Positions 1-64,000 of a stretch of DNA of 64,000 bases are shown here, piece by piece. Source of the DNA: a virus (taxonomy: Duplodnaviria; Caudoviricetes). How positions within the stretch are numbered: the stretch's first letter is position 1; every line of letters begins with the position of its first letter. The notes beneath the pieces were generated by a model. That model had not been told where the DNA came from. It did not search any database and was given only the letters and a program-made list of their open reading frames with translations. A program made the translations under genes and the position numbers. The stretch lies in the IMG/VR virus record IMGVR_UViG_3300033984_000268, positions 24,359 through 88,358 of that record. One strand, given 5' to 3'.

Positions 1-3000
1 TAATCTATTAACAACAGGATTGTTTTTAATTTTGAAAAAATTCTTAAACATATTAATAACCAAATTGGTATTGTTGTAAATACCAATTGGAGATGTTTCA
101 AATTTAGTCCACCATTCTGCAGGTATAGCTGAATGAACACTTTTTAATTTTGAAACGTCAGCAATATTTTTTTCAGCATCTGTTATATTGCTAATCTTTG
201 TCGTGTCGTATTTAGAAACTTGTGAAAACTTCGTTACATCTGCAGACAATTCTTCTAGTGCAACATATTGTGCAAAGATTTCAATGTCATCTTTGTTCAC
301 TGTAGAAGAACCGATTCGACCTTCAAGAAAGTTAGTTTCAAAAATAGAATTATTGGACGCTACATTGTTGATACCAAAAAAGGAATGCTTTTCGTATCCA
401 GCATCAAACAATTCTTTTTCATATTCTTTCTTTAAAATATCTAAAGCTTCTTCTCTAATTGCATCTGGTGATAAAGATTTACCGATTGGATTGTTTTCAT
501 TTAATTTTGAATACGTTCCTGATAATTCTTTTTTAATAGTATTATATCTAATCGTTAACGGATTAGAAGAAATATAAATTGCGTCATTAATTGGAACACC
601 TGCCATAACCATAAACAAAAGGTTCGGAGTATTCTCTTTATTACCTTGGATGTTAAACACCCATGCATTTTTACCAACATCGACATAACCGTTAATCAAC
701 TGTGAAATAATATCTGCTGTTAATTTTCCATCTTTTGCATAACGAGAACCAACAGATATTCTTCCATCAATTTCATTGTGATTTAGTTTTAAGGTGTATG
801 CTTTAAAATTATTAATATTCTCTAAAGCTTTTGCTTTTCTAGCACCGTTTGATTTTGGATCGTTGTAAATTTTTATGTCATCATTAAATTTTTCGAGATC
901 TTCTGTTTTAGCTGTATTTAATCTTGAATCAAACGTACTAAACATTGCAAAGAATGTAGATACAACCGCAGCAATACCCAAAGACTCCATACCAACAGAG
1001 TTCTCTTGATGTTTTTGCAAATTGTACAAGTAATCCATTACTGTTGTACGCGAGATTGAATCAGATTTATCAGCATGTATTTTTTCAAGTTTGTCATATT
1101 TACCAGCAGTAATTTTTGTTTCTAAAGCATTCGCTATTGGTAATACATCTCTTGTTGTATTCGGTGTAACCAAATCAACAAAGTTATCTTTAGCTAAAAT
1201 CTTTCTATTAAATAAATCAACCAGTTTATTCTCAAGTCCTTTTACAGAATGACCAACCTTCTTACGTTCTAATTCAGCACCAATTTCTTTTTGAGCTGCT
1301 ATCTGTTTTTTAATTGATGCTTTTTGTTTTTTGAAATTTTCAAATTTCGCACTTAATTCTGTAGAAAGGGTTCCAACATATTGCAAAAATATTCCATCAC
1401 GCAATGTATTGATTGAATCTATTTGTGTACTGATTTTGTCATATTCCGCTTGAAGCAATTCTTTGTATTCATTTGCAGCAGCTTTTCCAAGTTTAGTACC
1501 AAGATAAATTCCTGTTTTTCTTAACTCGTCGTATTGCTCTTTATATTTTTTACGTTCAGGATATAATAAATCTAATGCAGGTTGATACAACTCTGCTTTT
1601 TCAAATGCAACAGTTTGATCTTTAAATAATTTTTCAGACTCATCGTAAACTGCAGATAACTCTTTTTCTAAAGGCGTAATGTTTGATTCATAAAAGTCAG
1701 TGTACTCTGCAGCATAACGATCATAAGCACCAGTATCTCTACCGTAGTAGTTATTCAATTCAGGTTTGCTATTGATAATAGAAATACTTGGATACAAGAA
1801 GAACATTTTATCAATATCGTAATCCGCTCCTGATTTAGCCACAATCTCTGATGGTAAAATTACTTTTGCACCAGAATATTCAGGTAAAAATTCAGCAACC
1901 GTAACCGAGTCTAAAGCATTAGGTCCTTGTGTTGGGATACGAGTTCCAGGAAAGTTTAACAGTGCTTTATGTTTTGCATTCCATTCAGGATCTTTAATCG
2001 ATTCATTTAATCTTTTTAAAGATGCATCGTAATCCATAACACCTTTTTTATTTAAAACACGAATAGATTTTTTATCTGGATGATCTGCATATAATAATTT
2101 TTTGAAATCACCTTGCAATGAAATTTTAACTTCCATTGCAAACGTCAATGAACCATCTTCATCACGACTTTCATAAAACTTTAATCCATTTGTTCCATTA
2201 GCGTCTGCTTCCATGTCTGAACTTTCATACATAGCACCAGACACTTGAACCAAAGCTTCACCATTAACTTTTATTTTACGAAGAGATGAATCAATTAAAG
2301 TAACCACAATTTCTTCGATCTTCTGACTGTTTAATGAATATGATAAATCATCAACTAATCTACCAGAAGCATCCGTTAAAAAAGAAACTTCATGCGGCAA
2401 ATAATCATTTTTAATCATTTCGCGCTTAATGTAATCTGCTAGTTTTGTACTATCTCCTTCATACGTTCCTGTAGCAGGATTGTATTGGTAGTCAATATTC
2501 TCAAGCAAATCTTCTTTTATGTGATCTCTGTACGTTGTTAATATGTCAGTGTACTCTTTATACCATCCATAATTTTTAGATGCAGCAAGGCGTTCTTTTT
2601 CAGTTTTAATAGCCTTCCATTTAGAAATTCTATTAGCATCATCTTTTAAATAATCCATTGGTACACCGTTATCAGCAATACCATGAAGAATCATTTTTTT
2701 CATTTGTGTTGGTAATACTACCTTTTCTTTGTACCCCTCATCAATAAACACTTGATTTTTTAAATGCTTAACTGAAATTATATTTGGAACAAATTGTAAT
2801 TCAGCGTCTATAGACCGATCTTTTTTATAAAACGTATCTGGTTTTTTAACAATTACTTTTTTACCATCAGCATTAGTTACTACATCTACACGTGATAATG
2901 TTGAAAGTTTAGAACCTGATTGCATAGTTGCATAATCAATTCCTTGTTCCATCATTGATTTGTGTAATCCTTCAAGTTTAGTTCCTGCAATTTCATTTGG

Positions 3001-6000
3001 AATCAAAGGAGCTAATGAATACTTATGAAAAGCAGTAAGTCCTAAATTCATTGATTTAAACTTATCTGTTGTACTTAACGGTCCGTAATATTGAAACTTT
3101 TTTACTGGAAACGTAGAACTCATATCAGTTTGTTCAATAGTTTCTCCTTTAACAATTTTTTTATAAAGTGCTTCTTGACCTGAAGACCATTCACCGCAAG
3201 AGATATTTAATAACCTGTATGTATCAAAAGTTATCCAACCTTGACCATCTGCTTCTTCCATATCGTTATATGTAGCAGCAGTTTCTTTACCAAGTTTTTT
3301 TTCAAGTTCTTCTAAATATGATGATGGCACTTTAGACTCATCTAAAATTGCAGTTTTTAAATCGCCAGTATATTGATAATCGCGCTCAATACCCAATTGT
3401 TTAGCGTAACCAAAATTGTTAAATTGTGCATTATTATTTACAAAGTTTTTAAATGATTCATCCGATGCAAATATTTTTCCAGTGGAAATCATACCAGCAT
3501 TACGTTTGTGGAAATCACCACCCTCAATATTGTATAACGCCAAGTCACCTAAAAACAATGATGTGTAATTAGTATTTTGGATAAAGTTATTTACAATGTG
3601 GGCTCTAAAAATTCTACGTTTTGTATCAGAAATTGATTCATCTTCTACAGTTGTACTTTTATATTTCTCAATTAATTCATCTGGAAATACTGTATCTGAT
3701 TTTAATTTATTTAATGTTTCAGCTTTTTTACTAAAGTATGACTTCAAATTAGATTCAATGTTTTTCTTTAATTTAGAACTAAATTGTTTTCTAATATTAA
3801 ATGATTGCAGTTCGTCTATAGAAAGAGAACGAGCTAGCTTCAACAATTCATTTTTAGTATCAACATCTAAAATATCATCAAACAAAAAGAAGCTTTTACC
3901 GCGTTCAAAATACTTAAAATCGATTGCAAAGTTTTCAGGATCAATTAAAATTTCCTGTTCTAATTTTTCTAATCGAACCATTCGAATTAACTCTGCTTCT
4001 AAATGACCAATCATTTCATTACTTAAAATAGAACCAGCGTAGCCATCTGTAAAAATAGCATCAATGTCTTGCGCATTTACAATCAATTCTTTGGTTTTAC
4101 CACCAACAATTGAATTGTTTCTCATTTGATTTGCAAGAACCGTTAATGAAGAAGATTTTGCTTCTGTTCTTGGTATCTCTTGAGCACCATCTAATGTTAA
4201 TAATACATCAGATAAAAATTTTGTTTTTTCATCAGAACCAATTGAAGATATACCTTTATCTTCAGATGTCATATCTATCAATCTACCATCTGAATCAACA
4301 CGTCTTACAGTGTGTATTAATTTGGAACCAGATAAATTCTCAACTGAAATTCTAATACCAGGGTTTCTTTTACCACGCACAGTTGGGTTAAAGTGATCTA
4401 ATTGAAACATATCAACAAACCATTTAGAACCAGCAACAGAAGGATTTTCTAAATAATTAAATTTAGACATCCCTTGCATTGCAATTAATTCATCATAATG
4501 ATTTGCTTTATTTAAAGCCTGTACCTCAACTGTAAGCGATGAGTTTAATACTTTTTCACTTGCCTTCTCGCCATACGCTGTCATCGACATAAACGATGTG
4601 CTATCGCTTGAATACATTGAGTGCAGTTTGATCAAACTATTTATAAATCCAGCTTTTCCAATTTCATCAATTCTCACACCATCTTCATAGTAATAAAAAT
4701 CTTTTGCTAAATCAGATAAACTTCTAATTGCTACACCATTAATTGCATCTTGTTTTTTTATAAGAAAGTCAACAAAATAAGCATATTCACGAGGTTCAAT
4801 TTTTAAATCAGCAGAACCTTCTTTTAGTATCTGTTTAACAATTGGATCATCCGAAATATTAATTCCAAATAATTTTAAAAACTCTACTGGTTCTGCGTAT
4901 GCTCTCAAGGTTGCTGTTGGTGAAAACTGTTTTTGATTTGTTTTAGATAATTTTTTATAATCATCTTTTGAAATAGAACTTCCGCTATCAACAGACGCAT
5001 GCACTTCTTTTAAAAACTTCGAATGATTTTTATTTTCAAAAAAAGATTTAAGGTTTAATGTATATGGTGAAAATTTATTTTCACCTTGTTCTTTACGTTC
5101 ACCAATAATTTCTAATAACGATGTGAAATTATCATTCCAATCATTTTTAATAAATGTTTCGGATGCTGCTGTTCTACCTGAATGCGAAGTTGTACGACTT
5201 TCTACAAAGTTTTCATCTTTTTCTTCATTCGTATATGTAACAGTTTTTTCAATAATTTGTTCTCGTAATAATACGTCCGCTTTATTAAGCGATTGCCAAA
5301 ATGCCAGCCATTGATTCTGTTCTTCAAAGGTTGAAGAAGGTGAACCAGGATTACCAAGTTTAGCAACAAGTTCTTTAATCTGAAAATCGGTAAGACTCGC
5401 AGCAACTAATTTTTGATACATGTCATCGCGATCTAATGTATTCGTTAACAACTTTGCAGTTTTAGCAAGCATCGTTTTAAATGGTGCAAGTTTTGCAAAA
5501 CCTAATGCATTAACTTCTAATGTACCTTTACCATTTTTAGAATAAGAACTGATGGTACTTAAAAGCTGTTTAGTTTGATCATCAACTAATTCTGAAATTG
5601 AAAATTCAGCACCAGTTCTTTCAAAAATAACACGTTCATCATCTTCATATTTTTCTTTTTCAGTATTGACATAACTATACTCATTAATAAACAAAGATGC
5701 CATGTCACCATAAGAGTCTTGTTTAGTTAAGATTGTATCAATAGCATCTAAATTTCCAAAGTTCTGAACAGCTTTATTCAAAGTATCAACCGCAAATTTT
5801 GCTGAAAGATTGTTTGGTTCATCCTCTAATGTTAATTTGTGAATTGCAACTTGTTGTTGTAATCTTTTTTTAACAAAGTCTAAACCCATTTGTGTTAAAA
5901 CAGGATTATTCTGAATTCTAAAAATACCATAGCCATTATATTTATCAACATAAGATTTTTTAAAATCAGCAACAATTGCTTGAGCTTCTTCGTATTCTAA

Positions 6001-8598
6001 TTTATTAGTAATAGGATTAATTGAAGCTAAATGAGTCATAGCAAATATACCATTTTGCGAATTCTCATCTGTATTATCCATAGCATTAACACCTTCGGTA
6101 ACAAATTCAGTAAACAATGCCTGCATTGAGTCCATTACTAAATGTGTTTCTTCTAATGAAAAATTAAGTTCTTTTTGTAATTCAGCTGATTGATATACAG
6201 CATGTGAATCTCTACTGCTAAATTTAGAAACATCAATGTTACCTTCATACAAGTTATTAAACATTGCATTCGTTACACCTTGAACACGATTTAATGCTAT
6301 TGCATCAGATAGACGCATGTTACCAAACAACCCTTTTAAAAGATTAGATATTTTTTCAAAGAATTGTGATACTCTTGCTGAAAGTTTATTTGAATACTTT
6401 CCTTTTGACATAGCAAACTTACGGAACTCTTCAGCCAAATATTCTTCAAGTTCTAATTCATTTGCATTTGCAAAAGCAAGTCTTTTTTCAACACCTTTAA
6501 CTGTTACATCAAAGTATCCAGGTTTGTTTTTTAATTCAGCATACATGTCATTTCTTTCTACCGCAGTAAGTATTCCCATACTATATGCGTGAAATGATTC
6601 GTGGTATAAATCTGTTTTGCTAGAACCCAAATACATATTAATTGAATTACCCACAAACTCTGCTAAAAAGTTTGGACCAAATTCATGAATTTCGTCTGAA
6701 AAATTTACTTTCAGTACACGCAATAATGGATTAGTTTTCATCCATGCATCTGCACGCAATTCTTGTGCTTCAGAAACAGATTCTCTATTTTGAGATGCAA
6801 GTGATTGAAATAAACTTTTTCCTTTATAACTTTCTTTTACAGTATCAAGAACATCTATATTAGCTACAACGTCTTCAACCTGTTCAGTGAATGAAAGGTA
6901 TGGATCAGACGCTTTAAGTTCATTCTGATTGTTTAAATTATATACAGTCGAACCAATTTCAATAGCATTTTCTAATACCGTAGTAAGTTTTGTTTTAATT
7001 ACACCATCTTCAATACCAGTTATAACATGTATTAAACTATCAGGTGTTGATGATGGTTTTAAAACAAAATTTACAACAGGTGATTTTGAAATATAAAGTT
7101 GACCGTTATTGTAATATAATTGTTCAGATGCAGTTGTTTGTTCCAAAGAATCAAAAATCTTTACGTCAGATATATCTCCTTTTTTTGCATAAGGAACTCC
7201 AGTTTTTGTATAAACAAAAGTTCGCAATGCTTCTTTAATATCAGAAAAATTTTCTTCTTTTATTTCAAATAAAACATTTTGAATATAGACATGAGGTAAA
7301 GACTTTTTACCACCTTCTGGTGTAAAGAATTCAGTATATACTTGTTCTTTTGAACGCTGCACCAAACTTGTTAAAAGTTCATTTCTTTTTACTGTAGATT
7401 CAGCCCATACTTTATCATCTTCATTTTCTTTTGTTGTTGTAACAGTTGGTTTAAGATTTACAATTAACTCATATATTGCATCAAACTGCTCATTGGATAT
7501 TTCACTTAAAAGTTTACTATGAATTCTAATTGGTTTGTTAGAACCCTCTGCATTCATTTGTAACCAATAAGCTTTATCTTTTTTACCAATAGAGAATTTT
7601 AATTTAGCCAAGTTTGCTATGGACTTTAATGAATTTCTTTTATTAAGGTTATATACCATAACCCCATGATCACTATTCTTGTAATCAATATCTAAAAGAA
7701 TTGTTTTACCATCTGTAATTCTTTGTTTGATTCGCTCAATTGATTTTAAATAATTGTCAATTTTAGTTTCAATGATACGAGTGGCTTCCTCTATAGGAAC
7801 AGCGTTATTTTCTGCATAGATTGCAGGCAGTTGTTCCGATTGTCTTTGGAATTGATGTTTCTCTGTTTTAATTTTCATTACAGGAGAACTTCCTGTTTCA
7901 GAAACATTTCCAGCTTGATTGAATTTTACAATATTTCCTTTTGCATCAGTAAACAATAAAACTACAGCGCCATCTTTTATTTTAGAATATTCAGAAACAA
8001 CATCTGTTTTTGATAAAACATCCTGGCTTTTAAACGCTCTTAATTTTAAATCTGATGTTGGTGAATTTAAAATAGATAGTTGAACACTTTGTCTGAATTG
8101 AGAAATTCTTTTTTGTTCTGGTGTAGATGGAACATCTGATAACTCTAAATTTAAGTTATAGGTTTTGTTGAACTCTGAAGACATTGCATCAAATCCTTCA
8201 TGTATATTAACAACCGGAGGAAGTTGGTTAACCCCTCCGACCATTTTACCAAGTTGGTTAATGATGTTTGGAAACTCTCCATTTTCATTAACACTAGCTT
8301 CAATGATTCCATCACGTAATGCTTTAATGTTAAGAAATAAATTTTCATTTTTTTTAGTCATTGGCGCATTCATGTGCGCATATAACATTTCAGGTGCAAT
8401 CGTTAAATGCTGTAACACAATCTCTCTAGTCTTTTCTTTTGAAAAACCTAACTGTGGTTCAAAGTCAGACAACGCTTTGTTAAAAAGCATTGTCATCATT
8501 TGTTTTGCAGTAACATTTCCATCATAAAAACTTGGAATCTCTTTCTTAAAATAAGCAGCAAAAAGATTAATTGAATTCGGAGTAATACAAATATTCAT
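1..8598 (-). CDS. Giant virion-packaged DNA-dependent RNA polymerase (crAss-like), with N-terminal zincin-like domain; 3' end outside the window (>2866 aa)
   Basis: Not in the ORF track, consistent with having no stop in the window. Manual translation from ATG at 8598 gives MNICITPNSINLF. In-frame motifs: RIPTQG (~1925-1942), SGADYDIDKM (DYDID at 1810-1824), EADGQGWITFD (~3230-3257), HESFH (6589-6603) followed by EEYLAEEFR. These match the crAss-like/phi14:2 gp66-type RNAP pattern. Confidence 0.9.
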   Translation of the reverse strand, partial: MNICITPNSINLFAAYFKKEIPSFYDGNVTAKQMMTMLFNKALSDFEPQLGFSKEKTREIVLQHLTIAPEMLYAHMNAPMTKKNENLFLNIKALRDGIIEASVNENGEFPNIINQLGKMVGGVNQLPPVVNIHEGFDAMSSEFNKTYNLNLELSDVPSTPEQKRISQFRQSVQLSILNSPTSDLKLRAFKSQDVLSKTDVVSEYSKIKDGAVVLLFTDAKGNIVKFNQAGNVSETGSSPVMKIKTEKHQFQRQSEQLPAIYAENNAVPIEEATRIIETKIDNYLKSIERIKQRITDGKTILLDIDYKNSDHGVMVYNLNKRNSLKSIANLAKLKFSIGKKDKAYWLQMNAEGSNKPIRIHSKLLSEISNEQFDAIYELIVNLKPTVTTTKENEDDKVWAESTVKRNELLTSLVQRSKEQVYTEFFTPEGGKKSLPHVYIQNVLFEIKEENFSDIKEALRTFVYTKTGVPYAKKGDISDVKIFDSLEQTTASEQLYYNNGQLYISKSPVVNFVLKPSSTPDSLIHVITGIEDGVIKTKLTTVLENAIEIGSTVYNLNNQNELKASDPYLSFTEQVEDVVANIDVLDTVKESYKGKSLFQSLASQNRESVSEAQELRADAWMKTNPLLRVLKVNFSDEIHEFGPNFLAEFVGNSINMYLGSSKTDLYHESFHAYSMGILTAVERNDMYAELKNKPGYFDVTVKGVEKRLAFANANELELEEYLAEEFRKFAMSKGKYSNKLSARVSQFFEKISNLLKGLFGNMRLSDAIALNRVQGVTNAMFNNLYEGNIDVSKFSSRDSHAVYQSAELQKELNFSLEETHLVMDSMQALFTEFVTEGVNAMDNTDENSQNGIFAMTHLASINPITNKLEYEEAQAIVADFKKSYVDKYNGYGIFRIQNNPVLTQMGLDFVKKRLQQQVAIHKLTLEDEPNNLSAKFAVDTLNKAVQNFGNLDAIDTILTKQDSYGDMASLFINEYSYVNTEKEKYEDDERVIFERTGAEFSISELVDDQTKQLLSTISSYSKNGKGTLEVNALGFAKLAPFKTMLAKTAKLLTNTLDRDDMYQKLVAASLTDFQIKELVAKLGNPGSPSSTFEEQNQWLAFWQSLNKADVLLREQIIEKTVTYTNEEKDENFVESRTTSHSGRTAASETFIKNDWNDNFTSLLEIIGERKEQGENKFSPYTLNLKSFFENKNHSKFLKEVHASVDSGSSISKDDYKKLSKTNQKQFSPTATLRAYAEPVEFLKLFGINISDDPIVKQILKEGSADLKIEPREYAYFVDFLIKKQDAINGVAIRSLSDLAKDFYYYEDGVRIDEIGKAGFINSLIKLHSMYSSDSTSFMSMTAYGEKASEKVLNSSLTVEVQALNKANHYDELIAMQGMSKFNYLENPSVAGSKWFVDMFQLDHFNPTVRGKRNPGIRISVENLSGSKLIHTVRRVDSDGRLIDMTSEDKGISSIGSDEKTKFLSDVLLTLDGAQEIPRTEAKSSSLTVLANQMRNNSIVGGKTKELIVNAQDIDAIFTDGYAGSILSNEMIGHLEAELIRMVRLEKLEQEILIDPENFAIDFKYFERGKSFFLFDDILDVDTKNELLKLARSLSIDELQSFNIRKQFSSKLKKNIESNLKSYFSKKAETLNKLKSDTVFPDELIEKYKSTTVEDESISDTKRRIFRAHIVNNFIQNTNYTSLFLGDLALYNIEGGDFHKRNAGMISTGKIFASDESFKNFVNNNAQFNNFGYAKQLGIERDYQYTGDLKTAILDESKVPSSYLEELEKKLGKETAATYNDMEEADGQGWITFDTYRLLNISCGEWSSGQEALYKKIVKGETIEQTDMSSTFPVKKFQYYGPLSTTDKFKSMNLGLTAFHKYSLAPLIPNEIAGTKLEGLHKSMMEQGIDYATMQSGSKLSTLSRVDVVTNADGKKVIVKKPDTFYKKDRSIDAELQFVPNIISVKHLKNQVFIDEGYKEKVVLPTQMKKMILHGIADNGVPMDYLKDDANRISKWKAIKTEKERLAASKNYGWYKEYTDILTTYRDHIKEDLLENIDYQYNPATGTYEGDSTKLADYIKREMIKNDYLPHEVSFLTDASGRLVDDLSYSLNSQKIEEIVVTLIDSSLRKIKVNGEALVQVSGAMYESSDMEADANGTNGLKFYESRDEDGSLTFAMEVKISLQGDFKKLLYADHPDKKSIRVLNKKGVMDYDASLKRLNESIKDPEWNAKHKALLNFPGTRIPTQGPNALDSVTVAEFLPEYSGAKVILPSEIVAKSGADYDIDKMFFLYPSISIINSKPELNNYYGRDTGAYDRYAAEYTDFYESNITPLEKELSAVYDESEKLFKDQTVAFEKAELYQPALDLLYPERKKYKEQYDELRKTGIYLGTKLGKAAANEYKELLQAEYDKISTQIDSINTLRDGIFLQYVGTLSTELSAKFENFKKQKASIKKQIAAQKEIGAELERKKVGHSVKGLENKLVDLFNRKILAKDNFVDLVTPNTTRDVLPIANALETKITAGKYDKLEKIHADKSDSISRTTVMDYLYNLQKHQENSVGMESLGIAAVVSTFFAMFSTFDSRLNTAKTEDLEKFNDDIKIYNDPKSNGARKAKALENINNFKAYTLKLNHNEIDGRISVGSRYAKDGKLTADIISQLINGYVDVGKNAWVFNIQGNKENTPNLLFMVMAGVPINDAIYISSNPLTIRYNTIKKELSGTYSKLNENNPIGKSLSPDAIREEALDILKKEYEKELFDAGYEKHSFFGINNVASNNSIFETNFLEGRIGSSTVNKDDIEIFAQYVALEELSADVTKFSQVSKYDTTKISNITDAEKNIADVSKLKSVHSAIPAEWWTKFETSPIGIYNNTNLVINMFKNFFKIKNNPVVNRL

Positions 8599-8599
8599 A

Positions 8600-11500
8600 T
8601 TATTTACATTGAGTTTTTAAAGTTTCAATAATGGAATCTTCCACAAAAAGATCAGCCGCTACTGATGTGTCAAAGTTACTAAAAACATTTTGAAGCGCAT
8701 CTTTAATAATCTTTCCTTTTTTAGTCGAAGGTTTTGTTTCAAATGATTCCTTTTTTACAGGAACCTCTTCCGCAACCACATCCTTTATATTACTCAAAAA
8801 ATTCAATATATCCAAGTTTTCAAGGTTCGAAGTTTCAACATTAAACACAGAAATTGTATTTTTTGTAGCAGACATTATCTTGTAACGCGCGCCATCTTTC
8901 ATTAATACATCCTCTTTTGAAATTTCATTTGTATAAAATCCTTTTGATAATTTATCATCTACAAGAATGCTTTCAATTGTTGCAATTTGTTTATCAGAAA
9001 ATTTAGAACTTTGTTGTGAAACATATTGATAAACACCAACAGCATAAGCTAAAGATGTAGCCATAGGCCCATTTTTAATTTTAGAAACAAACTCCTTTTG
9101 CAATGGATGTGTTTCGTATGCTTTTTGTGGTTCTTCTTTTACATTTTCTTTAATGAATGCATTAACTAAAACATTTAATTCTTGTTCAACTTTATCTTGC
9201 TCTGTTTTTTCTGCAAGACCTTCCATGAATAAATCACGTTTAGGTTCTTTCTTTGGAGCTTCTTCTTTTTCATACAACCCTTCTGCAACAGCACGATTAT
9301 AAATTATACGTTCTGTTTCAGTTAAGTCTTCTATAGGACCAGTGTAACTACCAGTTTCAATAGTAAACAATTTAGAGTTATAGTATTCTTCCAAATATTT
9401 AAACTCATCCTCAATCATTTTTTGACCTTCTTCTGTAGAAAAGAAATCAATTTCTTCTGGCGTTCTTGGTTCCTCTTCAGTTGACAATACATCTTTCTCT
9501 TCAGTAACAAGTTTGTTTTCAATAATCTTGTTTTCTTTTTTGACTGATGGTAACGCTACAGTTCCTTTCAGTTGTGCTTTTGTACCATGCTCAATCGAAT
9601 ATATTGTACCAATTGGTTTATAACCTTTCTTATTGATTATACGAATACGATATGGATTCTTAACCTCAAGTAATTTTTTGTTTATTTCCGTAGCAATTAC
9701 AGGAACCAACATTCCTTTTCGTTCCAGTTTGAAAAACAAATCAACCAGTTCTTTTGTAGCCAATACTTCATTTTCGCTGAATTTTATATTATCGCTAATA
9801 CGTTTCTTTTCAGCAGTAACCTCACGTTTAAAATCACGCACAGATTTTGCAAAAGCTTCAGCTTCTTGTTTAAAAATCTTTGGATGGTAAATACTAATGA
9901 ATCGACCAAGGGCTTTTCCGATTTTAACGGATACCGTTTTAAGTTTTCCTTTTGCATCTTCTTCCTGGAACTCTAATGTACCAGCAGTTAATGTATCCAA
10001 GTTTGTTGATGTACTTGTAGCTCTTTTCTTTTTACGATCTTTTTTACGTTGGAACTCTTCTTCAGCGTCCAACAGTTCCATAAATTCAGCTTCGTAACGT
10101 GCTTGTGCTTCATCATCAAGTTTTTGTTGTGCTTCCAATTCCACTAGCATTTTCTTTTCAAAAATGAAATGAATTATTCCAGGAACATCTAATGCACGCT
10201 CTTTAAAAGCTTTAATCAAATCTTTACGTTCAGAATCTGTAAGAATTGATGTGTCGATTGTTAATCCAGATTTAGTTAACAAGTGATCCATTAACTCATC
10301 GTCAGACAATACATCTTTTACAGGTTTATCTTTACGTTCTTTACGTTCAGCTTCTACACGTGCAGCATTATCTTTTTGAGCTTGAGTTACAGCTTTTGCA
10401 TTTTGATTGTATTCTACAATAGCATCAATAAAGTCTTTGTGACCATCTTTGATGTATCGATTAATTACATTCATTTCCGACTCTGTTATGTTACCATGCG
10501 ATTTTCCAAACACGTTTGCCATAGCATATTGTAGCGTCAATGGAAATTGTTGATATGGTACGTTTTGATCATATATCAATGAACCATCTGCATTGTAATT
10601 AAAGTCATCTTCACTATATTCGATTGGTTCTAAAGAAGAATCTACAGGAGTATCTGTTACAACATTTGTAGTAGGAGAAACACTAACAGGTAATGCATCT
10701 AATTCTTGTTGTAATTGCTTTCTTTCGATAAGCAGTTTAGTACGTTCGGAGTTAAGCGATGTAATCTCACGACTCTTCGTTATAGTACCACTAGACAACT
10801 TACCAGCTATGTTATTAACCATAGCATCAATATTTCTAATTCGGTTCTGCAAATCAGCTCTTTCTTCAGTAGTATCATTTACTTCTTCAAAAGGCGTTTC
10901 AGTTTCCGTTTCTTCAGTTTCTTCAGTTTCCGTAGTAGGTGCAATGAAATCAGAAATAATCTCAACCGCATCAGGTTTAATGTTAGCATCGGACCAAAAT
11001 TCAAATTGAGTTCGGTCTTTTACTATCATCGTTGCTAACTCATCTACCGTTGTTAAAAAATCAAGTTCATCAACAAAAGCCACTTGTTGATTACCCATCA
11101 TCTTTTTAAACATTCTTTGAAAGAACTCTTTAAGTTTTTGTAAGAAATTACGATTAAGTTTTTGATTTATAACTCTACCAGCTGCAATATCAAACGCTCT
11201 TGCAACTAACTCATGGTGATATTGTCTTGTTCCAAGTTCTTGTTCTGTACCATATACTTGAATTACATATTCACGAATAGAATCATCACTAATAGCATTT
11301 GCTACTAACTGACCATATAAGTCAACATTATTCCTTTCAGCATCAACAAGGAATGGATGCAAGAACATCTCATGCAACATGGTTGTTTCATTCACATTAT
11401 CAGCAACGATGTATGCAGTATTAGTGTTTTCATCATAGAAACCAGCAGTATTAGCATCATCTAATTGAAAGAATATGTTTGAAACAGCTTCTATACCATC

Positions 11501-14500
11501 CTGTAAATTATCTGCATTTCTAGTTAACCAGTCTATCACAGGACCTAATTGACCAGCTTCATACGCAGTCAAGTCTTTTAAGTTCTCAATCAATTCAGAA
11601 ATAGATTCAGACTTATTATACACGTCACGTAACAACTGACTTAATGCAGGTGAATCAAATGATTTTCTTAATTCAATTACTCTGTCATTAACACCGTATC
11701 CACGAACAGCTTCAAATAATATATCAGCAAATTTTTGATGCATTGGATTTTTAAGACTATCTACTATCTTTTTAGCAACGTCTGTTGACGTAACAATTGA
11801 TACATTGGTTCCAAATTGCTTATTCAGCTTTCTGGCCATCTTTTCAAGATCCTTTAATCTCTTTACTTCAGTTTTAGATTTAGCGTTAGTAGAGGTACTT
11901 AATTTACGTTCTTTTTTAGGTTTAGTTTTTTCATCTTCAATCTGTACATCTATAGCTCCTGGTATATCCAATGCTTGAGATGCTATGTTAATACCACGAT
12001 CAAGCATTGTTCCATTAAGCGCAGACTCTTTGCTCAATGATGTCTTAACCATAATCATCATGTTTGTCCATAGAGAACGACGAGAAGAACTAACTTCATC
12101 TTTAACTTGAGCTAAAGTTGCTTGTAATGATTTATTATTTAATACTTCTATTATAAATTCTTCTACATTATTAAACATGGATAGTCCTTCTACATTCGCT
12201 GTAGGAACAGTTTTCAAAAACAACGCTTTGGTTTGTTCCATCATACGTGTAGCAGTAGCTTTCAATGTAGCATTGTCTTCAATGTTTCCGGCAATTTTTT
12301 CTTGAACTATTGCAGAAATAACTAAATTTTCAAACGATACCTGCGCATCTTTAAATTCAGAAGAAGCATATCGAATATCAATGTAAACAACATCTCCTAC
12401 TTTCATTACAGGAGCTTCCGCATTATCAGTAAAAATAAGTTTTGCTTTTGTAGCACTAACTGCTTTTAATAATTCACGTTCAGTGTTTGATAAGTCTTTG
12501 TTGGAAATTAATTTATTTAAAAACGCATCGCCTTCTTTTTCATTCAAATCAATCATCTGATTTAAAGTAAGGCCATATTGTTTAAGAATGTCTTTTGATT
12601 TACGAGTGTCTGTTTTAGAACGTGAATTTTTTCTAGCCAATCCATCTTTACCACCAGTAATAACTTTACCAGTTAAGTTTTTATAGAATCCTTCAACAAC
12701 ACCCTGTGCATATTTTAATTGTGCGTCAGTAGCTTCTTTTTGAGTCGCAATGTCATAAAACCTAGAAGGCATGATTCCTTTTTTCACAAGGTCATCCAGT
12801 TCAGTTAAACTGAAATAAACACCTTTTTCCGCCAACATCTGCATCATCTTGCTTGACTCTTTTCGAACTTGGAATGCTTCTAAAGAGTTACTGATGTGCT
12901 GTGTCTTGTTATCAAGAATATGATTAAGAACTTTTTCCTGTTCAGCAATAAAGTTTCCTGCATACGTTGGATCAGACAAAGTGTTTGCAAGTTTTTTAAA
13001 TGCCTTACCTTCTTTTGTTAGATTAATGTGGTCATATACTGAATCAAATGTACGATTAGCAAGTGCACGTTGTTCTTCTTTTGATAAACCACTTGTTTGA
13101 TCAAATGATGCTAATACGTCAACGTATGCATCAAACATATCATTATGATCACCTTCATTAAATTCACCTACTTCTGCTTTTTCAATTTTATCAACAGATT
13201 CTTTATATTTTTTTAATGCTGCAAGTTTAACAACAGCTTTATCATAGTCACGTTTAGCTGTACCTTTTAAATCTAATCCTTTGCTTCCTTCTACTTGTGT
13301 TTCTAACACTTCAATGTTTGTGTTCAATGAACTAGAATCCAATAATGAATCACGTTCAATTGTAGAAAGATTTAAAGACTTGCTTAATTTTTCATCCATT
13401 GCTTTATTTCTGTCCGCAATAGATTGAATGTTTACATTCGAAACAAGCATTTCTTTTTTAAGATTTTCAAATGCATGGTATCTAACTATATTAGCTCTAT
13501 AGTCCTTATCTGATGGACGTAAATCACTAACCGTAATTGGATTAATCATTTCATTTTGAATCTTGTCATACTGATCTTTATGTTCATTTACACGATCCGC
13601 TTTCTGTACAAGTTTAGCTCTAAAAGCTGCAGCATTTTGTTCAGTAATATCAGTTCTATTAAAAGCTTGATTTAATTCTTGAGGTGTTGCATCTTTAGCC
13701 ATGCCTTTCAAATGTTTTACAAAATCATCTTGCAAATCATTATCAAACATAGTTTGTAGTTGAAGACCAAACGCTTCTTGTTTTAAATCTTCAAGTTCTT
13801 TTGTATTACCGTTTTGAACCGCTTCTAGTATTTTATCCTGGATAGCCTTTTGTGCAAAGACTGGTTTTTTAATTTCCTGTAGGAAGGCGTGTTCATTTTT
13901 GATAAAAGCATTTAATAATTCAGCTTTAGCTTGAATTTGTTTGAACTGCGAATCTTTATCTTTTTTATACTGATCACGATTAAATGCAGCATTGTATAAT
14001 GTTTTGTTACCACCACCTTGAGTAAAATCAAACATTAAACTTTGCGCTGTATTAATTGGGCCCATAAAACCACCTATCAAAGCACCACCCAAAAATGTTT
14101 CCAATCCTGCAGGTTTTCCTTGATTATCAGCATTCATTACCCATTTTCCATTTACTTTAACTTTACCATGAAATAAAGAATTGTATGAACGATCAAAGTC
14201 TTCTGATAAAACATCCCATTGAGAACCACGTAACTGACGTTCTTGCTCTGTCTTACCGTAATAATATTTACTTGTGTTTGAAATCAAGTCTTGACCAAGT
14301 TCTTGCGAACCTTCAGATACACCACTTAATGCAAATTGGCCCCAGTATTCAGCAGCACCACGTCCACCACGTCCACCAAAAGCAACAAGTTTTCCACCAA
14401 TGTATCCTGGTTGACGAGCAACAACATTAAATCCAGCCTTTCCAATTTTATTTAATTTAAAAGCTCTGCTTAAAGCTTTTTCGCTTGTAAACATGTTATC

Positions 14501-15634
14501 AAGACCTAAAGCATTTGTTGCATAAATTAAACCAAAATTTGCTTTATACGTAGATGAATAAACGCTGTTACCACGAGAAGTAATATCATTTAATGCATCT
14601 GTAGAAAGACCTTGTTCTGGATTATCCTTATGCCATTTTTTCATTTCATCGTTAACAAATTCTTGACGAGCCATATTAGCTTCAAGTTTTGCTTCACCAT
14701 GTGACATTGTAAATTTACGAGCATCTCTAACAATAGCACCAACACCAACAGATAAACGTGCAAGACCATTAAGATCTTTTAACTTATCAGCAGTTCTTAA
14801 AAAATCAATTGTGTTAGCTGTAGGATTTATTGCATGAAACGCACCTTTACCTAATTTACTCCAAAAACCACGTGCAGTATTTACATCGGTAAGATGATCA
14901 AATGCACGAAAATATTTATTTGATTGCGAAGATGCTCTCCAGGCTTTACTTATACCATTAAAACCACGTTCTAAATTTTTAGCAGTTCTAGCCATTGCCG
15001 CTGTTCCACCAAGACCACCGCTTAAAAATGTACCAATGGCTAACAATCCTTCTTCTGCAGCAATACCGCCAATAATACCAGCAGTATATCCAGCAGATAA
15101 CATAGCATTACTGGCACTTCCTAATTTACCTTCACGTGTAGAAGAATAGGTTTTCATAATGTCACCAAAGTCTTCATAGTTATCACTAGCTGAAAGGGAA
15201 CCTTCTAAAAAAGTATCCTGTGCACCAATACCGGCAAGTTTTAAAAAACCTGTTCCAGCACGACCAATATCATCCCATCCATCTGTAGCAGCATTAAAAG
15301 CAGTGTTATTATCTTCATACGGATTAAACCCAACTTTACCAAATACATCAGAACCAAAAGACTTTAATCTTTTTAAATCTGTTTGTGTGTATGAAAAGTT
15401 TTGAGATTTTCCAAAAGACTCATTTCGTTTAGGATTTTTTTGTGCAACTAGGCTAGAAGCCTGGTTAAATAATTCTTGATTTTTTTTACGAGAATCAATA
15501 CCTTTCTGAATAAGTTCAAGTTTTTTTGCGTCTTCACCTGATAGTTTTTGTACAGGTTTATTATCAACATATTGAACATCTTTTGCAGATGCTTGATCTA
15601 CACCGCTGTTTTTACCAGTAACTACCTTTGCCAT
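8600..15634 (-). CDS. Giant internal virion (cargo/ejection) protein, 2344 aa, with Gly-rich hydrophobic segments and zincin-like domain(s)
   Basis: Long ORF next to the vRNAP gene. Possible membrane segments AGYTAGIIGGIAAEEGLLAIGTFLSGGLGG and FLGGALIGGFMG; zincin-like GFYD...LHEMFLH...HELVA; coiled-coil-like acidic C-terminal half. Confidence 0.75.
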   Translation of the reverse strand: MAKVVTGKNSGVDQASAKDVQYVDNKPVQKLSGEDAKKLELIQKGIDSRKKNQELFNQASSLVAQKNPKRNESFGKSQNFSYTQTDLKRLKSFGSDVFGKVGFNPYEDNNTAFNAATDGWDDIGRAGTGFLKLAGIGAQDTFLEGSLSASDNYEDFGDIMKTYSSTREGKLGSASNAMLSAGYTAGIIGGIAAEEGLLAIGTFLSGGLGGTAAMARTAKNLERGFNGISKAWRASSQSNKYFRAFDHLTDVNTARGFWSKLGKGAFHAINPTANTIDFLRTADKLKDLNGLARLSVGVGAIVRDARKFTMSHGEAKLEANMARQEFVNDEMKKWHKDNPEQGLSTDALNDITSRGNSVYSSTYKANFGLIYATNALGLDNMFTSEKALSRAFKLNKIGKAGFNVVARQPGYIGGKLVAFGGRGGRGAAEYWGQFALSGVSEGSQELGQDLISNTSKYYYGKTEQERQLRGSQWDVLSEDFDRSYNSLFHGKVKVNGKWVMNADNQGKPAGLETFLGGALIGGFMGPINTAQSLMFDFTQGGGNKTLYNAAFNRDQYKKDKDSQFKQIQAKAELLNAFIKNEHAFLQEIKKPVFAQKAIQDKILEAVQNGNTKELEDLKQEAFGLQLQTMFDNDLQDDFVKHLKGMAKDATPQELNQAFNRTDITEQNAAAFRAKLVQKADRVNEHKDQYDKIQNEMINPITVSDLRPSDKDYRANIVRYHAFENLKKEMLVSNVNIQSIADRNKAMDEKLSKSLNLSTIERDSLLDSSSLNTNIEVLETQVEGSKGLDLKGTAKRDYDKAVVKLAALKKYKESVDKIEKAEVGEFNEGDHNDMFDAYVDVLASFDQTSGLSKEEQRALANRTFDSVYDHINLTKEGKAFKKLANTLSDPTYAGNFIAEQEKVLNHILDNKTQHISNSLEAFQVRKESSKMMQMLAEKGVYFSLTELDDLVKKGIMPSRFYDIATQKEATDAQLKYAQGVVEGFYKNLTGKVITGGKDGLARKNSRSKTDTRKSKDILKQYGLTLNQMIDLNEKEGDAFLNKLISNKDLSNTERELLKAVSATKAKLIFTDNAEAPVMKVGDVVYIDIRYASSEFKDAQVSFENLVISAIVQEKIAGNIEDNATLKATATRMMEQTKALFLKTVPTANVEGLSMFNNVEEFIIEVLNNKSLQATLAQVKDEVSSSRRSLWTNMMIMVKTSLSKESALNGTMLDRGINIASQALDIPGAIDVQIEDEKTKPKKERKLSTSTNAKSKTEVKRLKDLEKMARKLNKQFGTNVSIVTSTDVAKKIVDSLKNPMHQKFADILFEAVRGYGVNDRVIELRKSFDSPALSQLLRDVYNKSESISELIENLKDLTAYEAGQLGPVIDWLTRNADNLQDGIEAVSNIFFQLDDANTAGFYDENTNTAYIVADNVNETTMLHEMFLHPFLVDAERNNVDLYGQLVANAISDDSIREYVIQVYGTEQELGTRQYHHELVARAFDIAAGRVINQKLNRNFLQKLKEFFQRMFKKMMGNQQVAFVDELDFLTTVDELATMIVKDRTQFEFWSDANIKPDAVEIISDFIAPTTETEETEETETETPFEEVNDTTEERADLQNRIRNIDAMVNNIAGKLSSGTITKSREITSLNSERTKLLIERKQLQQELDALPVSVSPTTNVVTDTPVDSSLEPIEYSEDDFNYNADGSLIYDQNVPYQQFPLTLQYAMANVFGKSHGNITESEMNVINRYIKDGHKDFIDAIVEYNQNAKAVTQAQKDNAARVEAERKERKDKPVKDVLSDDELMDHLLTKSGLTIDTSILTDSERKDLIKAFKERALDVPGIIHFIFEKKMLVELEAQQKLDDEAQARYEAEFMELLDAEEEFQRKKDRKKKRATSTSTNLDTLTAGTLEFQEEDAKGKLKTVSVKIGKALGRFISIYHPKIFKQEAEAFAKSVRDFKREVTAEKKRISDNIKFSENEVLATKELVDLFFKLERKGMLVPVIATEINKKLLEVKNPYRIRIINKKGYKPIGTIYSIEHGTKAQLKGTVALPSVKKENKIIENKLVTEEKDVLSTEEEPRTPEEIDFFSTEEGQKMIEDEFKYLEEYYNSKLFTIETGSYTGPIEDLTETERIIYNRAVAEGLYEKEEAPKKEPKRDLFMEGLAEKTEQDKVEQELNVLVNAFIKENVKEEPQKAYETHPLQKEFVSKIKNGPMATSLAYAVGVYQYVSQQSSKFSDKQIATIESILVDDKLSKGFYTNEISKEDVLMKDGARYKIMSATKNTISVFNVETSNLENLDILNFLSNIKDVVAEEVPVKKESFETKPSTKKGKIIKDALQNVFSNFDTSVAADLFVEDSIIETLKTQCK

Positions 15635-15637
15635 ATC

Positions 15638-18004
15638 TTATTTTTCTTCTTGTTTTTGTAACTCCTTATATTGTTTCAAAGCTTCATAAAAATGTAACTC
15701 TGCATCATCCCATTTTGTTGAAGATACAGGACCTATGTTAAATTCCATTTCTTCAAATGAACCAGGCATGATTAACGAAGGTATTGAAGTTTTACCAACT
15801 AGCATACCATCTTTATTAACTATTTTTGATTGTTTAAAATCACGTGTATTCAATAAAGGTTTTTCACCAGTGTAATTGTATGTAAAATCAGAAGTTGATT
15901 CTTGAGATGCAGCATAATGAGGATCTTTAATTTTTTGCAATTGATCGTTTGGAATAAACATTGCCATTTTTTTACCAGTATCTTCATCTTTAAAAACATA
16001 AGAACTGAACTGACGATTGCCACCAGGATGCGCATAAAATTCAGCTGTTACATTTTCACCAGCAGTTTTAAGAAATGAATGTAATTTTTTTATAGTTTCA
16101 TCATTTTCTTGAAACTCATTTTTAAATGAATTTAATTTTTTGTCAATATTTTGATCGGTGATATAAACACCACCCTGGATATTTAAAACACTATTTTCAG
16201 CAGATTGATTATTAACCATTGATAAAACATTTTGAATGGTTTTAAATTTTTCCATGTTACCTGTTGAGTTTTTATTAGAAAAATCTAATCCTCTTAACGC
16301 AACAACTTGAGATGTATTGTTACCAAATCCACCAATTTTATTTCCATTTTTATCTTCAGATAAAACCATCAATGAATTTTTATATCGTTCAGAAGGATCA
16401 ACATCATTAAACTTTTTAACAAAAATTTTATTTAATCTATCGTATGCTTCATCATATTTTTTTCCATGTCTATTATCATCTTGAGTTATTTTCATACCTA
16501 CAGGTGACCAGTCCGTTCTGCCTTGATATGTATATTTACCATCTTTAAACGTCATTTCATCAAAGTTAATTTTAGCACCTTTATATGCTTTTTTCATTGA
16601 TTCTCTATTCACAGTTTGTTCAAAATCAGCACGAGATCTAACTCTACCATCTTTTGTTAAAAATGAATTAACAAGTGTATTTTGATCAACAAAATCCGAT
16701 AAATCAACATCTAAATTTTCACCATACATTTTTTCTTTTGCTTGGTTTCTTGATGCAGAATCTACTTTAGACCAATTATTAAATAATAAACCTGTACGAA
16801 CCATTCCTTGACGACCTTTTAAAATTTCATCTTTTTGTCTATCAACACCACCTTGATTAAAAGAAGCAGCAACTGAATCAGAATTACCATAAAAGTCATC
16901 GTGATTTAAAGAATCATGATGTTTGTCAAACAAATATTTAGTTCCATAAAAACCTAAACTACCTGCAAGTTTTGTAACAGCGTCACCTTGTTTTGCTAGA
17001 TATGCATATTTAGCTTTTGGATCTTTAATGTTATTTGCTTGTCTTAATATTCCTAATGCAACACCACGATCTTTATTTTTAGAATCTCCTGTAACAGTAC
17101 CGTATTTAGATACATGTGTCAATAAATCTGTAGTATATGCAAATGATTTTTGTGCATTATCTATATCATCTTCATCTATATCTTTACCACCAGCAGCATA
17201 CTTATTTAATATTTTTGATGAGTTAGCTGTCCAAGCACCCATAACTGGTGTAGAATATTTTAAATACGTTTGTTGTATAGCTTTTTCGTGATTAACAATA
17301 GTTTTATATCCTAAATCAAAATTAGTATCAAGTGTAGAACTCATTGCAGGAGCACCAGTTTTTTTATTCCATACACCAGATGGACCATCATGTTCACGAT
17401 CATAATCTTTTTGAGCCATGAATTTATTGTCTTCCGGACGTATAACGTACTTTGAATTGTTTTTAAAATTTTCTGGAGCCAATGTAGTTTTAAAATCTTG
17501 AAACGCGTTATATGCATTAGTGTATGTTGATGCCATGTCACTACCACCATCCTTTAATGCTTTTAGAAATGCAGTATTGTGCTTTTCTAAAGTCTTATAC
17601 TTATCAACAAAATCTTCAGAATATGATTTGTTTTTTTGTTTTAAGTTTGCTAAAACATTTGGAATCCCTACATCTATTTGTTTTAAAAAAGGATTGTTTT
17701 TATTAGGATTAGTTATCTGTTCAGTAATAGCTCTAGAAACAGCATCTGCTTGAGCTTTTTTAGAATTTTCAGCATATACTTTAGAAAATTGACCTTCATA
17801 CATAGAAGCTATAAAACCCATGTCAACATCTTTAGTATTAATACCAAGTTTTTTTATAATTGGTGCATAATCAGTTTCAAACTTTTTAGGTGGTTGAACA
17901 GCCCTAACATTTGCTAATGGATCTTTTAAATTAATTGGTGCTGTTGGAGTTGTAGTAGCAACCGTTTTTGGTGTAGCTCTAACATTTGCTAATGGATCTG
18001 TCAT
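15638..18004 (-). CDS. Putative internal virion cargo protein (788 aa)
   Basis: Long ORF in the cargo block; duplicated N-terminal DPLANVRA motif; no recognisable catalytic motif. Confidence 0.55.
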   Translation of the reverse strand: MTDPLANVRATPKTVATTTPTAPINLKDPLANVRAVQPPKKFETDYAPIIKKLGINTKDVDMGFIASMYEGQFSKVYAENSKKAQADAVSRAITEQITNPNKNNPFLKQIDVGIPNVLANLKQKNKSYSEDFVDKYKTLEKHNTAFLKALKDGGSDMASTYTNAYNAFQDFKTTLAPENFKNNSKYVIRPEDNKFMAQKDYDREHDGPSGVWNKKTGAPAMSSTLDTNFDLGYKTIVNHEKAIQQTYLKYSTPVMGAWTANSSKILNKYAAGGKDIDEDDIDNAQKSFAYTTDLLTHVSKYGTVTGDSKNKDRGVALGILRQANNIKDPKAKYAYLAKQGDAVTKLAGSLGFYGTKYLFDKHHDSLNHDDFYGNSDSVAASFNQGGVDRQKDEILKGRQGMVRTGLLFNNWSKVDSASRNQAKEKMYGENLDVDLSDFVDQNTLVNSFLTKDGRVRSRADFEQTVNRESMKKAYKGAKINFDEMTFKDGKYTYQGRTDWSPVGMKITQDDNRHGKKYDEAYDRLNKIFVKKFNDVDPSERYKNSLMVLSEDKNGNKIGGFGNNTSQVVALRGLDFSNKNSTGNMEKFKTIQNVLSMVNNQSAENSVLNIQGGVYITDQNIDKKLNSFKNEFQENDETIKKLHSFLKTAGENVTAEFYAHPGGNRQFSSYVFKDEDTGKKMAMFIPNDQLQKIKDPHYAASQESTSDFTYNYTGEKPLLNTRDFKQSKIVNKDGMLVGKTSIPSLIMPGSFEEMEFNIGPVSSTKWDDAELHFYEALKQYKELQKQEEK

Positions 18005-18028
18005 GATAATATTTTTTAATTATTTTTT

Positions 18029-19810
18029 TTATTTAAGTGTTTTGTAATAATTTTTAGCAAGTTGTAAATAAGTTTGGTTAGAATAATCTGATTGTTTTTT
18101 TGCCCATGTAATGAATAAATCAGTTGATGCATCGGTTGTAGAAACTGATGCAGTTTTTAATTGTTTTTTAATAAATGGTACATAATCCGTTTGAGTATAA
18201 AAACCATTTGACGCTAATTCTGCTGGAGTAACAACATCAGGATAAACATAAGCATCTTGTTGGTCTGCTAAAAATCCATTGTATTTAATTTTTTCTTTTT
18301 TAAGTTGAGAATAATATGAATCTACACCTTTTACAACTAATGTGTTATCAGATTTTCCAGTGTCTTTATAATCTTTAAGCATTACTCCAATTGCTTCTTT
18401 AGTTAATGGATTACCATCGGTTACTGTTGCATTATAAATAAAATCTATTTTTTTAGAATCCGAATTATTTTCCATTAAAGCAATAGCTTCTCTTTGTGAA
18501 TTTAACTCTTCAGACTTATCTTTTGGTGCTTTTGCAGTAGCTTCAGCAGCATCAATTTTCATTTGTTGAATTTCTTTATCGGCAGCAATACGTTTATTTT
18601 CTATTGTAAGTTTTTGTGAAAACTCAATTTCATTTAATTTATATGCATCTACTTCTTTTTTTGTACTATAATCAGAATACGCTAATATTTTTGCAGAATC
18701 TTGAATCTCATCCATCATGAAAGATGCACCAGCTTGTTGATCCAATAAGTTACCGGCTGAAATAATACTCATGTTATTATTACGATTAGCCGATACTTTA
18801 TTTACATACTCTAAATAATCATTTGCTTCTTTACTACTTTGTTGTAAAGCTAAAATTTCTCTATACTCATTATACTTTTGAGAACCTTCTTTAATCTTAC
18901 CTTCATTGATTTGTTTTTCATAAGTGATTACTTTAGAATCAAGTATGTCTTTATCAATTTTTAATGTTGATGCTGCTCTATCAATCTTGTCAGTATAAAC
19001 TTTGTGTTGGCTATTCATATAGCCAACCATAGCGTCATTCTCATCTTTGTATTCACCGTTATTAATCTTACCTCTCATCCAACCTTTTCTTTCAACAAAT
19101 GCTTTTGTAGCATACATCTCTGTAAATTTTGGATCATCTGCTAATGCTTTTGTAAACAATGCAGTTAAAGGATTAATTAATTGTGTACCATTGGTAGTTG
19201 TAACCATGTATTTACCATCTTCTGATAGTTTATCTGTGGACATTTTAAGACCAGAGTCTTTAAAATACTTTAATGCTTTATCAAACACCTTGTTGTATGG
19301 AACATAAGTTACATCACCATAACTCATAGCTTCAGTTGAATTTAACCCTTTAAATTCTTCCATTCTATAGTTTAATGCATCTACACCTTCTTGCCAGAAT
19401 TGACCACCACATTTTTCAGGATCAACACAATTTTTAAATGATTCAGCTTTACCTATTTCATTATTGTAGTTTTTAGTCCAAACCATATCCTTAACAATAT
19501 TTTTGTTAGTGTATATCGATTGGAAAACATTTGCTGCGGCTTGTACGTTTGTATCCAATGAGAAATCAAGACCTCCCATTTTTTTAATATCATGATTGAT
19601 TACTTTAAAAAATTCATCGCGAGCAGCAACATTTTCAGCTCTACTCATGTCTGAATTAAGTATGGAACCATATAAATCATTAATTTTTTTATGACCTGCA
19701 ACATACGCAGACTCTTTTGTTTGCAACATTTGTTGATCAAACGCCAAGTTACTTTGCGTTGGATGCGTCTGTGTTACATAATCTGTTACTCCATTTAAAA
19801 AAGTTGCCAT
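18029..19810 (-). CDS. Putative internal virion cargo protein (593 aa)
   Basis: Position between tail genes and giant proteins; N-terminus (MATFLNGVTDY...QQMLQTK) resembles crAss-like cargo proteins; mostly helical. Confidence 0.55.
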   Translation of the reverse strand: MATFLNGVTDYVTQTHPTQSNLAFDQQMLQTKESAYVAGHKKINDLYGSILNSDMSRAENVAARDEFFKVINHDIKKMGGLDFSLDTNVQAAANVFQSIYTNKNIVKDMVWTKNYNNEIGKAESFKNCVDPEKCGGQFWQEGVDALNYRMEEFKGLNSTEAMSYGDVTYVPYNKVFDKALKYFKDSGLKMSTDKLSEDGKYMVTTTNGTQLINPLTALFTKALADDPKFTEMYATKAFVERKGWMRGKINNGEYKDENDAMVGYMNSQHKVYTDKIDRAASTLKIDKDILDSKVITYEKQINEGKIKEGSQKYNEYREILALQQSSKEANDYLEYVNKVSANRNNNMSIISAGNLLDQQAGASFMMDEIQDSAKILAYSDYSTKKEVDAYKLNEIEFSQKLTIENKRIAADKEIQQMKIDAAEATAKAPKDKSEELNSQREAIALMENNSDSKKIDFIYNATVTDGNPLTKEAIGVMLKDYKDTGKSDNTLVVKGVDSYYSQLKKEKIKYNGFLADQQDAYVYPDVVTPAELASNGFYTQTDYVPFIKKQLKTASVSTTDASTDLFITWAKKQSDYSNQTYLQLAKNYYKTLK

Positions 19811-19847
19811 CTTGTAATTTTTATAAAGGTATTAATTAAATGTAAAT

Positions 19848-22025
19848 TTAAGAGTTTTTAGTTTTAACTTCATCTGGTTTCAAGATGTCATCTTCCTTAA
19901 ATTTCCAGTCACCACTCATCTGTCCTTTCAAAATAGCTAACACTGTTTTTTCATCAGTACCTGCAGGTAATTTAGATTTTAAATCGCTGTATTTTTGAGC
20001 AACATCTTCAGAACTTGTTTCTCTACCATCTAATGGTTTAGCATTTGCCAAATAGATTTTACCTGTAAGAGGATCAATTTTTTCGTAGTTACTATTGACA
20101 TTTAAGTTGTAACGATTACTTCTTTCAGTATAAGCATTGTTTATTGCTGCAGTAATTGCATCATCTGCTTTTTCATGTGAATTAGCAAAGTTTTGTACAC
20201 GTGTTGCATGTTGAGCCCACAGGTTTGTAGCATCTTGTGCATCTTGTGCATGTTTAGCATTTGCTAACTGCGTGTTTGACTGATTAACTTGATTGTATAA
20301 ACCAATGTTTTTTGTAGAATTATCATCAATTGCACCAGCTGCTTTAGCATAAACTTGAGCGTTAATACTATTTATTGCAGCTTGTGTCGATGCTTGACTT
20401 CCAAACGCACTAGCAGATCTTATTGCACCTGCAGCTAATGTATTTGCTTCTGCAATCTTACGTTCAGGACTATCAAACTGCGGTTCTAATAAATTAAACT
20501 GTGACGCTTTTTGCCATTCAGGAATATTAAGAATATGTCGTTTAGCAGCAAAAGTACGATTCATCGTATTTATATCCTGTATTCTGAATCCATCTGGATT
20601 AATAGATGGTGGAATTGGATCTAAATTTTTGATTGTACCTTTTTTATAAACATCTTCTGGTGCAGGTTTTATTGTAATTGGTGCTTGAGGATTACCTTTA
20701 AACCCTGCAGTTTGTCCTGTAGTAGTATCCGTATAAATACCATCAGCTTTTGATAATGGATACGCTTTATTATTAAAAGTACTTTCATCAGCAATTCCTA
20801 ATTTAGGAGCTTCAAATGGAGATAATACAGTTTGTAATTCTTTACTATATGTATTTTGATTTAACGCTAATTGATGAAATGCAATATACGATGCTTGCTC
20901 TTGTGCAGTTTTATCTGAACCAGGGATTGCTAAATCTTTTTCCAGACCTTTACCTTTTAAAAAGTCGCTTGTATATTTTGATGAATTTTTATCAGTTGCA
21001 TTTTGACCAATTTGTGTATAATCAATTCCATGAGCTCTTAATGCAAGATTTCTTTTTTGCATATCAATGAAGTTATCCATAACTTCTTTTTCAGTACCTG
21101 CAGCAGACCATGTTTTATTTTTAATTGCATTACCATAATCTCTACCATGAATTGTCGAATTAGCCCAAGCATTATTGTATTCAGTAAACAATGCTTTTTT
21201 AAATTCAGGATTTTCTCTAAGGCTTTCAATGTATTGGTATTGTGCTGCAATTTGTTTATTATTATTAAATAATTTTTTCAAATCAGCATCCGAACCTTTC
21301 CATTCAGGAACAACACCGCCACCATCAACATATTTTTTTACACCACCTAATGATAAGAATTGTGAATCACCGCCAAGTGCTGCTTGATGCAATGGACCTC
21401 CAAAGGCTGCTTGTATTGCACCTGTTGCTTGTTGTGCTTGTTCTGCATCAACTGAAAATAATTCTTCTGGCGTAACGTGTGTTTTATCAAACCAAGGATT
21501 GAATATATCAGTCATCCCATCTTTGAAATTCTTTTTAGATTCTTGCCACAATGCTAAACTTGAAAGATTGAATGCTGCATTTTTCATTGTCAATGTAGCA
21601 CTATCTTTTGCAATTTTATCTTGGTATTCATCTTTAAGAATAGCTTTTGCTGTTGCTAATGCATCCAACCATTTTTTAGAAACTTCAGCAGGTGTTTTTT
21701 CACTTTTACCAGTTTCACCAAAGTATTTTAATAACTCTGGATCTTTGATAATCATTTTTTTGTTGTTAGAAAAAATGAAAGAAGAACTTTCACCTTCTTC
21801 TCCAGCAGAAGGCGGATCCATTGGAGTTCCACCTTTAGCGTGTGTCTTACCACCAATAGCTTTTAGTTCAACAAGGTTATCCACATTACGATTGTAATTA
21901 GTCCAAATTGTTTCACCTTTTTCTGCTTCAATGGTAGCCTTTTTTTTATCAATCGGCTTTACCGTCTTATTTAGGTTCCCATCAGCTTGTCTGTTAGGAA
22001 GTCCTACCACTTTGTATTGAGCCAT
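19848..22025 (-). CDS. Putative cargo protein with EAEKGE...THAKGG motif and xxGG repeats
   Basis: ORF track starts at 22043, but ATG at 22025 (MAQYKVV) follows the upstream stop directly and is the more likely start. IEAEKGE/GGKTHAKGG resembles a motif I recall from crAss-like cargo proteins. Confidence 0.55.
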   Translation of the reverse strand: MAQYKVVGLPNRQADGNLNKTVKPIDKKKATIEAEKGETIWTNYNRNVDNLVELKAIGGKTHAKGGTPMDPPSAGEEGESSSFIFSNNKKMIIKDPELLKYFGETGKSEKTPAEVSKKWLDALATAKAILKDEYQDKIAKDSATLTMKNAAFNLSSLALWQESKKNFKDGMTDIFNPWFDKTHVTPEELFSVDAEQAQQATGAIQAAFGGPLHQAALGGDSQFLSLGGVKKYVDGGGVVPEWKGSDADLKKLFNNNKQIAAQYQYIESLRENPEFKKALFTEYNNAWANSTIHGRDYGNAIKNKTWSAAGTEKEVMDNFIDMQKRNLALRAHGIDYTQIGQNATDKNSSKYTSDFLKGKGLEKDLAIPGSDKTAQEQASYIAFHQLALNQNTYSKELQTVLSPFEAPKLGIADESTFNNKAYPLSKADGIYTDTTTGQTAGFKGNPQAPITIKPAPEDVYKKGTIKNLDPIPPSINPDGFRIQDINTMNRTFAAKRHILNIPEWQKASQFNLLEPQFDSPERKIAEANTLAAGAIRSASAFGSQASTQAAINSINAQVYAKAAGAIDDNSTKNIGLYNQVNQSNTQLANAKHAQDAQDATNLWAQHATRVQNFANSHEKADDAITAAINNAYTERSNRYNLNVNSNYEKIDPLTGKIYLANAKPLDGRETSSEDVAQKYSDLKSKLPAGTDEKTVLAILKGQMSGDWKFKEDDILKPDEVKTKNS

Positions 22026-22026
22026 A

Positions 22027-24888
22027 TTATCTATTTCTTTCAAGTTTAATTCCAGCTGCTTCTAAAGCGACCACATCTGCATCAGTTATATCATAAGCAC
22101 CGCCAAGGTCATATACTTTTCCACCATATTCAAATGTCGTAGGCCCACCCATAGCTGAAATAACTTCACTGTTCCATCCATCAAAACGCGGTGTATCAAT
22201 AGCTCCATAAGTATTACCCATGTTATTAACTTGGTCACCTCTGTTAATACCACCTTCGTTTTCACCCCATTGATTAAAATTACCAGCATCATTCATACCA
22301 GTACGAGTTGTATTCATTGCTGAATTCATTGCCATATTTTTATCTGGTGTATTTCTATACATTTGATCAGACCAATTGCCAAAGCGTTCCATACCATCAT
22401 TTGCAGCTTCATAAGCATCACCCCAACTTATTTTTAATTTACTTTTACCAGTAACTTTTCCTTTACCTGATTTAGCTGCTTGATTTGGATCAATAGTTAT
22501 ATTGTCATTTTTTTGCATACTTGCAGGCAATGTTGCATTAATTTTATTACCAGCTTCATCTACAACAGGTGCACCTGAATTCCAAACCATACTATTTGGA
22601 TTTGGTGCTAATCCTTCTACAGGAATCATTCCTGTTCCATCAATCGCTTTAGGAAGAAATCCGTATTCATTTTTATACGTCACGCCACCTAAAGCCATTT
22701 TTAAAACTTGAAGAGCATTTTGAATATCATTATCAGAAGGCCCACCCATAGCTTTTTGACCAGTATATGGATTTGCGGCATCTAATGCTTTTTGTCTTTC
22801 TTCTTCTGCTTTTACATCATCTAATTTTTTTTGATACTCATTAGCATTTTCAGTTGGTGTATCGTGAAAAGCTCTATATACACGTCCTTTTTGAGCATAC
22901 GCTTCATCTGCTTTAGTTAACACAGCCGCTTTATCTGTTTTTACTTTAGCTTCAGCCGCAGCAGTTGCAGCATCTGTTGCAGTTTTGATTTTAGCATTAG
23001 CATCAAACTGTGCAAAGTTTTGATAATCATTTGCAAATTTAGCACTAGGATGTTCTGCAGAAACTTTATTTACATCATTTGCAAAATAAGAACCAGCTAA
23101 AGCAGCACCAGTTGTTTTTCCTAACACACCATCAACAACTTTGAATTTATTATCAGTTTGATATTTTTTAATTCCGGTTGTAAGTGCATCATCCCAAACA
23201 CCAGTTTCAGGTAATTTTAATGTAGCTTGAATTGCTTTTACATCATCTGCAGGCAAAGGATTTTTTTGATCCCAATTTTGTGTACTCCAGGTGTCATGAT
23301 CAACTTTTGTTCTATCTACTTTATAATCTGCAAACGTACCTTTCATCGGATCATATTGCAAATTAGTATAATCATCTGTGTATTGTTTATATTTAGTATC
23401 TTCATCATTAGCTTGATCTGCTGTAATAAAGTTGTTTGGATTATACTTACTTGCTTGTAACGGATTACCCATTTTATCAAACTTCAATGTTTGATCACCT
23501 ACCTTTTTTTCAGTTATTCCTGGTGCAGTTCCTGGCGCAGCTGGTATTGAACCTGGCGCGTTTCCAGTATTACCTGCAGTACTCCAATCTAAATCAAATG
23601 CTACTTTCTGTCTACCGAAAATACCTTTCTTTGCTTCTCCATGGGTAACAGTAAATTTAGCATTAGGATCATTTGTCAATGGCATTCCGCTTGAATTAAC
23701 TTTCATATCACCATGATCCCATCCTGAATTACTCATAAGTCGTCCAAAAGGAGATGCTTGTAATTTAGCAAGGTTTTGTTGTTCAGGTGTATTATTAAAG
23801 TATTGAGGTTGACTTGCACCAGTAGTAGTAGTTGCAGCATCTTGTACAAACTTACCACCAATCCACTTTCCTGATGCACCCTCTGCTATTGAAGGTGCAG
23901 CATCCGCAACAAATTTTCCACCAATCCATTTACCAGAAGATCCTTCTGCAACTGGAGCAGTCCACTTTGAAGATAAATCTTTTATATTTAATTGCTTTGC
24001 AGCATCTTTTTCATTAGCATTATACTCGTACATTGCAACTTGATATTCAGCTGCTGTTTTATAATCATTTGGATTAGGACCACCGCCTGCAAATTTTGGC
24101 GCAGACTTTCCTTTTAATGATGGAAACTCATTTTCAAAATCATTAAGTAATGCATTCTTTTTAATGCTTTTTACAAAAGCAGCTTGTCTATCTTGAATAA
24201 AACTATTAGATGTAGGATCAACTTCAGGCATACCACCACCTAATGCTTTTTGTATTAAAGCACGAGCGTTACCACCAAAACGAGCAACTGGTGCTTGTTG
24301 TTGACCACCTTGTAATTGTTGTAAAACATAAGTACCAACTTGTTCATCAACGTCACCATTTTTAACAGCAGCCATTAATTCTTGTTGAACTTGTTCTGCA
24401 GTAGCTCCTTTTTCCATCATAGCTTGAACTTGTGCAGTCAGTTGATCCGCTTGCGTTTGCAAATCTGGAGCACCCCCTTGAGCCATACCTGGCATAGGTG
24501 GAGCACCTTGCTGTTGCTGTTGCATCATAGCCATTTCTTCAGGAGATGGTTGTCCACCTTGAGGTGCACCTTCTGCTGCTTCTTCTTGAGGATTAGATGC
24601 TTGACCTTCCATTTGCTCTTCACCTTGTCCTTGAGCTTGTTGACCACCTTGCATAGCTTGTTGAATAGCAGCTTGTGCTTCTTCAGGTTGCATACCCATT
24701 TGAGTAAATACTTGCATGATTGCTTCTGGTGGCATTTGTTCTTGTAACAATTTTTGAGCTACTTCAACAGGTTGTGCACCTTGCTGTAACATTTGCTGAA
24801 CCATTTGCATTACTTGTTGCATTTGTCCATCTTGACTTGCTTGACCTGCTTGAGGATTTGCTTGAGCGTTTGCTTCTGGATTTTCCAT
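22027..24888 (-). CDS. Putative cargo protein (953 aa): Gln-rich N-terminus, xxGG repeats, peptidoglycan-binding-like domain
   Basis: Q/M-rich N-terminus; DDVKAIQATL...TGVWDDALTTGIKKYQ...VDGVLGKTT matches the PG_binding_1 pattern; first gene after the muzzle-like gene. Confidence 0.6.
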   Translation of the reverse strand: MENPEANAQANPQAGQASQDGQMQQVMQMVQQMLQQGAQPVEVAQKLLQEQMPPEAIMQVFTQMGMQPEEAQAAIQQAMQGGQQAQGQGEEQMEGQASNPQEEAAEGAPQGGQPSPEEMAMMQQQQQGAPPMPGMAQGGAPDLQTQADQLTAQVQAMMEKGATAEQVQQELMAAVKNGDVDEQVGTYVLQQLQGGQQQAPVARFGGNARALIQKALGGGMPEVDPTSNSFIQDRQAAFVKSIKKNALLNDFENEFPSLKGKSAPKFAGGGPNPNDYKTAAEYQVAMYEYNANEKDAAKQLNIKDLSSKWTAPVAEGSSGKWIGGKFVADAAPSIAEGASGKWIGGKFVQDAATTTTGASQPQYFNNTPEQQNLAKLQASPFGRLMSNSGWDHGDMKVNSSGMPLTNDPNAKFTVTHGEAKKGIFGRQKVAFDLDWSTAGNTGNAPGSIPAAPGTAPGITEKKVGDQTLKFDKMGNPLQASKYNPNNFITADQANDEDTKYKQYTDDYTNLQYDPMKGTFADYKVDRTKVDHDTWSTQNWDQKNPLPADDVKAIQATLKLPETGVWDDALTTGIKKYQTDNKFKVVDGVLGKTTGAALAGSYFANDVNKVSAEHPSAKFANDYQNFAQFDANAKIKTATDAATAAAEAKVKTDKAAVLTKADEAYAQKGRVYRAFHDTPTENANEYQKKLDDVKAEEERQKALDAANPYTGQKAMGGPSDNDIQNALQVLKMALGGVTYKNEYGFLPKAIDGTGMIPVEGLAPNPNSMVWNSGAPVVDEAGNKINATLPASMQKNDNITIDPNQAAKSGKGKVTGKSKLKISWGDAYEAANDGMERFGNWSDQMYRNTPDKNMAMNSAMNTTRTGMNDAGNFNQWGENEGGINRGDQVNNMGNTYGAIDTPRFDGWNSEVISAMGGPTTFEYGGKVYDLGGAYDITDADVVALEAAGIKLERNR

Positions 24889-24906
24889 GTTTATAAACTT
24901 ATATTT

Positions 24907-24914
24907 TAATATAC
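24907..24914 (-). promoter_or_regulatory. GTATATTA putative phage late-promoter motif
   Basis: Same motif recurs upstream of several operon-first genes (see findings); here 18 nt upstream of the ATG at 24888. Confidence 0.5.
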
Positions 24915-24926
24915 AAAAAATAATTA

Positions 24927-24954
24927 AGAAAAGGTAACTATAAAAAAGTTACCT
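24927..24954 (-). terminator. Putative intrinsic terminator overlapping the stop of the muzzle-like gene
   Basis: AGGTAACT-N7-AGTTACCT inverted repeat followed by TTTCTT on the minus strand; weak, AT-rich stem. Confidence 0.4.
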
Positions 24955-27900
24955 CTCCGATACTAATAAATTACCTAACGCTAAACTAACTAGCATTTCA
25001 ACATTTCCGCTTTTAATTTTACGCAATATAACTTTGTTTTCAAAGTGTCTGAATTTTTTTCGTTGCAGTTCATTTTTTTGATAATCTAAATTATTAATGT
25101 TTAGACTGCGAATATAACCATTCTCTTCTGTTTTCCATATAGTTTCATGTGCACCAGAAAATTCACCACGATCTTTAGTAATATCCCAGAACTGATTAAA
25201 ACGACATTTTTGTTCTTCTTTTGAATAAAGAATATCAATGTAATTCAAATGAACTTTTGGAAAGTTAACAATGTCCGCTAAACTGTTTTTTGGATTCAAT
25301 TTTAGTTTTAATAATCCTGAACATTGTTCCGAGTTATAAATTATAGCTTCATCAAAACCATGATCTAATACCTGATGACGATCAAAACAATTATTGTCAT
25401 AAATGAATGACTCTAAATAGAATTCAACATTACGTAAAGTAGATACAGCAAACTTACTATTCATTTGGAACTCTACTTCAAATGGATAATCTACGCCATA
25501 GAAATTACAATAACTTTGACAAGTTGTATTATGTTTCCATATACTTCCTTTCTTTGTTGTTAAGAATGAATTTCTACCAGTAAATGATAAATCTGGATGC
25601 CAGTCATGATATGAAATAAACTCGGCTGCTTTTGGATCAAATGAAAGTGTCCACGAACATTCTTTAAAGTACATTGGATCTTGAACGGTTGTTGGATATT
25701 TACCATTCACTAAAAAATTTCCTTTACCTACATATACAATTGTCGTTCCTGTAGGAAGATCTTTTCTCAAATGGTAATCTTTCTTACAGAAGTACAGTAA
25801 CATATACTCGTTATCATACGTAGTTTGACATCCAATTCCAGCTACAGGATTATCATTAAGATCATACGTAGGGAAATCTTCTAATAACTTATATGGTAAA
25901 TATAAATTCAACCAGAACTTATTGTTTTTTAATGAAATTTCTTTCAATCCACCAGCGTATGAAAATATCTTACCTTGATTTAAGTTAATCCAATATAAAC
26001 CAAATGGTGTATTAACTACAGACAATCTACTTTGACATGATCCGTATTCCATTGATTTATCTGCATTAACAATATTTTGAATATCACGTGCAAGTAATGA
26101 ACCATCTCCAATAGTTAATTCATCACCATTAGAAGTTTGTAATGTATTAACACCAGGCAATCTTCCAGGAGCTGTATTATTAAATAAAATTAATGCACCT
26201 GTTTGATCAATAGCTTTTATTGCAACTATTTCACTTTTAAAATCTTTATTATTTAATGGAAGGAATACACTCCAGTTATCAGCTTTGTATTCTGTTAACT
26301 GCGGTAACGACCATAACAATCTACGTGGCCTGTATGTATAACAGGATGAATACAATAGCGGATCATAATCATTTAATTGAATAGTGTTCCATGAAAATTT
26401 AGTAAAAGGTAAATATGAAACAGCAAGACTTCTATCCATTTTATAATAGTTGTCTGTTTTAATAATGTTCATGTCAAAAATTGTTTTCAAATCAGAAACA
26501 ATTGGATAATGTTTTTGAACAACTAAATCACCATAATCTCTATAATCTAAATTGTATTCAGACTCACAATAAAAATCTTTTACACCTGAATTAAATAAAT
26601 AGATGTATGCATTTTTAACTACTAGCCAACCACGAGGACCAGGTACTCTATCAAAACAATGTTTATCAGATGGTGTTACAATACTATTCCAAAATGAAGT
26701 AACAGTATTTCCATCAACAGCAGCATAAATTGCATTCGGTAAACTTTGAATAAACTCACCAAAATCAAATGGTTCGGTGTCCATCCAGAAAGCTGTACTC
26801 TCAAACATCTGATAATTTTTATAATTAAATTCAGCACCATCCGGTTCGCCATTTAACCATCTTTGAAAATAAAAGAATGTATTTTTTTCAGAATATCTTC
26901 CAATGTATGTATCACCACCAAAAATTATTCCTGTAGATGTATTAAAAATAGTAACTCCTCCTTGTTGTATGTAAGCATCAGTGTAATTGCTTTGTGTTGG
27001 TAATTGTTTAACACCAAACAGTTGACTATACTGATTTCTTAATCTTGTTTTGATAGCAGTATAGTGTGATGATGCCGCGCGCGCGTATGTATTAAATACA
27101 CCGCCTGATGTAAGAGATGATGCTTTTTGTCCACGCGATGTATCAAGAATAGTTGGATTATCTATTAATTGATTAGTATTTAATACAACCATCTCTTGAC
27201 GGTTTAAATGATTTATGACATGTGTAGTTAAAAAATCATGGACACCATCATTAAGGTATCTAATAGTGCCAATATCCTTTCTTCTGTTAGTTGCTTTAGG
27301 ACTAGCGAAATTTTCATAACCACACACCGCTTGAAATTGTAATGCATGTTGTCTATATTTATTTAAAGCTTTGACCATTGTTAACAATGCATCTGCTCCT
27401 TCACCTGTATAATGTGTAAACATTTGTATTGCTGAAACAGCGCGTAATAAACCAGGACTACGATTTTGATCTTTATAAGTTATAGTTTGATTACCTGAAT
27501 TTACCGCAGATCCTGAAACAGCACCAGCAATCTGACCAACTAATTTTTTAGCAAAGTTTACATCATAGTTAGCAGACAAAAACCCCCAAGATTGACCAGT
27601 GATACCATCAAGAAATGAAGTCACATTTTCAGCAAGATTAAGTCCAGCTTCGGCACCAATAGAAATACCTGCTGTAATTTTACCTGCAACTACACCTACT
27701 GCATTTGTTGATGTACCAATAGTTACTGGTGCTTGATCAAAATATTGATTACCACTCCATTCAACATCTTTTGTACCATTAATTTTACTAATAGCAAATC
27801 CAATACCGTAAATTATTCCTATACCAAAAGCAAGATCTGTTACAAATTTATGTTTAGGATGATTACGAGGTTCTACAAAAGAACCATTAGAAATACCCCA

Positions 27901-29943
27901 TTGTTCACCATAAATTTTTAATTCATCATCAACCAAAAATGGTTTTGAAAACATTGTATCTGGTGAATGAAATGTAAATTTATCTTTTACATATCGATTA
28001 TTCGGAACATAGTTTTTAATATTTCCTTCTGCACCAAAAACAACATTCTCATACGATGTGTTAACAGGATTGCCTGAACCATCTTTTCCTATAGAAATAA
28101 AAGGATCTGGTGTCAAATCATTGAATGGATAATTAGCATATAATCCAGTACGAGAAGAACCGTTTAAAACTTTTGGTATATCATACTCAAACATGTTATT
28201 AATTAGTCCTTTGTACAATACAGTTTTATTTCCATTACGACTTCCACGTAAAATTTCATAACCAACAATGTTTTTAATTGGTACACCGTTATTATCTACA
28301 GGCGGCCTAACATTTTTAAATGCAACACCCATTACACGAATAGTTCTTGTACCACTTTTGTAATGATTAGTTAAATCATTAAAACCAATTCCAATTGTAT
28401 TTTCTGGAAATTTATGATGTCTAATTGGTTTACCACATAAATCAAACTTAGAACTTCCAACATCTGACCACGTGTGTGCTGAAGAGTTCCATCTTGATGG
28501 ATGTTTATCATCATAAAATTCCGATGACTCATGGTAACCCATTCTACCTTCAGCAACTAAAGTACCACCATCATCTGTAGGTACACCTAAAAAAGCTGTA
28601 ACCCATGCGGTATTGTAAACCTCAAATACTTTTGGACTATATCCAGATTCAATAATATTTGGTGTAGCTGGACACACAGCGTTTTCTAATAACGAACTAC
28701 CTGCAGATGAAGAATCGGATGGTAATATATAATTACTTGCAGCACGTCCAGGAATATGGTATGAACTTGTTTTATCACCTGTATTGTAAATCCATCGAAT
28801 AAAGAAAGGATAATTCTCATCTCGCATGTATCCTACATTTGTTCCACCATTTTTATAATAAGTATCAGGATACTCTACTAATTGCCAAAAAGATTCTATT
28901 TGGTTTGCTAATGGTTGGTAATTAAAATCAAATTTTTCTGTAGGACCGACGCGCATTAAGTAATTACCATTTTCATAAATAGCATCAGACTTATCAGGAA
29001 CAGCTGTAACTAAAAAAAGTTCTTTTTCATCTGGTACATCTGGTAATTCTGGTGATAAAAAATCAATTGTAATAAAAGTTTGGTTTGTACTATATTGACC
29101 AAAGATTTTTGATATAGTTTTATCCGCTATAGTAGATGTAACTACAACTTCATATTGTTCAAATCTTGTATCAAGATCAGATAAAGTTAATTCTAAAGCA
29201 CTGTTTACATTTTCATGTGTGTACAATGAAACTACATTTGACATTACACAATAATCTGTTTTCTTTAATCCATTAACCAAATAATAAATCTGAAAAAAGT
29301 AACTTCCGTTTTTAATGCTTCCTGAACTAGGACCTTTCTTTATTTTTAATTTTGGCGTTTTAATAAATGATTCTAATCTAATCTTATCGCAATCTAAAAT
29401 TTTGCGTCCTAAAGCGTCTAGTTTATCAACACATGTAATACATCCACCAGGTAAAGAACCATTGCTGTCAGTACATACCTGCACCCATGGAATATTTTGA
29501 ATATCCATAGTTCTATCAGCATTTAAACCATCAGCCCAATATGCTTTAAATGAACAATCAAAGGTAGGTCTTACAACACCTTTTATTAAATTAGTTTGTT
29601 TAAATGCAAGACATCCATTATTTACCAATCTTGTATATGTACATGTACCTTCTACAAACCTTCCAATTTCTGATTGAAAGTTATTCGTAGAAAATATCAA
29701 CCATTCATCATTCACAATATGCAATGCACCAATAATAGTATATGGAGCTTCATCACATCTTATGTTAGAAAACTCATTACTTAATTTTCCTAAATCTCCT
29801 TTGTGTGAATTGTTAATAGCGTTACGAGCATACGTCCATGCATTTTCAGGTAGATGGAAATCATTAATGTCCGATACAAATCCAGATTCAAAAGTTTGAG
29901 ATTCTTGACTTGATTGATTTATTTTTCTTTGTTTCTTTGCCAT
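24949..29943 (-). CDS. Tail stabilisation / muzzle-like protein (1664 aa)
   Basis: Size, beta-rich composition and motifs (GYMRDENYPF, CGKPIRHHKFP, GYEILRG, FGGDTYI, WTLSFDP...SYHDW) typical of the crAss-like muzzle/P22 gp10-like protein; synteny. Confidence 0.75.
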   Translation of the reverse strand: MAKKQRKINQSSQESQTFESGFVSDINDFHLPENAWTYARNAINNSHKGDLGKLSNEFSNIRCDEAPYTIIGALHIVNDEWLIFSTNNFQSEIGRFVEGTCTYTRLVNNGCLAFKQTNLIKGVVRPTFDCSFKAYWADGLNADRTMDIQNIPWVQVCTDSNGSLPGGCITCVDKLDALGRKILDCDKIRLESFIKTPKLKIKKGPSSGSIKNGSYFFQIYYLVNGLKKTDYCVMSNVVSLYTHENVNSALELTLSDLDTRFEQYEVVVTSTIADKTISKIFGQYSTNQTFITIDFLSPELPDVPDEKELFLVTAVPDKSDAIYENGNYLMRVGPTEKFDFNYQPLANQIESFWQLVEYPDTYYKNGGTNVGYMRDENYPFFIRWIYNTGDKTSSYHIPGRAASNYILPSDSSSAGSSLLENAVCPATPNIIESGYSPKVFEVYNTAWVTAFLGVPTDDGGTLVAEGRMGYHESSEFYDDKHPSRWNSSAHTWSDVGSSKFDLCGKPIRHHKFPENTIGIGFNDLTNHYKSGTRTIRVMGVAFKNVRPPVDNNGVPIKNIVGYEILRGSRNGNKTVLYKGLINNMFEYDIPKVLNGSSRTGLYANYPFNDLTPDPFISIGKDGSGNPVNTSYENVVFGAEGNIKNYVPNNRYVKDKFTFHSPDTMFSKPFLVDDELKIYGEQWGISNGSFVEPRNHPKHKFVTDLAFGIGIIYGIGFAISKINGTKDVEWSGNQYFDQAPVTIGTSTNAVGVVAGKITAGISIGAEAGLNLAENVTSFLDGITGQSWGFLSANYDVNFAKKLVGQIAGAVSGSAVNSGNQTITYKDQNRSPGLLRAVSAIQMFTHYTGEGADALLTMVKALNKYRQHALQFQAVCGYENFASPKATNRRKDIGTIRYLNDGVHDFLTTHVINHLNRQEMVVLNTNQLIDNPTILDTSRGQKASSLTSGGVFNTYARAASSHYTAIKTRLRNQYSQLFGVKQLPTQSNYTDAYIQQGGVTIFNTSTGIIFGGDTYIGRYSEKNTFFYFQRWLNGEPDGAEFNYKNYQMFESTAFWMDTEPFDFGEFIQSLPNAIYAAVDGNTVTSFWNSIVTPSDKHCFDRVPGPRGWLVVKNAYIYLFNSGVKDFYCESEYNLDYRDYGDLVVQKHYPIVSDLKTIFDMNIIKTDNYYKMDRSLAVSYLPFTKFSWNTIQLNDYDPLLYSSCYTYRPRRLLWSLPQLTEYKADNWSVFLPLNNKDFKSEIVAIKAIDQTGALILFNNTAPGRLPGVNTLQTSNGDELTIGDGSLLARDIQNIVNADKSMEYGSCQSRLSVVNTPFGLYWINLNQGKIFSYAGGLKEISLKNNKFWLNLYLPYKLLEDFPTYDLNDNPVAGIGCQTTYDNEYMLLYFCKKDYHLRKDLPTGTTIVYVGKGNFLVNGKYPTTVQDPMYFKECSWTLSFDPKAAEFISYHDWHPDLSFTGRNSFLTTKKGSIWKHNTTCQSYCNFYGVDYPFEVEFQMNSKFAVSTLRNVEFYLESFIYDNNCFDRHQVLDHGFDEAIIYNSEQCSGLLKLKLNPKNSLADIVNFPKVHLNYIDILYSKEEQKCRFNQFWDITKDRGEFSGAHETIWKTEENGYIRSLNINNLDYQKNELQRKKFRHFENKVILRKIKSGNVEMLVSLALGNLLVSER

Positions 29944-29945
29944 CT

Positions 29946-30887
29946 TTAATAACTTTTAAACATGTTCCAATAATTATGATATTGAGCTTTACGATTAGTT
30001 TCCCATATCTTTCTTAACTCTCCAAAGTCTGGTGTATTAACTAATGTATTTGCATTGTTACGAGCAGCTTTAAATCTTTGTTCAACAATTTGAAATTGCA
30101 TTTGTGTAACTGCTTCACCATTCATAACAGCATTTTCAAGCACACGTTGTTTGATTGCATACTCATAATACTCATTCAACATATCATGATCAGGAACCAA
30201 TAAGTTTCCTTCATCATCTTCAAGCATTCCTTGATAGTTCAAATACAATTTTCCTGTAGGAAAAGAAGTGTAAAGAAATCCATTTTTAATATACGCTGTT
30301 GTGCTAGACATCCATTTTTTATTTGGACAATCTAAATCAACTACATTTCCATTATCAACAATTTTTATTGCATGAAATTCAGTCCATGTTCTTGTTTCAT
30401 ATTTAAGTTTTTGAACAAGCATCATTGATTGACCTGTGCAACTTAATGTTACAGAACAAGAAGTATTGCAACCACATGTTTGTGGAACTTGTCCACATGA
30501 ATTACACAGACCTGCTTGAGGATTAACAACTGGTTGTGCACATATATGAACTTCACCTGGGGGTGGTGTGTATAATCCGCCTACAGGAATGTATTCAGTG
30601 TGTGTTCCTTGAATTACAGGCTCTGTTACTTTATGATGACTTATTACCAAAGCAAAATTTAATACATTAAAATTGTTTGGAAGTTTTGCTTTTCCTTTTT
30701 CAATTTCAAGCACTGTTTCATGTGTTTTAAAAACCTTTAACCCAAGGTCGTAATTAACACGCTTTGCAATTTTAATAAATTCTTGAGGATTGATTAAACC
30801 ATCTAAATCAAAATTTCTAAAATCAGTTTGAATCTCTGCCAATAACTGGTCGTAAGTTCTATACTTTAACTCTGTGTGTGCTGCCAT
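29946..30887 (-). CDS. Tail ring / tubular protein with Cys-rich insertion
   Basis: YIKNGFLYTSFPTGKLYLNYQG..DDEGNLLVPD pattern of the crAss-like tail tubular protein; directly upstream of the muzzle-like gene. Confidence 0.65.
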   Translation of the reverse strand: MAAHTELKYRTYDQLLAEIQTDFRNFDLDGLINPQEFIKIAKRVNYDLGLKVFKTHETVLEIEKGKAKLPNNFNVLNFALVISHHKVTEPVIQGTHTEYIPVGGLYTPPPGEVHICAQPVVNPQAGLCNSCGQVPQTCGCNTSCSVTLSCTGQSMMLVQKLKYETRTWTEFHAIKIVDNGNVVDLDCPNKKWMSSTTAYIKNGFLYTSFPTGKLYLNYQGMLEDDEGNLLVPDHDMLNEYYEYAIKQRVLENAVMNGEAVTQMQFQIVEQRFKAARNNANTLVNTPDFGELRKIWETNRKAQYHNYWNMFKSY

Positions 30888-30888
30888 T

Positions 30889-31554
30889 TTATCTGATTAT
30901 GTTTTGTTTATCATCTGATTGATCTACTGGAATTTTTGCCAATGTCATTAATTCTTGTGTACTCATTTGTTCCATTTCTGCAAATAAATAATCTGGAAGA
31001 TTAAATGCTTTTTCTTGCATGATTGTGCAATCATCTTTATCACAATATCCATCTAACGAATCTTCCCACATTGCTTCAACCATTACAGCTTCCCATTCAA
31101 TATCTGGAAAATATAAATACCCATTATTAAACCAAAAATAATTAGTCTTGTTGTATTTAAAATTAGTTGAACGAACCATAGCAACATAAACAGTTGATGA
31201 AACTTGTTGAAACGTATCACTAAAATCTATTGGTCCTATGTTTCTAAAAATTGGTCCGTTGCTTCCGCTAAATACTTTTGGTAGTTTTTCTTTTGTTCTT
31301 CGAATTGTACAACCAGTTTTAATACCAGCGCAGTTTGCTTCAATTTTATCAACTTCAATTAATTCAACAAAAGGAAGTGTTTCAAATAAAGAATCATAAA
31401 CCATAAGTTTACGTTCATTATCCTGTCTTCGAATTAATGCTTTAGAGTACTTTAAAAGTATATTGTATATCAAACGATCTGTAAGAAATGCATCTTCATT
31501 TACCGCTTTAAATACGTTTCTTATTCTGGACGTTGCTTCTTGTATTGTTGTCAT
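30889..31554 (-). CDS. Tail ring protein
   Basis: CTIRRTKEKLP and YFWFNNGYLYFP motifs; synteny with crAss-like ring genes. Confidence 0.55.
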   Translation of the reverse strand: MTTIQEATSRIRNVFKAVNEDAFLTDRLIYNILLKYSKALIRRQDNERKLMVYDSLFETLPFVELIEVDKIEANCAGIKTGCTIRRTKEKLPKVFSGSNGPIFRNIGPIDFSDTFQQVSSTVYVAMVRSTNFKYNKTNYFWFNNGYLYFPDIEWEAVMVEAMWEDSLDGYCDKDDCTIMQEKAFNLPDYLFAEMEQMSTQELMTLAKIPVDQSDDKQNIIR

Positions 31555-31563
31555 AATACTTAT

Positions 31564-32043
31564 TTAAAAATTGTAACTCAATGTTAAACACCGTTGCCAA
31601 TGTTTTCTGAAATACTTACTTGCTGTTCTTTTAAATTCAAGTACCGGAGTAAATGAAAATAAGTTATTATTCTTTATTACATTTCGAACTGAACCGGTGG
31701 AATAAACAATTCTCATGTAGTGTCCATCTGTTTCCCAATTCTTATGATATACTGTTATCCCAACTTCTTTAGAACGCTTGTAATCTACTAATTTCTTTTT
31801 TGGTTTACCTGCATTATTAATACAAATCATACCTATGTTTTCTGGAAGCACTACACCATAAGTATTATTCATAGTTTCTGCTACCATATTTTTATTAAAT
31901 GTTCTTGCAATCTTTATTAAATCATGCATGGTAATATCACTATATTCAGGATGCAATTTTTTAAATTCTTTAACTTCTGCATACTCAATTACTTTTCCTT
32001 TTTGTTCTGTTACCCTTGCTTTTTTTAAATCTGGTATTTGCAT
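31564..32043 (-). CDS. IHF/HU-like basic protein
   Basis: Basic 159 aa protein with VVLPENIGMICI hairpin and VDYKRSKE arm; crAss-like phages carry IHF-like genes among the tail genes. Confidence 0.45.
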   Translation of the reverse strand: MQIPDLKKARVTEQKGKVIEYAEVKEFKKLHPEYSDITMHDLIKIARTFNKNMVAETMNNTYGVVLPENIGMICINNAGKPKKKLVDYKRSKEVGITVYHKNWETDGHYMRIVYSTGSVRNVIKNNNLFSFTPVLEFKRTASKYFRKHWQRCLTLSYNF

Positions 32044-32089
32044 AACTTATAATATAAGAATTTTAAGTCAAAAATACAAATTAAAAAGC

Positions 32090-32119
32090 AAAAAGAAACC
32101 CTCTATTGCTAGAGGGTTC
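32090..32119 (-). terminator. Intrinsic terminator
   Basis: GAACCCTCTA-GCAA-TAGAGGGTTT followed by CTTTTT; GNRA tetraloop. Confidence 0.75.
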
Positions 32120-32133
32120 AAATACAAAGAGTA

Positions 32134-32163
32134 AAAATTGGCCCCGGATTATCCCAGGACCAA
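32134..32163 (-). terminator. Intrinsic terminator (first of a tandem pair)
   Basis: TTGGTCCTGG-GATAAT-CCGGGGCCAA-TTTT; the mismatches are G-U pairs only on the minus strand. Confidence 0.65.
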
Positions 32164-32204
32164 CTCTAGTCAGCCACATTAAACCAACCTCTCTGTGACA
32201 ATCA

Positions 32205-33941
32205 TTAATATTTTATAATGTATCGCATTGTAATACTTTTTTGTCTATTATCTCCTGATGCTGTACCTGTAATTGTTCCGGCACCTGTTCCAGTGATTGG
32301 TCCAGATCCAGTTCCTGACATTGTACCTGTTGCAGCAGTTGTACCTCCTGTACCTGCATTACCTATTGTTCCTGAAAATGTATGGGTGTGATCTATTTGT
32401 TGTTGAGTATCACCACCATTAAAATTACCATCTGCTCCAATTAAAACTCTAGTATAATCACCAGTTCTTGCAGTTACAGGACTAGCATCACCTGATGTAC
32501 CATTTGTAGTAGCGGTCATCAATTGTGCTCTACCACCTCCAATCGACACACCAGTAAGACTATGTGTATGTTCAGGTAAATTTCCAATACCAATTGTAAC
32601 AGATGCTGTACCTGTTACAGTAACAGAAGCATTTCCTGCTAATGTTGCTATAGTTGCAGTTCCAACAACAGTTCCAACAGAAGCATTATCCCCAACTTCA
32701 TTTCCAGTATTTGCAGCTGTTCCACCATAAGGAATTTTATCAATTAAATTTGGAACCGAAAATGTATTTGGGGGTACTGGATTCAAATTATATTCTGTTC
32801 CAATTACACTAAATAAATCACCATACGTTACTGTAGAAACTATTTGACCATCGCATAATAACCATCCAACTGGAACAGTAACACCTACAGCACCAGCCCA
32901 TGGAATAATACCACCTACAGGAAATAAACCTGCACCTGCGCCTTGAGCTGTTGAGTTGCCGCCAGTATTATTTGGTATTGCATCTTGTCCTGGAATATTA
33001 TATGATGCACTTATTTCTGTATTAGCAGCCGGAATACTTCCATTTGCATGAACTAATGTAACTACGTATATATGTGTATTTCCAGAAACTCCTAAACCAT
33101 CTACTTTATAAATACCAAAGTTTGCAGAATTTTGAGCATCAACCAATTGTATAATGCTGTTTTTTACAATTCCTTGAGCCCATTGTAGTCCACCATTTAT
33201 AGCACCTACAGCACCACCATATCCATTTATTGTAGTATGGCTAATTGCTATTTGTGTAACAGCAGTGTAAGTTGCTGCACCACTAACACCTACTGTACCA
33301 GCAACCGCACCATCACCTTTCTTAAAGAGAACTGAATTAGCACCCATGTTTCCTTGAATACCCAATAAACCAGGTGCACCAGCAGAACCAGGAGTTCCCT
33401 GATCTCCTTTAGGAAGAGTAAAGTTTAATGCATACGGATTGGTTCCAGTAACTGCTACTGCAGGTGTTGGTCCTTGTGTAACAACGCCAATAGTTATTGT
33501 AGGTGCAGGTCCAGTTTGACCTGGCGCGCCATTTTGACCAGGATTTCCTTGCTGTCCTTGTTGACCAGGATTTCCTTGTTGACCTTGTGCTCCTGGAGTT
33601 CCACTTCCAACACCTGCTGGTCCTGGAGGTCCTGCCGGTCCTTGAAAACCACGAGGTCCTCTTAATCCTGTTCCACCAGCACCACCATTAGCTCCACCAG
33701 CTCCGTTAGCACCATTACCACCAGCACCGCCATTGTTACCATTAACACCGCCAAAACCATTAGCACCGTTAGTACCATTTCCACCAAAACCATTTGAGCC
33801 ATTGGTTCCATTACCACCACTTGATCCATTACTGCCAAAACCATTGCCACCAAAACTATTGCTTCCATTGCCGCTACTTGAATTATTGCCACTGTTTTGA
33901 CAAGAACCTTTACAACTTTTAACTTTACATTTTATACACAT
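32205..33941 (-). CDS. Collagen-like tail fibre with tail-collar domain
   Basis: Cys-rich N-terminus, Gly/Asn repeats, Gly-X-Y run, collar motif PVGGIIPWAG...GWLLCDG...LFSVIGT...FSVPNL, two HTH metal-binding-type motifs, C-terminal MRYIIKY. Confidence 0.8.
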   Translation of the reverse strand: MCIKCKVKSCKGSCQNSGNNSSSGNGSNSFGGNGFGSNGSSGGNGTNGSNGFGGNGTNGANGFGGVNGNNGGAGGNGANGAGGANGGAGGTGLRGPRGFQGPAGPPGPAGVGSGTPGAQGQQGNPGQQGQQGNPGQNGAPGQTGPAPTITIGVVTQGPTPAVAVTGTNPYALNFTLPKGDQGTPGSAGAPGLLGIQGNMGANSVLFKKGDGAVAGTVGVSGAATYTAVTQIAISHTTINGYGGAVGAINGGLQWAQGIVKNSIIQLVDAQNSANFGIYKVDGLGVSGNTHIYVVTLVHANGSIPAANTEISASYNIPGQDAIPNNTGGNSTAQGAGAGLFPVGGIIPWAGAVGVTVPVGWLLCDGQIVSTVTYGDLFSVIGTEYNLNPVPPNTFSVPNLIDKIPYGGTAANTGNEVGDNASVGTVVGTATIATLAGNASVTVTGTASVTIGIGNLPEHTHSLTGVSIGGGRAQLMTATTNGTSGDASPVTARTGDYTRVLIGADGNFNGGDTQQQIDHTHTFSGTIGNAGTGGTTAATGTMSGTGSGPITGTGAGTITGTASGDNRQKSITMRYIIKY

Positions 33942-33952
33942 AATTTTTTATT

Positions 33953-35974
33953 TTAAATTGAAAGAGGTTTTTGAGGTGAAGCAGATGAAGTTGAAGTTGC
34001 AGGTGTATTTAAAGTTCCATTATTATTTACAAATTTTCCAATACCTGTAACAAAGTTATATTCTAAAACATTTATTCTTTTTGATGCTTTTGGAGTTAAT
34101 GATTCTTGACCAGTTCCATTATAATATAAATCACCACCCATTGTTGAACCGTAAGAACCTGCTGCAGTACCAGCATTTAAATTATTACAAACAATAACCG
34201 GTGGCGTTGTTAATATTGTTTCAACACCACCTACAACTTGAAATACAAAATTAGATAAATTAACTGCAGTTATAGGATTAGCTACAGTATTTGTATAAAA
34301 TTTAGCAGTCATACCTACAGGATATCTACTTGGAGTTTGTTGACTGGTATGCCACCAAGCTCTCATTTCTACAGCAAATGATTCTATAAAAGTAGAAATT
34401 TGTGTAGCTGTATTTGTTCCTACATTTGTACCAGCTAAACCAAATCTTGCTCTAATTTCTTTTACATTTATTAATATTGATTCTGCACCTATACCTGTAT
34501 TATCCCCTGAATGCAAAAGAACAGATTCTTGAGTTAAAGGAATACTACCATTTTTAAAGTAACCGTTTAAATTACTAACACCATCTCTTTTATATTTTGG
34601 AAAAACACCACCACCAGCAGCACCAGTATTAGTATGATGTCTAGCAGAATAACCGTAGTAATGTGAATCAAGTAAAGGATTATTTTCATCAGGTCCAGCA
34701 TAAAGTCTAGTATGTGTATCTAAATCTCTACCTTGAACATCATCTTTAACTACTTTTGTTACACCATTAAGAGTATAAGGTGTAAGATATATATCACCCC
34801 CATTTCCATCAGGCCAAGTATCTGTTGGATCTTTTAAAAATTTATAAGTAAGAACAATATAATCTGCTTGAATTTCAAATTGAACTTCTGTTGAAGGTAC
34901 TCCCGGAACAGGAACACCACCATTCTCAATACAATCTACAGCTATTCTACAAACAGGCACACCACCACATACATCTAATTCACCATTTGCGCAAGTGTAT
35001 TCACTTGGTAATGTTCCAGGAGGTGCTGTTGATATACCTATTAAGTTTTTAGATGAAAAATATATATATGGATTAAGATTAGCTTCAATATTTGTAGCTG
35101 ATAATAATGTTGATTGAAAAGTTGCTAAAGGTATATCATATATTTCAGCAACAACTGATGCTTTTGAAGTGGCTTGTGTTGTTGCATTTTTACCAGTTAA
35201 TTTTATAACATGATTACCTGCAGGCAATGTAATAGGAAAAGCATGTAAATGATAAAAACAAAGTGTATCAGCAGGAGCTGTAAAACCATCAAATATTGTT
35301 ATAAATGGACCAACCCCCCCAATTGTATTTAATGCTACTTCTAATTTTACATAGTTATCTCCAGCAATAGCACAAATATATTCTTTGGCAGTTCCTATAT
35401 TAAAACAAACATTAAATCCAAATTCTTCACCTGCAACAACTTTTGAAGTATCAGTTCTATTCCAAACACCAGCATTATTTAAACGACCTAATGCTAAATT
35501 ACCTGAATTACCTGATGGAAAATCTCTACCCCATAAATCACTTTGAGTTGTACTTAATATAGGTATTGCTACTGACGCAGAATCTTTAACAACTGAACCA
35601 ACATATGTTAAAGGAAGTACAAATGCAGGTGTAGTTAAGTCACCTAAACTTTTAAATAATTTTATACCTAATTTATTATAAGAAGTTTCCGTTAAAGCTT
35701 TTTTAATAATTTGTGGAACACCAGGAAACAAAGGAGATTGAAGAACTTCACATGCACCTGTTAATGCATTTGATGTACTACCTTCAGGACATGTACATAT
35801 ACATGTCATTGGTTTCCAAGTAGGCCAACCAGCAGTATAAGTACCATCATGATAACGAAGATCTCTTACTTTTGGATCAAGTAATTGCCATCCAAGTTGT
35901 CTATCTTTAAAATAAATATCATGGTAACATGGATCTAACCAATTTTGACCATCAAAAATTTTATAATTTCCCAT
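33953..35974 (-). CDS. Putative receptor-binding / fibre-associated protein (673 aa)
   Basis: Beta-rich protein with Cys-rich linkers, located in the fibre block; C-terminal DLDTH...SGDNTGIGAESILIN segment resembles TerD/YfaP-type motifs. Confidence 0.5.
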   Translation of the reverse strand: MGNYKIFDGQNWLDPCYHDIYFKDRQLGWQLLDPKVRDLRYHDGTYTAGWPTWKPMTCICTCPEGSTSNALTGACEVLQSPLFPGVPQIIKKALTETSYNKLGIKLFKSLGDLTTPAFVLPLTYVGSVVKDSASVAIPILSTTQSDLWGRDFPSGNSGNLALGRLNNAGVWNRTDTSKVVAGEEFGFNVCFNIGTAKEYICAIAGDNYVKLEVALNTIGGVGPFITIFDGFTAPADTLCFYHLHAFPITLPAGNHVIKLTGKNATTQATSKASVVAEIYDIPLATFQSTLLSATNIEANLNPYIYFSSKNLIGISTAPPGTLPSEYTCANGELDVCGGVPVCRIAVDCIENGGVPVPGVPSTEVQFEIQADYIVLTYKFLKDPTDTWPDGNGGDIYLTPYTLNGVTKVVKDDVQGRDLDTHTRLYAGPDENNPLLDSHYYGYSARHHTNTGAAGGGVFPKYKRDGVSNLNGYFKNGSIPLTQESVLLHSGDNTGIGAESILINVKEIRARFGLAGTNVGTNTATQISTFIESFAVEMRAWWHTSQQTPSRYPVGMTAKFYTNTVANPITAVNLSNFVFQVVGGVETILTTPPVIVCNNLNAGTAAGSYGSTMGGDLYYNGTGQESLTPKASKRINVLEYNFVTGIGKFVNNNGTLNTPATSTSSASPQKPLSI

Positions 35975-35976
35975 AC

Positions 35977-36639
35977 TTATTGTTTAATCCAAATATCTCC
36001 AGGGCGTAATTTGTTAGCAACATACGTTCCACCTGCAGCAGTTGTGTCGATAAAGTTAGTAGTAAAACCTGGAATACCAGCATAAATATTTTGAAAAACT
36101 ATATCTGTTGGTTCACCATTAGGTCCACCACCAGCAAAATTTTGCGCTGTACTATAGATACCTACAAATACTGCTACACCTCTACCATCTAAACCATTGC
36201 AACCATTATTAAGATTAGCCTGACTTATAATGCTACCGTCGGTTCCTTTTTTATTAACAACCGTTATACCACCATTACAACCACCTGTATATGGTGCAAG
36301 TTCAACAAAGTTTCCATTTTTACCAGTATCACCTGGTAATCCTGGGTTACCTGTAGTTCCAGGTGGGCCTTGTAACCCACTAAGACCATTAACACCAGCA
36401 GGACCGCTTGGCCCTAATGGCCCAGCTGTTCCATCTTTTCCAGGATCACCTTTTGGTCCTGTCGAACCAGCTTCACCCTTATCTCCTTTATCTCCTTTTG
36501 TACCACCTGAACCTTGAGCTCCAGTAAAACCTCGTTCTCCTTGCTCACCTTTATCGCCTTGGTCACCTTTAAAGCCGCGTGGTCCACGTACTCCTTTAGG
36601 AACAGGTGAACATAAACTATTTTTTTCGCAATCGCTCAT
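35977..36639 (-). CDS. Collagen-like fibre protein
   Basis: Long uninterrupted Gly-X-Y run; C-terminal RPGDIWIK. Confidence 0.75.
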   Translation of the reverse strand: MSDCEKNSLCSPVPKGVRGPRGFKGDQGDKGEQGERGFTGAQGSGGTKGDKGDKGEAGSTGPKGDPGKDGTAGPLGPSGPAGVNGLSGLQGPPGTTGNPGLPGDTGKNGNFVELAPYTGGCNGGITVVNKKGTDGSIISQANLNNGCNGLDGRGVAVFVGIYSTAQNFAGGGPNGEPTDIVFQNIYAGIPGFTTNFIDTTAAGGTYVANKLRPGDIWIKQ

Positions 36640-36657
36640 GACTAATTTTTTTCAAAG

Positions 36658-37251
36658 TTAATAATGTATTTTAATATTCGGTCTGTTTGATAACAATGTA
36701 CCTACACCTGTAACAGGTGCAGTAGCACTTGCTTTTGTTATAACTGTATTTGCAACAGTAGAACCATCATTTCCACCAGAATCTCCTTGATATACACCCC
36801 ATTGATTTTCCCAAACTAACATAAGATTTTTTACACCATCGTAAACAAAAGGAGTATCAAGTATAAATTGATACCATACATTGTTGTTTGGTATTCCAAA
36901 TGTAAAAGCAGCTTTAACAGTAGCTAATCCAGTAAGAGTTAATCCTGCAAATGACATGTCTGGACTTGCACTAAAAACAGCTTGATCAACCATTGCTAGT
37001 TTAAGTTCTTGATTAGGAAAAGATCTAGGTGTTGCATAACTTCTAAAATACAAACTTACAGCTGTAATAGTTTTAGGACCACCTAATTCAGCTGCTGTCC
37101 AAATAACAGCAGTCTTACCATATTTATCCGAACCATTTAATATTAAATTATAAACACGTGTAGAACCTGTACCAATTTGTAAAACCCCTCCGGTAACTGG
37201 AGGGGTTACACTAACATCTCTGTGTCTTAATATTCCTATATGACTTTGCAT
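36658..37251 (-). CDS. Beta-sandwich fibre-associated protein
   Basis: WYQFILDTPFVYDGVKNLMLVW...RPNIK pattern resembles modules of Bacteroidota surface proteins. Confidence 0.45.
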   Translation of the reverse strand: MQSHIGILRHRDVSVTPPVTGGVLQIGTGSTRVYNLILNGSDKYGKTAVIWTAAELGGPKTITAVSLYFRSYATPRSFPNQELKLAMVDQAVFSASPDMSFAGLTLTGLATVKAAFTFGIPNNNVWYQFILDTPFVYDGVKNLMLVWENQWGVYQGDSGGNDGSTVANTVITKASATAPVTGVGTLLSNRPNIKIHY

Positions 37252-37253
37252 AA

Positions 37254-38696
37254 TTATACTTTTAAATCACCACCTAAAAACCAAACTCCAGCTGAATTAA
37301 GTGTCATTGTTCCAAATGAATATTGTACTCTTAATCTTTTTTCAGCACCAGTTGAATTAAGTATTTCTGTTTGAGCTGGTGATACTCCACTTGTTCCTCC
37401 AACAAAAGTTACTTCACCAGTACCTTGTCTAATAATAGTACATGTAAATCCAACAGGCGGAAGTGCATCTAAAAATACACCTGTTTTTGTAGCAATCGTA
37501 ATAGCAGTACTTGTATTAATATAAATAATACTATTGTTATGCCAAGGTCTTAATACAAAAACACTACCGCTATTAACAGTATATACTTCAGGAATTGATT
37601 CACAAAGCCAACCATAAGTATATGAATACGTTGCTGTTATTGGATTATAAATAGTTGTTTTTAAACTATATGTATAAACAGCATTTCTATCTGTATTATA
37701 AACTTGATACCCAACAGCAACAGTTAATGCAAGCATTTCTGCATTTGTTTTACTTGGTAATATATAAGGATTAGTTAATTGAAAACCAGGAATTGGCCAT
37801 ATTCCAGCACCCTTTGGTCCATACATCATGTATGTATTTGTATTTAAATAGAAATCTCCATTTACTCCTAAAGAGTTACTTGGAACAGTTGTTCCATTTA
37901 AAACTGTTTTTCCATCTGCACCATTTAAACCATTGGTTCCATTAGTACCATTCGTACCATTTATACCAGCGGATCCAGTTGCACCAGCACTACCTGTAGG
38001 ACCAGCAGGACCAGTAGGGCCTGTGGGTCCTGTTAAACCAATTGGACCAGTAGGGCCAGTTGCGCCAGTAATACCTTGAGGTCCAGTAGGGCCAGTTGCA
38101 CCACCTGTACTTAATAAAGCCCATTGTGCACCATTTGCTGTTGGATTAACTCCAGTTACAGGTCCATTCCATACCCAATAAGAAGCTCCGTTGTATAAAG
38201 CTGTATCATTAGTAACATAAGTTGTACCAGCAGCATAATCACCTTTCCAAACTAATCCACCTGGAGAAAGTCCAGGATTACCTTGAATACCGGTTGCACC
38301 AGTCAATCCAGTTGCACCTGTTGGGCCAGCAGGACCTGTTGGACCTTGTGAACCGTTGGTACCATTAGTGCCACGCATAGATGTAGCAGTACCCCATACA
38401 CCTGCAGTTTTAGGTCCGTATAAATCTAACGTAACAGTATTAATGTAAAAATCTCCATTATTACCTAATGCATTAGAAGGTACAACAATACCATTTAAAG
38501 TTGATTTTCCATCAGCTCCTGTTGGACCAGTTGCTCCATCTACTGGAAGACCAAAAACTTCTTGCCATGCTAAATTTCTCCATACATAATACTTATCATC
38601 AACATCTACATAATATGCAACATGTGGCAAAGTTCCTAATGCTGGTCTATTAATAGCCAACGGAACAACAATAATTTGAAAACTTGAATTTGACAT
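37254..38696 (-). CDS. Collagen-like fibre protein with duplicated GDFY.N...YGPK module
   Basis: Gly-X-Y runs; two copies of GADGK..LNG..VPSN.LG.NGDFY.NT.T...YGPK..G.W; C-terminal W.L.GDL tip motif. Confidence 0.8.
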
Positions 38697-38706
38697 ATCT
38701 TAATAA

Positions 38707-39990
38707 TTAATCTGTTATATTAGCAATTTGTTCAGAATCTACAGAATCATAATACGATAACCTTAATCCACTAGCACTGTTCATAAACAGTTTTTTATTA
38801 TAATTTGCATAAACGTGTAATGCAAGCGTAAAATCTGTATTTGCTACATCAATTTCTATCGATGTATTTTTAAATGTATTTATAGTAATGTTATTTTGAA
38901 ATAATAAACCTATTACATTAATCATTGAATTAATTTTATTAAAACTAAATAATCCAGCGAATGATACATTTGTGCAAGAACCAGTAAATAAATTTGAACT
39001 AAATTCACTAGAAAATGATAGATTGTACACATGATCTAAAAAAGTTCCGTTTTGAGAATCAGATTTAAATGTTACATTATCTGCTGATTTTGCAAAAACT
39101 ATATTAGGTAAATCAAACGTGTTAACGAGAGATGATGCACCAGCTGCTATACTTGTATTTCTAACTACATGAAGTCCGCTAAAATTAAATGTAGGAAATA
39201 ATTGACTACCTAAACCTAAATCATAATATGATGAAAATACACCTAATGCATCTGCATATCTTTTAAATTTAACACGTCTGTGATCATAATCTGTTTCATT
39301 TCCATATTCATCTTTACGATAAAGAATGCGTCCTTTAGTAGCAAAACCACCAACAGGTGTTGTATATTCAAGTTGATAATGAATAATATCTTTTGGGTAT
39401 GCAACATCAAATGCTTCAAGTTGTAATTGATTTGAACTTAATGCAAATACAATTAATGGACTTACTATTTCAGTTTGCAATGTTGTTGGAAGAGCACGTG
39501 TAACAGGAGTTGCATATTCAGGTAAATCATACATTGTAGCAAAGTCTGTTATTCTATAATACTCACCACGTTGCAAAGTATTATTTATTTTTAAATTTAA
39601 TAAATTCGCATGTGTAATATCAACAATAGTTGCACCAGTAGGTGATGGTAAATTTGAAAATAAATTTTGAAAATAATCGACTACGCTTTCTAATGATATA
39701 TTAATATCATCTCCTTCATTATAGATAGTTACGCCACCTACAATTTTATCTTCTGGTGTATGTGTTTTTTCACAGTAGTAGTCTGTTATTGATCCAAATA
39801 TTTTTGCAAGTGAATCTCCTTTAGAATAGATCTTATCTAAACCACAAAATTTATTTTCACCAACGTGTAATACACATTCAGATGAAACAACTTCTGCACA
39901 AGGTTGTGGTGTTGCACACACAACTGGATTACATTCTGCACATGGTACAGATGGAGTTGGTGTGCTTTGATTACATGATGAACATCCCAT
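38707..39990 (-). CDS. Putative tail fibre/spike with Cys-rich N-terminus and beta-helix-like C-terminus
   Basis: MGCSSC...C..C...C..C...SSECV N-terminus; YYRITDF and GRILYRKDEYGNE.DYD motifs; periodic N/F repeats. Confidence 0.55.
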   Translation of the reverse strand: MGCSSCNQSTPTPSVPCAECNPVVCATPQPCAEVVSSECVLHVGENKFCGLDKIYSKGDSLAKIFGSITDYYCEKTHTPEDKIVGGVTIYNEGDDINISLESVVDYFQNLFSNLPSPTGATIVDITHANLLNLKINNTLQRGEYYRITDFATMYDLPEYATPVTRALPTTLQTEIVSPLIVFALSSNQLQLEAFDVAYPKDIIHYQLEYTTPVGGFATKGRILYRKDEYGNETDYDHRRVKFKRYADALGVFSSYYDLGLGSQLFPTFNFSGLHVVRNTSIAAGASSLVNTFDLPNIVFAKSADNVTFKSDSQNGTFLDHVYNLSFSSEFSSNLFTGSCTNVSFAGLFSFNKINSMINVIGLLFQNNITINTFKNTSIEIDVANTDFTLALHVYANYNKKLFMNSASGLRLSYYDSVDSEQIANITD

Positions 39991-40010
39991 AATTTTATTA
40001 TTTAATTTTA

Positions 40011-40727
40011 TTAACTTCTGTTGTAAAAACCTGTTAAGTATGAATAATATTGATTGGTTGTCATAATTGTCATATCACATCCATCGCATTTTACAACTAT
40101 ACCTCTTTGAAATAATTGTATAAAAAACGCACTTAACTCTAATTTACTTAATGCAGGTGAAATTGTTTTTAAAAAATTAAGCATTATGCCTAATCCACTT
40201 TTTCCACCAAAAGTTGATGCTTCAACTAATCCATTTTGTATTACAGTATCATCTGCACCAGTTAATTTAACTAATTCTTGAATTGAAGAAACAAAATCAT
40301 TTGAACAACAAGTTGGCGTTTTATCATAAATTATATTATCTTCAATTTGAGATTCAGTTGGTTTAAATTGATTAAAATAATCACCGCGAATCTCCATAGG
40401 TAGTTGATAATTAACACAACATCTATATTTTAAATTTTTATTAAAAGGAGTAGCTTCAGGAACACCATAAGGTAATGTGTTACCTAAACCATTTATTTCA
40501 ATTAAATCATTAAAACGATATGCTGTACCTAAAAAATAAAAACCATTTTTTGAATCACAATCAGGACAACAAAAGTTCGAACTAGATGTAATAGAAATTC
40601 CAGCATCTAAAACTGTATCTAAACTTACAGAAATTGAAACACCATCGGAAACTTTTCCAAATACTTCTTTAATTAAAAACACCAATGGGTTTATGCATGG
40701 TGTTGGTATATTACAATCTACTGACAT
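40011..40727 (-). CDS. Cys-rich putative structural protein (paralogue A)
   Basis: CCPDC..GFYFLG and GIVVKC.GC motifs shared with the adjacent gene. Confidence 0.55.
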   Translation of the reverse strand: MSVDCNIPTPCINPLVFLIKEVFGKVSDGVSISVSLDTVLDAGISITSSSNFCCPDCDSKNGFYFLGTAYRFNDLIEINGLGNTLPYGVPEATPFNKNLKYRCCVNYQLPMEIRGDYFNQFKPTESQIEDNIIYDKTPTCCSNDFVSSIQELVKLTGADDTVIQNGLVEASTFGGKSGLGIMLNFLKTISPALSKLELSAFFIQLFQRGIVVKCDGCDMTIMTTNQYYSYLTGFYNRS

Positions 40728-40737
40728 AATTTTTTAT

Positions 40738-41445
40738 TTAAGAACATGTTTTATCATTATAACCGTTTGCTACAGCCCAAGCATTAAAAGTGTTTGTACT
40801 AGCGATTATAATACCACAATCAAAACATTTAACTACTATACCTAACGTATCAAATAATGCTGTAAATATTGCACTCCATTCTATTTCAGTTATACCTGAA
40901 TATTTTGCAGATATAGATGTTACTAATGTTCCTATAGAAGAAGCGTTTTTTATTGTGTTAAATTCAATTAATCCCATTGATGAAAACAATGCAGGATTAT
41001 TTATCATTTGTCCAAGAATTGCTACATCAGATGTAAAACTGGTATTACAACATTCTGGTTTAATTTTAATATTAGCACTATATATTGCATGAGTTGGTCT
41101 GTCTGCATAAATATTTAAACAACATGGTGCTTTACATGAAATCGAAGTTGTATTAAATTTAAAAGTTACAGACAATGCATTAAATTTAGCTAAACCGCCT
41201 AAAAAATAAAATCCATACCTATCATTACAATCTGGACAACAAAGGCCAGAATCATTTGATGTAATAATACCATTGTTCAATAGCGTTGTAGCTTTTGCAA
41301 TAAAATTATCAAGATCATGATCAACATCAGAGTTATAAATTTGATCTATCAAATACTCTAATGGATGTTTGCAAACAACACAAGAACTTGGAGTTACTGG
41401 AGTGTTACAACACACTGGACTATTTATATTGATTGAATTTCCCAT
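40738..41445 (-). CDS. Cys-rich putative structural protein (paralogue B)
   Basis: CCPDC..GFYFLG and GIVVKCFDC; TAATG coupling to the upstream gene. Confidence 0.55.
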   Translation of the reverse strand: MGNSININSPVCCNTPVTPSSCVVCKHPLEYLIDQIYNSDVDHDLDNFIAKATTLLNNGIITSNDSGLCCPDCNDRYGFYFLGGLAKFNALSVTFKFNTTSISCKAPCCLNIYADRPTHAIYSANIKIKPECCNTSFTSDVAILGQMINNPALFSSMGLIEFNTIKNASSIGTLVTSISAKYSGITEIEWSAIFTALFDTLGIVVKCFDCGIIIASTNTFNAWAVANGYNDKTCS

Positions 41446-41966
41446 TATCCTGTAATTAATGCATCAACTTTAGTTTGTAAATCTAAAATTGAAACTTGCA
41501 TGTTAGCAATAGTTTGATTTTGATTTTGAAGAGTTGTATAAAAGTCACAAACTTTTAATCCAATTAAAGTAACATAATTATTAATTTGTGTTACAGTACC
41601 ACCAGCTTGCGCTTCAAAACAACCAGCTACAACAACTTCACAATCAGGACAACCTGATGCAACAGTTCCAGTAGATGTAGGTGATGCACCGCCAGATTTA
41701 ATTGTACATAATTCATCTAAAATTGCTTGAATTAAATCGATGAATGTTTTTAAGTCGCAAGTATCTGCAATACAAGACGCATCATAATTTGAAACATCTG
41801 TATATGTTAACAACAAACAAATCTTTTCTGCAAATTGTGCCAATACTTCACTAATAGTATCCCCATTACATAATTGTAAAAAAGGAATATCAGGTCCTTG
41901 CCATACTACACAATTGCTTGATGTAGTGACGCATCCTGTTGGTTTTGTATTTGTCGGTCTTCCCAT
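41445..41966 (-). CDS. Cys-rich fibre-base/adaptor-like protein with C-terminal coiled coil
   Basis: SSNCVVWQGPDIPFLQLCNGD motif; C-terminal heptad repeats. Confidence 0.55.
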   Translation of the reverse strand: MGRPTNTKPTGCVTTSSNCVVWQGPDIPFLQLCNGDTISEVLAQFAEKICLLLTYTDVSNYDASCIADTCDLKTFIDLIQAILDELCTIKSGGASPTSTGTVASGCPDCEVVVAGCFEAQAGGTVTQINNYVTLIGLKVCDFYTTLQNQNQTIANMQVSILDLQTKVDALITG

Positions 41967-42002
41967 ACTATAATATAATTAATTTTTTAATAAAAAGCAA
42001 AT

Positions 42003-42641
42003 CTATGGACAACAAATAGAGTTGTCAGTAATTAAATCCAACTTCAAAACTTCCATGTCAATTTTTGCGGATGTGAAATCTGAAGGACAACAAAATTTAA
42101 TTCCAAATTTTAATGTCTGAATTTCTTTAAAAATGACATCTGCAAAAGTACACATAATTGTTTCGACTTTTTCAGGATCTAGTTTATTGTAATCTGGTTC
42201 AGCATAAATAATTTTTTTAGTAACTACCATGCCAGGTTCTTCATATACTGGATCAGGAAGACATTCTGCACAAGTTCCAACAGTTTCTACCTCAACAAAG
42301 TATTCAGCAAAAGGAATGACAGATATACCATCAACTAAACAACCTTCTTCTAACTTGAAACAACCGCAAACAACATTACCACTTTCATCAGTAATAGATG
42401 TAATAACTTTTTCAAGTAAATCATCTGGGTGTACTCCATTAGTTGTACCACTAAAAGAAAATATTGTGGGTTTGCCGCCAACATTACAAGGTTCATTATC
42501 ACAACATTGAACGAGTTGATAATATTCATTGTTATCAGTATTAGTTGTTTCGTCACTAAAAGTGTAATATGTACCAGTGTAGTCCTCTAAATCAAAATAA
42601 AGAAACCTTGGTTGAAACCCTGTAAGTATATCAAGTATCAT
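42003..42641 (-). CDS. Putative tail hub-like protein, Cys-rich
   Basis: C-terminal MCTFAD.I...KFGIKFCC; position corresponds to the crAss-like hub genes (inference from synteny). Confidence 0.45.
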   Translation of the reverse strand: MILDILTGFQPRFLYFDLEDYTGTYYTFSDETTNTDNNEYYQLVQCCDNEPCNVGGKPTIFSFSGTTNGVHPDDLLEKVITSITDESGNVVCGCFKLEEGCLVDGISVIPFAEYFVEVETVGTCAECLPDPVYEEPGMVVTKKIIYAEPDYNKLDPEKVETIMCTFADVIFKEIQTLKFGIKFCCPSDFTSAKIDMEVLKLDLITDNSICCP

Positions 42642-42811
42642 TATTGTTTGGTTTTAACAGTTGGTACAACTGGCTGTGCAGGTTGTACTGGAGTATTTTG
42701 AGAATTGTACAAATTAACGCATACAGAACAACATTGTGCTCCGTTTAATGCTACTACTAAATAAGAACCACCGCAAGTACAAGTACCGCAATTTGAACAT
42801 GAAACTGCCAT
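42641..42811 (-). CDS. Small Cys-rich protein (56 aa), not in the ORF track
   Basis: Manual translation MAVSCSNCGTCTCGGSYLVVALNGAQCCSVCVNLYNSQNTPVQPAQPVVPTVKTKQ; fills the gap exactly and has TAATG overlap with the next gene. Confidence 0.8.
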   Translation of the reverse strand: MAVSCSNCGTCTCGGSYLVVALNGAQCCSVCVNLYNSQNTPVQPAQPVVPTVKTKQ

Positions 42812-42813
42812 AA

Positions 42814-43374
42814 TTAAAATATTTTACATGAAAAAGCATCTAATAATTTTTTAGCATAGTTAAATATAACCATACCTTTTTCTGCATCTAAGCAATATTC
42901 AACACTTGCTTTTGCTGCATCTATATATCCACTGATGCGCATTAAGTCTTTAAACTTTGCATCTGTTTCCGCACCTGGTTCACAAGCACCTAATTGTAAT
43001 TTACATAACTCTGCTTTCAGTTGTTTTTTGATTGCAGTTGTGCGTAAATGATTATACTCTACGTACAATTGTTCATTTGGTGATATAGAATATTTAATTA
43101 CATAAACCCCATCAGGAAGTTCACTAAATAAAACACCGCAGTTTGTACCTTGTAGTTTTAATTCACATGCAGTTAGATTAAAGATAAATCCTTTTTGTAC
43201 TACTATAGGAACAGTGGTAGTGTTAAATTCCACACAATCTTTAAACCCAGGAACTAACACTTGAAGTGTAGGGCAAAGGTAGGGCATAATTGGTTCATAC
43301 CAACTTGTATCTTCAATTCGAAGGATGCAATCCGTTTGAATATCAGGAATATTTAAACTTAATTTATTTGTCAT
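42814..43374 (-). CDS. Putative tail hub-like protein
   Basis: Start re-assigned to ATG 43374 (MTNKLSL) because the track extension runs through a terminator; LPDGVYVIKYSISP motif; synteny. Confidence 0.5.
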   Translation of the reverse strand: MTNKLSLNIPDIQTDCILRIEDTSWYEPIMPYLCPTLQVLVPGFKDCVEFNTTTVPIVVQKGFIFNLTACELKLQGTNCGVLFSELPDGVYVIKYSISPNEQLYVEYNHLRTTAIKKQLKAELCKLQLGACEPGAETDAKFKDLMRISGYIDAAKASVEYCLDAEKGMVIFNYAKKLLDAFSCKIF

Positions 43375-43386
43375 AACGTCAAAGTT

Positions 43387-43426
43387 AAAAAAAAAGGAGA
43401 ATAGAGAAACCTCCATCCTCCTTTTT
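43387..43426 (-). terminator. Intrinsic terminator
   Basis: AAAAAGGAGGATGGAG-GTTT-CTCTATTCTCCTTTTTTTTT, with G-U pairs on the minus strand. Confidence 0.8.
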
Positions 43427-43449
43427 ATGAAGAAACTTAATTGTAATTC

Positions 43450-44970
43450 TTACAATGCAGCAGCAGTAAATGTTGCATGAGCAAATGTTTCTAAAGCAAC
43501 ACCTTGTCCAGCAGCAGTTAACCATGCAGCCATAAATGTTTCGAAATCTGTAGCAGCTCCAGAAGCAGTTGGTACATAGATAACCAATGAATATTGATCA
43601 TCATCATAAACACTTGATGGATTATTACGACGAGGAACTACGTGTTGAATTACGTAACGTGTGTATAACACATTAGGAATTGCAGTAAACAATTGATCTC
43701 CTTGATTAATTTGACGCAATCTTACATCATCATGGAAATGATTTTGTAAATAAGACTCATCTAAGATAACGTCTTTCAATACAGTTCTACCAAAACCTTG
43801 ACCAGCAAATCCAGCAAATTCTTCTTGAACACAAATACCTTTGAAGTCACATGGAAGACCAGTTAAATCTGTCAAAGATGCTTTGATTCTTACAATCTCT
43901 CTTTCTTGGAAATCAGATTTTTGGAAAGAACAAGTTCCAAATTCAGTATCGATGTAAGCACCAACTAAACGTAAACCAGCAACTTTACCAGCAACGTGAG
44001 CTACAGGAACGTATGCATCCATTAATGCCAAAGTATCTAATTTAACACCAGCTTCAGTATAAACGATAGGTTGGATAAAGTCTTTCAAGAATACATCATT
44101 CATGATTTGTTTAGCCCAATCAATCATTACTGTTGTAGAATCAACAGCAGAAGGAACCGCACCATTTGCACAACATCCTGTGTAAGCAGCTAATGTTCTA
44201 TAAGCATCATGATTTAACAATCTTAACACTGGAGAACCATACAAGTCTAATCTCAAGTTATATGTTTCACCACATAAGAAATCAAAGTTTGCACAAGAAG
44301 GAGCAACAGTCAATGTGATTGTTGGAGCAGTTGTTGCTGTATAGCCAGCAAGAGCATTTGTAGGTATTGTTAATACGTTGGTAGAAACATACGCACCATT
44401 TCCTCTATCGCGCACAACAACTGCAGTAATAATACCACCAGCAACAGTAACGTCAACAGTTAATCCAGTACCAGCACCACCAGTTGTTGGTAAGTCTTGG
44501 AATGTACCATTCGTAGTGATTGTACCACCAGTTGTGATTGCAGCAACAATGTTATCTAAATTTGTTGCACCAATATGAACAATATTTTGTTCAGCTGCAG
44601 CACCAACAACTTTAAAGAATTTGTTAATGTGCAAAGGATTAATCAATTTTGATTTGTTTGCTTCATTGTATCCACCATGGAAAGGACCGATTTTGTCATC
44701 TTTCATTAACGAACTAGCCGCTAAATGTAATGGAACCGCTCTACCACCAACAACACCTGTTAAAACAGATTTGAAAGTTTTTGGATCAAAGAAACCATAA
44801 GCTCCTGCGCCTAATCCATAGGGAGCAGCAGATTTTGATAAACTTCTTGTGTGAACACCAGCTTCGATTACGAAACCGTTGTTTAATGCTACAGTCGTGT
44901 TAGCAACTGATGCTTGAGTACCCTTTGAGCCTACAAAAGACTTGCGAAAGGATGAATTGAAATAACTCAT
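43450..44970 (-). CDS. Auxiliary capsid / abundant structural protein (506 aa)
   Basis: SKLINP..I.KF and CGETYNLRLDL.GSP motifs; MCP-like codon bias; own promoter motif and terminator; synteny with the crAss-like auxiliary capsid gene. Confidence 0.6.
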   Translation of the reverse strand: MSYFNSSFRKSFVGSKGTQASVANTTVALNNGFVIEAGVHTRSLSKSAAPYGLGAGAYGFFDPKTFKSVLTGVVGGRAVPLHLAASSLMKDDKIGPFHGGYNEANKSKLINPLHINKFFKVVGAAAEQNIVHIGATNLDNIVAAITTGGTITTNGTFQDLPTTGGAGTGLTVDVTVAGGIITAVVVRDRGNGAYVSTNVLTIPTNALAGYTATTAPTITLTVAPSCANFDFLCGETYNLRLDLYGSPVLRLLNHDAYRTLAAYTGCCANGAVPSAVDSTTVMIDWAKQIMNDVFLKDFIQPIVYTEAGVKLDTLALMDAYVPVAHVAGKVAGLRLVGAYIDTEFGTCSFQKSDFQEREIVRIKASLTDLTGLPCDFKGICVQEEFAGFAGQGFGRTVLKDVILDESYLQNHFHDDVRLRQINQGDQLFTAIPNVLYTRYVIQHVVPRRNNPSSVYDDDQYSLVIYVPTASGAATDFETFMAAWLTAAGQGVALETFAHATFTAAAL

Positions 44971-45047
44971 TTTTTACAGTTTTTAATTATTAAATAATAC
45001 ATTAAGTAAATAATATACAAAATGTTTTTCAAAAATGCAAGACTTTC

Positions 45048-45191
45048 TTAACATTTATTTTTTGATGATCCGCCCATTGATTTTTTAGGCATTGCTTTTT
45101 TTGCTCCAGCCTTTGCTGGTGCGGCTTTCTTCGCCCATGGTGGAACCCATGCTCCTTTTGCAGGTGCGGCTTTTTTCTTTGCTACTGCCAT
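45048..45191 (-). CDS. Small Lys/Ala/Pro-rich basic protein (47 aa), not in the ORF track
   Basis: Manual translation MAVAKKKAAPAKGAWVPPWAKKAAPAKAGAKKAMPKKSMGGSSKNKC; A-rich leader; no acidic residues. Confidence 0.75.
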   Translation of the reverse strand: MAVAKKKAAPAKGAWVPPWAKKAAPAKAGAKKAMPKKSMGGSSKNKC

Positions 45192-45218
45192 TTTTATTTA
45201 TATTTATTGATTACACGA

Positions 45219-45920
45219 TTAATTATTTTGCTCTACTGATTGTTCAGCAATTTGATTTGCTGTAATGCTTTCAATATCTCCTGTGATGATTTTTACACAT
45301 TCATCAATTAGTAATTCAATTACATCATCTTTAAATTCACATTCAACTTCTTCTAAAGAAGGTTGTGTGGTGTAAGGATCCACTGTTCCTAAAATTTGAA
45401 TTCTTCTTGGTTGTTTAAAGTATGTTAGCACTATGTCCTGAACATCAAATTTATTGTTGGTATATATTTTAATTACATTACCACCCATTGTACAAAAAGT
45501 TTCAGCCCATTGAAAGTTTGGATTTTTATTTACATCACGTAATAATTCATCCACGTTTCCTTCTTCAGCTAAATAAATCATAGCAGGTCTTGGTTCACAA
45601 CAGTCTGCTTTCATTTTAGCACTTATCCTTTTCCACTGGAAATAATCTTTAGGAAAAGAGTTTGATGCATAGTACCCATCTTTCTTTCCAAACTGCATAG
45701 AAAGAGTTGTAAGTAATACTTGAATATCATCTATACGTCTATTTGAAGATTCATTTCCAGTTTTTGTAAGATTGGTTCCTTGAATTTGTCTTCGACACCA
45801 ACCAACCATACCTTTGTTAAATGCTTCTACGATTTGCCAGTCCATGATGTTATCATAGTCATTACTAGCAAGTTTATTCATTCGCTGTTTAACCTTTACT
45901 TTGATTACTGAATTTTTCAT
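45219..45920 (-). CDS. Tail ring / head-tail connector protein
   Basis: ESSNRRIDDIQVL, P.FQWAET and LTYFKQP motifs; synteny. Confidence 0.6.
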   Translation of the reverse strand: MKNSVIKVKVKQRMNKLASNDYDNIMDWQIVEAFNKGMVGWCRRQIQGTNLTKTGNESSNRRIDDIQVLLTTLSMQFGKKDGYYASNSFPKDYFQWKRISAKMKADCCEPRPAMIYLAEEGNVDELLRDVNKNPNFQWAETFCTMGGNVIKIYTNNKFDVQDIVLTYFKQPRRIQILGTVDPYTTQPSLEEVECEFKDDVIELLIDECVKIITGDIESITANQIAEQSVEQNN

Positions 45921-46084
45921 CCTTTAACCTTTTTTAAATTTGGATTTTTCTTTTTTGCAGCAGGTGATGATTTACGTGCAGATGATGCTAATATTGCACC
46001 AGCACTTTCCATTGATACACCTTGTTTAGATGCAATGTTTTTTTGTGCTGCTTTAAAACCCATTCCTTTTTTAACTTTTGCCAT
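45917..46084 (-). CDS. Small basic protein (55 aa), not in the ORF track
   Basis: MAKVKKGMGFKAAQKNIASKQGVSMESAGAILASSARKSSPAAKKKNPNLKKVKG; TAATG and ATGA overlaps with both neighbours. Confidence 0.8.
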   Translation of the reverse strand: MAKVKKGMGFKAAQKNIASKQGVSMESAGAILASSARKSSPAAKKKNPNLKKVKG

Positions 46085-46365
46085 TACTTTTTCTTTTTAT
46101 GTGCGCTATCTTTCATAATTTTACCGTTAGGCATTACATGGCTTCCTTTAGGCACTTTAGGATTATCTTTATGCCATTTCTTACTAGCAGATTCACCATG
46201 TTTAATTGTTTTAGATCCAGCTTTTTTAGTTAGATTAATTGTATCTGACTTTCCATTACTTGAACTAGGATGGTTCACCATAATATCACCAACCTTACCT
46301 TTACCGCTTTTAGTGGTTTTTTTATAAACTCTGTGTTTTTCACCACCAGTTGTTATTGTTGCCAT
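46084..46365 (-). CDS. Small Lys/His-rich basic protein (93 aa)
   Basis: ORF track; ends PKGSHVMPNGKIMKDSAHKKKK. Confidence 0.7.
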   Translation of the reverse strand: MATITTGGEKHRVYKKTTKSGKGKVGDIMVNHPSSSNGKSDTINLTKKAGSKTIKHGESASKKWHKDNPKVPKGSHVMPNGKIMKDSAHKKKK

Positions 46366-46367
46366 AA

Positions 46368-46493
46368 CTATTTCTTTTTAGAAGCAGGTTTTTTTATATT
46401 ACGACCAATCATCATTCCTGCTTGAAAAGATTTTTTAACCTTTTCTGCACACTCTGATTTCTTTGAACTTGTGGTAGTTTTTGTCTTTGCCAT
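46368..46493 (-). CDS. Small basic protein (41 aa), not in the ORF track
   Basis: MAKTKTTTSSKKSECAEKVKKSFQAGMMIGRNIKKPASKKK; TAATG overlap with the upstream gene; fills the gap. Confidence 0.7.
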   Translation of the reverse strand: MAKTKTTTSSKKSECAEKVKKSFQAGMMIGRNIKKPASKKK

Positions 46494-46780
46494 TACTTTT
46501 TCTTTTTATGTGTATTTGCAAAATTTCTTGCTGCTTCTTTACTACCAAATCCCCATGCTTTTAATGCAAGTTTTAATCTTGTAGGTTCACCATTTGGTTT
46601 CTTTTCTGGACCAGCCATACCACCAAACCTTGCTGCAAAACTAACCCTTCTTGGATTAGTTCCTGATTTAACAGGTGCTTTAAGGTTAGAGCCTTCCGCT
46701 TTCGCAGAAGCTCTACCTTTAGCATTTAATCCACCATTAGGATTCTTTCCTTCTTTTCTTGTCCAAGCTGGAGTAGCCAT
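46493..46780 (-). CDS. Small basic phage protein (AWTRKEGKNP.GGLN.KGR family, possibly DUF6321-like)
   Basis: Recognisable widespread phage motif W.RKEGKNP.GGLNAKGR...RR.SF.AR; family name is from memory. Confidence 0.65.
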   Translation of the reverse strand: MATPAWTRKEGKNPNGGLNAKGRASAKAEGSNLKAPVKSGTNPRRVSFAARFGGMAGPEKKPNGEPTRLKLALKAWGFGSKEAARNFANTHKKKK

Positions 46781-46786
46781 ATCAAT

Positions 46787-47782
46787 TTATTTAGCCCATA
46801 ATGCTTCAACTCTGGCCATCAATTTGTCCAGGATGTCTTCATTTAATGGATTATTTAAAAATTCTAAAACATCCGCACTGTTTCTTCCAAGCATTATGTT
46901 TTCAGTTTCTTCATATAAAACACCATCCGCTTTAACGATAATGTATTTATGGAAAGATGCATCTTTAATAATTGCTTTCAATTTAAGTACATCATGTGAC
47001 ATTTCTGCATGTTCAATAAACAATGAAGCACAACGCTTTTTATCACTGTCGTATGACAATCCTTGTATATATGAATCCAAGTTAGAATAAACTGTATCAG
47101 GCAATGTTCTATTGCTATACTGAATACTATCTTTAACAATGTTTTTAGCAATGTAATATAGTTTTCTTGGATCTTCATCAGACAAAGTATTCAATAAAGC
47201 CAAAGCTTTATTTTTCAATTTAACTGAAGAAACTTTATTAGCCATAGTATCGATTTGTCTATCTAAATACCATTTCTTTTTATTTCTTTTACAGTCTTCC
47301 CAACTTGTTGCCACTAATGAAAAACCACCATTTTCAATTCCTTTGATGATAAGTAAATGGTCAAGGTTATTTGCAGGATCTAAATAAACGTCATCGTTTC
47401 CTAATTTCAATAACACTTTGCTCCAAATTTCAGAATTGTTTGGTCCAAACATTTCTACCTTACTCCAAAAGTCTTTGTCGTCAACATCAATATGATTAAA
47501 CGCTCTTTCTCTTTCAAGCATAGCAACCGTTTCTCTAATGTCTTTAATAACAGCTTTCTTTTTAGCTTCATCAGTGATTTGTTTAATCTCTGGTGCAAAC
47601 TCATACAATCCGTTCAAATAACGAATCTTACCGTTTTGTTCTATTGCTGCAAGTGGTTCCACTTGAAACGTGTTGGGGAAAACTACATAGTTATAGTTCT
47701 CTAAACCCATATTCTCTACATCAGGATCGCTAAATGGTTTGATAGCGATTTTTCCCAATGCTCCTAAATTTTTTGTACTCAT
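46787..47782 (-). CDS. Conserved crAss-like protein downstream of the MCP (function unknown)
   Basis: 331 aa ORF; position and C-terminal LGRN..DVLEFL.NPLNEDIL resemble the conserved capsid-module gene. Confidence 0.55.
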   Translation of the reverse strand: MSTKNLGALGKIAIKPFSDPDVENMGLENYNYVVFPNTFQVEPLAAIEQNGKIRYLNGLYEFAPEIKQITDEAKKKAVIKDIRETVAMLERERAFNHIDVDDKDFWSKVEMFGPNNSEIWSKVLLKLGNDDVYLDPANNLDHLLIIKGIENGGFSLVATSWEDCKRNKKKWYLDRQIDTMANKVSSVKLKNKALALLNTLSDEDPRKLYYIAKNIVKDSIQYSNRTLPDTVYSNLDSYIQGLSYDSDKKRCASLFIEHAEMSHDVLKLKAIIKDASFHKYIIVKADGVLYEETENIMLGRNSADVLEFLNNPLNEDILDKLMARVEALWAK

Positions 47783-47807
47783 GTTCGTTGGTTTAATTTT
47801 GTACTGA

Positions 47808-47815
47808 CAAATTTA
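47808..47815 (-). promoter_or_regulatory. Bacteroidota sigma-A-type -7 element (TAAATTTG)
   Basis: Matches TAnnTTTG; intergenic, 25 nt upstream of the ATG. Confidence 0.5.
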
Positions 47816-47817
47816 AT

Positions 47818-47845
47818 AAAAAACAGCTTCCGAAGAAGCTGCTTT
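47818..47845 (-). terminator. Intrinsic terminator
   Basis: CAGCTTC-TTCG-GAAGCTG-TTTTTT, cUUCGg tetraloop. Confidence 0.8.
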
Positions 47846-47850
47846 GCAAT

Positions 47851-48117
47851 TTATGATAATGCTGCGATTATCAAATTTAATTTTGTTTCAATCAAAACTA
47901 AATTTGCATTAACCGTAGTAATAGTTTGTGCAACTGTTGCACCTGTTGCTACAGGAGTTAAAGTTACTGCACCAGCTGCTTTTACAGCTCCATTTGCAGC
48001 ATTAATTTGATCCATTAAGCTGTTCAAATGTGCTAATCTTGCGAATTCAAATGTTTCGAAATCTGCAGTTTTTAAAACAGTTGGCGTTTTTAACGCGTTT
48101 AATTTTACTAAAGACAT
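47851..48117 (-). CDS. Putative head fibre / capsid decoration protein (88 aa)
   Basis: Directly after the MCP; short helical protein with C-terminal KLNLIIAAL coiled coil like head-fibre tips. Confidence 0.45.
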   Translation of the reverse strand: MSLVKLNALKTPTVLKTADFETFEFARLAHLNSLMDQINAANGAVKAAGAVTLTPVATGATVAQTITTVNANLVLIETKLNLIIAALS

Positions 48118-48130
48118 AATAATTAAGTTT

Positions 48131-48166
48131 AAAAAAAAGGAACTGGTGGTTACCAGCTCCTTCTTT
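48131..48166 (-). terminator. Intrinsic terminator after the MCP gene
   Basis: AAGGAGCTGGT-AACC-ACCAGTTCCTT-TTTTTT. Confidence 0.8.
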
Positions 48167-48181
48167 TAGTGAATATTCTAA

Positions 48182-49798
48182 TTATAAAGAACCACCTGTT
48201 AAAGGATTTCTCATAACGATTTTCAATACTTTAGTAGGATCTTCTACTTTGATCGCAGGCATTGCTTGCGTCATGTAGATTTGGTATCCATTGAAGTTAC
48301 CAGAAGATTGGAACCCTTGAGTTCTTCCTAGGTAATCCATAGTACCATTCACGTATCTCCACTGAAGGTCTTTATTCCAAGCTGATTTTAACAACTTGAT
48401 GTTATCATTACCATTTTCAGTGATGTCGAAAATAATGAATGAATAAGAAGACAATCTATGACCATCGATGATTGGGTTTTCGATTTCGTTGTTTTGCAAG
48501 TTATCGAAAGCAGGGTTCAATACAAACTTGATGTTTGCTAAGAAAGGAATCATGTACTCTGTGAAAGAGAATCCGAAACCTAAATCCATCCCTTGGTTCT
48601 TAACAGCTCCAAGTTCTTTAGCATTCATAACCAAACCAGAAGACATTGCTTCACGTTTGATAGCTTCATTGATTAATCTCATACCACCCATACCAGTTTG
48701 TACGATCAACTGACGTTGAGAGTCTGGTCCTTGGAAGTCAACTTTACCATTGTAGAAGTTGAAGATTTCAGAACGGAAGATGTCTAAACGGAAATCAGCT
48801 TTGTTGTAAACATGTTTGAAAGACAAATCTAATTGTTTCCAAAGTCCAACTGATAAACGTAAATCATCTGGTCCATCTTGCTTGATACGACCACCTTTAC
48901 CCCACATAAGGTAAGTTTCGATGTCATAAGCAATTTTAGAAAGGTGAGCTGCTTCTAATTTCGTGATGAAAGAACGAACAAGATTTCCATTCTCTTGTGC
49001 TTTTTTCACGTAATCAACACCTCTTTCTTTTACCATACCTTCTAATGTATTGATAGAAGGATCCATAGTTGTATCAAAGTTTTTCCAGATTTCAGTTACA
49101 GGAACTGAACCATCTACTTTCATACCACCTTTCTCCATCAATTTAACTTTAGAAGAGATTGTGTAATGCACGTGTGCATCTGAATTTCCTACGTAGTTGT
49201 AGAACTCACGAGTTGAGTGAGTCATAGAAAGATCAGAATATCTTTCACCGTACTCACCACGAGCAGAACCTACTCTAAAGAAATACGTGTTGTTCGTCAA
49301 GAAACGGTTATCAAATACACCTTCAGAATCATTGTTTGGCATTTGAACTGTATAGATTACACCATCACCTAAATCAAGGATGTCCTCGTCAGTGATATAT
49401 AACTCTTTACCATTGAACTTATCATAAGTGATTATATCACCATGACCAAAAGTTCTTTTGTTCATTTTGATTTTAAACGGTGTACCATCTAAACCTTTGC
49501 TCGTGTTGTTTGGATCTAAATCCTCAACAATGAACGGAAGTTCTTCAGAAACTGGTGTGCTCCATTTATACTCACCTCTTGGGTGTTGAACCTCAATTAC
49601 GTTCTTACCGTTGAATGAAGACATTTGATATAAAGGCATCTCAACTTTTTTAACTTGAGCCCATAATTCAATAGGACCTAAATCATCAGGTTGTGCGTCT
49701 TTCATCAAGTTCATTAAGTGGTAAGAATCCACATGAGAGCTCGCTGTGTAATGGTTGTCACGAAGGAACATACCATTATTTAAAACTGGTGTACTCAT
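48182..49798 (-). CDS. Major capsid protein (crAss-like, HK97 fold)
   Basis: 538 aa after portal and scaffold genes; EYKW, GSARGEYGE, LMWGKGG, GLWKQL and TGMGG motifs; codon bias of a highly expressed gene; terminator follows. Confidence 0.85.
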   Translation of the reverse strand: MSTPVLNNGMFLRDNHYTASSHVDSYHLMNLMKDAQPDDLGPIELWAQVKKVEMPLYQMSSFNGKNVIEVQHPRGEYKWSTPVSEELPFIVEDLDPNNTSKGLDGTPFKIKMNKRTFGHGDIITYDKFNGKELYITDEDILDLGDGVIYTVQMPNNDSEGVFDNRFLTNNTYFFRVGSARGEYGERYSDLSMTHSTREFYNYVGNSDAHVHYTISSKVKLMEKGGMKVDGSVPVTEIWKNFDTTMDPSINTLEGMVKERGVDYVKKAQENGNLVRSFITKLEAAHLSKIAYDIETYLMWGKGGRIKQDGPDDLRLSVGLWKQLDLSFKHVYNKADFRLDIFRSEIFNFYNGKVDFQGPDSQRQLIVQTGMGGMRLINEAIKREAMSSGLVMNAKELGAVKNQGMDLGFGFSFTEYMIPFLANIKFVLNPAFDNLQNNEIENPIIDGHRLSSYSFIIFDITENGNDNIKLLKSAWNKDLQWRYVNGTMDYLGRTQGFQSSGNFNGYQIYMTQAMPAIKVEDPTKVLKIVMRNPLTGGSL

Positions 49799-49824
49799 TT
49801 ATTTGTTATTTATTAATTACTAAT

Positions 49825-51096
49825 TTATCTTGCAAAAATGTTTCTTGCACTTTTCTTCAACGTACCACGTTGGTTACTTCCTTCTTTGGTATCAGTTACT
49901 GAAGATGAACCTTGTCTTGAAGCTTCTTCTGTCTTTAACATCCTTACCGTTTTTGCATTGGCATCTTTGCTACCTATTTGTTTTATGTTGTTACGGTAAT
50001 CATCTGGATCTGCTAACAACCATAGTGCTTCTGCAACTAATGATGGATTTGCATTTTTTCCAAATTGGTGCTGCTCTAACAAATATCCTAAAGCATTTGT
50101 AGGTTTCCCTTCTGCAGTTTGATATTTACTTGAATCAACTAAACCGTAGTACAACATGTTTTGAACTTTAGAATTTAATGGAATCCCATTAAGCTCTGTA
50201 GTGTTCAGTGTTTTGTATATTGTATTCGTGTACTCTTTTTGAGTTTCCTCTTTTCTAATTTTTGATGCTTGTTGATCTTTCAATCTTTTTTCAACAACCT
50301 CTGCTTGTTTTGAATCTAACTTCGGTTTGTATCTTTCAGCAAATTTTTGAAGATCCCCTCTATCTTTTAGGATATTAATTTCATCTTCAATTTCTTCTGT
50401 TGTATCAAAAGTTTGAGAAGCTTGATACCATTGTCTGATAATATCTTCTTGATCTTTTTCAACTGTAACATCTAAATCAAAAGTTTCTTGAACCTTTGCA
50501 AGTTGTGCAAAAATTGATTTTGTATCCTGGCCACCATTTAATGCATAATGTACAGCCGCTTGAACTTCTTCAGGTAATTGTTTGAATAGTTCAACTGGTG
50601 CATTCTGTGCAGCACTGGAAACCTGTGAAGAAATGTTTGCTTGAATCAATTCCTTGAAATCAGCTAACGTATAATCTTCTAAAGATTTATCATCATCAAA
50701 TGCTTGCAACGTACCGTCTTCGATAAGACTTTTTGCTGCTTCAATCATTGCATCTTTACTTAACGTAGGTCTTCCACCTTTGTTAACAGGAGCTTCGTCT
50801 TCATCTTCTTCATCATCAGATAAATTAGAATCTACTGCACTCGCAACTGCATTTTTTAATTGATCATTGCTTGCATCTTTTAATGCTTCAGGTGTAGCAC
50901 TATCAATGTCATTGTCAAGGAACGATGTGTCAACATTGCCTGAATTTAAAACCGAAGGTTTGGTACTTGTACCAGTTACAATCGATGCGGAATCAATTCC
51001 TAATAATTCATCCAAGTTATCAAAATCAACTTCCTCTACCGTTGTAGTGGAAGCGTTTGCTGCTGCATCTGCAGCTGCTCTTTCTTCTTCTGTCAT
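49825..51096 (-). CDS. Acidic scaffold-like protein
   Basis: Very acidic N-terminus, helical; lies between portal and MCP as in crAss-like genomes. Confidence 0.6.
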   Translation of the reverse strand: MTEEERAAADAAANASTTTVEEVDFDNLDELLGIDSASIVTGTSTKPSVLNSGNVDTSFLDNDIDSATPEALKDASNDQLKNAVASAVDSNLSDDEEDEDEAPVNKGGRPTLSKDAMIEAAKSLIEDGTLQAFDDDKSLEDYTLADFKELIQANISSQVSSAAQNAPVELFKQLPEEVQAAVHYALNGGQDTKSIFAQLAKVQETFDLDVTVEKDQEDIIRQWYQASQTFDTTEEIEDEINILKDRGDLQKFAERYKPKLDSKQAEVVEKRLKDQQASKIRKEETQKEYTNTIYKTLNTTELNGIPLNSKVQNMLYYGLVDSSKYQTAEGKPTNALGYLLEQHQFGKNANPSLVAEALWLLADPDDYRNNIKQIGSKDANAKTVRMLKTEEASRQGSSSVTDTKEGSNQRGTLKKSARNIFAR

Positions 51097-51125
51097 AATG
51101 TGTTGGTTTTATTACTGACTATAAT

Positions 51126-51133
51126 TAATATAC
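51126..51133 (-). promoter_or_regulatory. GTATATTA putative phage late-promoter motif
   Basis: Intergenic, upstream of the scaffold-MCP operon; recurrent motif. Confidence 0.5.
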
Positions 51134-51225
51134 GCAAAAATATTGGTTTTTAAATATAATATGTTTAACTATTTTTAAGTACACTTTAGTTTTGAAACAT
51201 ACTATAGTTAAAACCTAACAAATCA

Positions 51226-53961
51226 TTACTTGTTAGGTTTTTTCTGATCAAATTTATTCTTGTTTTCACGTGCGATTGCAAAATCCATTTGTTTGTTTCT
51301 GCTATCAGTTGCTAGTTTTTCACGTTCTAAATCAAGCTTTTGTTGAGCAATGTTGTTTCTATTGTTTTCTTTTTCTTGATTAAACCCCATTGTCTGTTGG
51401 TATTCATCTGAAGATTTAATTTCTTTCATTGCATCAGTATAATCTGATTCTTGATTTTGATTAATATCTTGTTGAGCTCCATATCCAGAAGATTTAATTT
51501 CAGCTTCCAATAAACGATTTCTACGATCTTTTTCTTTCTCTCTGGATTCATGATCCATAAGCATTTGTTTTTCTTGCTGTCTTGCTTGGATTTCAGCTTC
51601 TTGTTGTTGTTGTGCTTGTTGCGCTTCTTCTTGACGACGAGCATCTGCTTTTTGTTCAATTGCTTTTAATGCATTGTTGATTGTTCCTAAAGAGTCCGAC
51701 TGCATAAGTTTACCTAAATCGTAAACAGAAGCACCAGTTGTATTATTAGAAATAAATAATTGTTTTAACTGTTCAAGGATTGCACGATTATTTGCATTTG
51801 TATTACAGAATACATTTAAGTCGATTAGTAATAAATCTGTACCATTGATTTCAAAATTTGCTCTTTCGTCTTGTGCAATCATTCCTTGCAAACGAACTGA
51901 TGATTTTGTTGAATGATAATATTGTGCAAGGTTAGTACGCATCTCGTGTACACGCGGCATTAATTGATCACAGTGTTGTGCAAAGTATGTTTCAGTTTGT
52001 GCAAATGAACCAGTCATTGCTTGTTCTACACCAGTTGCTGTATTTATCTGACCAAGTTGTTGGCCCATACGTTGAGGATTTAACCCTACAACTTCCATTG
52101 CTTGTTGTTTGAAATAATTAGCAAGTTGAATACGTGACATCAATCTTTGTGATTGTTCCATGTTTAAAACTTGGTAATGTTGGAAGTTGGTTGCACTTTC
52201 TGTATTAGCAATACTTGGATCTAATGGAAGCATTGAAAAATCTTTCATTGCTACGTATGCTTTAGCCAAGTTACCTTTCCCCCAGTCTTCACCCATAGAA
52301 TGTTTTGGTAATGCATTTTGGTCAAGTACAACAACGGTTCCAATCTCATCAATAAGAATGTCAGAGATTTGGTTGTTAACGACGTTAAATCCAATTTGTG
52401 CAGGTTTCATTAAATCAACTAATGAAATTGATTTAGTATTTCTATCTGAAAACACACGACCTTCGATTGGAAGTTTACATCCGTATAATGTTTGATCACC
52501 TTTAAATTGAAAACGTAATGGTCCAGGAGTTCTTCTACCAACACCAATATAAATAGGATCGAAATCACTATCTTGATTTGTGTTAAAGATTGTACGGTTG
52601 TTACCTATCTTAACCCCACCAATAGTTTGGTTAATCCAAATCCATTCAATGTGGTCACCAAATACTAAATTATTTTCAGTTTTATTTTCAGTGAAGGTGG
52701 TGTTATATATTGGTTGATCAACAACTAAATAATGCTCATCTACAATTGATGTTATTACTGCACCATCTGCATCAATCTTTGTTAAGTGTCCTATCTTTCT
52801 TTGTGTTTTCCAATACACTGTAGAAACACGTAGCATTTCTGAATTATGCAAAAGCCCTGTATGTTCACTTTCTCCAATAATCCAAGATACAACGTCATGC
52901 GCATCGTATGCATTATCCATGTAAGTAAGATGGCGTTTCATATCAACACCTGTTTTTCTATTTTCGTCAACCGAAAGATCAGAGTCATACAAAGAACCAT
53001 CGTTTGGAACACCATCAATCATATAACGAGCAGAACGTGCAGGATGCAACAATTCAAGTGTTTCTAATTGATCGGCTGTCATTAAATAACCATATTTATC
53101 TACAACATCTGCTATAGTTAACATGTCAATCCAACCAGCCCAGTTTGCTTGTGAGATGTATTGTGTGCTTGGTGATTTATGGTAAAATGTTAATGCTGGG
53201 TTCAACAATTCAATGTTGTAGTCATCTTCCAACATTTTAAAATGCCAAAATTCACAATCAGCAATCAATGAATCTCTAAAAGCAACTTCTTCCATTTCAT
53301 CCATACGGAATCGATTGACATCAATTGCATGTTGTTTAGAAGCCCATTGCTCACCCAACGTCTGATATTTTTTAGAATAAAAATCTTCAATTCCTGGAAG
53401 TTTTTTTAATGCTTCTGGATCAAGTTGTTGCTGCGCTTCTTCAGAATTAGGATCCATTCCCATTTCTAGCATTTGAGCCATTAACTTTTGTTGTGCATGT
53501 TCAATCAATACAGAACTTATATCCTGTACTTTTTTATCCATGATTTCATTAAAAGAATACTCATCTATAGCACGATAATCAATGCGTGTATTTCTTTTTG
53601 CAAATTCACTAACAAGTGTATTGATTACATTAGGTATGATTGGATAGAATTTTAATTCCATTGCGCTATCGCGATCTTCAGTAAGAACTTCCAACATCTC
53701 TGTCATGTCATTCTCTACAGTAGGAATGTAATCAGACTTGTCGATTGTACCTTTAGCCAACTTATAATTTTTCATTATACGTCGAGCCTTGCTAGAAATT
53801 TGTTTAATTCCTTGCCATTCTAACCAATCCATGTTATGCCTGTACCACTCATCATCTTTTTCATCAGCAGGTAAAAACTGTATTGGTTGGGTAAATACAC
53901 CAAATTTACTTTTTTTGGTTTTTTTACCTTTCTTAATGTCCATTGCGTTTATTAACTCCAT
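51226..53961 (-). CDS. Portal protein
   Basis: 911 aa directly after TerL; FYPIIPNVIN.LVSE, WIWIN...GVKI and SLVDLMKP.Q motifs; long coiled-coil C-terminus typical of crAss-like portals. Confidence 0.85.
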   Translation of the reverse strand: MELINAMDIKKGKKTKKSKFGVFTQPIQFLPADEKDDEWYRHNMDWLEWQGIKQISSKARRIMKNYKLAKGTIDKSDYIPTVENDMTEMLEVLTEDRDSAMELKFYPIIPNVINTLVSEFAKRNTRIDYRAIDEYSFNEIMDKKVQDISSVLIEHAQQKLMAQMLEMGMDPNSEEAQQQLDPEALKKLPGIEDFYSKKYQTLGEQWASKQHAIDVNRFRMDEMEEVAFRDSLIADCEFWHFKMLEDDYNIELLNPALTFYHKSPSTQYISQANWAGWIDMLTIADVVDKYGYLMTADQLETLELLHPARSARYMIDGVPNDGSLYDSDLSVDENRKTGVDMKRHLTYMDNAYDAHDVVSWIIGESEHTGLLHNSEMLRVSTVYWKTQRKIGHLTKIDADGAVITSIVDEHYLVVDQPIYNTTFTENKTENNLVFGDHIEWIWINQTIGGVKIGNNRTIFNTNQDSDFDPIYIGVGRRTPGPLRFQFKGDQTLYGCKLPIEGRVFSDRNTKSISLVDLMKPAQIGFNVVNNQISDILIDEIGTVVVLDQNALPKHSMGEDWGKGNLAKAYVAMKDFSMLPLDPSIANTESATNFQHYQVLNMEQSQRLMSRIQLANYFKQQAMEVVGLNPQRMGQQLGQINTATGVEQAMTGSFAQTETYFAQHCDQLMPRVHEMRTNLAQYYHSTKSSVRLQGMIAQDERANFEINGTDLLLIDLNVFCNTNANNRAILEQLKQLFISNNTTGASVYDLGKLMQSDSLGTINNALKAIEQKADARRQEEAQQAQQQQEAEIQARQQEKQMLMDHESREKEKDRRNRLLEAEIKSSGYGAQQDINQNQESDYTDAMKEIKSSDEYQQTMGFNQEKENNRNNIAQQKLDLEREKLATDSRNKQMDFAIARENKNKFDQKKPNK

Positions 53962-53962
53962 G

Positions 53963-56188
53963 CTATTTTAAATTTTTGAATGGGTTTCTACTTTTAGTAA
54001 AGCTACTACTTTGTTTGTTCATTCCGATATTTTTAAAAGGACTTCTATTTAATTTATACAAATTTTCTGAATTTTCCAAATATTGAGCGTCTTCATATTC
54101 AACTCTTTTCTTTAAACCGCGATTTGATTCCTGAATTTTAACAAAGGTAATCAATGCACCCAAAGAAATCAACCTATCGACGTTTACTCCTGGTTGATAT
54201 TGTTCCATCTCTACCATGGCCATAATATCAGGTATTCTGCTGATACCAAAATACTTTTTGTACACTTTACCGTTCTCATCAACTTCCTCATCCAGTTCTT
54301 CTTTTAAGAACTCAATTAGGTAACTTAACATAACTGTTTTAAACAGAGTCGATACGTTTCTCCAACCATATTGTTGGAATTGAGTTTTTGATGCCTGTAC
54401 TTCTTTAGAAAGAACCATTTGAGATGATGGAACCAAATACTTCTGTTTGCGTTTGAATTGCATGTACTGAATAAATAATGGTACGTTGTTCTCAACTATT
54501 GTCCACGCTTGATACCATTCAATTAATATTTCCAGACGCTCATGGGTTTTATTAATGTCATCGAAACGACCACACCAACAAGCAACAATTTTATCGCCTT
54601 CAATGTGTACTTCAACTTCACCATTCTCTTTTACTCGTTGTACTTGTACAGGATTTTTATAAATGTAAATAGAACATAACGATTCTGATGTAACAGTTTT
54701 ACCTTCACCAACTGGATCGACAGATGCAAAATATGTTGTACAGAAATCTTTTTCTTCGTCGGGTTCTTCCCATATCTGAATTACACCAGTCTTATCTTCT
54801 GCTGCTTTTGGTATTGGAAAGTCTTTGATCGGTGGTTTGTTTGTTAACGATGCAACAATTCCACCAAGAGTATCATATTCTAATTTATATGATTTATATG
54901 GGTAATCACCCTCTTCAATATCGCGCTTATTGCTTTTAATTAATTGTGTTGGAAATATACTTTCGCCACGAAAAGCAAAGGCTTCTTCTAAATTAGTTGG
55001 ATGTTGTGAAATACGAATTTGATATTGTTCTGGATCCAAATCTTTTTTCCATTGAATACGTTTTTCTTTAATCGCATCAAGGGCTTCTTCAACTTTACTA
55101 TTTCCAAACTCATCAATGAACGGTGGCATTGACCATTGTTCAGGAATAAATAATCCTGTTTCAGCAGTAACGCCTTTGTCATTAATCCATTTATTTTTTA
55201 TACCATAAAAGCCATTTCCCTTTGGTTTGTACATGAATTTTTTCAATGGTTCACATTGTTTCAAATCACCTACTGATCCTGCAGCAATAAAGTATCCAGT
55301 AGTAATATCTCCAGACTCCATCGCTGGACGCATGAACTCGTATGTATTATCCATTGATTTAGCAATTCCAGCTTCTTCATAAAAGAATAAAGTACATAAA
55401 CCCCCTACCCCTGCTGTATCTGATTGTTCAAATGATAATGATTGAAGTACACCCTTTCTTCCTTTTTCAGTCTTACGTCCATTCTCAACGTACTCAATCT
55501 TTTGCTGCCATTCTCCAACACCACCTGGATTCATTGGACGATACCAAGCAGTATGTTTATTCAAGAAAATTCTATACGATTGTAAAATTTTCCATGTACC
55601 AGTTACACCTGTGATGTAGGCGGATAATGATGCTCCAATTTTTAGTATTGGTGATTGTTCGAACCAAAGTACATTTAGCAATTTTGCAGCGTGATATAAT
55701 GAAGAACCAAACTGACGTTTCTTTAAAACAACGCCATGTTCGTAATTTAATTCACCTATCCATTCATACAACGCCATGTGCATTTGTGAATCCCAAATGT
55801 CCGTAAAGTCATCTGTCTTTTTAACCTTGTCTGGTATTTGTAAAAAGTTAATCCAGAAATAGTAATCACGTGGTAAATACCATTGTTTAGTTCCTACTTT
55901 AAAAAATACTCCTTTCCGAGATTTTAATTTTTGCTCATCCCAATAATTAATAAAATCTCGACTTCCTTCTAATGCTTTGGTATAATAACCATGTTTCCTA
56001 AAGTGATTTCCTGGTTCCTGAAAGATTTGAATTGTTTCGTCAAATTCATATTCACCGGGTTCTTTAAAATAATTTGTTTCCAAATCATTTTTAAATTCCT
56101 CTCTTGACTTATACGATACAAATCCCCATACTCCATTATCATAACAGGGTATTTCTTTGTATATAGGACCTAATTTATCACTTGCCAT
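53963..56188 (-). CDS. terL: Terminase large subunit
   Basis: Walker A-like LKKRQFGSS, Walker B FFYEEAG, coupling motif AAGSVG, RNase H-like ASVDPV, and VENN. Confidence 0.93.
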   Translation of the reverse strand: MASDKLGPIYKEIPCYDNGVWGFVSYKSREEFKNDLETNYFKEPGEYEFDETIQIFQEPGNHFRKHGYYTKALEGSRDFINYWDEQKLKSRKGVFFKVGTKQWYLPRDYYFWINFLQIPDKVKKTDDFTDIWDSQMHMALYEWIGELNYEHGVVLKKRQFGSSLYHAAKLLNVLWFEQSPILKIGASLSAYITGVTGTWKILQSYRIFLNKHTAWYRPMNPGGVGEWQQKIEYVENGRKTEKGRKGVLQSLSFEQSDTAGVGGLCTLFFYEEAGIAKSMDNTYEFMRPAMESGDITTGYFIAAGSVGDLKQCEPLKKFMYKPKGNGFYGIKNKWINDKGVTAETGLFIPEQWSMPPFIDEFGNSKVEEALDAIKEKRIQWKKDLDPEQYQIRISQHPTNLEEAFAFRGESIFPTQLIKSNKRDIEEGDYPYKSYKLEYDTLGGIVASLTNKPPIKDFPIPKAAEDKTGVIQIWEEPDEEKDFCTTYFASVDPVGEGKTVTSESLCSIYIYKNPVQVQRVKENGEVEVHIEGDKIVACWCGRFDDINKTHERLEILIEWYQAWTIVENNVPLFIQYMQFKRKQKYLVPSSQMVLSKEVQASKTQFQQYGWRNVSTLFKTVMLSYLIEFLKEELDEEVDENGKVYKKYFGISRIPDIMAMVEMEQYQPGVNVDRLISLGALITFVKIQESNRGLKKRVEYEDAQYLENSENLYKLNRSPFKNIGMNKQSSSFTKSRNPFKNLK

Positions 56189-56198
56189 ATTTTAAGTA

Positions 56199-56711
56199 TT
56201 AATCATCATAAGATAATCGACTACCACCTCTTGCTCTTGATGATTGCTCTTCTTCCAGATCTTTGGCTACACCTTTAAATGATTTTCGAATACCATCAAA
56301 GTTTTTTGCAGCTTGTATGATTGCAGAAAGGTTACCATCTCTACCATCAGTAATAGTTTGAGTATTCATGTAATTAGCAAGTTCTTCAAGCATATTTGCA
56401 ATACCGTTGTATGCACGTACTGTTGGCGTTTCATACAATCTATTTGCTTTCTGCATTGCTTTTATAATCAACGGATCTTCTGTATCAAAGTCAGCTTTAA
56501 TATCTTTTAAAATCTCTCTATCCAGTCCATCTTGCGGTCTATTGAAGTATGGATTTTCTTCACTGCGACAAGACATGTAAAACAAGTAGCAGAAAACCTT
56601 TATGTGGTTTTCTGGAAAATTATCAATAATGTTCTTGAACTCTGCAATTGTATAACAATGCTCTGTAGGAAGAAGTGTTTTGTCTTTAATTTCGAATAAC
56701 TTAATGGCCAT
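56199..56711 (-). CDS. Conserved protein upstream of TerL (possible small terminase)
   Basis: Helical 170 aa; ITDGRDGN and C-terminal RARGG..LSYD; function inferred from position only. Confidence 0.4.
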   Translation of the reverse strand: MAIKLFEIKDKTLLPTEHCYTIAEFKNIIDNFPENHIKVFCYLFYMSCRSEENPYFNRPQDGLDREILKDIKADFDTEDPLIIKAMQKANRLYETPTVRAYNGIANMLEELANYMNTQTITDGRDGNLSAIIQAAKNFDGIRKSFKGVAKDLEEEQSSRARGGSRLSYDD

Positions 56712-57543
56712 TTTTTAATATTTTTTCGCGGTTTAACTGTACATATTTGAACATAGCAATTACTTCTTTTTCCAAGTATGGTATGTTATATGGTGTGATG
56801 CTTTTAACCATTGCATTTCCTTCTTTATCTAATTTTGCAATTGGATACCCATGCTTATCTAAACCAGCAAGTTCAAATTCAACATGATCAATTCGCATCA
56901 AACCAGGTTCTAAATTATAATTATGTTTTAACATCATGTACATATATGTACTTAATTGTAATGCATAATCATTAAAATTGCAATCATCCAAATGAGATAA
57001 CGGACCAAGCATTTTTTTAGTTTTGCCTGTGCGTGCATTTTTAAAACCTTCAGTGTCAATTTTCTTATTGGTTTTGTAATCATACAAATCAATTACATCC
57101 GCAACAACTTCAACTCTATCTGCTTGTCCACAAATACCAACAGACATTAAATAAATTAAATGTTCTGGATGTATGCCCTCAATTAATTGTTGTGCTGGTG
57201 CAATCTTAACATTGCCTTCCATTAACGGATTGATAATCGTTAAATCAATTCCTCTACGCGTAATAGTATTACAATTCAATGTATCTTTTTCACGTTGATC
57301 GTGATACCAGGAGCCAACTGTTACAGCACGTGTATTTTCAGCTTTCCAAATACCACGAATTTCTTCAGGCGTTTTACCAACATACTTTGGATTCTTTCCT
57401 TTGGAACATGCAATTGATATAGCAATTTCATCAAAAGGTTCTTTAAAGTAATGTATTAATCTTGTGACACTAATCCAATCTATTGGTTCTGTTCCTTCAG
57501 CACTTACGTACTTATGATCATCTGCATAAAATTTAATTGCCAT
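56701..57543 (-). CDS. PD-(D/E)XK (Cas4/RecB-like) nuclease
   Basis: SVT, GICGQADRV, DLYDYKTN and YALQLSTY motifs. Confidence 0.85.
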   Translation of the reverse strand: MAIKFYADDHKYVSAEGTEPIDWISVTRLIHYFKEPFDEIAISIACSKGKNPKYVGKTPEEIRGIWKAENTRAVTVGSWYHDQREKDTLNCNTITRRGIDLTIINPLMEGNVKIAPAQQLIEGIHPEHLIYLMSVGICGQADRVEVVADVIDLYDYKTNKKIDTEGFKNARTGKTKKMLGPLSHLDDCNFNDYALQLSTYMYMMLKHNYNLEPGLMRIDHVEFELAGLDKHGYPIAKLDKEGNAMVKSITPYNIPYLEKEVIAMFKYVQLNREKILKNGH

Positions 57544-57546
57544 AGT

Positions 57547-57831
57547 TTATATTTTTAATCCTAAAACGATTCCTTCTGCTAATTTTTGAACATCTTCATC
57601 ATCAGAATCTAACATTCCAAATAATTGTACACGTCTGGTTGCAGTCACTACACCTAAATCACTTGCTGCTTTTAAATGCTCGCGTATTGGACTTTGACGT
57701 ATTGCTTTGTTTACCATAGCATGTCCTCTTTCACCTGTCCTAACGGTAATTGTTCTTTGAGAGTCTAGTTTGTTGCTATGAAAATCCAGCAGTTTTTTCC
57801 AACTATCTTCTAAATCAAAATCTTGTGTCAT
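57547..57831 (-). CDS. Hypothetical protein (paralogue of adjacent gene)
   Basis: ORF track; C-terminal LG....QL..ML.S.D.....A..I shared with 57828-58124. Confidence 0.55.
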   Translation of the reverse strand: MTQDFDLEDSWKKLLDFHSNKLDSQRTITVRTGERGHAMVNKAIRQSPIREHLKAASDLGVVTATRRVQLFGMLDSDDEDVQKLAEGIVLGLKI

Positions 57832-58124
57832 ACTACTTGTAAATGTTTAGTTATTATCTTACGAGCCATTTCTGCAGATTCTCTATCAGAACTATTTAGC
57901 ATTGACTTCAGTTGAAAATACTGATTACTTTTAATAAATCCTAATGCAAGGATGTCACCAAGATTTTCGAAAATTGTATCTGCTTTTAATTCAGTAATTG
58001 ATGCACTTGAACCAATATCATTAAAAACCATCCCTGTACCATTATGTACTGAAAGTAAATCATTTGCAGTCATTCCATTTGGAATAGAATTCAAATCAAT
58101 CATGGTTGGATCATTCTGGAACAT
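57828..58124 (-). CDS. Hypothetical protein (paralogue of adjacent gene)
   Basis: ORF track; ATGA overlap with the downstream gene. Confidence 0.55.
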   Translation of the reverse strand: MFQNDPTMIDLNSIPNGMTANDLLSVHNGTGMVFNDIGSSASITELKADTIFENLGDILALGFIKSNQYFQLKSMLNSSDRESAEMARKIITKHLQVV

Positions 58125-58428
58125 CTTCTCTTAATTTTTGTTGTAACATATATTCTTCTTCGAATGTAAGAATTGCTTTCCATCTTGGTTCTTCCAATGG
58201 ACAAGATGCAGACAATGATCTCCATTTTAATTTCATTGAGCAACCACAATCGCCACAGCAAGGACCAGTTCCAGGTACTGCACATTTTCCATCAAATAAT
58301 ATACAACCTTCGCAAAACTTTTTACGTTCTGCAGCAATTTCTTCTATGTGATCAACTTTGAATATATTATTCTTTATCCCCTCCAGGATTTGCCCTTTTG
58401 CTTTCCAAATTTTTATTACGCTTTTCAT
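58111..58428 (-). CDS. Small Cys-rich (Zn-finger-like) protein
   Basis: R..FCEGC...C......CCGDCGC...K.RSLSASCP....W pattern. Confidence 0.65.
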   Translation of the reverse strand: MKSVIKIWKAKGQILEGIKNNIFKVDHIEEIAAERKKFCEGCILFDGKCAVPGTGPCCGDCGCSMKLKWRSLSASCPLEEPRWKAILTFEEEYMLQQKLREDVPE

Positions 58429-58762
58429 ACAATGGTTCGTAGTATTTATTACAATTTTCTAATGCTTCTTCTTTTTGAGTTAGTTGTTCCTGCGTGAACT
58501 TAAACCTAATGACTTTTTTAAAGTCTTCCTGTTCATTACTTGACAGAAGTTTTTTAAGTCCTGTAATGTCACGTTTTAATTTAACTCGACTCAATCTTAA
58601 TGTTCCAAGTCCATGAAGAAAGATTGTAGTGTGTTTCATTGCTTCAATCTTTTTTCTTACAGTAGAGTAGTAGAAATCCACTACATCTTGTGTTAGACTT
58701 TCAGATACCCCAAGGTCATCTGCAGTTTTCTTTATTAATGTTCTACCCTTTGTTGGTTTCAA
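58367..58762 (-). CDS. HU/IHF-like DNA-binding protein
   Basis: LIKKTADDLGVSESLTQDVVDFYY...IFLHGLGTL matches the HU/IHF fold pattern. Confidence 0.7.
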   Translation of the reverse strand: MKPTKGRTLIKKTADDLGVSESLTQDVVDFYYSTVRKKIEAMKHTTIFLHGLGTLRLSRVKLKRDITGLKKLLSSNEQEDFKKVIRFKFTQEQLTQKEEALENCNKYYEPLYEKRNKNLESKRANPGGDKE

Positions 58763-59114
58763 AATGAAATACTTTAAGGTTTAACAATATGTTCCCAGTT
58801 GTAAGTATGTTCAACTCTTCAGTTAATGAAACAAGTTTGTTACCAAGTCCACTACGTTTAACTAATTTTTCTTTAACGCACTTGGTAATAAAATTTCTGG
58901 TAGTTTGCATATTACCAAAAATGTCTTCTGTAACAACTTGTTCGCAAAAATCAGACATATTTATTTCACCATACAAACCAAGTAAAGCCAGACAATCTTG
59001 TTGTGCTGGACTTAACCTAATTTTATTTACGAAACAATATTCATTAATCTGAAATCGAATGATGTCATACAATGATAAAGGGATTTGTCTATTTATAACA
59101 AGTGCCTTTGCCAT
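58743..59114 (-). CDS. Winged-helix (RepL-like) DNA-binding protein
   Basis: LSPAQQDCLALL...QTTRNFITKCVKEKLVKR HTH-like segment; synteny with crAss-like genomes. Confidence 0.45.
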   Translation of the reverse strand: MAKALVINRQIPLSLYDIIRFQINEYCFVNKIRLSPAQQDCLALLGLYGEINMSDFCEQVVTEDIFGNMQTTRNFITKCVKEKLVKRSGLGNKLVSLTEELNILTTGNILLNLKVFHFETNKG

Positions 59115-59116
59115 AA

Positions 59117-59377
59117 CTATTCAGCTTTTTTTTCTGGTTCATCACTATCTGCATTGGCTTCATTTTCTTGAAGTTGCATGTTGATTTGCATAAACTCAAT
59201 ACGAGATTTGAATCCATCTAAACGCGCTATTTCAATGCGAGATTTACATTCTTCATACTCTGTTTGCAAACGCAATAAAGGAAGTTGATCTTCGAAAAAA
59301 GCAATCTGTTTTGCTTTTAATTCAGCAATTTGCTCTGGTGTGTAACTTGCTTCTTTTTGGTTGGAATTTTCTGACAT
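59117..59377 (-). CDS. Hypothetical coiled-coil protein
   Basis: ORF track; preceded by a TAnnTTTG element. Confidence 0.6.
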   Translation of the reverse strand: MSENSNQKEASYTPEQIAELKAKQIAFFEDQLPLLRLQTEYEECKSRIEIARLDGFKSRIEFMQINMQLQENEANADSDEPEKKAE

Positions 59378-59398
59378 AATATTTATTATTTATTGTCA

Positions 59399-59406
59399 CA
59401 AATATA
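59399..59406 (-). promoter_or_regulatory. Bacteroidota sigma-A-type -7 element (TATATTTG)
   Basis: Matches TAnnTTTG; intergenic, downstream of a terminator, ahead of the packaging operon. Confidence 0.5.
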
Positions 59407-59440
59407 ACACTAAATAGATAACTAAAAAATGTTTAACCAT

Positions 59441-59466
59441 AAAAAAAGCTTCTGGTGAAAGAAGCT
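59441..59466 (-). terminator. Intrinsic terminator after the lysis cassette
   Basis: AGCTTCT-TTCACC-AGAAGCT-TTTTTT. Confidence 0.7.
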
Positions 59467-59495
59467 GTCTTTTTTAACTATGTCATTAAGAGATG

Positions 59496-59789
59496 TTATT
59501 TCAATCTACCGTTGTTTCCTTTACCGTTTCTAGCTCTATTTTTGTTTGCTGGTTCACTAACTAATTTTCCAGATTTGGTATGTGATTTATCTTTACCATC
59601 TCCGTTACCATAAGTACCATCTTTACGATTAGCCTTATTTAAAGTTTCTCTATACTTGACGCGAGAAGGTTTCGAATGATACTCTTTGTTATATTCATTC
59701 TTCTTTTTTCTAGCTTCTGGATGAGAAGCAAAATATTTTGCCGATTCACTTTTTCCTGTAGATTTACCGGCTAGACTATTGCGTGCCAT
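59496..59789 (-). CDS. Small basic protein, possibly a degenerate HNH-like fold
   Basis: K/R-rich; DGKDKSH...NKNRARN resembles the minimal DxxH...NR motif of phage HNH-like proteins. Confidence 0.45.
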   Translation of the reverse strand: MARNSLAGKSTGKSESAKYFASHPEARKKKNEYNKEYHSKPSRVKYRETLNKANRKDGTYGNGDGKDKSHTKSGKLVSEPANKNRARNGKGNNGRLK

Positions 59790-59790
59790 G

Positions 59791-60381
59791 TTACCATTCT
59801 TTTAGTAATACATAAGTAATTCTGCGTTGATTTTTAATCATATTGATTAATTGCATGTGTTTTTGTTTGTCATTTACAACCTGACAACCAGCAGACCAAT
59901 TACCAATGTTTTCTTGAAGTCCTTTGAAATCTGTATCATACGTTGCTGCATGGAAATTAATTCCATACAAACCTTTAATTGGAGCACCAAGTTCTTCTGA
60001 TTTACCATCTCTGTCACCATCTCTATGTACCAAGATGTTTCCTACTTGTTTTAAAGCTGGCATTTTACCTTGATGTAAACCATAAGCCCAAAGATCATAA
60101 TAAATTTCATCAGACTTTACTACAGCAGCTCCTACTTTATTGTATTTCAAAAAACCGTCCTTTAGTATAGGAGCACCTGGGTTAGTTGTTCCAGTAGTCA
60201 TTGTAATAAATTCACTATCTCTAAATAAATAAAATTTATCATCGTATTTATTTGTTTCATCTTCAAGACTACGAACACCTACTAACCAGTATCCTGCAGG
60301 AAGAGTTTTAAATGATGCTAATCCTTTTACTCGTTCCAATATTTCCGTATTGGTTAACGACCTTACGTTTGATTTACTCAT
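59791..60381 (-). CDS. Putative endolysin with L,D-transpeptidase (YkuD)-like catalytic motif
   Basis: GINFH...WSAGCQV (H-x(n)-S-x-G-C); adjacent to two membrane-protein genes. Confidence 0.6.
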   Translation of the reverse strand: MSKSNVRSLTNTEILERVKGLASFKTLPAGYWLVGVRSLEDETNKYDDKFYLFRDSEFITMTTGTTNPGAPILKDGFLKYNKVGAAVVKSDEIYYDLWAYGLHQGKMPALKQVGNILVHRDGDRDGKSEELGAPIKGLYGINFHAATYDTDFKGLQENIGNWSAGCQVVNDKQKHMQLINMIKNQRRITYVLLKEW

Positions 60382-60698
60382 TATGGTCTATTAGCTCTTA
60401 ATTGTACATTTACGAGTTGCCCTACAGTATCTGAAAGCTCGCCTATTTTACTAGCCATATTTTTAATTTCTTGTTGTGTAGTTTCAGTTACTAATTGGTA
60501 CTTCAATCTTCCCTCTTGTTCAACTAATTCTATCTTACCTTTTAACTTTCCAAGCTCTTCTGACATTTTAGAATAATTATGCGCTTGTTCTGTTATTGAA
60601 GATTTTACATCTCCATGCAAGGTTCTTAAAAAATATCCAATTATACCAAAGATAATTAGTAAAAGAGGAATGGATACAGCTATTATATTATTGAACAT
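60381..60698 (-). CDS. Membrane-anchored coiled-coil protein (holin/lysis-associated)
   Basis: N-terminal hydrophobic helix IIAVSIPLLLIIFGIIGYFL; TAATG coupling to the endolysin candidate. Confidence 0.5.
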   Translation of the reverse strand: MFNNIIAVSIPLLLIIFGIIGYFLRTLHGDVKSSITEQAHNYSKMSEELGKLKGKIELVEQEGRLKYQLVTETTQQEIKNMASKIGELSDTVGQLVNVQLRANRP

Positions 60699-60703
60699 GT
60701 CTA

Positions 60704-60925
60704 TTATTTTTCCAAGTTATCACTATTTTCTACTGTTAGTTGTGATAAAACTCCTATAACCGAACCAGCTGTTATTAAATAAGCACCTGCAGCGGCTAAT
60801 CCAATTGGTGGAGCTACCATTATCAAACCTAACCCTCCTACAAATATACCAATTTTTTGTACACTTTTCCAAAATTTTGGAGTAGGTTCCGACCATCTTT
60901 TTTTAATTTCTCTAGTTGTTTTCAT
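60704..60925 (-). CDS. Putative holin
   Basis: 73 aa, basic N-terminus (RW..PTPKFW), two hydrophobic segments. Confidence 0.6.
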   Translation of the reverse strand: MKTTREIKKRWSEPTPKFWKSVQKIGIFVGGLGLIMVAPPIGLAAAGAYLITAGSVIGVLSQLTVENSDNLEK

Positions 60926-60949
60926 ATTATTTATTTTTAAAATTTATTA

Positions 60950-61324
60950 CTAAGGTTGGTAGTTTTGTAAAATATAATCTGAAATTGTTGTTTCGATTTT
61001 ACCATACAATTCTTCACCAATTGAAATAGGATTAATTTCTTGAAGTTTTCTTAATGCTGTTTTCCATTGACCTAATGTAATTTCAGTTCTAACTGGAACT
61101 AGCAATTCTTCAATTTGTTCAAACTCAACACTTGTAACAATACCATTTAATTTTTTTAATCTTAAATCTGCAGCAAAAGCCAAAAATGTTTTTTCTCCAT
61201 CAATTTTTCGACTAAGATATTTTTCAGTTTCAAATCTAATAATATCTAAATCTGTATATTGAATTTGATCACTACTAATTAGTTGACCATCTTGATATAC
61301 TTCTATGTTTTCTGTTTGAGTCAT
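60950..61324 (-). CDS. Hypothetical protein downstream of a fibre gene
   Basis: ORF track; position typical of fibre chaperones, function not supported by a motif. Confidence 0.5.
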   Translation of the reverse strand: MTQTENIEVYQDGQLISSDQIQYTDLDIIRFETEKYLSRKIDGEKTFLAFAADLRLKKLNGIVTSVEFEQIEELLVPVRTEITLGQWKTALRKLQEINPISIGEELYGKIETTISDYILQNYQP

Positions 61325-61334
61325 ATCTTTAGTT

Positions 61335-62783
61335 TTATCTAAGTCCTATTAATAATTGGTTAACTGTATAACCAGCTACAGTTGCACTTTGTGTAAAACC
61401 TACACCACCTGTTGCTGGTAAACTTGCAGGCAATCCTGTTGGCGCAGTATATAGAGTAGTTGCTATAAACATACCTAATTTAACAAGAGCTGTTGAAGAT
61501 GTCATACCAATCCAAGATGAAAGAACATCACTTGTAGAATAAATATTTAATGAAGTAGAGTTAGTAGAATAACTTCTAAAAGCAATAAAATAAATATTAT
61601 CTACTGTTGATCCTAATGTATAAGGAGTAGCCAATACAGCTTCTTTAATACCAGTTGATAATACAGAAACTTTACCAAACTGAACTTCTAATGTACCAGG
61701 TATTAACTCTCCATTTGCATTTGTTGTTGAATTATAAATACCAATTTCTATTTCTGCTGTACCAAGTCCTCCTGAACCTGCGGAATTTACTCTAAATGCT
61801 GCTGCTCTTACAGGCGAACCTTCTTTAAGTGATATAGGATAATAATGAGTTGATTCACCAGCAAATGTAGTAGAAGAAACTACTGTACTACCTACAGCAG
61901 AAGCTGAACGATAAGTATTTATACCTGTAGCCATTTTAAAAGGCAAACTTCTTGTTGTACCTAAAATAGAACCAGATTTTTCTCCACTTCCTCCAGTTAT
62001 TGTTTTATTTTTCCATAGACCGCTAGCTAAATCAAAAGCTAATACTTGATCATTTGTAGGATTTACTATAAGAATATCGTGTAATTCATCAATTTCAAAT
62101 CCATTTTGAACTCTAACAAATATTTCACCATTGTTTGTATTTGCTCTTGTTACAATACCAATGAATACCATGTGATTTGGTGCTACTGGTTTATTTGCTA
62201 AACCAAATAATAAATTTCCATCATCACCTAACCAAACAGGATCTCCTGCATTTGCACCATTTGTATTTAATCCTGCTTGCAATCCTTCTGTAATAACTTC
62301 GCCTATGTAGTTTAATGCACCTGTAGATGTAACTAATCCCATTGTTTTAGAAGAAGTACCTTCAGTAGAATAATCAGCTTTAGATACAATCATGTTTGTA
62401 CCATCAGCACTACTTACATATACTGCTTGTCCAATGGTTAAAGCAACTCCGTATTTTACAATGTGTTTAACATTTGCTGTAGGAAGTGCTGTAGGTTTAT
62501 TTAAGATTTGAGCATCACCTGAAGTAGCATTCCAATCTGGGTTTACATTTACTTCTGCACCTGCTGCAATGCCTGCCAACTTAGTTTTTTCTGTAGCCGA
62601 CATCAACCCTGCATTTGTAGCATCTGCTAATAAAATAGTAGCATCAGTTCCTGAATCAGAAACAACTATACCATTGTTCACTCCTGGAACAAAGGATAGA
62701 TTGGCAGAACCACCACCACCACCACCTGTCGATGCTTCGTAGTAATCTAGTTCACCAGTGTCTGGGTTAATTTTCCAAGCCAT
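61335..62783 (-). CDS. Fibre / structural protein (482 aa)
   Basis: AGLMSATEKTKLAGIAAGAEVNV..DWNATSGDAQILNKP fibre repeat; GQAVYVS...GDPVWL capsid-cement-like module; ELHD....PT.DQVL.FD..SGLWKN repeat. Confidence 0.7.
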   Translation of the reverse strand: MAWKINPDTGELDYYEASTGGGGGGSANLSFVPGVNNGIVVSDSGTDATILLADATNAGLMSATEKTKLAGIAAGAEVNVNPDWNATSGDAQILNKPTALPTANVKHIVKYGVALTIGQAVYVSSADGTNMIVSKADYSTEGTSSKTMGLVTSTGALNYIGEVITEGLQAGLNTNGANAGDPVWLGDDGNLLFGLANKPVAPNHMVFIGIVTRANTNNGEIFVRVQNGFEIDELHDILIVNPTNDQVLAFDLASGLWKNKTITGGSGEKSGSILGTTRSLPFKMATGINTYRSASAVGSTVVSSTTFAGESTHYYPISLKEGSPVRAAAFRVNSAGSGGLGTAEIEIGIYNSTTNANGELIPGTLEVQFGKVSVLSTGIKEAVLATPYTLGSTVDNIYFIAFRSYSTNSTSLNIYSTSDVLSSWIGMTSSTALVKLGMFIATTLYTAPTGLPASLPATGGVGFTQSATVAGYTVNQLLIGLR

Positions 62784-62785
62784 AA

Positions 62786-63031
62786 TTAAGAAAGTATTAT
62801 TGATGTAATACGAGAACCTTCAACTGCAGGGTTTTCATAACTGATAGTTTGTGTTACAACTTCAATTCCTTTTGGTGTTGAACCTGTATGTACTATAATA
62901 GTAATGTTACTTGTTGCTCCGCTGTACGTAAATTCTTTTTTATAATCTAAAGCATTTTTAATGCGTCCTAGTTTTGATGAACCACCGTTAATCAACTGAA
63001 CCATTCTATTTTGATAATCTTCGTTTGTCAT
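62786..63031 (-). CDS. Hypothetical protein (81 aa)
   Basis: Start re-assigned to ATG 63031 (MTNEDYQ); the track's longer N-terminus runs through promoter motifs. Confidence 0.55.
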   Translation of the reverse strand: MTNEDYQNRMVQLINGGSSKLGRIKNALDYKKEFTYSGATSNITIIVHTGSTPKGIEVVTQTISYENPAVEGSRITSIILS

Positions 63032-63054
63032 AATGTAATGTTTACATGTTATTA

Positions 63055-63092
63055 TAATATACAAAAAAATAATTGCTTCGGCAACAAATTTA
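63055..63092 (-). promoter_or_regulatory. Promoter region with GTATATTA (63055-63062) and TAAATTTG (63085-63092)
   Basis: Both recurrent motifs lie between a terminator and the ATG at 63031. Confidence 0.5.
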
Positions 63093-63095
63093 AAC

Positions 63096-63126
63096 AAAAA
63101 ATCCCTTACAATTTAATGCAAGGGAT
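63096..63126 (-). terminator. Intrinsic terminator after the GroES-like gene
   Basis: ATCCCTTGCA-TTAAAT-TGTAAGGGAT-TTTTT. Confidence 0.75.
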
Positions 63127-63144
63127 CTTCTATAGGAATAAGTC

Positions 63145-63426
63145 TTAATGTTTTCCAATACAATGTGATTCTTGAACCACAAAATAAACCTTATCGTTCA
63201 GTTCAAACTGATCTGCATACGATAATTGTTTTGGTGTAATTAACACATGATCGCCTGGTTTGCAGAATGTAACCTCTGGTCCAACTGAATCTACCTTTAA
63301 TTTATTCCAAGACTTTCTAAATTCAGCTTCTTTAGCTGCTTGTGCATCTGCTAATAATTCAATAGCTCCAGCTTTTTTTTCTAATGTAGGCATCTCAATG
63401 ATTACCAATTTCCCTGCGTATTCCAT
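63145..63426 (-). CDS. groES: Co-chaperonin GroES-like protein
   Basis: 93 aa; VIIE...KKAGAIEL mobile loop, VDSVGPEV...KPGDHVL, YFVVQESHCIG. Confidence 0.7.
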   Translation of the reverse strand: MEYAGKLVIIEMPTLEKKAGAIELLADAQAAKEAEFRKSWNKLKVDSVGPEVTFCKPGDHVLITPKQLSYADQFELNDKVYFVVQESHCIGKH

Positions 63427-63432
63427 CTTATT

Positions 63433-63999
63433 TTATTTTGTGGTTAATTCTTTTAACCTTGTTAATACATCTTTTCCGGTGTGTCCATCAAAAGGATACA
63501 ACGCTTTTTCCACTGTCGGTATTTTAAACAAAGGCCAATCCTCAATTGGATAATGGTTTGTTATTTGACCTGTAGGAAGAATTGCCACTACGACAAACCA
63601 CTTCCCATCAAAGCATGGTTCGCCATCATGGTGTTTCAAAGACTTATGTACATTGTACTTTGGTCTTAATGGATTCATTCCGTTTCTATCAAATTCACCT
63701 GGAACCGACTCTTGTTGTTTAGCCCACTCGTTGAATAATGCAGCATTGTACATTTTTCTGAACTCGTACAACTCATTGAACGTATGATAACCATCAGATA
63801 CATCACCAAGATCACCTGCAACATTGTACGTCTTTTCAAAGATGTCTGGCTTGCATGGGTAAAACTCACCATTAATTCCCTGGATAATGTAATCACCTTT
63901 TGATGCTCTCATTGTTCCCTCTAACGTGGAAATAAAAAGACCATCTCCTTTGAACTCACCTTTATCATTTCCATCAAAGAACTCTTCGATCTCAACTTT
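63433..63999 (-). CDS. Two-domain phage protein (TLEG.M....[17 protein letters not shown] module plus SDGYHTF.ELY...FDGH module); 5' end outside the window
   Basis: Frame stays open upstream of 63912 to the window edge ([10 protein letters not shown]...[15 protein letters not shown]). Confidence 0.65.
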
Positions 64000-64000
64000 G

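Follow-up and report, generated by a model that had tools for sequence, protein, structure and literature searches.

Crassviruses are the most abundant human gut phages. The locus described here lies largely in a 64,000-nt window (the whole stretch annotated, bases 24359–88358 of the contig of an 88-kb crAss-like phage). It bears on the question of how crassvirus internal proteins of about 0.7–0.9 MDa are packed, kept in order and passed through a narrow tail. An initial annotation had noticed a Cys at the end of one giant protein and another at the start of the next. It proposed that such terminal Cys link consecutive cargo proteins into a chain that is ejected in gene order.

Cysteines of the virion RNA polymerase module

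All genes are encoded on the minus strand. Read on that strand, the order is terminase, portal, MCP, tail genes, Cys-free cargo proteins, a 2344-aa protein, the virion RNA polymerase (vRNAP) and a 2024-aa protein. The relevant features are as follows (window positions unless the contig is named).

15638..24888, minus strand: four upstream cargo-type proteins (788, 593, 731 and 953 aa), Cys-free or nearly so, with no terminal Cys
8600..15634, minus strand: 2344-aa protein, first member of the putative chain; ends ..KTQCK, stop codon at 8600–8602
8606..8608, minus strand: codon of Cys2343 (aca, read as TGT), penultimate residue and sole Cys of the 2344-aa protein
1..8598, minus strand: vRNAP gene, first 2866 of 3840 codons, middle member of the putative chain, matched to crassvirus RNAPs by tblastn
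8587..8589, minus strand: codon of vRNAP Cys4 (MNICITP..), with the start of MNIC at 8598
3196..3198, minus strand: codon of vRNAP Cys1801, the only internal Cys in the three proteins, not conserved
1810..1824, minus strand: catalytic D[FY]DxD motif (DYDID, vRNAP residues 2259–2263)
Contig 15359–21433, entirely outside the window: 2024-aa protein (MSC..), last member of the putative chain

The vRNAP gene continues past the start of the window as far as contig base 21434; its product ends in ..DIKEC. The DYDID motif marks the middle member as a crass-type virion RNAP. Its three aspartates (D2259, D2261 and D2263) are invariant among the 23 vRNAPs of alignment A1, and the consulted part of a preprint (10.1101/2020.03.07.982082) calls the motif DFDxD. 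By tblastn, the vRNAP matched phi14:2 g066, annotated as 'Catalytic RNA polymerase subunit' (24% identity, residues 1666–2278, E = 3e-19), and 55 further records, nearly all of them crassviruses; no N4-like record was among the 56. The nearest named phage thus shares only 24% identity in the RNAP core. The gene layout is identical to that of phi14:2, in which the RNAP is flanked by two giants and follows a portal/MCP/tail/cargo block, and the 2344-aa gene occupies the position of phi14:2 g067 and crAss001 gp47. No direct BLAST match linked the 2344- and 2024-aa proteins to g067/g065 or gp47/gp49, and their equivalence is drawn from position, size and Cys pattern only. The 2344-aa protein matched no Pfam or PHROG family, and the chain proteins searched against Pfam gave no match. 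Polymerase and layout are both those of a crAss-like (Crassvirales-type) virion RNAP module, to which we assign the vRNAP and its two giant neighbors.

The three consecutive giants comprise 8,208 aa and contain five Cys, compared with about 105 expected at the rate of this genome's other 48 ORFs (1.28%). Four of the five lie at termini that face a neighbor: ..QCK in the 2344-aa protein, MNIC...KEC in the vRNAP and MSC.. in the 2024-aa protein. The outer ends of the trio have none. The complete 3840-aa vRNAP has Cys at positions 4, 1801 and 3840, the last being its final residue, and the sole Cys of the 2024-aa protein is residue 3. Random placement would put at least four of five Cys into the 16 junction-facing terminal positions with a probability of 7e-11; since this calculation is post hoc, independent support comes from conservation. 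The terminal-Cys observation is real and chance does not explain it.

The initial annotation had read most of this correctly by eye: the single penultimate Cys of the 2344-aa protein, the MNIC start of the vRNAP, the absence of Cys from the 788-, 731- and 953-aa cargo proteins (0 in each) and the Cys-richness of external proteins (4.5–6.4% in small tail-module proteins). The check it had proposed, whether the vRNAP ends with Cys and the following ORF begins with one, gave a positive answer at both places. Its list had omitted the 593-aa protein, which has two Cys (positions 128 and 134). In the tail proteins, too, Cys lie close to the ends.

Conservation of the terminal cysteines and their fate at gene breaks

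A search for vRNAP homologues returned 205 matches, of which the 120 listed were tabulated. Among these, Cys was present within residues 2–6 in 113/120 and within the last 10 residues in 118/120, so that the conservation on which the initial annotation had staked its proposal holds at both ends. Exactly two Cys were found in 79 of the 120, at lengths of 2,451–5,278 aa, and internal Cys amounted to 0.015% in the matches listed. Cys4 is an invariant column of alignment A1, and Cys1801 falls outside its invariant or nearly invariant columns. Homologues of the upstream protein have a single Cys, no more than three residues from the C-terminus, in 20/22 cases; homologues of the downstream protein have Cys at residues 3–6 in 29/29, and it is the only Cys in 24/29. 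The terminal Cys are kept down to 21–35% identity while flanks and offsets vary and internal Cys are nearly absent. Some residues beside them are conserved, e.g., CITPxS and CPN.

The pattern was present in all 15 named genomes inspected (including phi14:2, crAss001 and p-crAssphage), one of them a loose case, and also in TAG-recoded phages. An outlier is cr273_1, in which the closest Cys lies 49 residues before the C-terminus. Smaller cargo proteins of Intestiviridae (p-crAss gp47, crAss002 gp30) carry a lone, unmatched C-terminal Cys. In crAss001, DAC15 and IAS virus, the first chain gene lies on the opposite strand and the Cys pattern is still present, which shows that the pattern is no nucleotide-level junction signal. 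Gene order, which the chain was initially thought to follow, is therefore not essential to it.

The co-occurrence of the two Cys, another test suggested at the outset, was determined in IMG/VR loci (74 fetched, 69 non-redundant), where a junction was taken as two neighboring ORFs, each 500 aa or longer. In the non-redundant loci, Cys was found on both sides of 115 junctions, on one side of 0 and on neither side of 41, although related sequences are not independent and 115:0:41 overstates the number of evolutionary events. A junction has both Cys or neither. Where the protein before the chain adjoins the first chain member, Cys was missing on both sides in 41/41 cases from relatives. Across the IMG/VR loci, no first member had an N-terminal Cys (0/50) and no last member had a C-terminal Cys (0/52). 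Internal Cys in the chain proteins of these loci numbered 29 per 474,555 aa; the overall range of 0.006–0.015% represents a roughly 100-fold purge. Background ORFs contained 1.3–1.6% Cys and had an N-terminal Cys in 4/48 and 9/148 cases.

In relatives, the number of pieces per chain ranges from 2 to at least 5. Gene splits come with a new Cys pair at the break, and gene fusions lack one. The 583-aa piece of locus L069 (Cys 4 and 581) corresponds to residues 1–563 of a 2352-aa protein that is unsplit in L068 and lacks Cys at the site matching the break. Similarly, the 1326-aa piece of L051 (Cys 5 and 1325) corresponds to the C-terminal portion of a 2719-aa protein left unsplit in L053. Three small links (209, 323 and 468 aa) have exactly two Cys apiece, one per end. 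Conversely, the first member and the RNAP are fused with no Cys at the joint in cr1_1 gp076, cr118_1 gp14 and cr108_1 gp54, as mapped by blastp; cr55_1 gp070, outside this comparison, matches cr1_1 gp076 in length and Cys positions. Fpv1 gp33, which has no Cys before residue 4400, is probably a fusion of the same type, judging from length alone. In p-crAss gp44, the RNAP is fused to the last member. Two-member chains permit only one heterotypic pairing, the C-end of the first member with the N-end of the RNAP in Intestiviridae and the C-end of the RNAP with the N-end of the last member in Suoliviridae and Fpv1. By homology, this single possible pairing points to a linear order in three-member chains.

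A probable head-to-tail chain and its alternatives

Given these results, we consider it probable that the vRNAP and its giant neighbors are joined head to tail in the virion through their terminal Cys, most simply by disulfides. The lone C-terminal Cys of each member would bond the Cys at residues 3–6 of the next, and the order in this phage would be 2344 aa, 3840 aa, 2024 aa. The resulting thread, quasi-linear and about 8,200 residues long, would act like the single fused polypeptide of some relatives. Because only a few residues separate the Cys from the termini, the joint may be thin enough for the tail channel; the near-total loss of internal Cys would avoid wrong pairings, and reduction of the joints in the host cytoplasm would release free RNAP. 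All sequence-testable predictions of the initial interpretation came out as expected, which supports it. The proposed link from each cargo protein to the next, as first worded, can be kept for the vRNAP and its two giant neighbors but not for the 788-, 593-, 731- and 953-aa proteins, which lack terminal Cys and are accordingly placed outside the chain. For the more general reading, the chances seem to us about even: crassviruses and their aquatic relatives would make a reversible, post-translational covalent 'polyprotein' of 2 to at least 5 giants (about 6,000–8,500 residues), eject it through the tail and have it reduced in the cytoplasm, which frees the RNAP.

A point against the disulfide is that virions assemble in the reducing cytoplasm and that gut crassviruses live without oxygen. 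Its formation would consequently be confined to the capsid interior and to a time after packaging or release. A scan of 41 ORFs, part of the phage's total, revealed neither a thiol oxidase nor a thioredoxin. Crassvirus virions do form disulfides, according to the consulted part of a study of crAss001 (PMC10172136), in which inter-subunit disulfides occur in the tail and portal vertex, i.e., in external proteins. That part includes mass spectrometry of reduced and non-reduced virions and mentions no link among gp47, gp49 and gp50.

We co-folded the C-terminal 200 aa of the 2344-aa protein with the N-terminal 200 aa of the vRNAP. The score was 0.55 (runs of 0.78, 0.55 and 0.42), and the best of three controls scored 0.00. 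The mark was reached by 116/157 solved complexes and 2/215 mismatches; scores of 0.60 or below included just 18/157 solved complexes, yet both passing mismatches. The runs shared at least 28% of contacts with a partner pLDDT of at least 59, and no interface was returned. The model weakly suggests that the two termini touch. It would equally lend weak support to a non-covalent contact, and the junction rule, which says that the ends meet, is silent on the type of bond. The thiols at the same junctions may be bridged by a shared metal (Zn, Cu or Fe), or the Cys may just stabilize a non-covalent handshake; we consider this improbable. Both the reducing cytoplasm, the site of assembly, and anoxic guts would permit a metal bridge. 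However, each terminus offers one Cys and no other ligand residue conserved nearby across clades, two-thiolate sites are rare and weak, and chains bearing 2, 6 or 8 terminal Cys are incompatible with one Zn(Cys)4 node. Moreover, the purge of internal Cys is predicted by disulfide mis-pairing and not by metal binding.

The number of terminal Cys, 2(n-1) for n members, fits a linear chain and another topology equally well, in which middle members are self-closed from N- to C-terminus and the end members are paired mutually, or in which members form homodimers. This arrangement is very unlikely in our estimation, as it leaves unexplained the Cys-free N-ends of first members and C-ends of last members as well as the Cys pair exactly at a fission break. 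Homotypic pairing does not predict the both-or-neither rule, and the only heterotypic pairings of two-member chains are those of a linear chain. Alternatively, the terminal Cys may not be bonded to each other at all and instead serve as portal, capsid or tail anchors, packaging or processing signals, acylation sites or a redox switch. The partnerless C-terminal Cys of other Intestiviridae cargo proteins, the Cys near the ends of the tail proteins and the conserved flanks, as possible recognition motifs, speak for such roles; independent roles at each terminus fail to predict the co-occurrence counts, the absence of both Cys upon fusion and their joint gain upon fission, and the Cys-free outer ends. 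We regard these roles as quite unlikely. An artefact of chance, base composition, start-codon miscalls or a DNA/RNA junction signal deserves almost no credence. It is true that the two Cys first noticed lie 19 nt apart across a stop/start junction and that in two database annotations the start lies upstream of M-S-C. The comparative data refute this reading: protein-level conservation of the pattern extends to distant homologues with varying flanks and offsets, and the pattern persists with partner genes on opposite strands and in TAG-recoded phages. The low probability calculated from this genome alone also opposes it.

Comparison with known systems and implications

The closest systems are phi14:2 (gp67-gp66-gp65) and crAss001 (gp47, gp50 and gp49), which have a homologous vRNAP, the same three-giant layout and the same terminal Cys. 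The trio is packaged in the virion, and the RNAP enters with the DNA and transcribes early genes, according to the consulted parts of 10.1101/2020.03.07.982082 and PMC10172136. In those parts, the preprint has 0 matches for cystein, disulfide or Cys and mentions no covalent link, and PMC10172136 mentions neither a covalent link nor the Cys of these giants, its disulfides concerning the tail and portal vertex. The preprint describes, in the part consulted, the three giants as fused in some phages into a polyprotein that is 'likely cleaved'; the converse is proposed here, in that separate proteins would be joined. Our search of the literature found no description of a terminal-Cys chain.

With N4-like phages (Schitoviridae), the module shares a giant ejected virion RNAP and suppression of internal Cys (0.006–0.015% here). 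The consulted part of PMC11445570 ascribes the Cys suppression in N4-like ejection proteins (N4 gp50, DEV gp71/72/73) to their crossing of the oxidizing periplasm. The N4-like vRNAP is one polypeptide with no Cys (0.00075% reported there), whereas several polypeptides with junction-facing Cys are found here; the Cys suppression that is complete in the Schitoviridae ejection operon is incomplete in this phage. The pattern would extend the 'no cysteine in ejected proteins' rule known from N4-like phages. AB toxins such as clostridial neurotoxins and diphtheria toxin provide a working analogy, with no homology implied, as disulfide-tethered polypeptides that are translocated unfolded and reduced in the cytosol (see the consulted part of PMC6899712). 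However, they are non-viral, derive from one nicked precursor, have two chains with Cys inside folded domains and form no concatemer. The ejectosome proteins of T7 (gp14/15/16) and P22 (gp7/16/20) are partly unfolded internal head proteins that leave by way of a short tail, either ahead of the DNA or together with it. They are, to our knowledge, non-covalent assemblies with no terminal-Cys rule. The consulted part of PMC10172136 cites them as a model for crassvirus cargo. Split inteins likewise place a Cys at the break of a two-gene protein. Their N-intein and C-intein domains have to be tens of residues long. With 0–9 residues after the C-terminal Cys, 2–5 before the N-terminal Cys and no Pfam match, there is too little space for intein halves, and trans-splicing was rejected.

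We know of no earlier head-to-tail heterotypic disulfide concatemer among virion proteins; the chain, if true, would be the first. It would offer a testable answer to the packing, order and tail passage of the giant internal proteins, which would be ejected in defined order and 1:1:1 stoichiometry. The RNAP, crystallized in a self-inhibited state according to the consulted part of 10.1101/2020.03.07.982082, would be released by a redox trigger. The chain would also explain why one module is encoded by 2, 3, 4 or at least 5 genes across lineages, its genes being free to split or fuse provided that the break gains or loses a Cys pair. For annotation, the terminal-Cys pattern helps to mark true start codons, e.g., in crAss002 gp33 and cr110_1 gp40, and to delimit the giant ORFs of the putative ejected chain. 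Finally, the junction peptides can be predicted from sequence, and cultured systems exist in phi14:2, crAss001, DAC15 and Fpv1.

Cysteine positions in the giant proteins of this phage

The source of the window (bases 24359-88358) is a single-contig phage genome of 88,358 bp. Its late genes are all on the - strand, in the order terminase, portal, major head protein and tail genes (PHROG matches), cargo proteins of 953, 731, 593 and 788 aa, a 2344-aa protein, and a giant ORF that runs out of the window. This ORF encodes a crass-type virion RNA polymerase (vRNAP), as indicated by a tblastn match (24% identity, residues 1666-2278) to the catalytic RNAP subunit of Cellulophaga phage phi14:2. The 55 other tblastn records were nearly all from crassviruses, and the motif DYDID at vRNAP residues 2259-2263 occupies invariant columns in an alignment of 23 vRNAPs. 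The initial annotation had noticed Cys at the facing ends of the 2344-aa protein and the vRNAP, and had proposed that ejected cargo proteins form a head-to-tail disulfide chain. The codons concerned are:

8606-8608, - strand: Cys2343 codon of the 2344-aa protein (..KTQCK); stop codon at 8600-8602
8587-8589, - strand: Cys4 codon of the vRNAP (MNIC..); start at 8598

Counting bore out that the 2344-aa protein has a single Cys. The 788-, 731- and 953-aa proteins have none, as annotated, and the small tail-module proteins are indeed Cys-rich (4.5-6.4%). The pattern also continues downstream. The full vRNAP ORF of 3840 aa has Cys at residues 4, 1801 and 3840, the last being its final residue (..DIKEC), and the next ORF (2024 aa) has its sole Cys at residue 3 (MSC..). 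These three consecutive proteins, which we call the chain, contain five Cys in 8,208 aa, four of them at termini facing a neighbour; the 1.28% Cys content of the genome's other 48 ORFs would predict about 105. The probability, calculated post hoc, that at least four of five randomly placed Cys fall in the 16 junction-facing positions is 7e-11. The outer ends of the chain (the N-end of the first member and the C-end of the last) have no Cys in this phage.

PHROGs and Pfam gave no family for the 2344-, 3840-, 2024-, 788-, 593- and 731-aa proteins. A PDB search found 6vr4 (phi14:2 gp66) as the sole entry for the RNAP and no entry for the 2344-aa family. At the threshold used, a hydropathy scan found no membrane helix in the 2344-aa protein and one weak segment each in the 3840-aa and 2024-aa proteins.

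Two further Cys arrangements were seen upstream of the chain:

32205-43416, - strand: tail-module proteins, several with Cys no more than 6 residues from an end (MCIKCK.., MSDC.., MGCSSC.., ..TCS, ..ICCP, ..SCKIF)
18029-19810, - strand: 593-aa cargo protein, whose only two Cys (residues 128 and 134) form a CX5C motif

The tail-protein ends recall the disulfide-stapled tail hub and fibre docking of crAss001. The CX5C positions are repeated in homologues of the 593-aa protein in three IMG/VR loci (L049, L056 and L059), and crAss001 gp45 (390, 398) and phi14:2 g069 (369, 378) also have one close Cys pair. Apart from this pair the cargo protein is Cys-free, and the two Cys may form an internal disulfide or a metal site.

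Facing termini across crassvirus loci and homologues

With the alignment of 23 vRNAPs, in which Cys4 and Cys3840 are invariant, we assembled 74 IMG/VR loci, each with at most 10 kb of flanking sequence. Junctions, that is, the C-end of one protein and the N-end of the next, were counted in 69 non-redundant loci wherever neighbouring ORFs were both 500 aa or longer, and Cys was scored within 10 residues of the facing termini. The co-occurrence implied by paired termini was found throughout: 115 junctions had Cys on both sides, 41 on neither and 0 on one side, although these are not independent events because the sequences are related. At each of the 41 junctions without Cys, the preceding protein is a cargo protein and the following one is the first chain member. 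Among non-adjacent cases, three gaps are occupied by small proteins of 323, 209 and 468 aa, each with exactly two Cys, at residue 3 and at the last or penultimate residue. The predicted fold of the 209-aa link, from L051, had a mean pLDDT of 46.7, too low to use.

A second count used a different redundancy filter (70 loci). It found N-terminal Cys on 0/50 complete first members and C-terminal Cys on 0/52 complete last members. Complete chains had three members in 28 loci, four in 6 loci and two in L029 and L057, in both of which the vRNAP ORF is broken; L051 has at least five. The breaks are likely a frameshift or an assembly error. In L044 the vRNAP is intact and the flanking proteins match those of L029 in length and termini. 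Internal Cys numbered 29 in 474,555 aa (0.006%). Background ORFs of the same loci contained 1.56% Cys, with N-terminal Cys in 9/148 and C-terminal Cys in 17/148, a set that still includes the three small links.

Terminal Cys were also conserved in protein homologues. A search with the vRNAP core gave 205 matches, of which the 120 listed (33-97% identity, 2,451-5,278 aa) were tabulated. Among these 120, Cys was present at residues 2-6 in 113, nearly always at position 3 or 4, and within the last 10 residues in 118; 79 had exactly two Cys, and internal Cys amounted to 0.015%. The seven without N-terminal Cys comprise three whose first residue is not Met, one with Cys three residues past a second Met (position 10), and three (2,739-3,610 aa) whose N-termini are dissimilar to the others and which may be truncated. 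The two without C-terminal Cys are short (2,691 and 2,739 aa). In the 2344-aa family, the sole Cys lies no more than 3 residues from the C-end in 20 of 22 homologues, a set that includes the window's own protein and an identical copy; the other two are shorter, with different ends and no Cys. The 2024-aa family (21-97% identity) has Cys at residues 3-6 in 29/29, as the sole Cys in 24.

The chain was also examined in 15 named genomes.

Chain members and Cys positions in named genomes
phi14:2: g067, 1797 aa, its one Cys at the final residue; g066, 2180 aa, Cys 3 and 2179; g065, 1421 aa, Cys 3
crAss001: gp47, 2341 aa, Cys 2339; gp50, 2412 aa, Cys 5, 1334 and 2404; gp49, 1349 aa, Cys 5
DAC15 and IAS virus: three-member pattern as in crAss001 and phi14:2; in IAS virus the RNAP is spread over two ORFs that contain Ns
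Intestiviridae (p-crAssphage, cr110_1, crAss002, cr3_1): two-member chains, the upstream protein ending ..C at -1 or 0 and the downstream one starting MSC
Suoliviridae (cr1_1, cr55_1, cr118_1, cr7_1) and Fpv1: two-member chains, with C at 0 to -3 in the upstream protein and Cys at 3-5 in the downstream one

The downstream partner has Cys at residues 3-5 in 15/15 genomes, in cr110_1 and crAss002 only when read from an internal M-S-C start. This in-frame M-S-C lies 14 codons inside the annotated ORF of cr110_1 gp40 (L083, 16761-30014) and 32 codons inside that of crAss002 gp33 (L091, 17088-29825). In cr110_1 it aligns with residue 1 of p-crAssphage gp44. The database start codons of both genes are probably too early. 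The upstream partner has Cys no more than 10 residues from its end in 14/15; the exception is cr273_1, whose Cys lies in a low-complexity tail, 49 residues before the end. The gene of the first member is on one strand and the genes of the other two are on the other strand in crAss001, DAC15 and IAS virus, indicating that the pattern belongs to the proteins and not to the DNA junction.

In this small sample, internal Cys was lower in two aquatic phages (0-0.017%) than in most of ten gut phages (0.017-0.33%). It is markedly more frequent (about 0.3%) in cr7_1 and cr273_1 than in other crassviruses; these two (L086 and L087) are TAG-recoded, the giant ORF containing TAG in frame 148 and 36 times, respectively, and the late genes ending in TAA. 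A lone Cys near the C-end was also seen in smaller cargo proteins of Intestiviridae: p-crAssphage gp47 (856/857) and gp48 (259/264, ..RCGGHRR) in L005, and crAss002 gp30 (550/557, ..RCGGKKK) in L091. The next protein has no N-terminal Cys in these cases.

Gene fission, gene fusion and the head-to-tail chain

The most telling evidence for reading these proteins as a chain comes from genes that have been split or fused. The L069 583-aa protein (Cys 4, 581) aligns end to end with residues 1-563 of the downstream protein of L068 and L071, which is unsplit (2352 aa) and has Cys only at 4 and 1647. The L051 1326-aa protein (Cys 5, 1325) corresponds to the C-terminal part of the L053 upstream protein, which is unsplit (2719 aa) and has its sole Cys at 2718. 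The L056 782-aa protein (Cys 3, 782) corresponds to residues 211-638 of an L076 protein that is unsplit (2444 aa) and has its sole Cys at 4. Therefore, a new Cys pair is found exactly at each break. L069 and L078 share a similar module boundary as their break point and may reflect a single event; the L056/L059 split and the split of the L051 upstream protein are at different places.

At fusions, the joint carries no Cys. By BLAST, cr1_1 gp076, cr118_1 gp14 and cr108_1 gp54 each have a gp47-like part fused to the RNAP part with a Cys-free joint; cr1_1 gp076 (4551 aa) has Cys only at 4026 and 4548. The length and Cys positions of cr55_1 gp070, which was outside the BLAST comparison, equal those of cr1_1 gp076. 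Fpv1 gp33 (4401 aa, single Cys at 4400) is read, from its length only, as the same kind of fusion. In p-crAssphage gp44, the RNAP is fused to the gp65/gp49-like part and has no C-terminal Cys.

The rule of facing termini, the gain of Cys at fissions and their absence at fusions are what would be expected if a Cys pair replaces a missing peptide bond. The members would then be joined head to tail, and the chain would be the post-translational equivalent of a single fused polypeptide. The simplest candidate for the bond is a disulfide, which the extreme purge of other Cys would fit because wrong pairs are avoided. A joint within a few residues of the very ends would suit threading through a channel, and PMC10172136 describes that of crAss001 as narrower than 50 Å. 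A disulfide would also be in keeping with the inter-subunit disulfides that PMC10172136 reports for crAss001 virions, although these are in external tail and vertex proteins.

Other uses of the terminal Cys were weighed against this head-to-tail linkage. Self-cyclisation of the middle member and homodimers are argued against by the two-member chains, in each of which one heterotypic pairing is available (first-C with RNAP-N, or RNAP-C with last-N); by homology, this single pairing points to a linear order in three-member chains. A single Zn(Cys)4 node, which would gather four termini, was rejected because some chains have 2, 6 or 8 terminal Cys, and a nucleotide-level junction signal was rejected because in three genomes the partner genes do not share a strand.

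The last 200 aa of the 2344-aa protein were co-folded with the first 200 aa of the vRNAP. The score was 0.55, and the best of three controls gave 0.00. The mark applied is reached by 116/157 solved complexes and 2/215 mismatches; at scores of 0.60 or below, it is reached by only 18 of the 157 together with both passing mismatches. The runs share at least 28% of contacts, with a partner pLDDT of at least 59, and returned no interface. The prediction lends weak backing to the first junction. Phages assemble in the reducing cytoplasm, and gut phages live without oxygen. A Pfam scan of 41 of the phage's ORFs found no thiol oxidase or reductase, which decides nothing.

The initial observation is thus confirmed and greatly extended, and every available test at the sequence level supports the idea that terminal Cys could link these proteins head to tail. 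Full-text literature searches, largely of papers outside subscription journals, turned up no account of terminal Cys or of covalently linked cargo proteins in crassviruses. The accessible text of the phi14:2 preprint (10.1101/2020.03.07.982082) nowhere mentions cysteine. For N4-like phages, PMC11445570 explains the suppressed Cys content of ejected proteins by their need to pass through the periplasm. The ejected proteins described there have zero Cys and the vRNAP is a single chain, whereas here there are several proteins with terminal Cys.

Embedded domains and other features

Many chain proteins (homologues P0008-P0117, P0123, P0124 and P0131) contain enzyme domains: 2OG-Fe(II) oxygenase (PF13532), NADAR/DUF1768 (PF08719), AAA_33 kinase (PF13671), SF1 helicase and Zeta-toxin-like (PF06414). 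These embedded domains are suggestive of variable effector modules delivered within the chain. In vRNAP homologues with extra fused domains (SF1 helicase, 2OG-Fe(II) oxygenase, NADAR, AAA_33), which reach 5,278 aa, the two terminal Cys are still the only ones. Two further features were recorded:

6589-6603 of the window, - strand: zincin-like HExxH (HESFH), vRNAP residues 666-670, in the N-terminal third
11646-12044 of the contig, + strand, outside the window (L085): 132-aa early-region ORF with a weak Pfam match to ADP-ribosyltransferase exoenzyme

Y665, H666, E667 and H670 are nearly invariant across the 23 aligned vRNAPs. The HExxH of this phage lies in the vRNAP, whereas the accessible text of the phi14:2 preprint places a zincin-like domain in gp65. 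The match of the 132-aa ORF to PF03496 is sub-threshold (E 9.7e-5, 22.2 bits against a cutoff of 23.4).

What the first reader, a model, noticed from the sequence alone, without database searches (positions are those of the whole stretch)
32134..32204. 3'-UTR element complementary to the leaders of three distant genes: candidate multi-target antisense sRNA
Seen: after the collar-fibre stop, the minus strand reads ATTGTCACA-GAGAG-GTTGGTTTAAT-GTGG-CTGACT and then a strong hairpin with a U-tract, GC-rich relative to other spacers. Its complement AGTCAG..ATTAAACCAAC (32168-32188) matches the leader of the 331-aa capsid-module gene (GTCAGTACAAAATTAAACCAAC, 47787-47808, 11 nt exact, ending 4 nt before the ATG). 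It also matches the scaffold/MCP operon leader (AGTCAGTAATAAAACCAAC, 51102-51120, ending 5 nt before the ATG). TGTGACAAT (32194-32202) matches the leader at 59392-59400. Seed plus terminator is the classic 3'-UTR sRNA layout. Inference: a tail-operon RNA may pair over translation-initiation regions of head and packaging genes to balance assembly. Alternative: these are orientation-independent protein-binding DNA sites, since some matches overlap promoter elements.
Basis: partly seen in the sequence, partly recalled or inferred. Interest (0 to 1): 0.75.

Follow-up and report, generated by a model that had tools for sequence, protein, structure and literature searches.

The report
Conserved anti-leader hairpin in crAss-like phages
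A small RNA hairpin at the end of a lake phage's tail-gene transcript, kept in dozens of related phages, shows a loop that exactly complements a signature sequence just before the start codons of the capsid genes, so it probably tunes capsid protein synthesis, although no RNA data exist yet.

Summary
The window is part of an 88-kb freshwater crAss-like phage. Between the tail-collar-fibre stop codon and an intrinsic terminator lies a hairpin, P1 (GUCACA/UGUGGC). Its loop shows GUUGGUUU.

- **Conservation of the hairpin:** it occurs in 21 of 28 long related records. It also occurs in 79 of 79 evaluable loci fetched through the conserved downstream gene. There are 23 different stem sequences, with compensatory changes and G-U pairs, so it is an RNA on the sense strand. 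The loop core does not vary.
- **Conservation of the target box:** the complement, AAACCAAC, is the most conserved 8-mer family in the leader of the gene before the major capsid gene (51 of 72 distinct leaders). It usually ends 3-6 nt before the ATG. It also marks the leader of the 331-aa gene after the capsid gene (48 of 66).
- **Target ranking in this genome:** these two leaders are the best predicted partners among 73 gene starts.
- **What did not hold up:** the third target (59392-59400) is not conserved. The GTCAG/CUGAC half is specific to close relatives. There is no lineage-specific seed-target covariation, because both motifs are invariant.
- **What is missing:** no RNA data, no known host, no Rfam or literature match.

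Best reading (about 0.5): an anti-leader RNA carried on the 3' end of the tail operon that pairs over capsid translation-initiation regions. Main rival: a protein-binding or cis-acting hairpin whose complementarity is coincidental.

The parts
32205..33941 (-). 578-aa tail collar fibre gene, whose stop codon (32207-32205) directly precedes the element. It is the last gene of a run of co-directional tail genes.
   Evidence: ORF list; Pfam Collar PF07484 at 3.2e-14; PHROG tail collar fibre families.
32173..32199 (-). Hairpin P1. The 5' arm GUCACA is 32199-32194, the 15-nt loop is 32193-32179, and the 3' arm UGUGGC is 32178-32173.
   Evidence: MFE fold. In the 31 distinct rows of A2, 5 of 6 pairs change on both sides and 99.5% of cells are paired. 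There are 23 distinct stem pairs among 78 copies.
32181..32189 (-). Loop core GGUUGGUUU (invariant part GUUGGUUU, 32188-32181), the candidate seed. It complements AAACCAAC.
   Evidence: Invariant columns in A1. The core TTGTTGGTT or GGTTGGTT is present in 79 of 79 evaluable loci.
32168..32173 (-). 3' flank CUGACU. It complements the AGUCAG at the start of the 423-aa leader, and it can also pair with the seed itself (alternative fold).
   Evidence: Invariant in close relatives; decays to CUAAC, CAAC or nothing in distant copies. Alternative helix: 98% paired, with no change on both sides.
32124..32167 (-). Intrinsic terminator 1: 15-pair stem, 4-nt loop, T tract.
   Evidence: The stem sequence differs between relatives but pairing is kept: 8 of 8 pairs change on both sides.
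32086..32119 (-). Second terminator-like hairpin with a T tract.
   Evidence: Also present in L001 and L002; most other relatives have only one.
31564..32043 (-). Conserved downstream 159-aa gene of unknown function (159-197 aa in relatives). The element is syntenic with it. CrAss_Ring_2 (30889-31554) and CrAss_Ring_1 (29946-30887) follow.
   Evidence: In 74 of 78 copies the hairpin lies 100-175 nt upstream of this gene.
51097..51120 (-). Leader of the 423-aa gene (49825-51096), the first gene of the operon with the major capsid gene (48182-49798). It reads AGUCAGUAAUAAAACCAACACAUU, and AAACCAAC is at 51109-51102. This is the best predicted target.
   Evidence: A sigma-70-type scan puts a -10 TATATT ending at 51127. 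The reverse complement of this leader is the second-best hit of the element's covariance model in the genome: 24.4 bits, E 1.8e-5.
47783..47808 (-). Leader of the 331-aa capsid-module gene (46787-47782). ATTAAACCAAC at 47797-47787 gives 11 nt of exact complementarity to the loop and ends 4 nt before the ATG.
   Evidence: The orthologous leaders carry AACCAAC within 25 nt of the ATG in 48 of 66.
59392..59400 (-). Judged not to be part of the system.
   Evidence: Not conserved in 4 of 4 orthologous leaders. It pairs with the stem arm, not the loop. It is absent from the top ten once -30..+30 is scored.

Best explanation
The stretch is a conserved RNA module at the 3' end of the tail-gene transcript. 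It consists of a 6-10 bp hairpin, a loop that displays GUUGGUUU, a short linker and an intrinsic terminator.

The loop is the exact complement of the AAACCAAC box. In this whole phage clade that box sits a few nucleotides upstream of the start codons of two genes: the gene that heads the major-capsid operon, and the 331-338-aa gene that follows the capsid gene.

Proposed mechanism:
1. The RNA acts either as the untranslated tail of the tail-operon mRNA or as a released fragment of about 70 nt.
2. Its loop pairs with that box by loop-to-single-strand pairing of 8-12 bp.
3. The pairing covers the landing site of the small ribosomal subunit, in leaders that show no usual Shine-Dalgarno sequence.
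4. Capsid-protein synthesis is thereby coupled to tail-operon transcription.

Shown here: the structure, its strand, its conservation, the conserved complementarity and the ranking of targets. Inferred: that the RNAs meet, the sign of the effect (repression is the default guess), and processing into a small RNA.
For: **1. It is an RNA structure.**
- P1 keeps pairing through 23 different stem sequences among 78 copies.
- In the covariance-model alignment, 5 of 6 P1 pairs change on both sides and 99.5% of cells pair. None of 500 shuffles reached the observed values for the whole structure. Slid controls pair in only 35-57% of cells.
- U-G pairs occur in 18 of 31 rows at one position, which fixes the strand.
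- All 18 model hits with E below 1e-4 lie on the same strand as the capsid gene.

**2. The loop core is invariant.**
- It holds in 19 of 19 first copies (with one copy reading GUUGGUUG).
- It holds in 79 of 79 evaluable loci found through the downstream gene, whose protein is only 29-37% identical to the window's in most of them.

**3. The target box is conserved independently.**
- In 78 loci found through the capsid protein (72 distinct leaders), AAACCAAC lies in the last 25 nt in 51 of 72 and ACCAA in 68 of 72.
- AAAACCAA, AAACCAAC and AACCAACA are the three commonest 8-mers.
- The box mostly ends 3-6 nt before the ATG.
- The next capsid-module gene has AACCAAC in 48 of 66 leaders, often twice.

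**4. Loop and leader of the same genome pair.**
- The Watson-Crick run is at least 7 nt in 19 of 19 genomes and at least 8 nt in 18 of 19, reaching 11-12 nt in the distant group.
- In 1900 random same-strand windows the mean run was 4.4 nt, and 1.2% reached 8 nt.

**5. Targets stand out in the window's genome.** The two capsid leaders are ranks 1 and 2 of 73 gene starts by net interaction energy, well beyond the coding background.

**6. An unplanned check.** The next-best hits of the element's covariance model in the whole records are reverse complements of leaders. This holds in the window's genome (24.4 bits) and in G005, G007, G009, G011, G014, G016 and G019.

**7. Layout.** Stop codon, seed hairpin and terminator follow one another, with a single strong copy per genome.

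**8. [quoted passage not shown]
Against: - No RNA evidence of any kind: no listed run on record as RNA holds the phage.
- No lineage-specific covariation between loop and leader. The mean run is 8.95 nt for same-genome pairs against 8.80 nt for cross-genome pairs, and 543 of 2000 permutations did as well. The support is therefore two conserved complementary motifs, not compensatory change.
- An invariant loop on a covarying stem is also the signature of a protein-binding hairpin.
- The leader box is A/C-rich and could be conserved purely as a translation signal.
- The hairpin alone is not unusually stable: -7.7 kcal/mol, z -0.72, with 47 of 200 shuffles as good.
- In 3 of 10 divergent copies the minimum-energy fold ties up the seed.
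- Within one genome the statistics are modest: 17 of 300 shuffles reach the best duplex.
- Transcription start sites are inferred only. For the 331-aa gene, the GTCAG part may lie within or upstream of the promoter.
- 21 of 72 distinct capsid-operon leaders lack the exact 8-mer.
Confidence: 0.5

Rival explanations
1. The hairpin is a protein-binding or otherwise cis-acting RNA signal at the operon boundary. Examples would be a nut/boxB-like antitermination or termination-control site, a 3'-end stability element, or an operator for the neighbouring conserved 159-197-aa protein. Its complementarity to the leader box is then a coincidence between a G/U-rich loop and an A/C-rich translation signal.
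For: - Covarying stem with an invariant loop.
- Fixed position directly before one or two terminators, and 100-175 nt before the same conserved gene, in 74 of 78 copies.
- Loop and leader do not co-vary.
- The leader box is also present in records where no hairpin was seen, although those records are fragments.
Against: - The two most conserved short motifs of two unrelated places would have to be exact complements over 8 nt, and over 11-12 nt in the distant group, by chance. Only 1.2% of random windows reach 8 nt.
- There is one strong copy per genome, at the end rather than the head of an operon. Nut sites (recalled) occur more than once and lie after promoters.
- No candidate binding protein was identified. 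The downstream protein has no Pfam match and no PDB sequence match, and its model is of low confidence.
Confidence: 0.3
2. The element is a self-contained conformational switch. The seed GUUGGUU pairs either with nothing (P1 form) or with the 3' flank G-R-CUGAC / CUAAC / CAAC (alternative helix). The balance between the two forms sets how well the terminator works, and so sets read-through from the tail operon into the ring, cargo and polymerase genes.
For: - RNAalifold prefers this alternative helix on the first alignment.
- 98% of cells pair, and the one-sided changes keep pairing: U-G to U-A.
- The minimum-energy folds of 3 of 10 divergent copies use it or a similar pairing.
Against: - No pair changes on both sides, and the shuffled control equals the observed value: 500 of 500.
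- The helix is rich in G-U pairs.
- P1, which excludes it, has real covariation.
- The flank is lost in some copies.
- It does not explain the match to the leaders.
Confidence: 0.08
3. The shared motif is a double-stranded DNA site for a regulator that binds in either orientation, at the capsid promoters and behind the fibre gene.
For: - In the window, the GTCAG part of two leaders lies at or next to promoter-like boxes.
- The motif occurs in both orientations.
Against: - Stem covariation with U-G pairs is meaningless for duplex DNA.
- The spacing between GTCAG and AAACCAAC varies from 3 to 7 nt.
- GTCAG is not kept in distant relatives, whereas the loop and the box are.
- The inverted copy is always embedded in a hairpin plus terminator on the transcribed strand.
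Confidence: 0.05
4. There is nothing beyond an ordinary terminator region, and the resemblances are chance.
For: Short A/T-rich matches are common: the 10-mer with 1 mismatch is at the background level.
Against: Conservation of the hairpin and its loop in 79 of 79 evaluable loci, while the flanking terminator stems and the upstream genes differ.
Confidence: 0.02

Closest known systems
3'-UTR-derived base-pairing small RNAs of bacteria that share the terminator of the parent mRNA (CpxQ, SroC, DapZ class; recalled from the literature, not from a call)
   Same: - Position between a stop codon and the mRNA's own intrinsic terminator.
- A conserved single-stranded seed just upstream of the terminator.
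- Predicted pairing over the translation-initiation regions of several mRNAs.
   Different: - Encoded by a virulent-type crAss-like phage, with the phage's own capsid genes as predicted targets.
- The seed sits in a hairpin loop.
- The target is a non-Shine-Dalgarno A/C box.
- No evidence for processing, for a chaperone or for regulation.
- No sequence relationship to these RNAs.
Phage antisense regulators with loop seeds: the c4 RNA of P1/P7 and the CI RNA of P4 (recalled). A review of phage small RNAs, PMC12197685, was seen as abstract and two passages.
   Same: - Small structured RNAs cut from, or carried on, a longer phage transcript.
- Loops complementary to sites in mRNAs of the same phage at or near ribosome-binding regions.
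   Different: - Those control immunity and lysogeny genes in temperate elements, on the same transcript.
- This one sits behind a tail-fibre gene and matches capsid-gene leaders 15-19 kb upstream.
- No Rfam family, including any phage antisense family, matched the region.
Lambda nut/boxB-type antitermination hairpins (recalled)
   Same: A short hairpin with a covarying stem and an invariant loop, a conserved linear flank, and a position immediately before terminators.
   Different: - One copy per genome, at the end of an operon rather than after a promoter.
- A loop of 10-17 nt.
- No N-like protein recognised.
- The loop is complementary to conserved leaders, which boxB is not.
Middle/late promoter-leader regions of crAss-like phage phi14:2 (bioRxiv 10.1101/2020.03.07.982082; passages read; figures and supplements not seen)
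   Same: Host-polymerase promoters sit directly upstream of the gene before the capsid gene, and the capsid transcript is the most abundant.
   Different: The passages read describe no leader box and no 3' hairpin. The window's phage is only distantly related to any isolate: the best capsid match in the phage collection is 27.8% identical.

Membership tests
3'-UTR-borne base-pairing regulatory RNA | Lies on the sense strand between a stop codon and the mRNA's intrinsic terminator | tested here: met
   A stop triplet lies within 8 nt upstream in 70 of 78 copies, and a terminator follows in all of them.
3'-UTR-borne base-pairing regulatory RNA | Conserved seed predicted to be single-stranded | tested here: met
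   Invariant loop core. The loop is open in the window's fold and in 7 of 10 divergent copies.
3'-UTR-borne base-pairing regulatory RNA | Seed complementary to target translation-initiation regions, conserved across relatives | tested here: met
   19 of 19 genomes have a run of at least 7 nt between -20 and -1. A second target leader carries the box in 48 of 66 loci.
3'-UTR-borne base-pairing regulatory RNA | Compensatory change between seed and target | tested here: inconclusive
   543 of 2000 permutations did as well. The seed is invariant, so there is nothing to compensate.
3'-UTR-borne base-pairing regulatory RNA | A detectable RNA species and a regulatory effect on the targets | not testable with these tools
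   No RNA run holds the phage, and no cultured host or close isolate is known.
P1/P7 c4 and P4 CI type phage antisense RNAs | Sequence and structure homology to the described families | tested here: not met
   An Rfam 15 scan of 31900-32400 at E up to 10 gave only 8 weak, unrelated matches, all far below their gathering scores.
P1/P7 c4 and P4 CI type phage antisense RNAs | Loops complementary to sites at ribosome-binding regions of mRNAs of the same phage | tested here: met
nut/boxB-like antitermination site | Hairpin with a covarying stem and an invariant loop, upstream of terminators | tested here: met
nut/boxB-like antitermination site | Several copies per genome, placed downstream of promoters at operon heads | tested here: not met
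   There is one strong hit per record. The others are reverse complements of leaders or bare terminators. The copy lies at the 3' end of the tail-gene run.
nut/boxB-like antitermination site | A cognate arginine-rich antiterminator protein | not tested
   No search was made. The neighbouring conserved protein remains unassigned.
Intrinsic (Rho-independent) terminator | G+C-rich stem followed by a T tract on the transcribed strand | tested here: met
   32167-32134 plus its tail, and 32119-32096 plus its tail. All 8 terminator stem pairs change on both sides.

The most novel reading that the evidence does not exclude
AAACCAAC is this phage clade's substitute for a Shine-Dalgarno sequence on its most strongly expressed structural mRNAs, and the hairpin is a dedicated anti-leader. 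On this reading, a virulent crAss-like phage carries on the 3' end of its tail operon an RNA that masks that box, and so sets the ratio of head to tail proteins after transcription. This would be the first regulatory RNA known in the crAss-like phages. It would also give a handle on how ribosomes of hosts that do not rely on Shine-Dalgarno pairing are recruited to particular mRNAs.
Probability: 0.3. Interest if true: 0.75.

Novelty: new member of a known kind. Interest (0 to 1): 0.6.

Why it matters
crAss-like phages are among the most abundant phages known, yet nothing is reported about RNA-level control in them. Two searches of the held library, for crAss-like with antisense RNA and for crAssphage with sRNA, found nothing relevant.

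This work defines two paired conserved motifs in a large freshwater branch of the group, which has at least 600 capsid relatives in IMG/VR:
- a start-codon-proximal AAACCAAC box on capsid mRNAs;
- a hairpin that presents its exact complement at the end of the tail operon.

If they interact, this is a simple, testable circuit that balances head and tail synthesis in a virulent phage. It would also bear on translation initiation in leaders without a Shine-Dalgarno sequence. If they do not interact, the hairpin is still a new, well-supported structured RNA motif that awaits a partner.

Tried and rejected
- **Close relatives among isolated phages.** blastn of 31400-33400 against the phage collection gave no match. 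The best capsid protein match is 27.8% identical. No annotated relative could be used.
- **Rfam.** Nothing near a gathering score.
- **RNA evidence.** No RNA holder was listed. The one metatranscriptome offered (X21, next to none of the sampled words) gave only 7 partial pieces of 22-44 nt laid on 31501-51500, with 0.93 of the laid material running on unlike the stretch. Nothing can be said on expression.
- **Host.**
  - The strict element pattern had 0 hits in genome contigs.
  - Capsid relatives sit in 15 MAG contigs labelled with incompatible taxa: Chitinophagaceae, Bacteroidales, Micavibrio, Clostridium, Campylobacteraceae, Rickettsiales and others. The host stays unknown.
  - I considered that the leader box might pair with ribosomal RNA but could not test it without a host.
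- **Third target (59392-59400).** Rejected.
- **Fourth site outside the window** (genome 4927-4943, plus strand, behind an exonuclease-like gene). It scores third (-11.7). It may be coding, because ATG-TCA-GAA... is in frame with the downstream ATG. Left open.
- **Seed-target covariation.** None found.
- **Alternative helix (seed with 3' flank).** Compatible but without covariation.
- **G-quadruplex idea for GGTTGG runs.** Dropped, because distant copies have only two GG runs.
- **Start-codon pairing in the window.** UGUCA of the element with UGACA of the 423-aa gene start is not general, because the second codon varies among orthologs.
- **Function of the downstream 159-aa protein.** No Pfam match, one PHROG of unknown function, and no PDB sequence match. 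The AlphaFold model had mean pLDDT 51.5, too poor for a fold search, so none was run.
- **Sensitivity of the covariance model.** With default filters R1 missed real copies in G015, G023 and G008. These were found through synteny or a motif scan and confirmed with filters off at 30.7, 21.1 and 12.8 bits. The figure of 18 of 28 is therefore a lower bound.
- **Supplements and figures not seen.** The supplementary files and figures of the phi14:2 preprint, which hold the promoter logos, could not be seen. They may bear on where the leaders start.
Full report
**Setting.** The window is bases 24359-88358 of a single 88,358-base virus record, which CheckV estimates to be 74% complete. It has 33% G+C, and all long reading frames in the window lie on the minus strand. 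Several gene assignments mark it as a crAss-like phage:
- portal (51226-53961);
- major capsid protein (48182-49798);
- tail collar fibre (32205-33941);
- CrAss_Ring_2 (30889-31554) and CrAss_Ring_1 (29946-30887);
- giant reading frames of 1664, 2344 and more than 2800 codons.

DNA runs that hold the phage come from lake and other freshwater metagenomes. No isolated phage is close: the best capsid match is 27.8% identical.

**The observation.**
- After the fibre stop codon the minus strand reads tgATTGTCACAgagagGTTGGTTTAATGTGGCTGACT.
- A 15-pair terminator hairpin with a T tract follows at 32167-32134.
- A second terminator-like hairpin lies at 32119-32096, followed by a promoter-like stretch and the ATG of a 159-aa gene.
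- The pattern AGTCAG-N2-8-AAACCAAC occurs twice in the window against 0.01 expected.
- With slightly looser spacing it occurs four times in the genome: the element (antisense), the leaders of the 423-aa and 331-aa genes, and a site outside the window.

By net cofold energy over -30..+30 of 73 gene starts, the element scores as follows:

| Partner | Net energy (kcal/mol) |
|---|---|
| 423-aa gene | -16.2 |
| 331-aa gene | -12.7 |
| Site outside the window | -11.7 |
| Next best gene start | -8.8 |
| 400 random coding windows | mean -3.8, sd 2.3, minimum -13.4 |

Shuffling the element gives a modest single-genome significance. 17 of 300 shuffles reach the best duplex and 1 of 300 reaches the sum of the top three.

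**The element is a conserved RNA hairpin.**
- Two exact-pattern scans of IMG/VR found the same arrangement in about 20 contigs. The terminator stems differ in sequence, and so do the upstream genes.
- Nineteen copies were aligned (A1) and made into a covariance model, R1.
- R1 was run on 28 long records chosen from the 80 best capsid relatives. 24 records had some hit at E up to 0.1.
- On inspection, 18 are true hairpin-plus-terminator copies with E of 1.1e-5 or better. The rest are reverse complements of leaders or bare terminators.
- Three records scored as negative proved to have a copy that the filters had missed (G015, G023, G008). That gives 21 of 28. The other seven records are estimated at 26-56% complete.
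- All 18 model hits lie on the same strand as the capsid gene.

A second, independent route started from the conserved gene downstream of the element (alignment A3).
- It returned the best 80 of 266 relatives.
- A script found a hairpin with TTGTTGGTT or GGTTGGTT in the loop, followed by a terminator, in 78 loci. One more copy was seen by eye in L267. L311 has no upstream DNA. The result is 79 of 79 evaluable loci.
- 74 of the 78 copies lie 100-175 nt upstream of that gene.
- Some of these loci come from contigs already seen by the first route. There are 27 distinct hairpin sequences.

**Structure.** The stem P1 (GUCACA/UGUGGC in the window) is supported by comparison rather than by thermodynamics.
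- Alone, it folds at -7.7 kcal/mol, no better than 47 of 200 shuffles.
- In alignment A2, 5 of its 6 pairs change on both sides and 99.5% of cells pair. None of 500 shuffles reaches any of the five whole-structure measures. Slid controls pair in 35-57% of cells. A caveat applies: that alignment was fitted to the model, and one row is the reverse complement of a leader.
- The raw sequences show the same thing. There are 23 different stem pairs, for example GTTACAG/CTGTGAC, GTTGCAG/CTGTAAC, CACGTT/AGCGTG, AGTGG/CCACT, TAGTTG/CAACTA and GATAG/CTATC, plus AGTCTGG/CTGGACT and AGCGG/CCGCT.
- One stem position is U-G in 18 rows and U-A in 13 rows. The pairing therefore works only in RNA of the sense strand.
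- In contrast, the loop core GUUGGUUU does not vary. The exceptions are one copy ending in G and one shortened copy.
- The loop contains UUGG, which fits the YUNR U-turn pattern of antisense recognition loops. That pattern is recalled, not tested here.
- Minimum-energy folds put the core in an open loop in the window's copy and in 7 of 10 divergent copies.
- In the other three copies the core pairs with the 3' flank. RNAalifold also proposes that helix. It is 98% paired but shows no change on both sides.

**The target box.**
- Among 78 loci with the 400-460-aa gene that precedes the capsid gene (72 distinct leaders), AAACCAAC lies within the last 25 nt in 51 of 72 and ACCAA in 68 of 72.
- The three commonest 8-mers are AAAACCAA, AAACCAAC and AACCAACA.
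- The box usually ends 3-6 nt before the ATG.
- The 331-340-aa gene after the capsid gene has AACCAAC within 25 nt of its ATG in 48 of 66 loci and ACCAA in 61 of 66, often in two copies.
- Most other leaders of the window's genome have neither this box nor a Shine-Dalgarno sequence. The box therefore behaves like a special start signal for a few structural genes.

**Do the two fit?**
- In each of the 19 genomes where I had both the hairpin and the capsid-operon leader, the loop and the leader share a Watson-Crick run of 7-11 nt. With G-U pairs the run reaches 12 nt. The run lies between -20 and -1 of the ATG.
- In 1900 random 35-nt windows of the same loci and strand, the mean run is 4.4 nt. 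4.7% of windows reach 7 nt and 1.2% reach 8 nt.
- In the distant group, the loop UUUGUUGGUUU meets AAACCAACAAA(U) right up to position -2.
- An unplanned confirmation came from the model searches. Apart from the true copy, the best matches of R1 in whole records are reverse complements of leaders. This holds in the window's genome (24.4 bits, E 1.8e-5) and in seven other records.
- Against this, exchanging loops and leaders between genomes changes nothing: 8.95 nt against 8.80 nt, with 543 of 2000 permutations as good. The evidence is conserved complementarity, not compensatory evolution.

**What is lineage-specific or wrong.**
- The CUGACU flank and the AGUCAG at the head of the leaders are complementary only in the window's close relatives. 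Elsewhere the flank reads CUAAC, CAAC or is missing, and the leaders begin differently.
It would pair with the stem arm, and it overlaps a box that resembles the Bacteroidota -7 promoter consensus TAnnTTTG (recalled).
- Curiously, three of those four orthologs begin ATGTCAGAACAAACCAACC. They carry the box inside their first codons, as does the site outside the window.

**Start sites.**
- A sigma-70-type scan places a -10 TATATT ending at 51127, which puts the start near the A of AGUCAG at 51120.
- A Bacteroidota-type reading (TATTTTTG further upstream) would start the RNA earlier.
- Either way the box at 51109-51102 is transcribed.
- For the 331-aa gene, the G of GTCAG ends a TAAATTTG box. That part may not be in the RNA, but AAACCAAC, 4 nt before the ATG, should be.
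- In phi14:2, host polymerase reads middle and late genes from promoters that include one before the gene preceding the capsid gene (preprint 10.1101/2020.03.07.982082, passages read).
- All of this is inference. No RNA data exist for this phage.

**Verdict.**
- The most likely explanation (about 0.5) is an anti-leader RNA. It is carried on, or cut from, the 3' end of the tail operon, and its loop pairs with the AAACCAAC box of capsid-module mRNAs and modulates their translation.
- The main rival (about 0.3) is a protein-binding or termination-control hairpin whose complementarity is coincidental.
- Smaller rivals are a self-pairing switch, a DNA site and chance.
- The motif is not in Rfam. 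[quoted passage not shown]
- It is best filed as a new member of the known kind of terminator-sharing, seed-bearing antisense RNAs. It is functionally reminiscent of the c4 and CI RNAs of P1 and P4 but unrelated to them in sequence.

Noticed in passing
window 32044-32095, and loci L266-L345 just upstream of the matched gene: The conserved 159-197-aa gene downstream of the element is preceded by a strongly conserved promoter-like block...TATATTTG(C/T)TAAAGTCA...TAGTATATTA. The ATG follows only 0-12 nt after the TATATTA box in many relatives, so this gene may be expressed from a leaderless or nearly leaderless mRNA. None of its 54 distinct upstream regions has ACCAAC.
   Followed up: partly
genome 4927-4943, plus strand (19.4 kb before the window's first base; locus L237 1428-1444): A fourth GTCAG..AAACCAAC site lies right behind an exonuclease-like gene. 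It is either the leader of a 117-aa gene or the first codons of a 126-aa version of that gene. It is the third-best predicted partner of the element.
   Followed up: partly
window 59117-59377, and loci L253-L256: Three of the four orthologs of the 86-aa gene begin ATGTCAGAACAAACCAACC, so the GTCAG..AAACCAACC motif lies inside their first seven codons. The fourth reads ATGTCAGAAAACACCAACC, and the window's own copy has only CCAACC there.
   Followed up: partly
window 45048-46780 (minus strand): A run of four small, very basic proteins of 47, 55, 93 and 95 aa, rich in Lys and Ala. Two of them end in KKKK. They lie in the capsid module and could be internal or DNA-associated virion proteins.
   Followed up: no
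window 42641-42811 (minus strand): A 56-aa reading frame with 7 cysteines in its first 31 residues (MAVSCSNCGTCTCGG...), between two tail-module genes.
   Followed up: no
window 1-8598, and upstream to genome 21434: The open frame at the window's left edge is part of a reading frame of 3840 codons. Frames of 2344 codons (8600-15634) and 2024 codons (outside the window) adjoin it. They are presumably the virion cargo or RNA polymerase proteins typical of crAss-like phages, but this was not checked.
   Followed up: no
window 47818-48181: An 88-aa gene (47851-48117) sits between the capsid gene and the 331-aa gene, framed by terminator-like hairpins on both sides. In many relatives this insert is absent, and the 338-aa gene follows the capsid terminator within 70-140 nt.
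   Followed up: no
loci L238-L252: Capsid relatives of this phage clade sit in MAGs labelled with mutually incompatible taxa: Chitinophagaceae, Bacteroidales, Micavibrio, Clostridium, Campylobacteraceae, Rickettsiales and Gammaproteobacteria. Phage contigs appear to have been binned into bacterial genomes.
   Followed up: no
window 43417-43449: AAGGAGG lies directly against the ATG of the 200-aa gene (42814-43416) with no spacer. It is the only Shine-Dalgarno-like string seen among the leaders, and it is in a position where it could hardly act as one.
   Followed up: no
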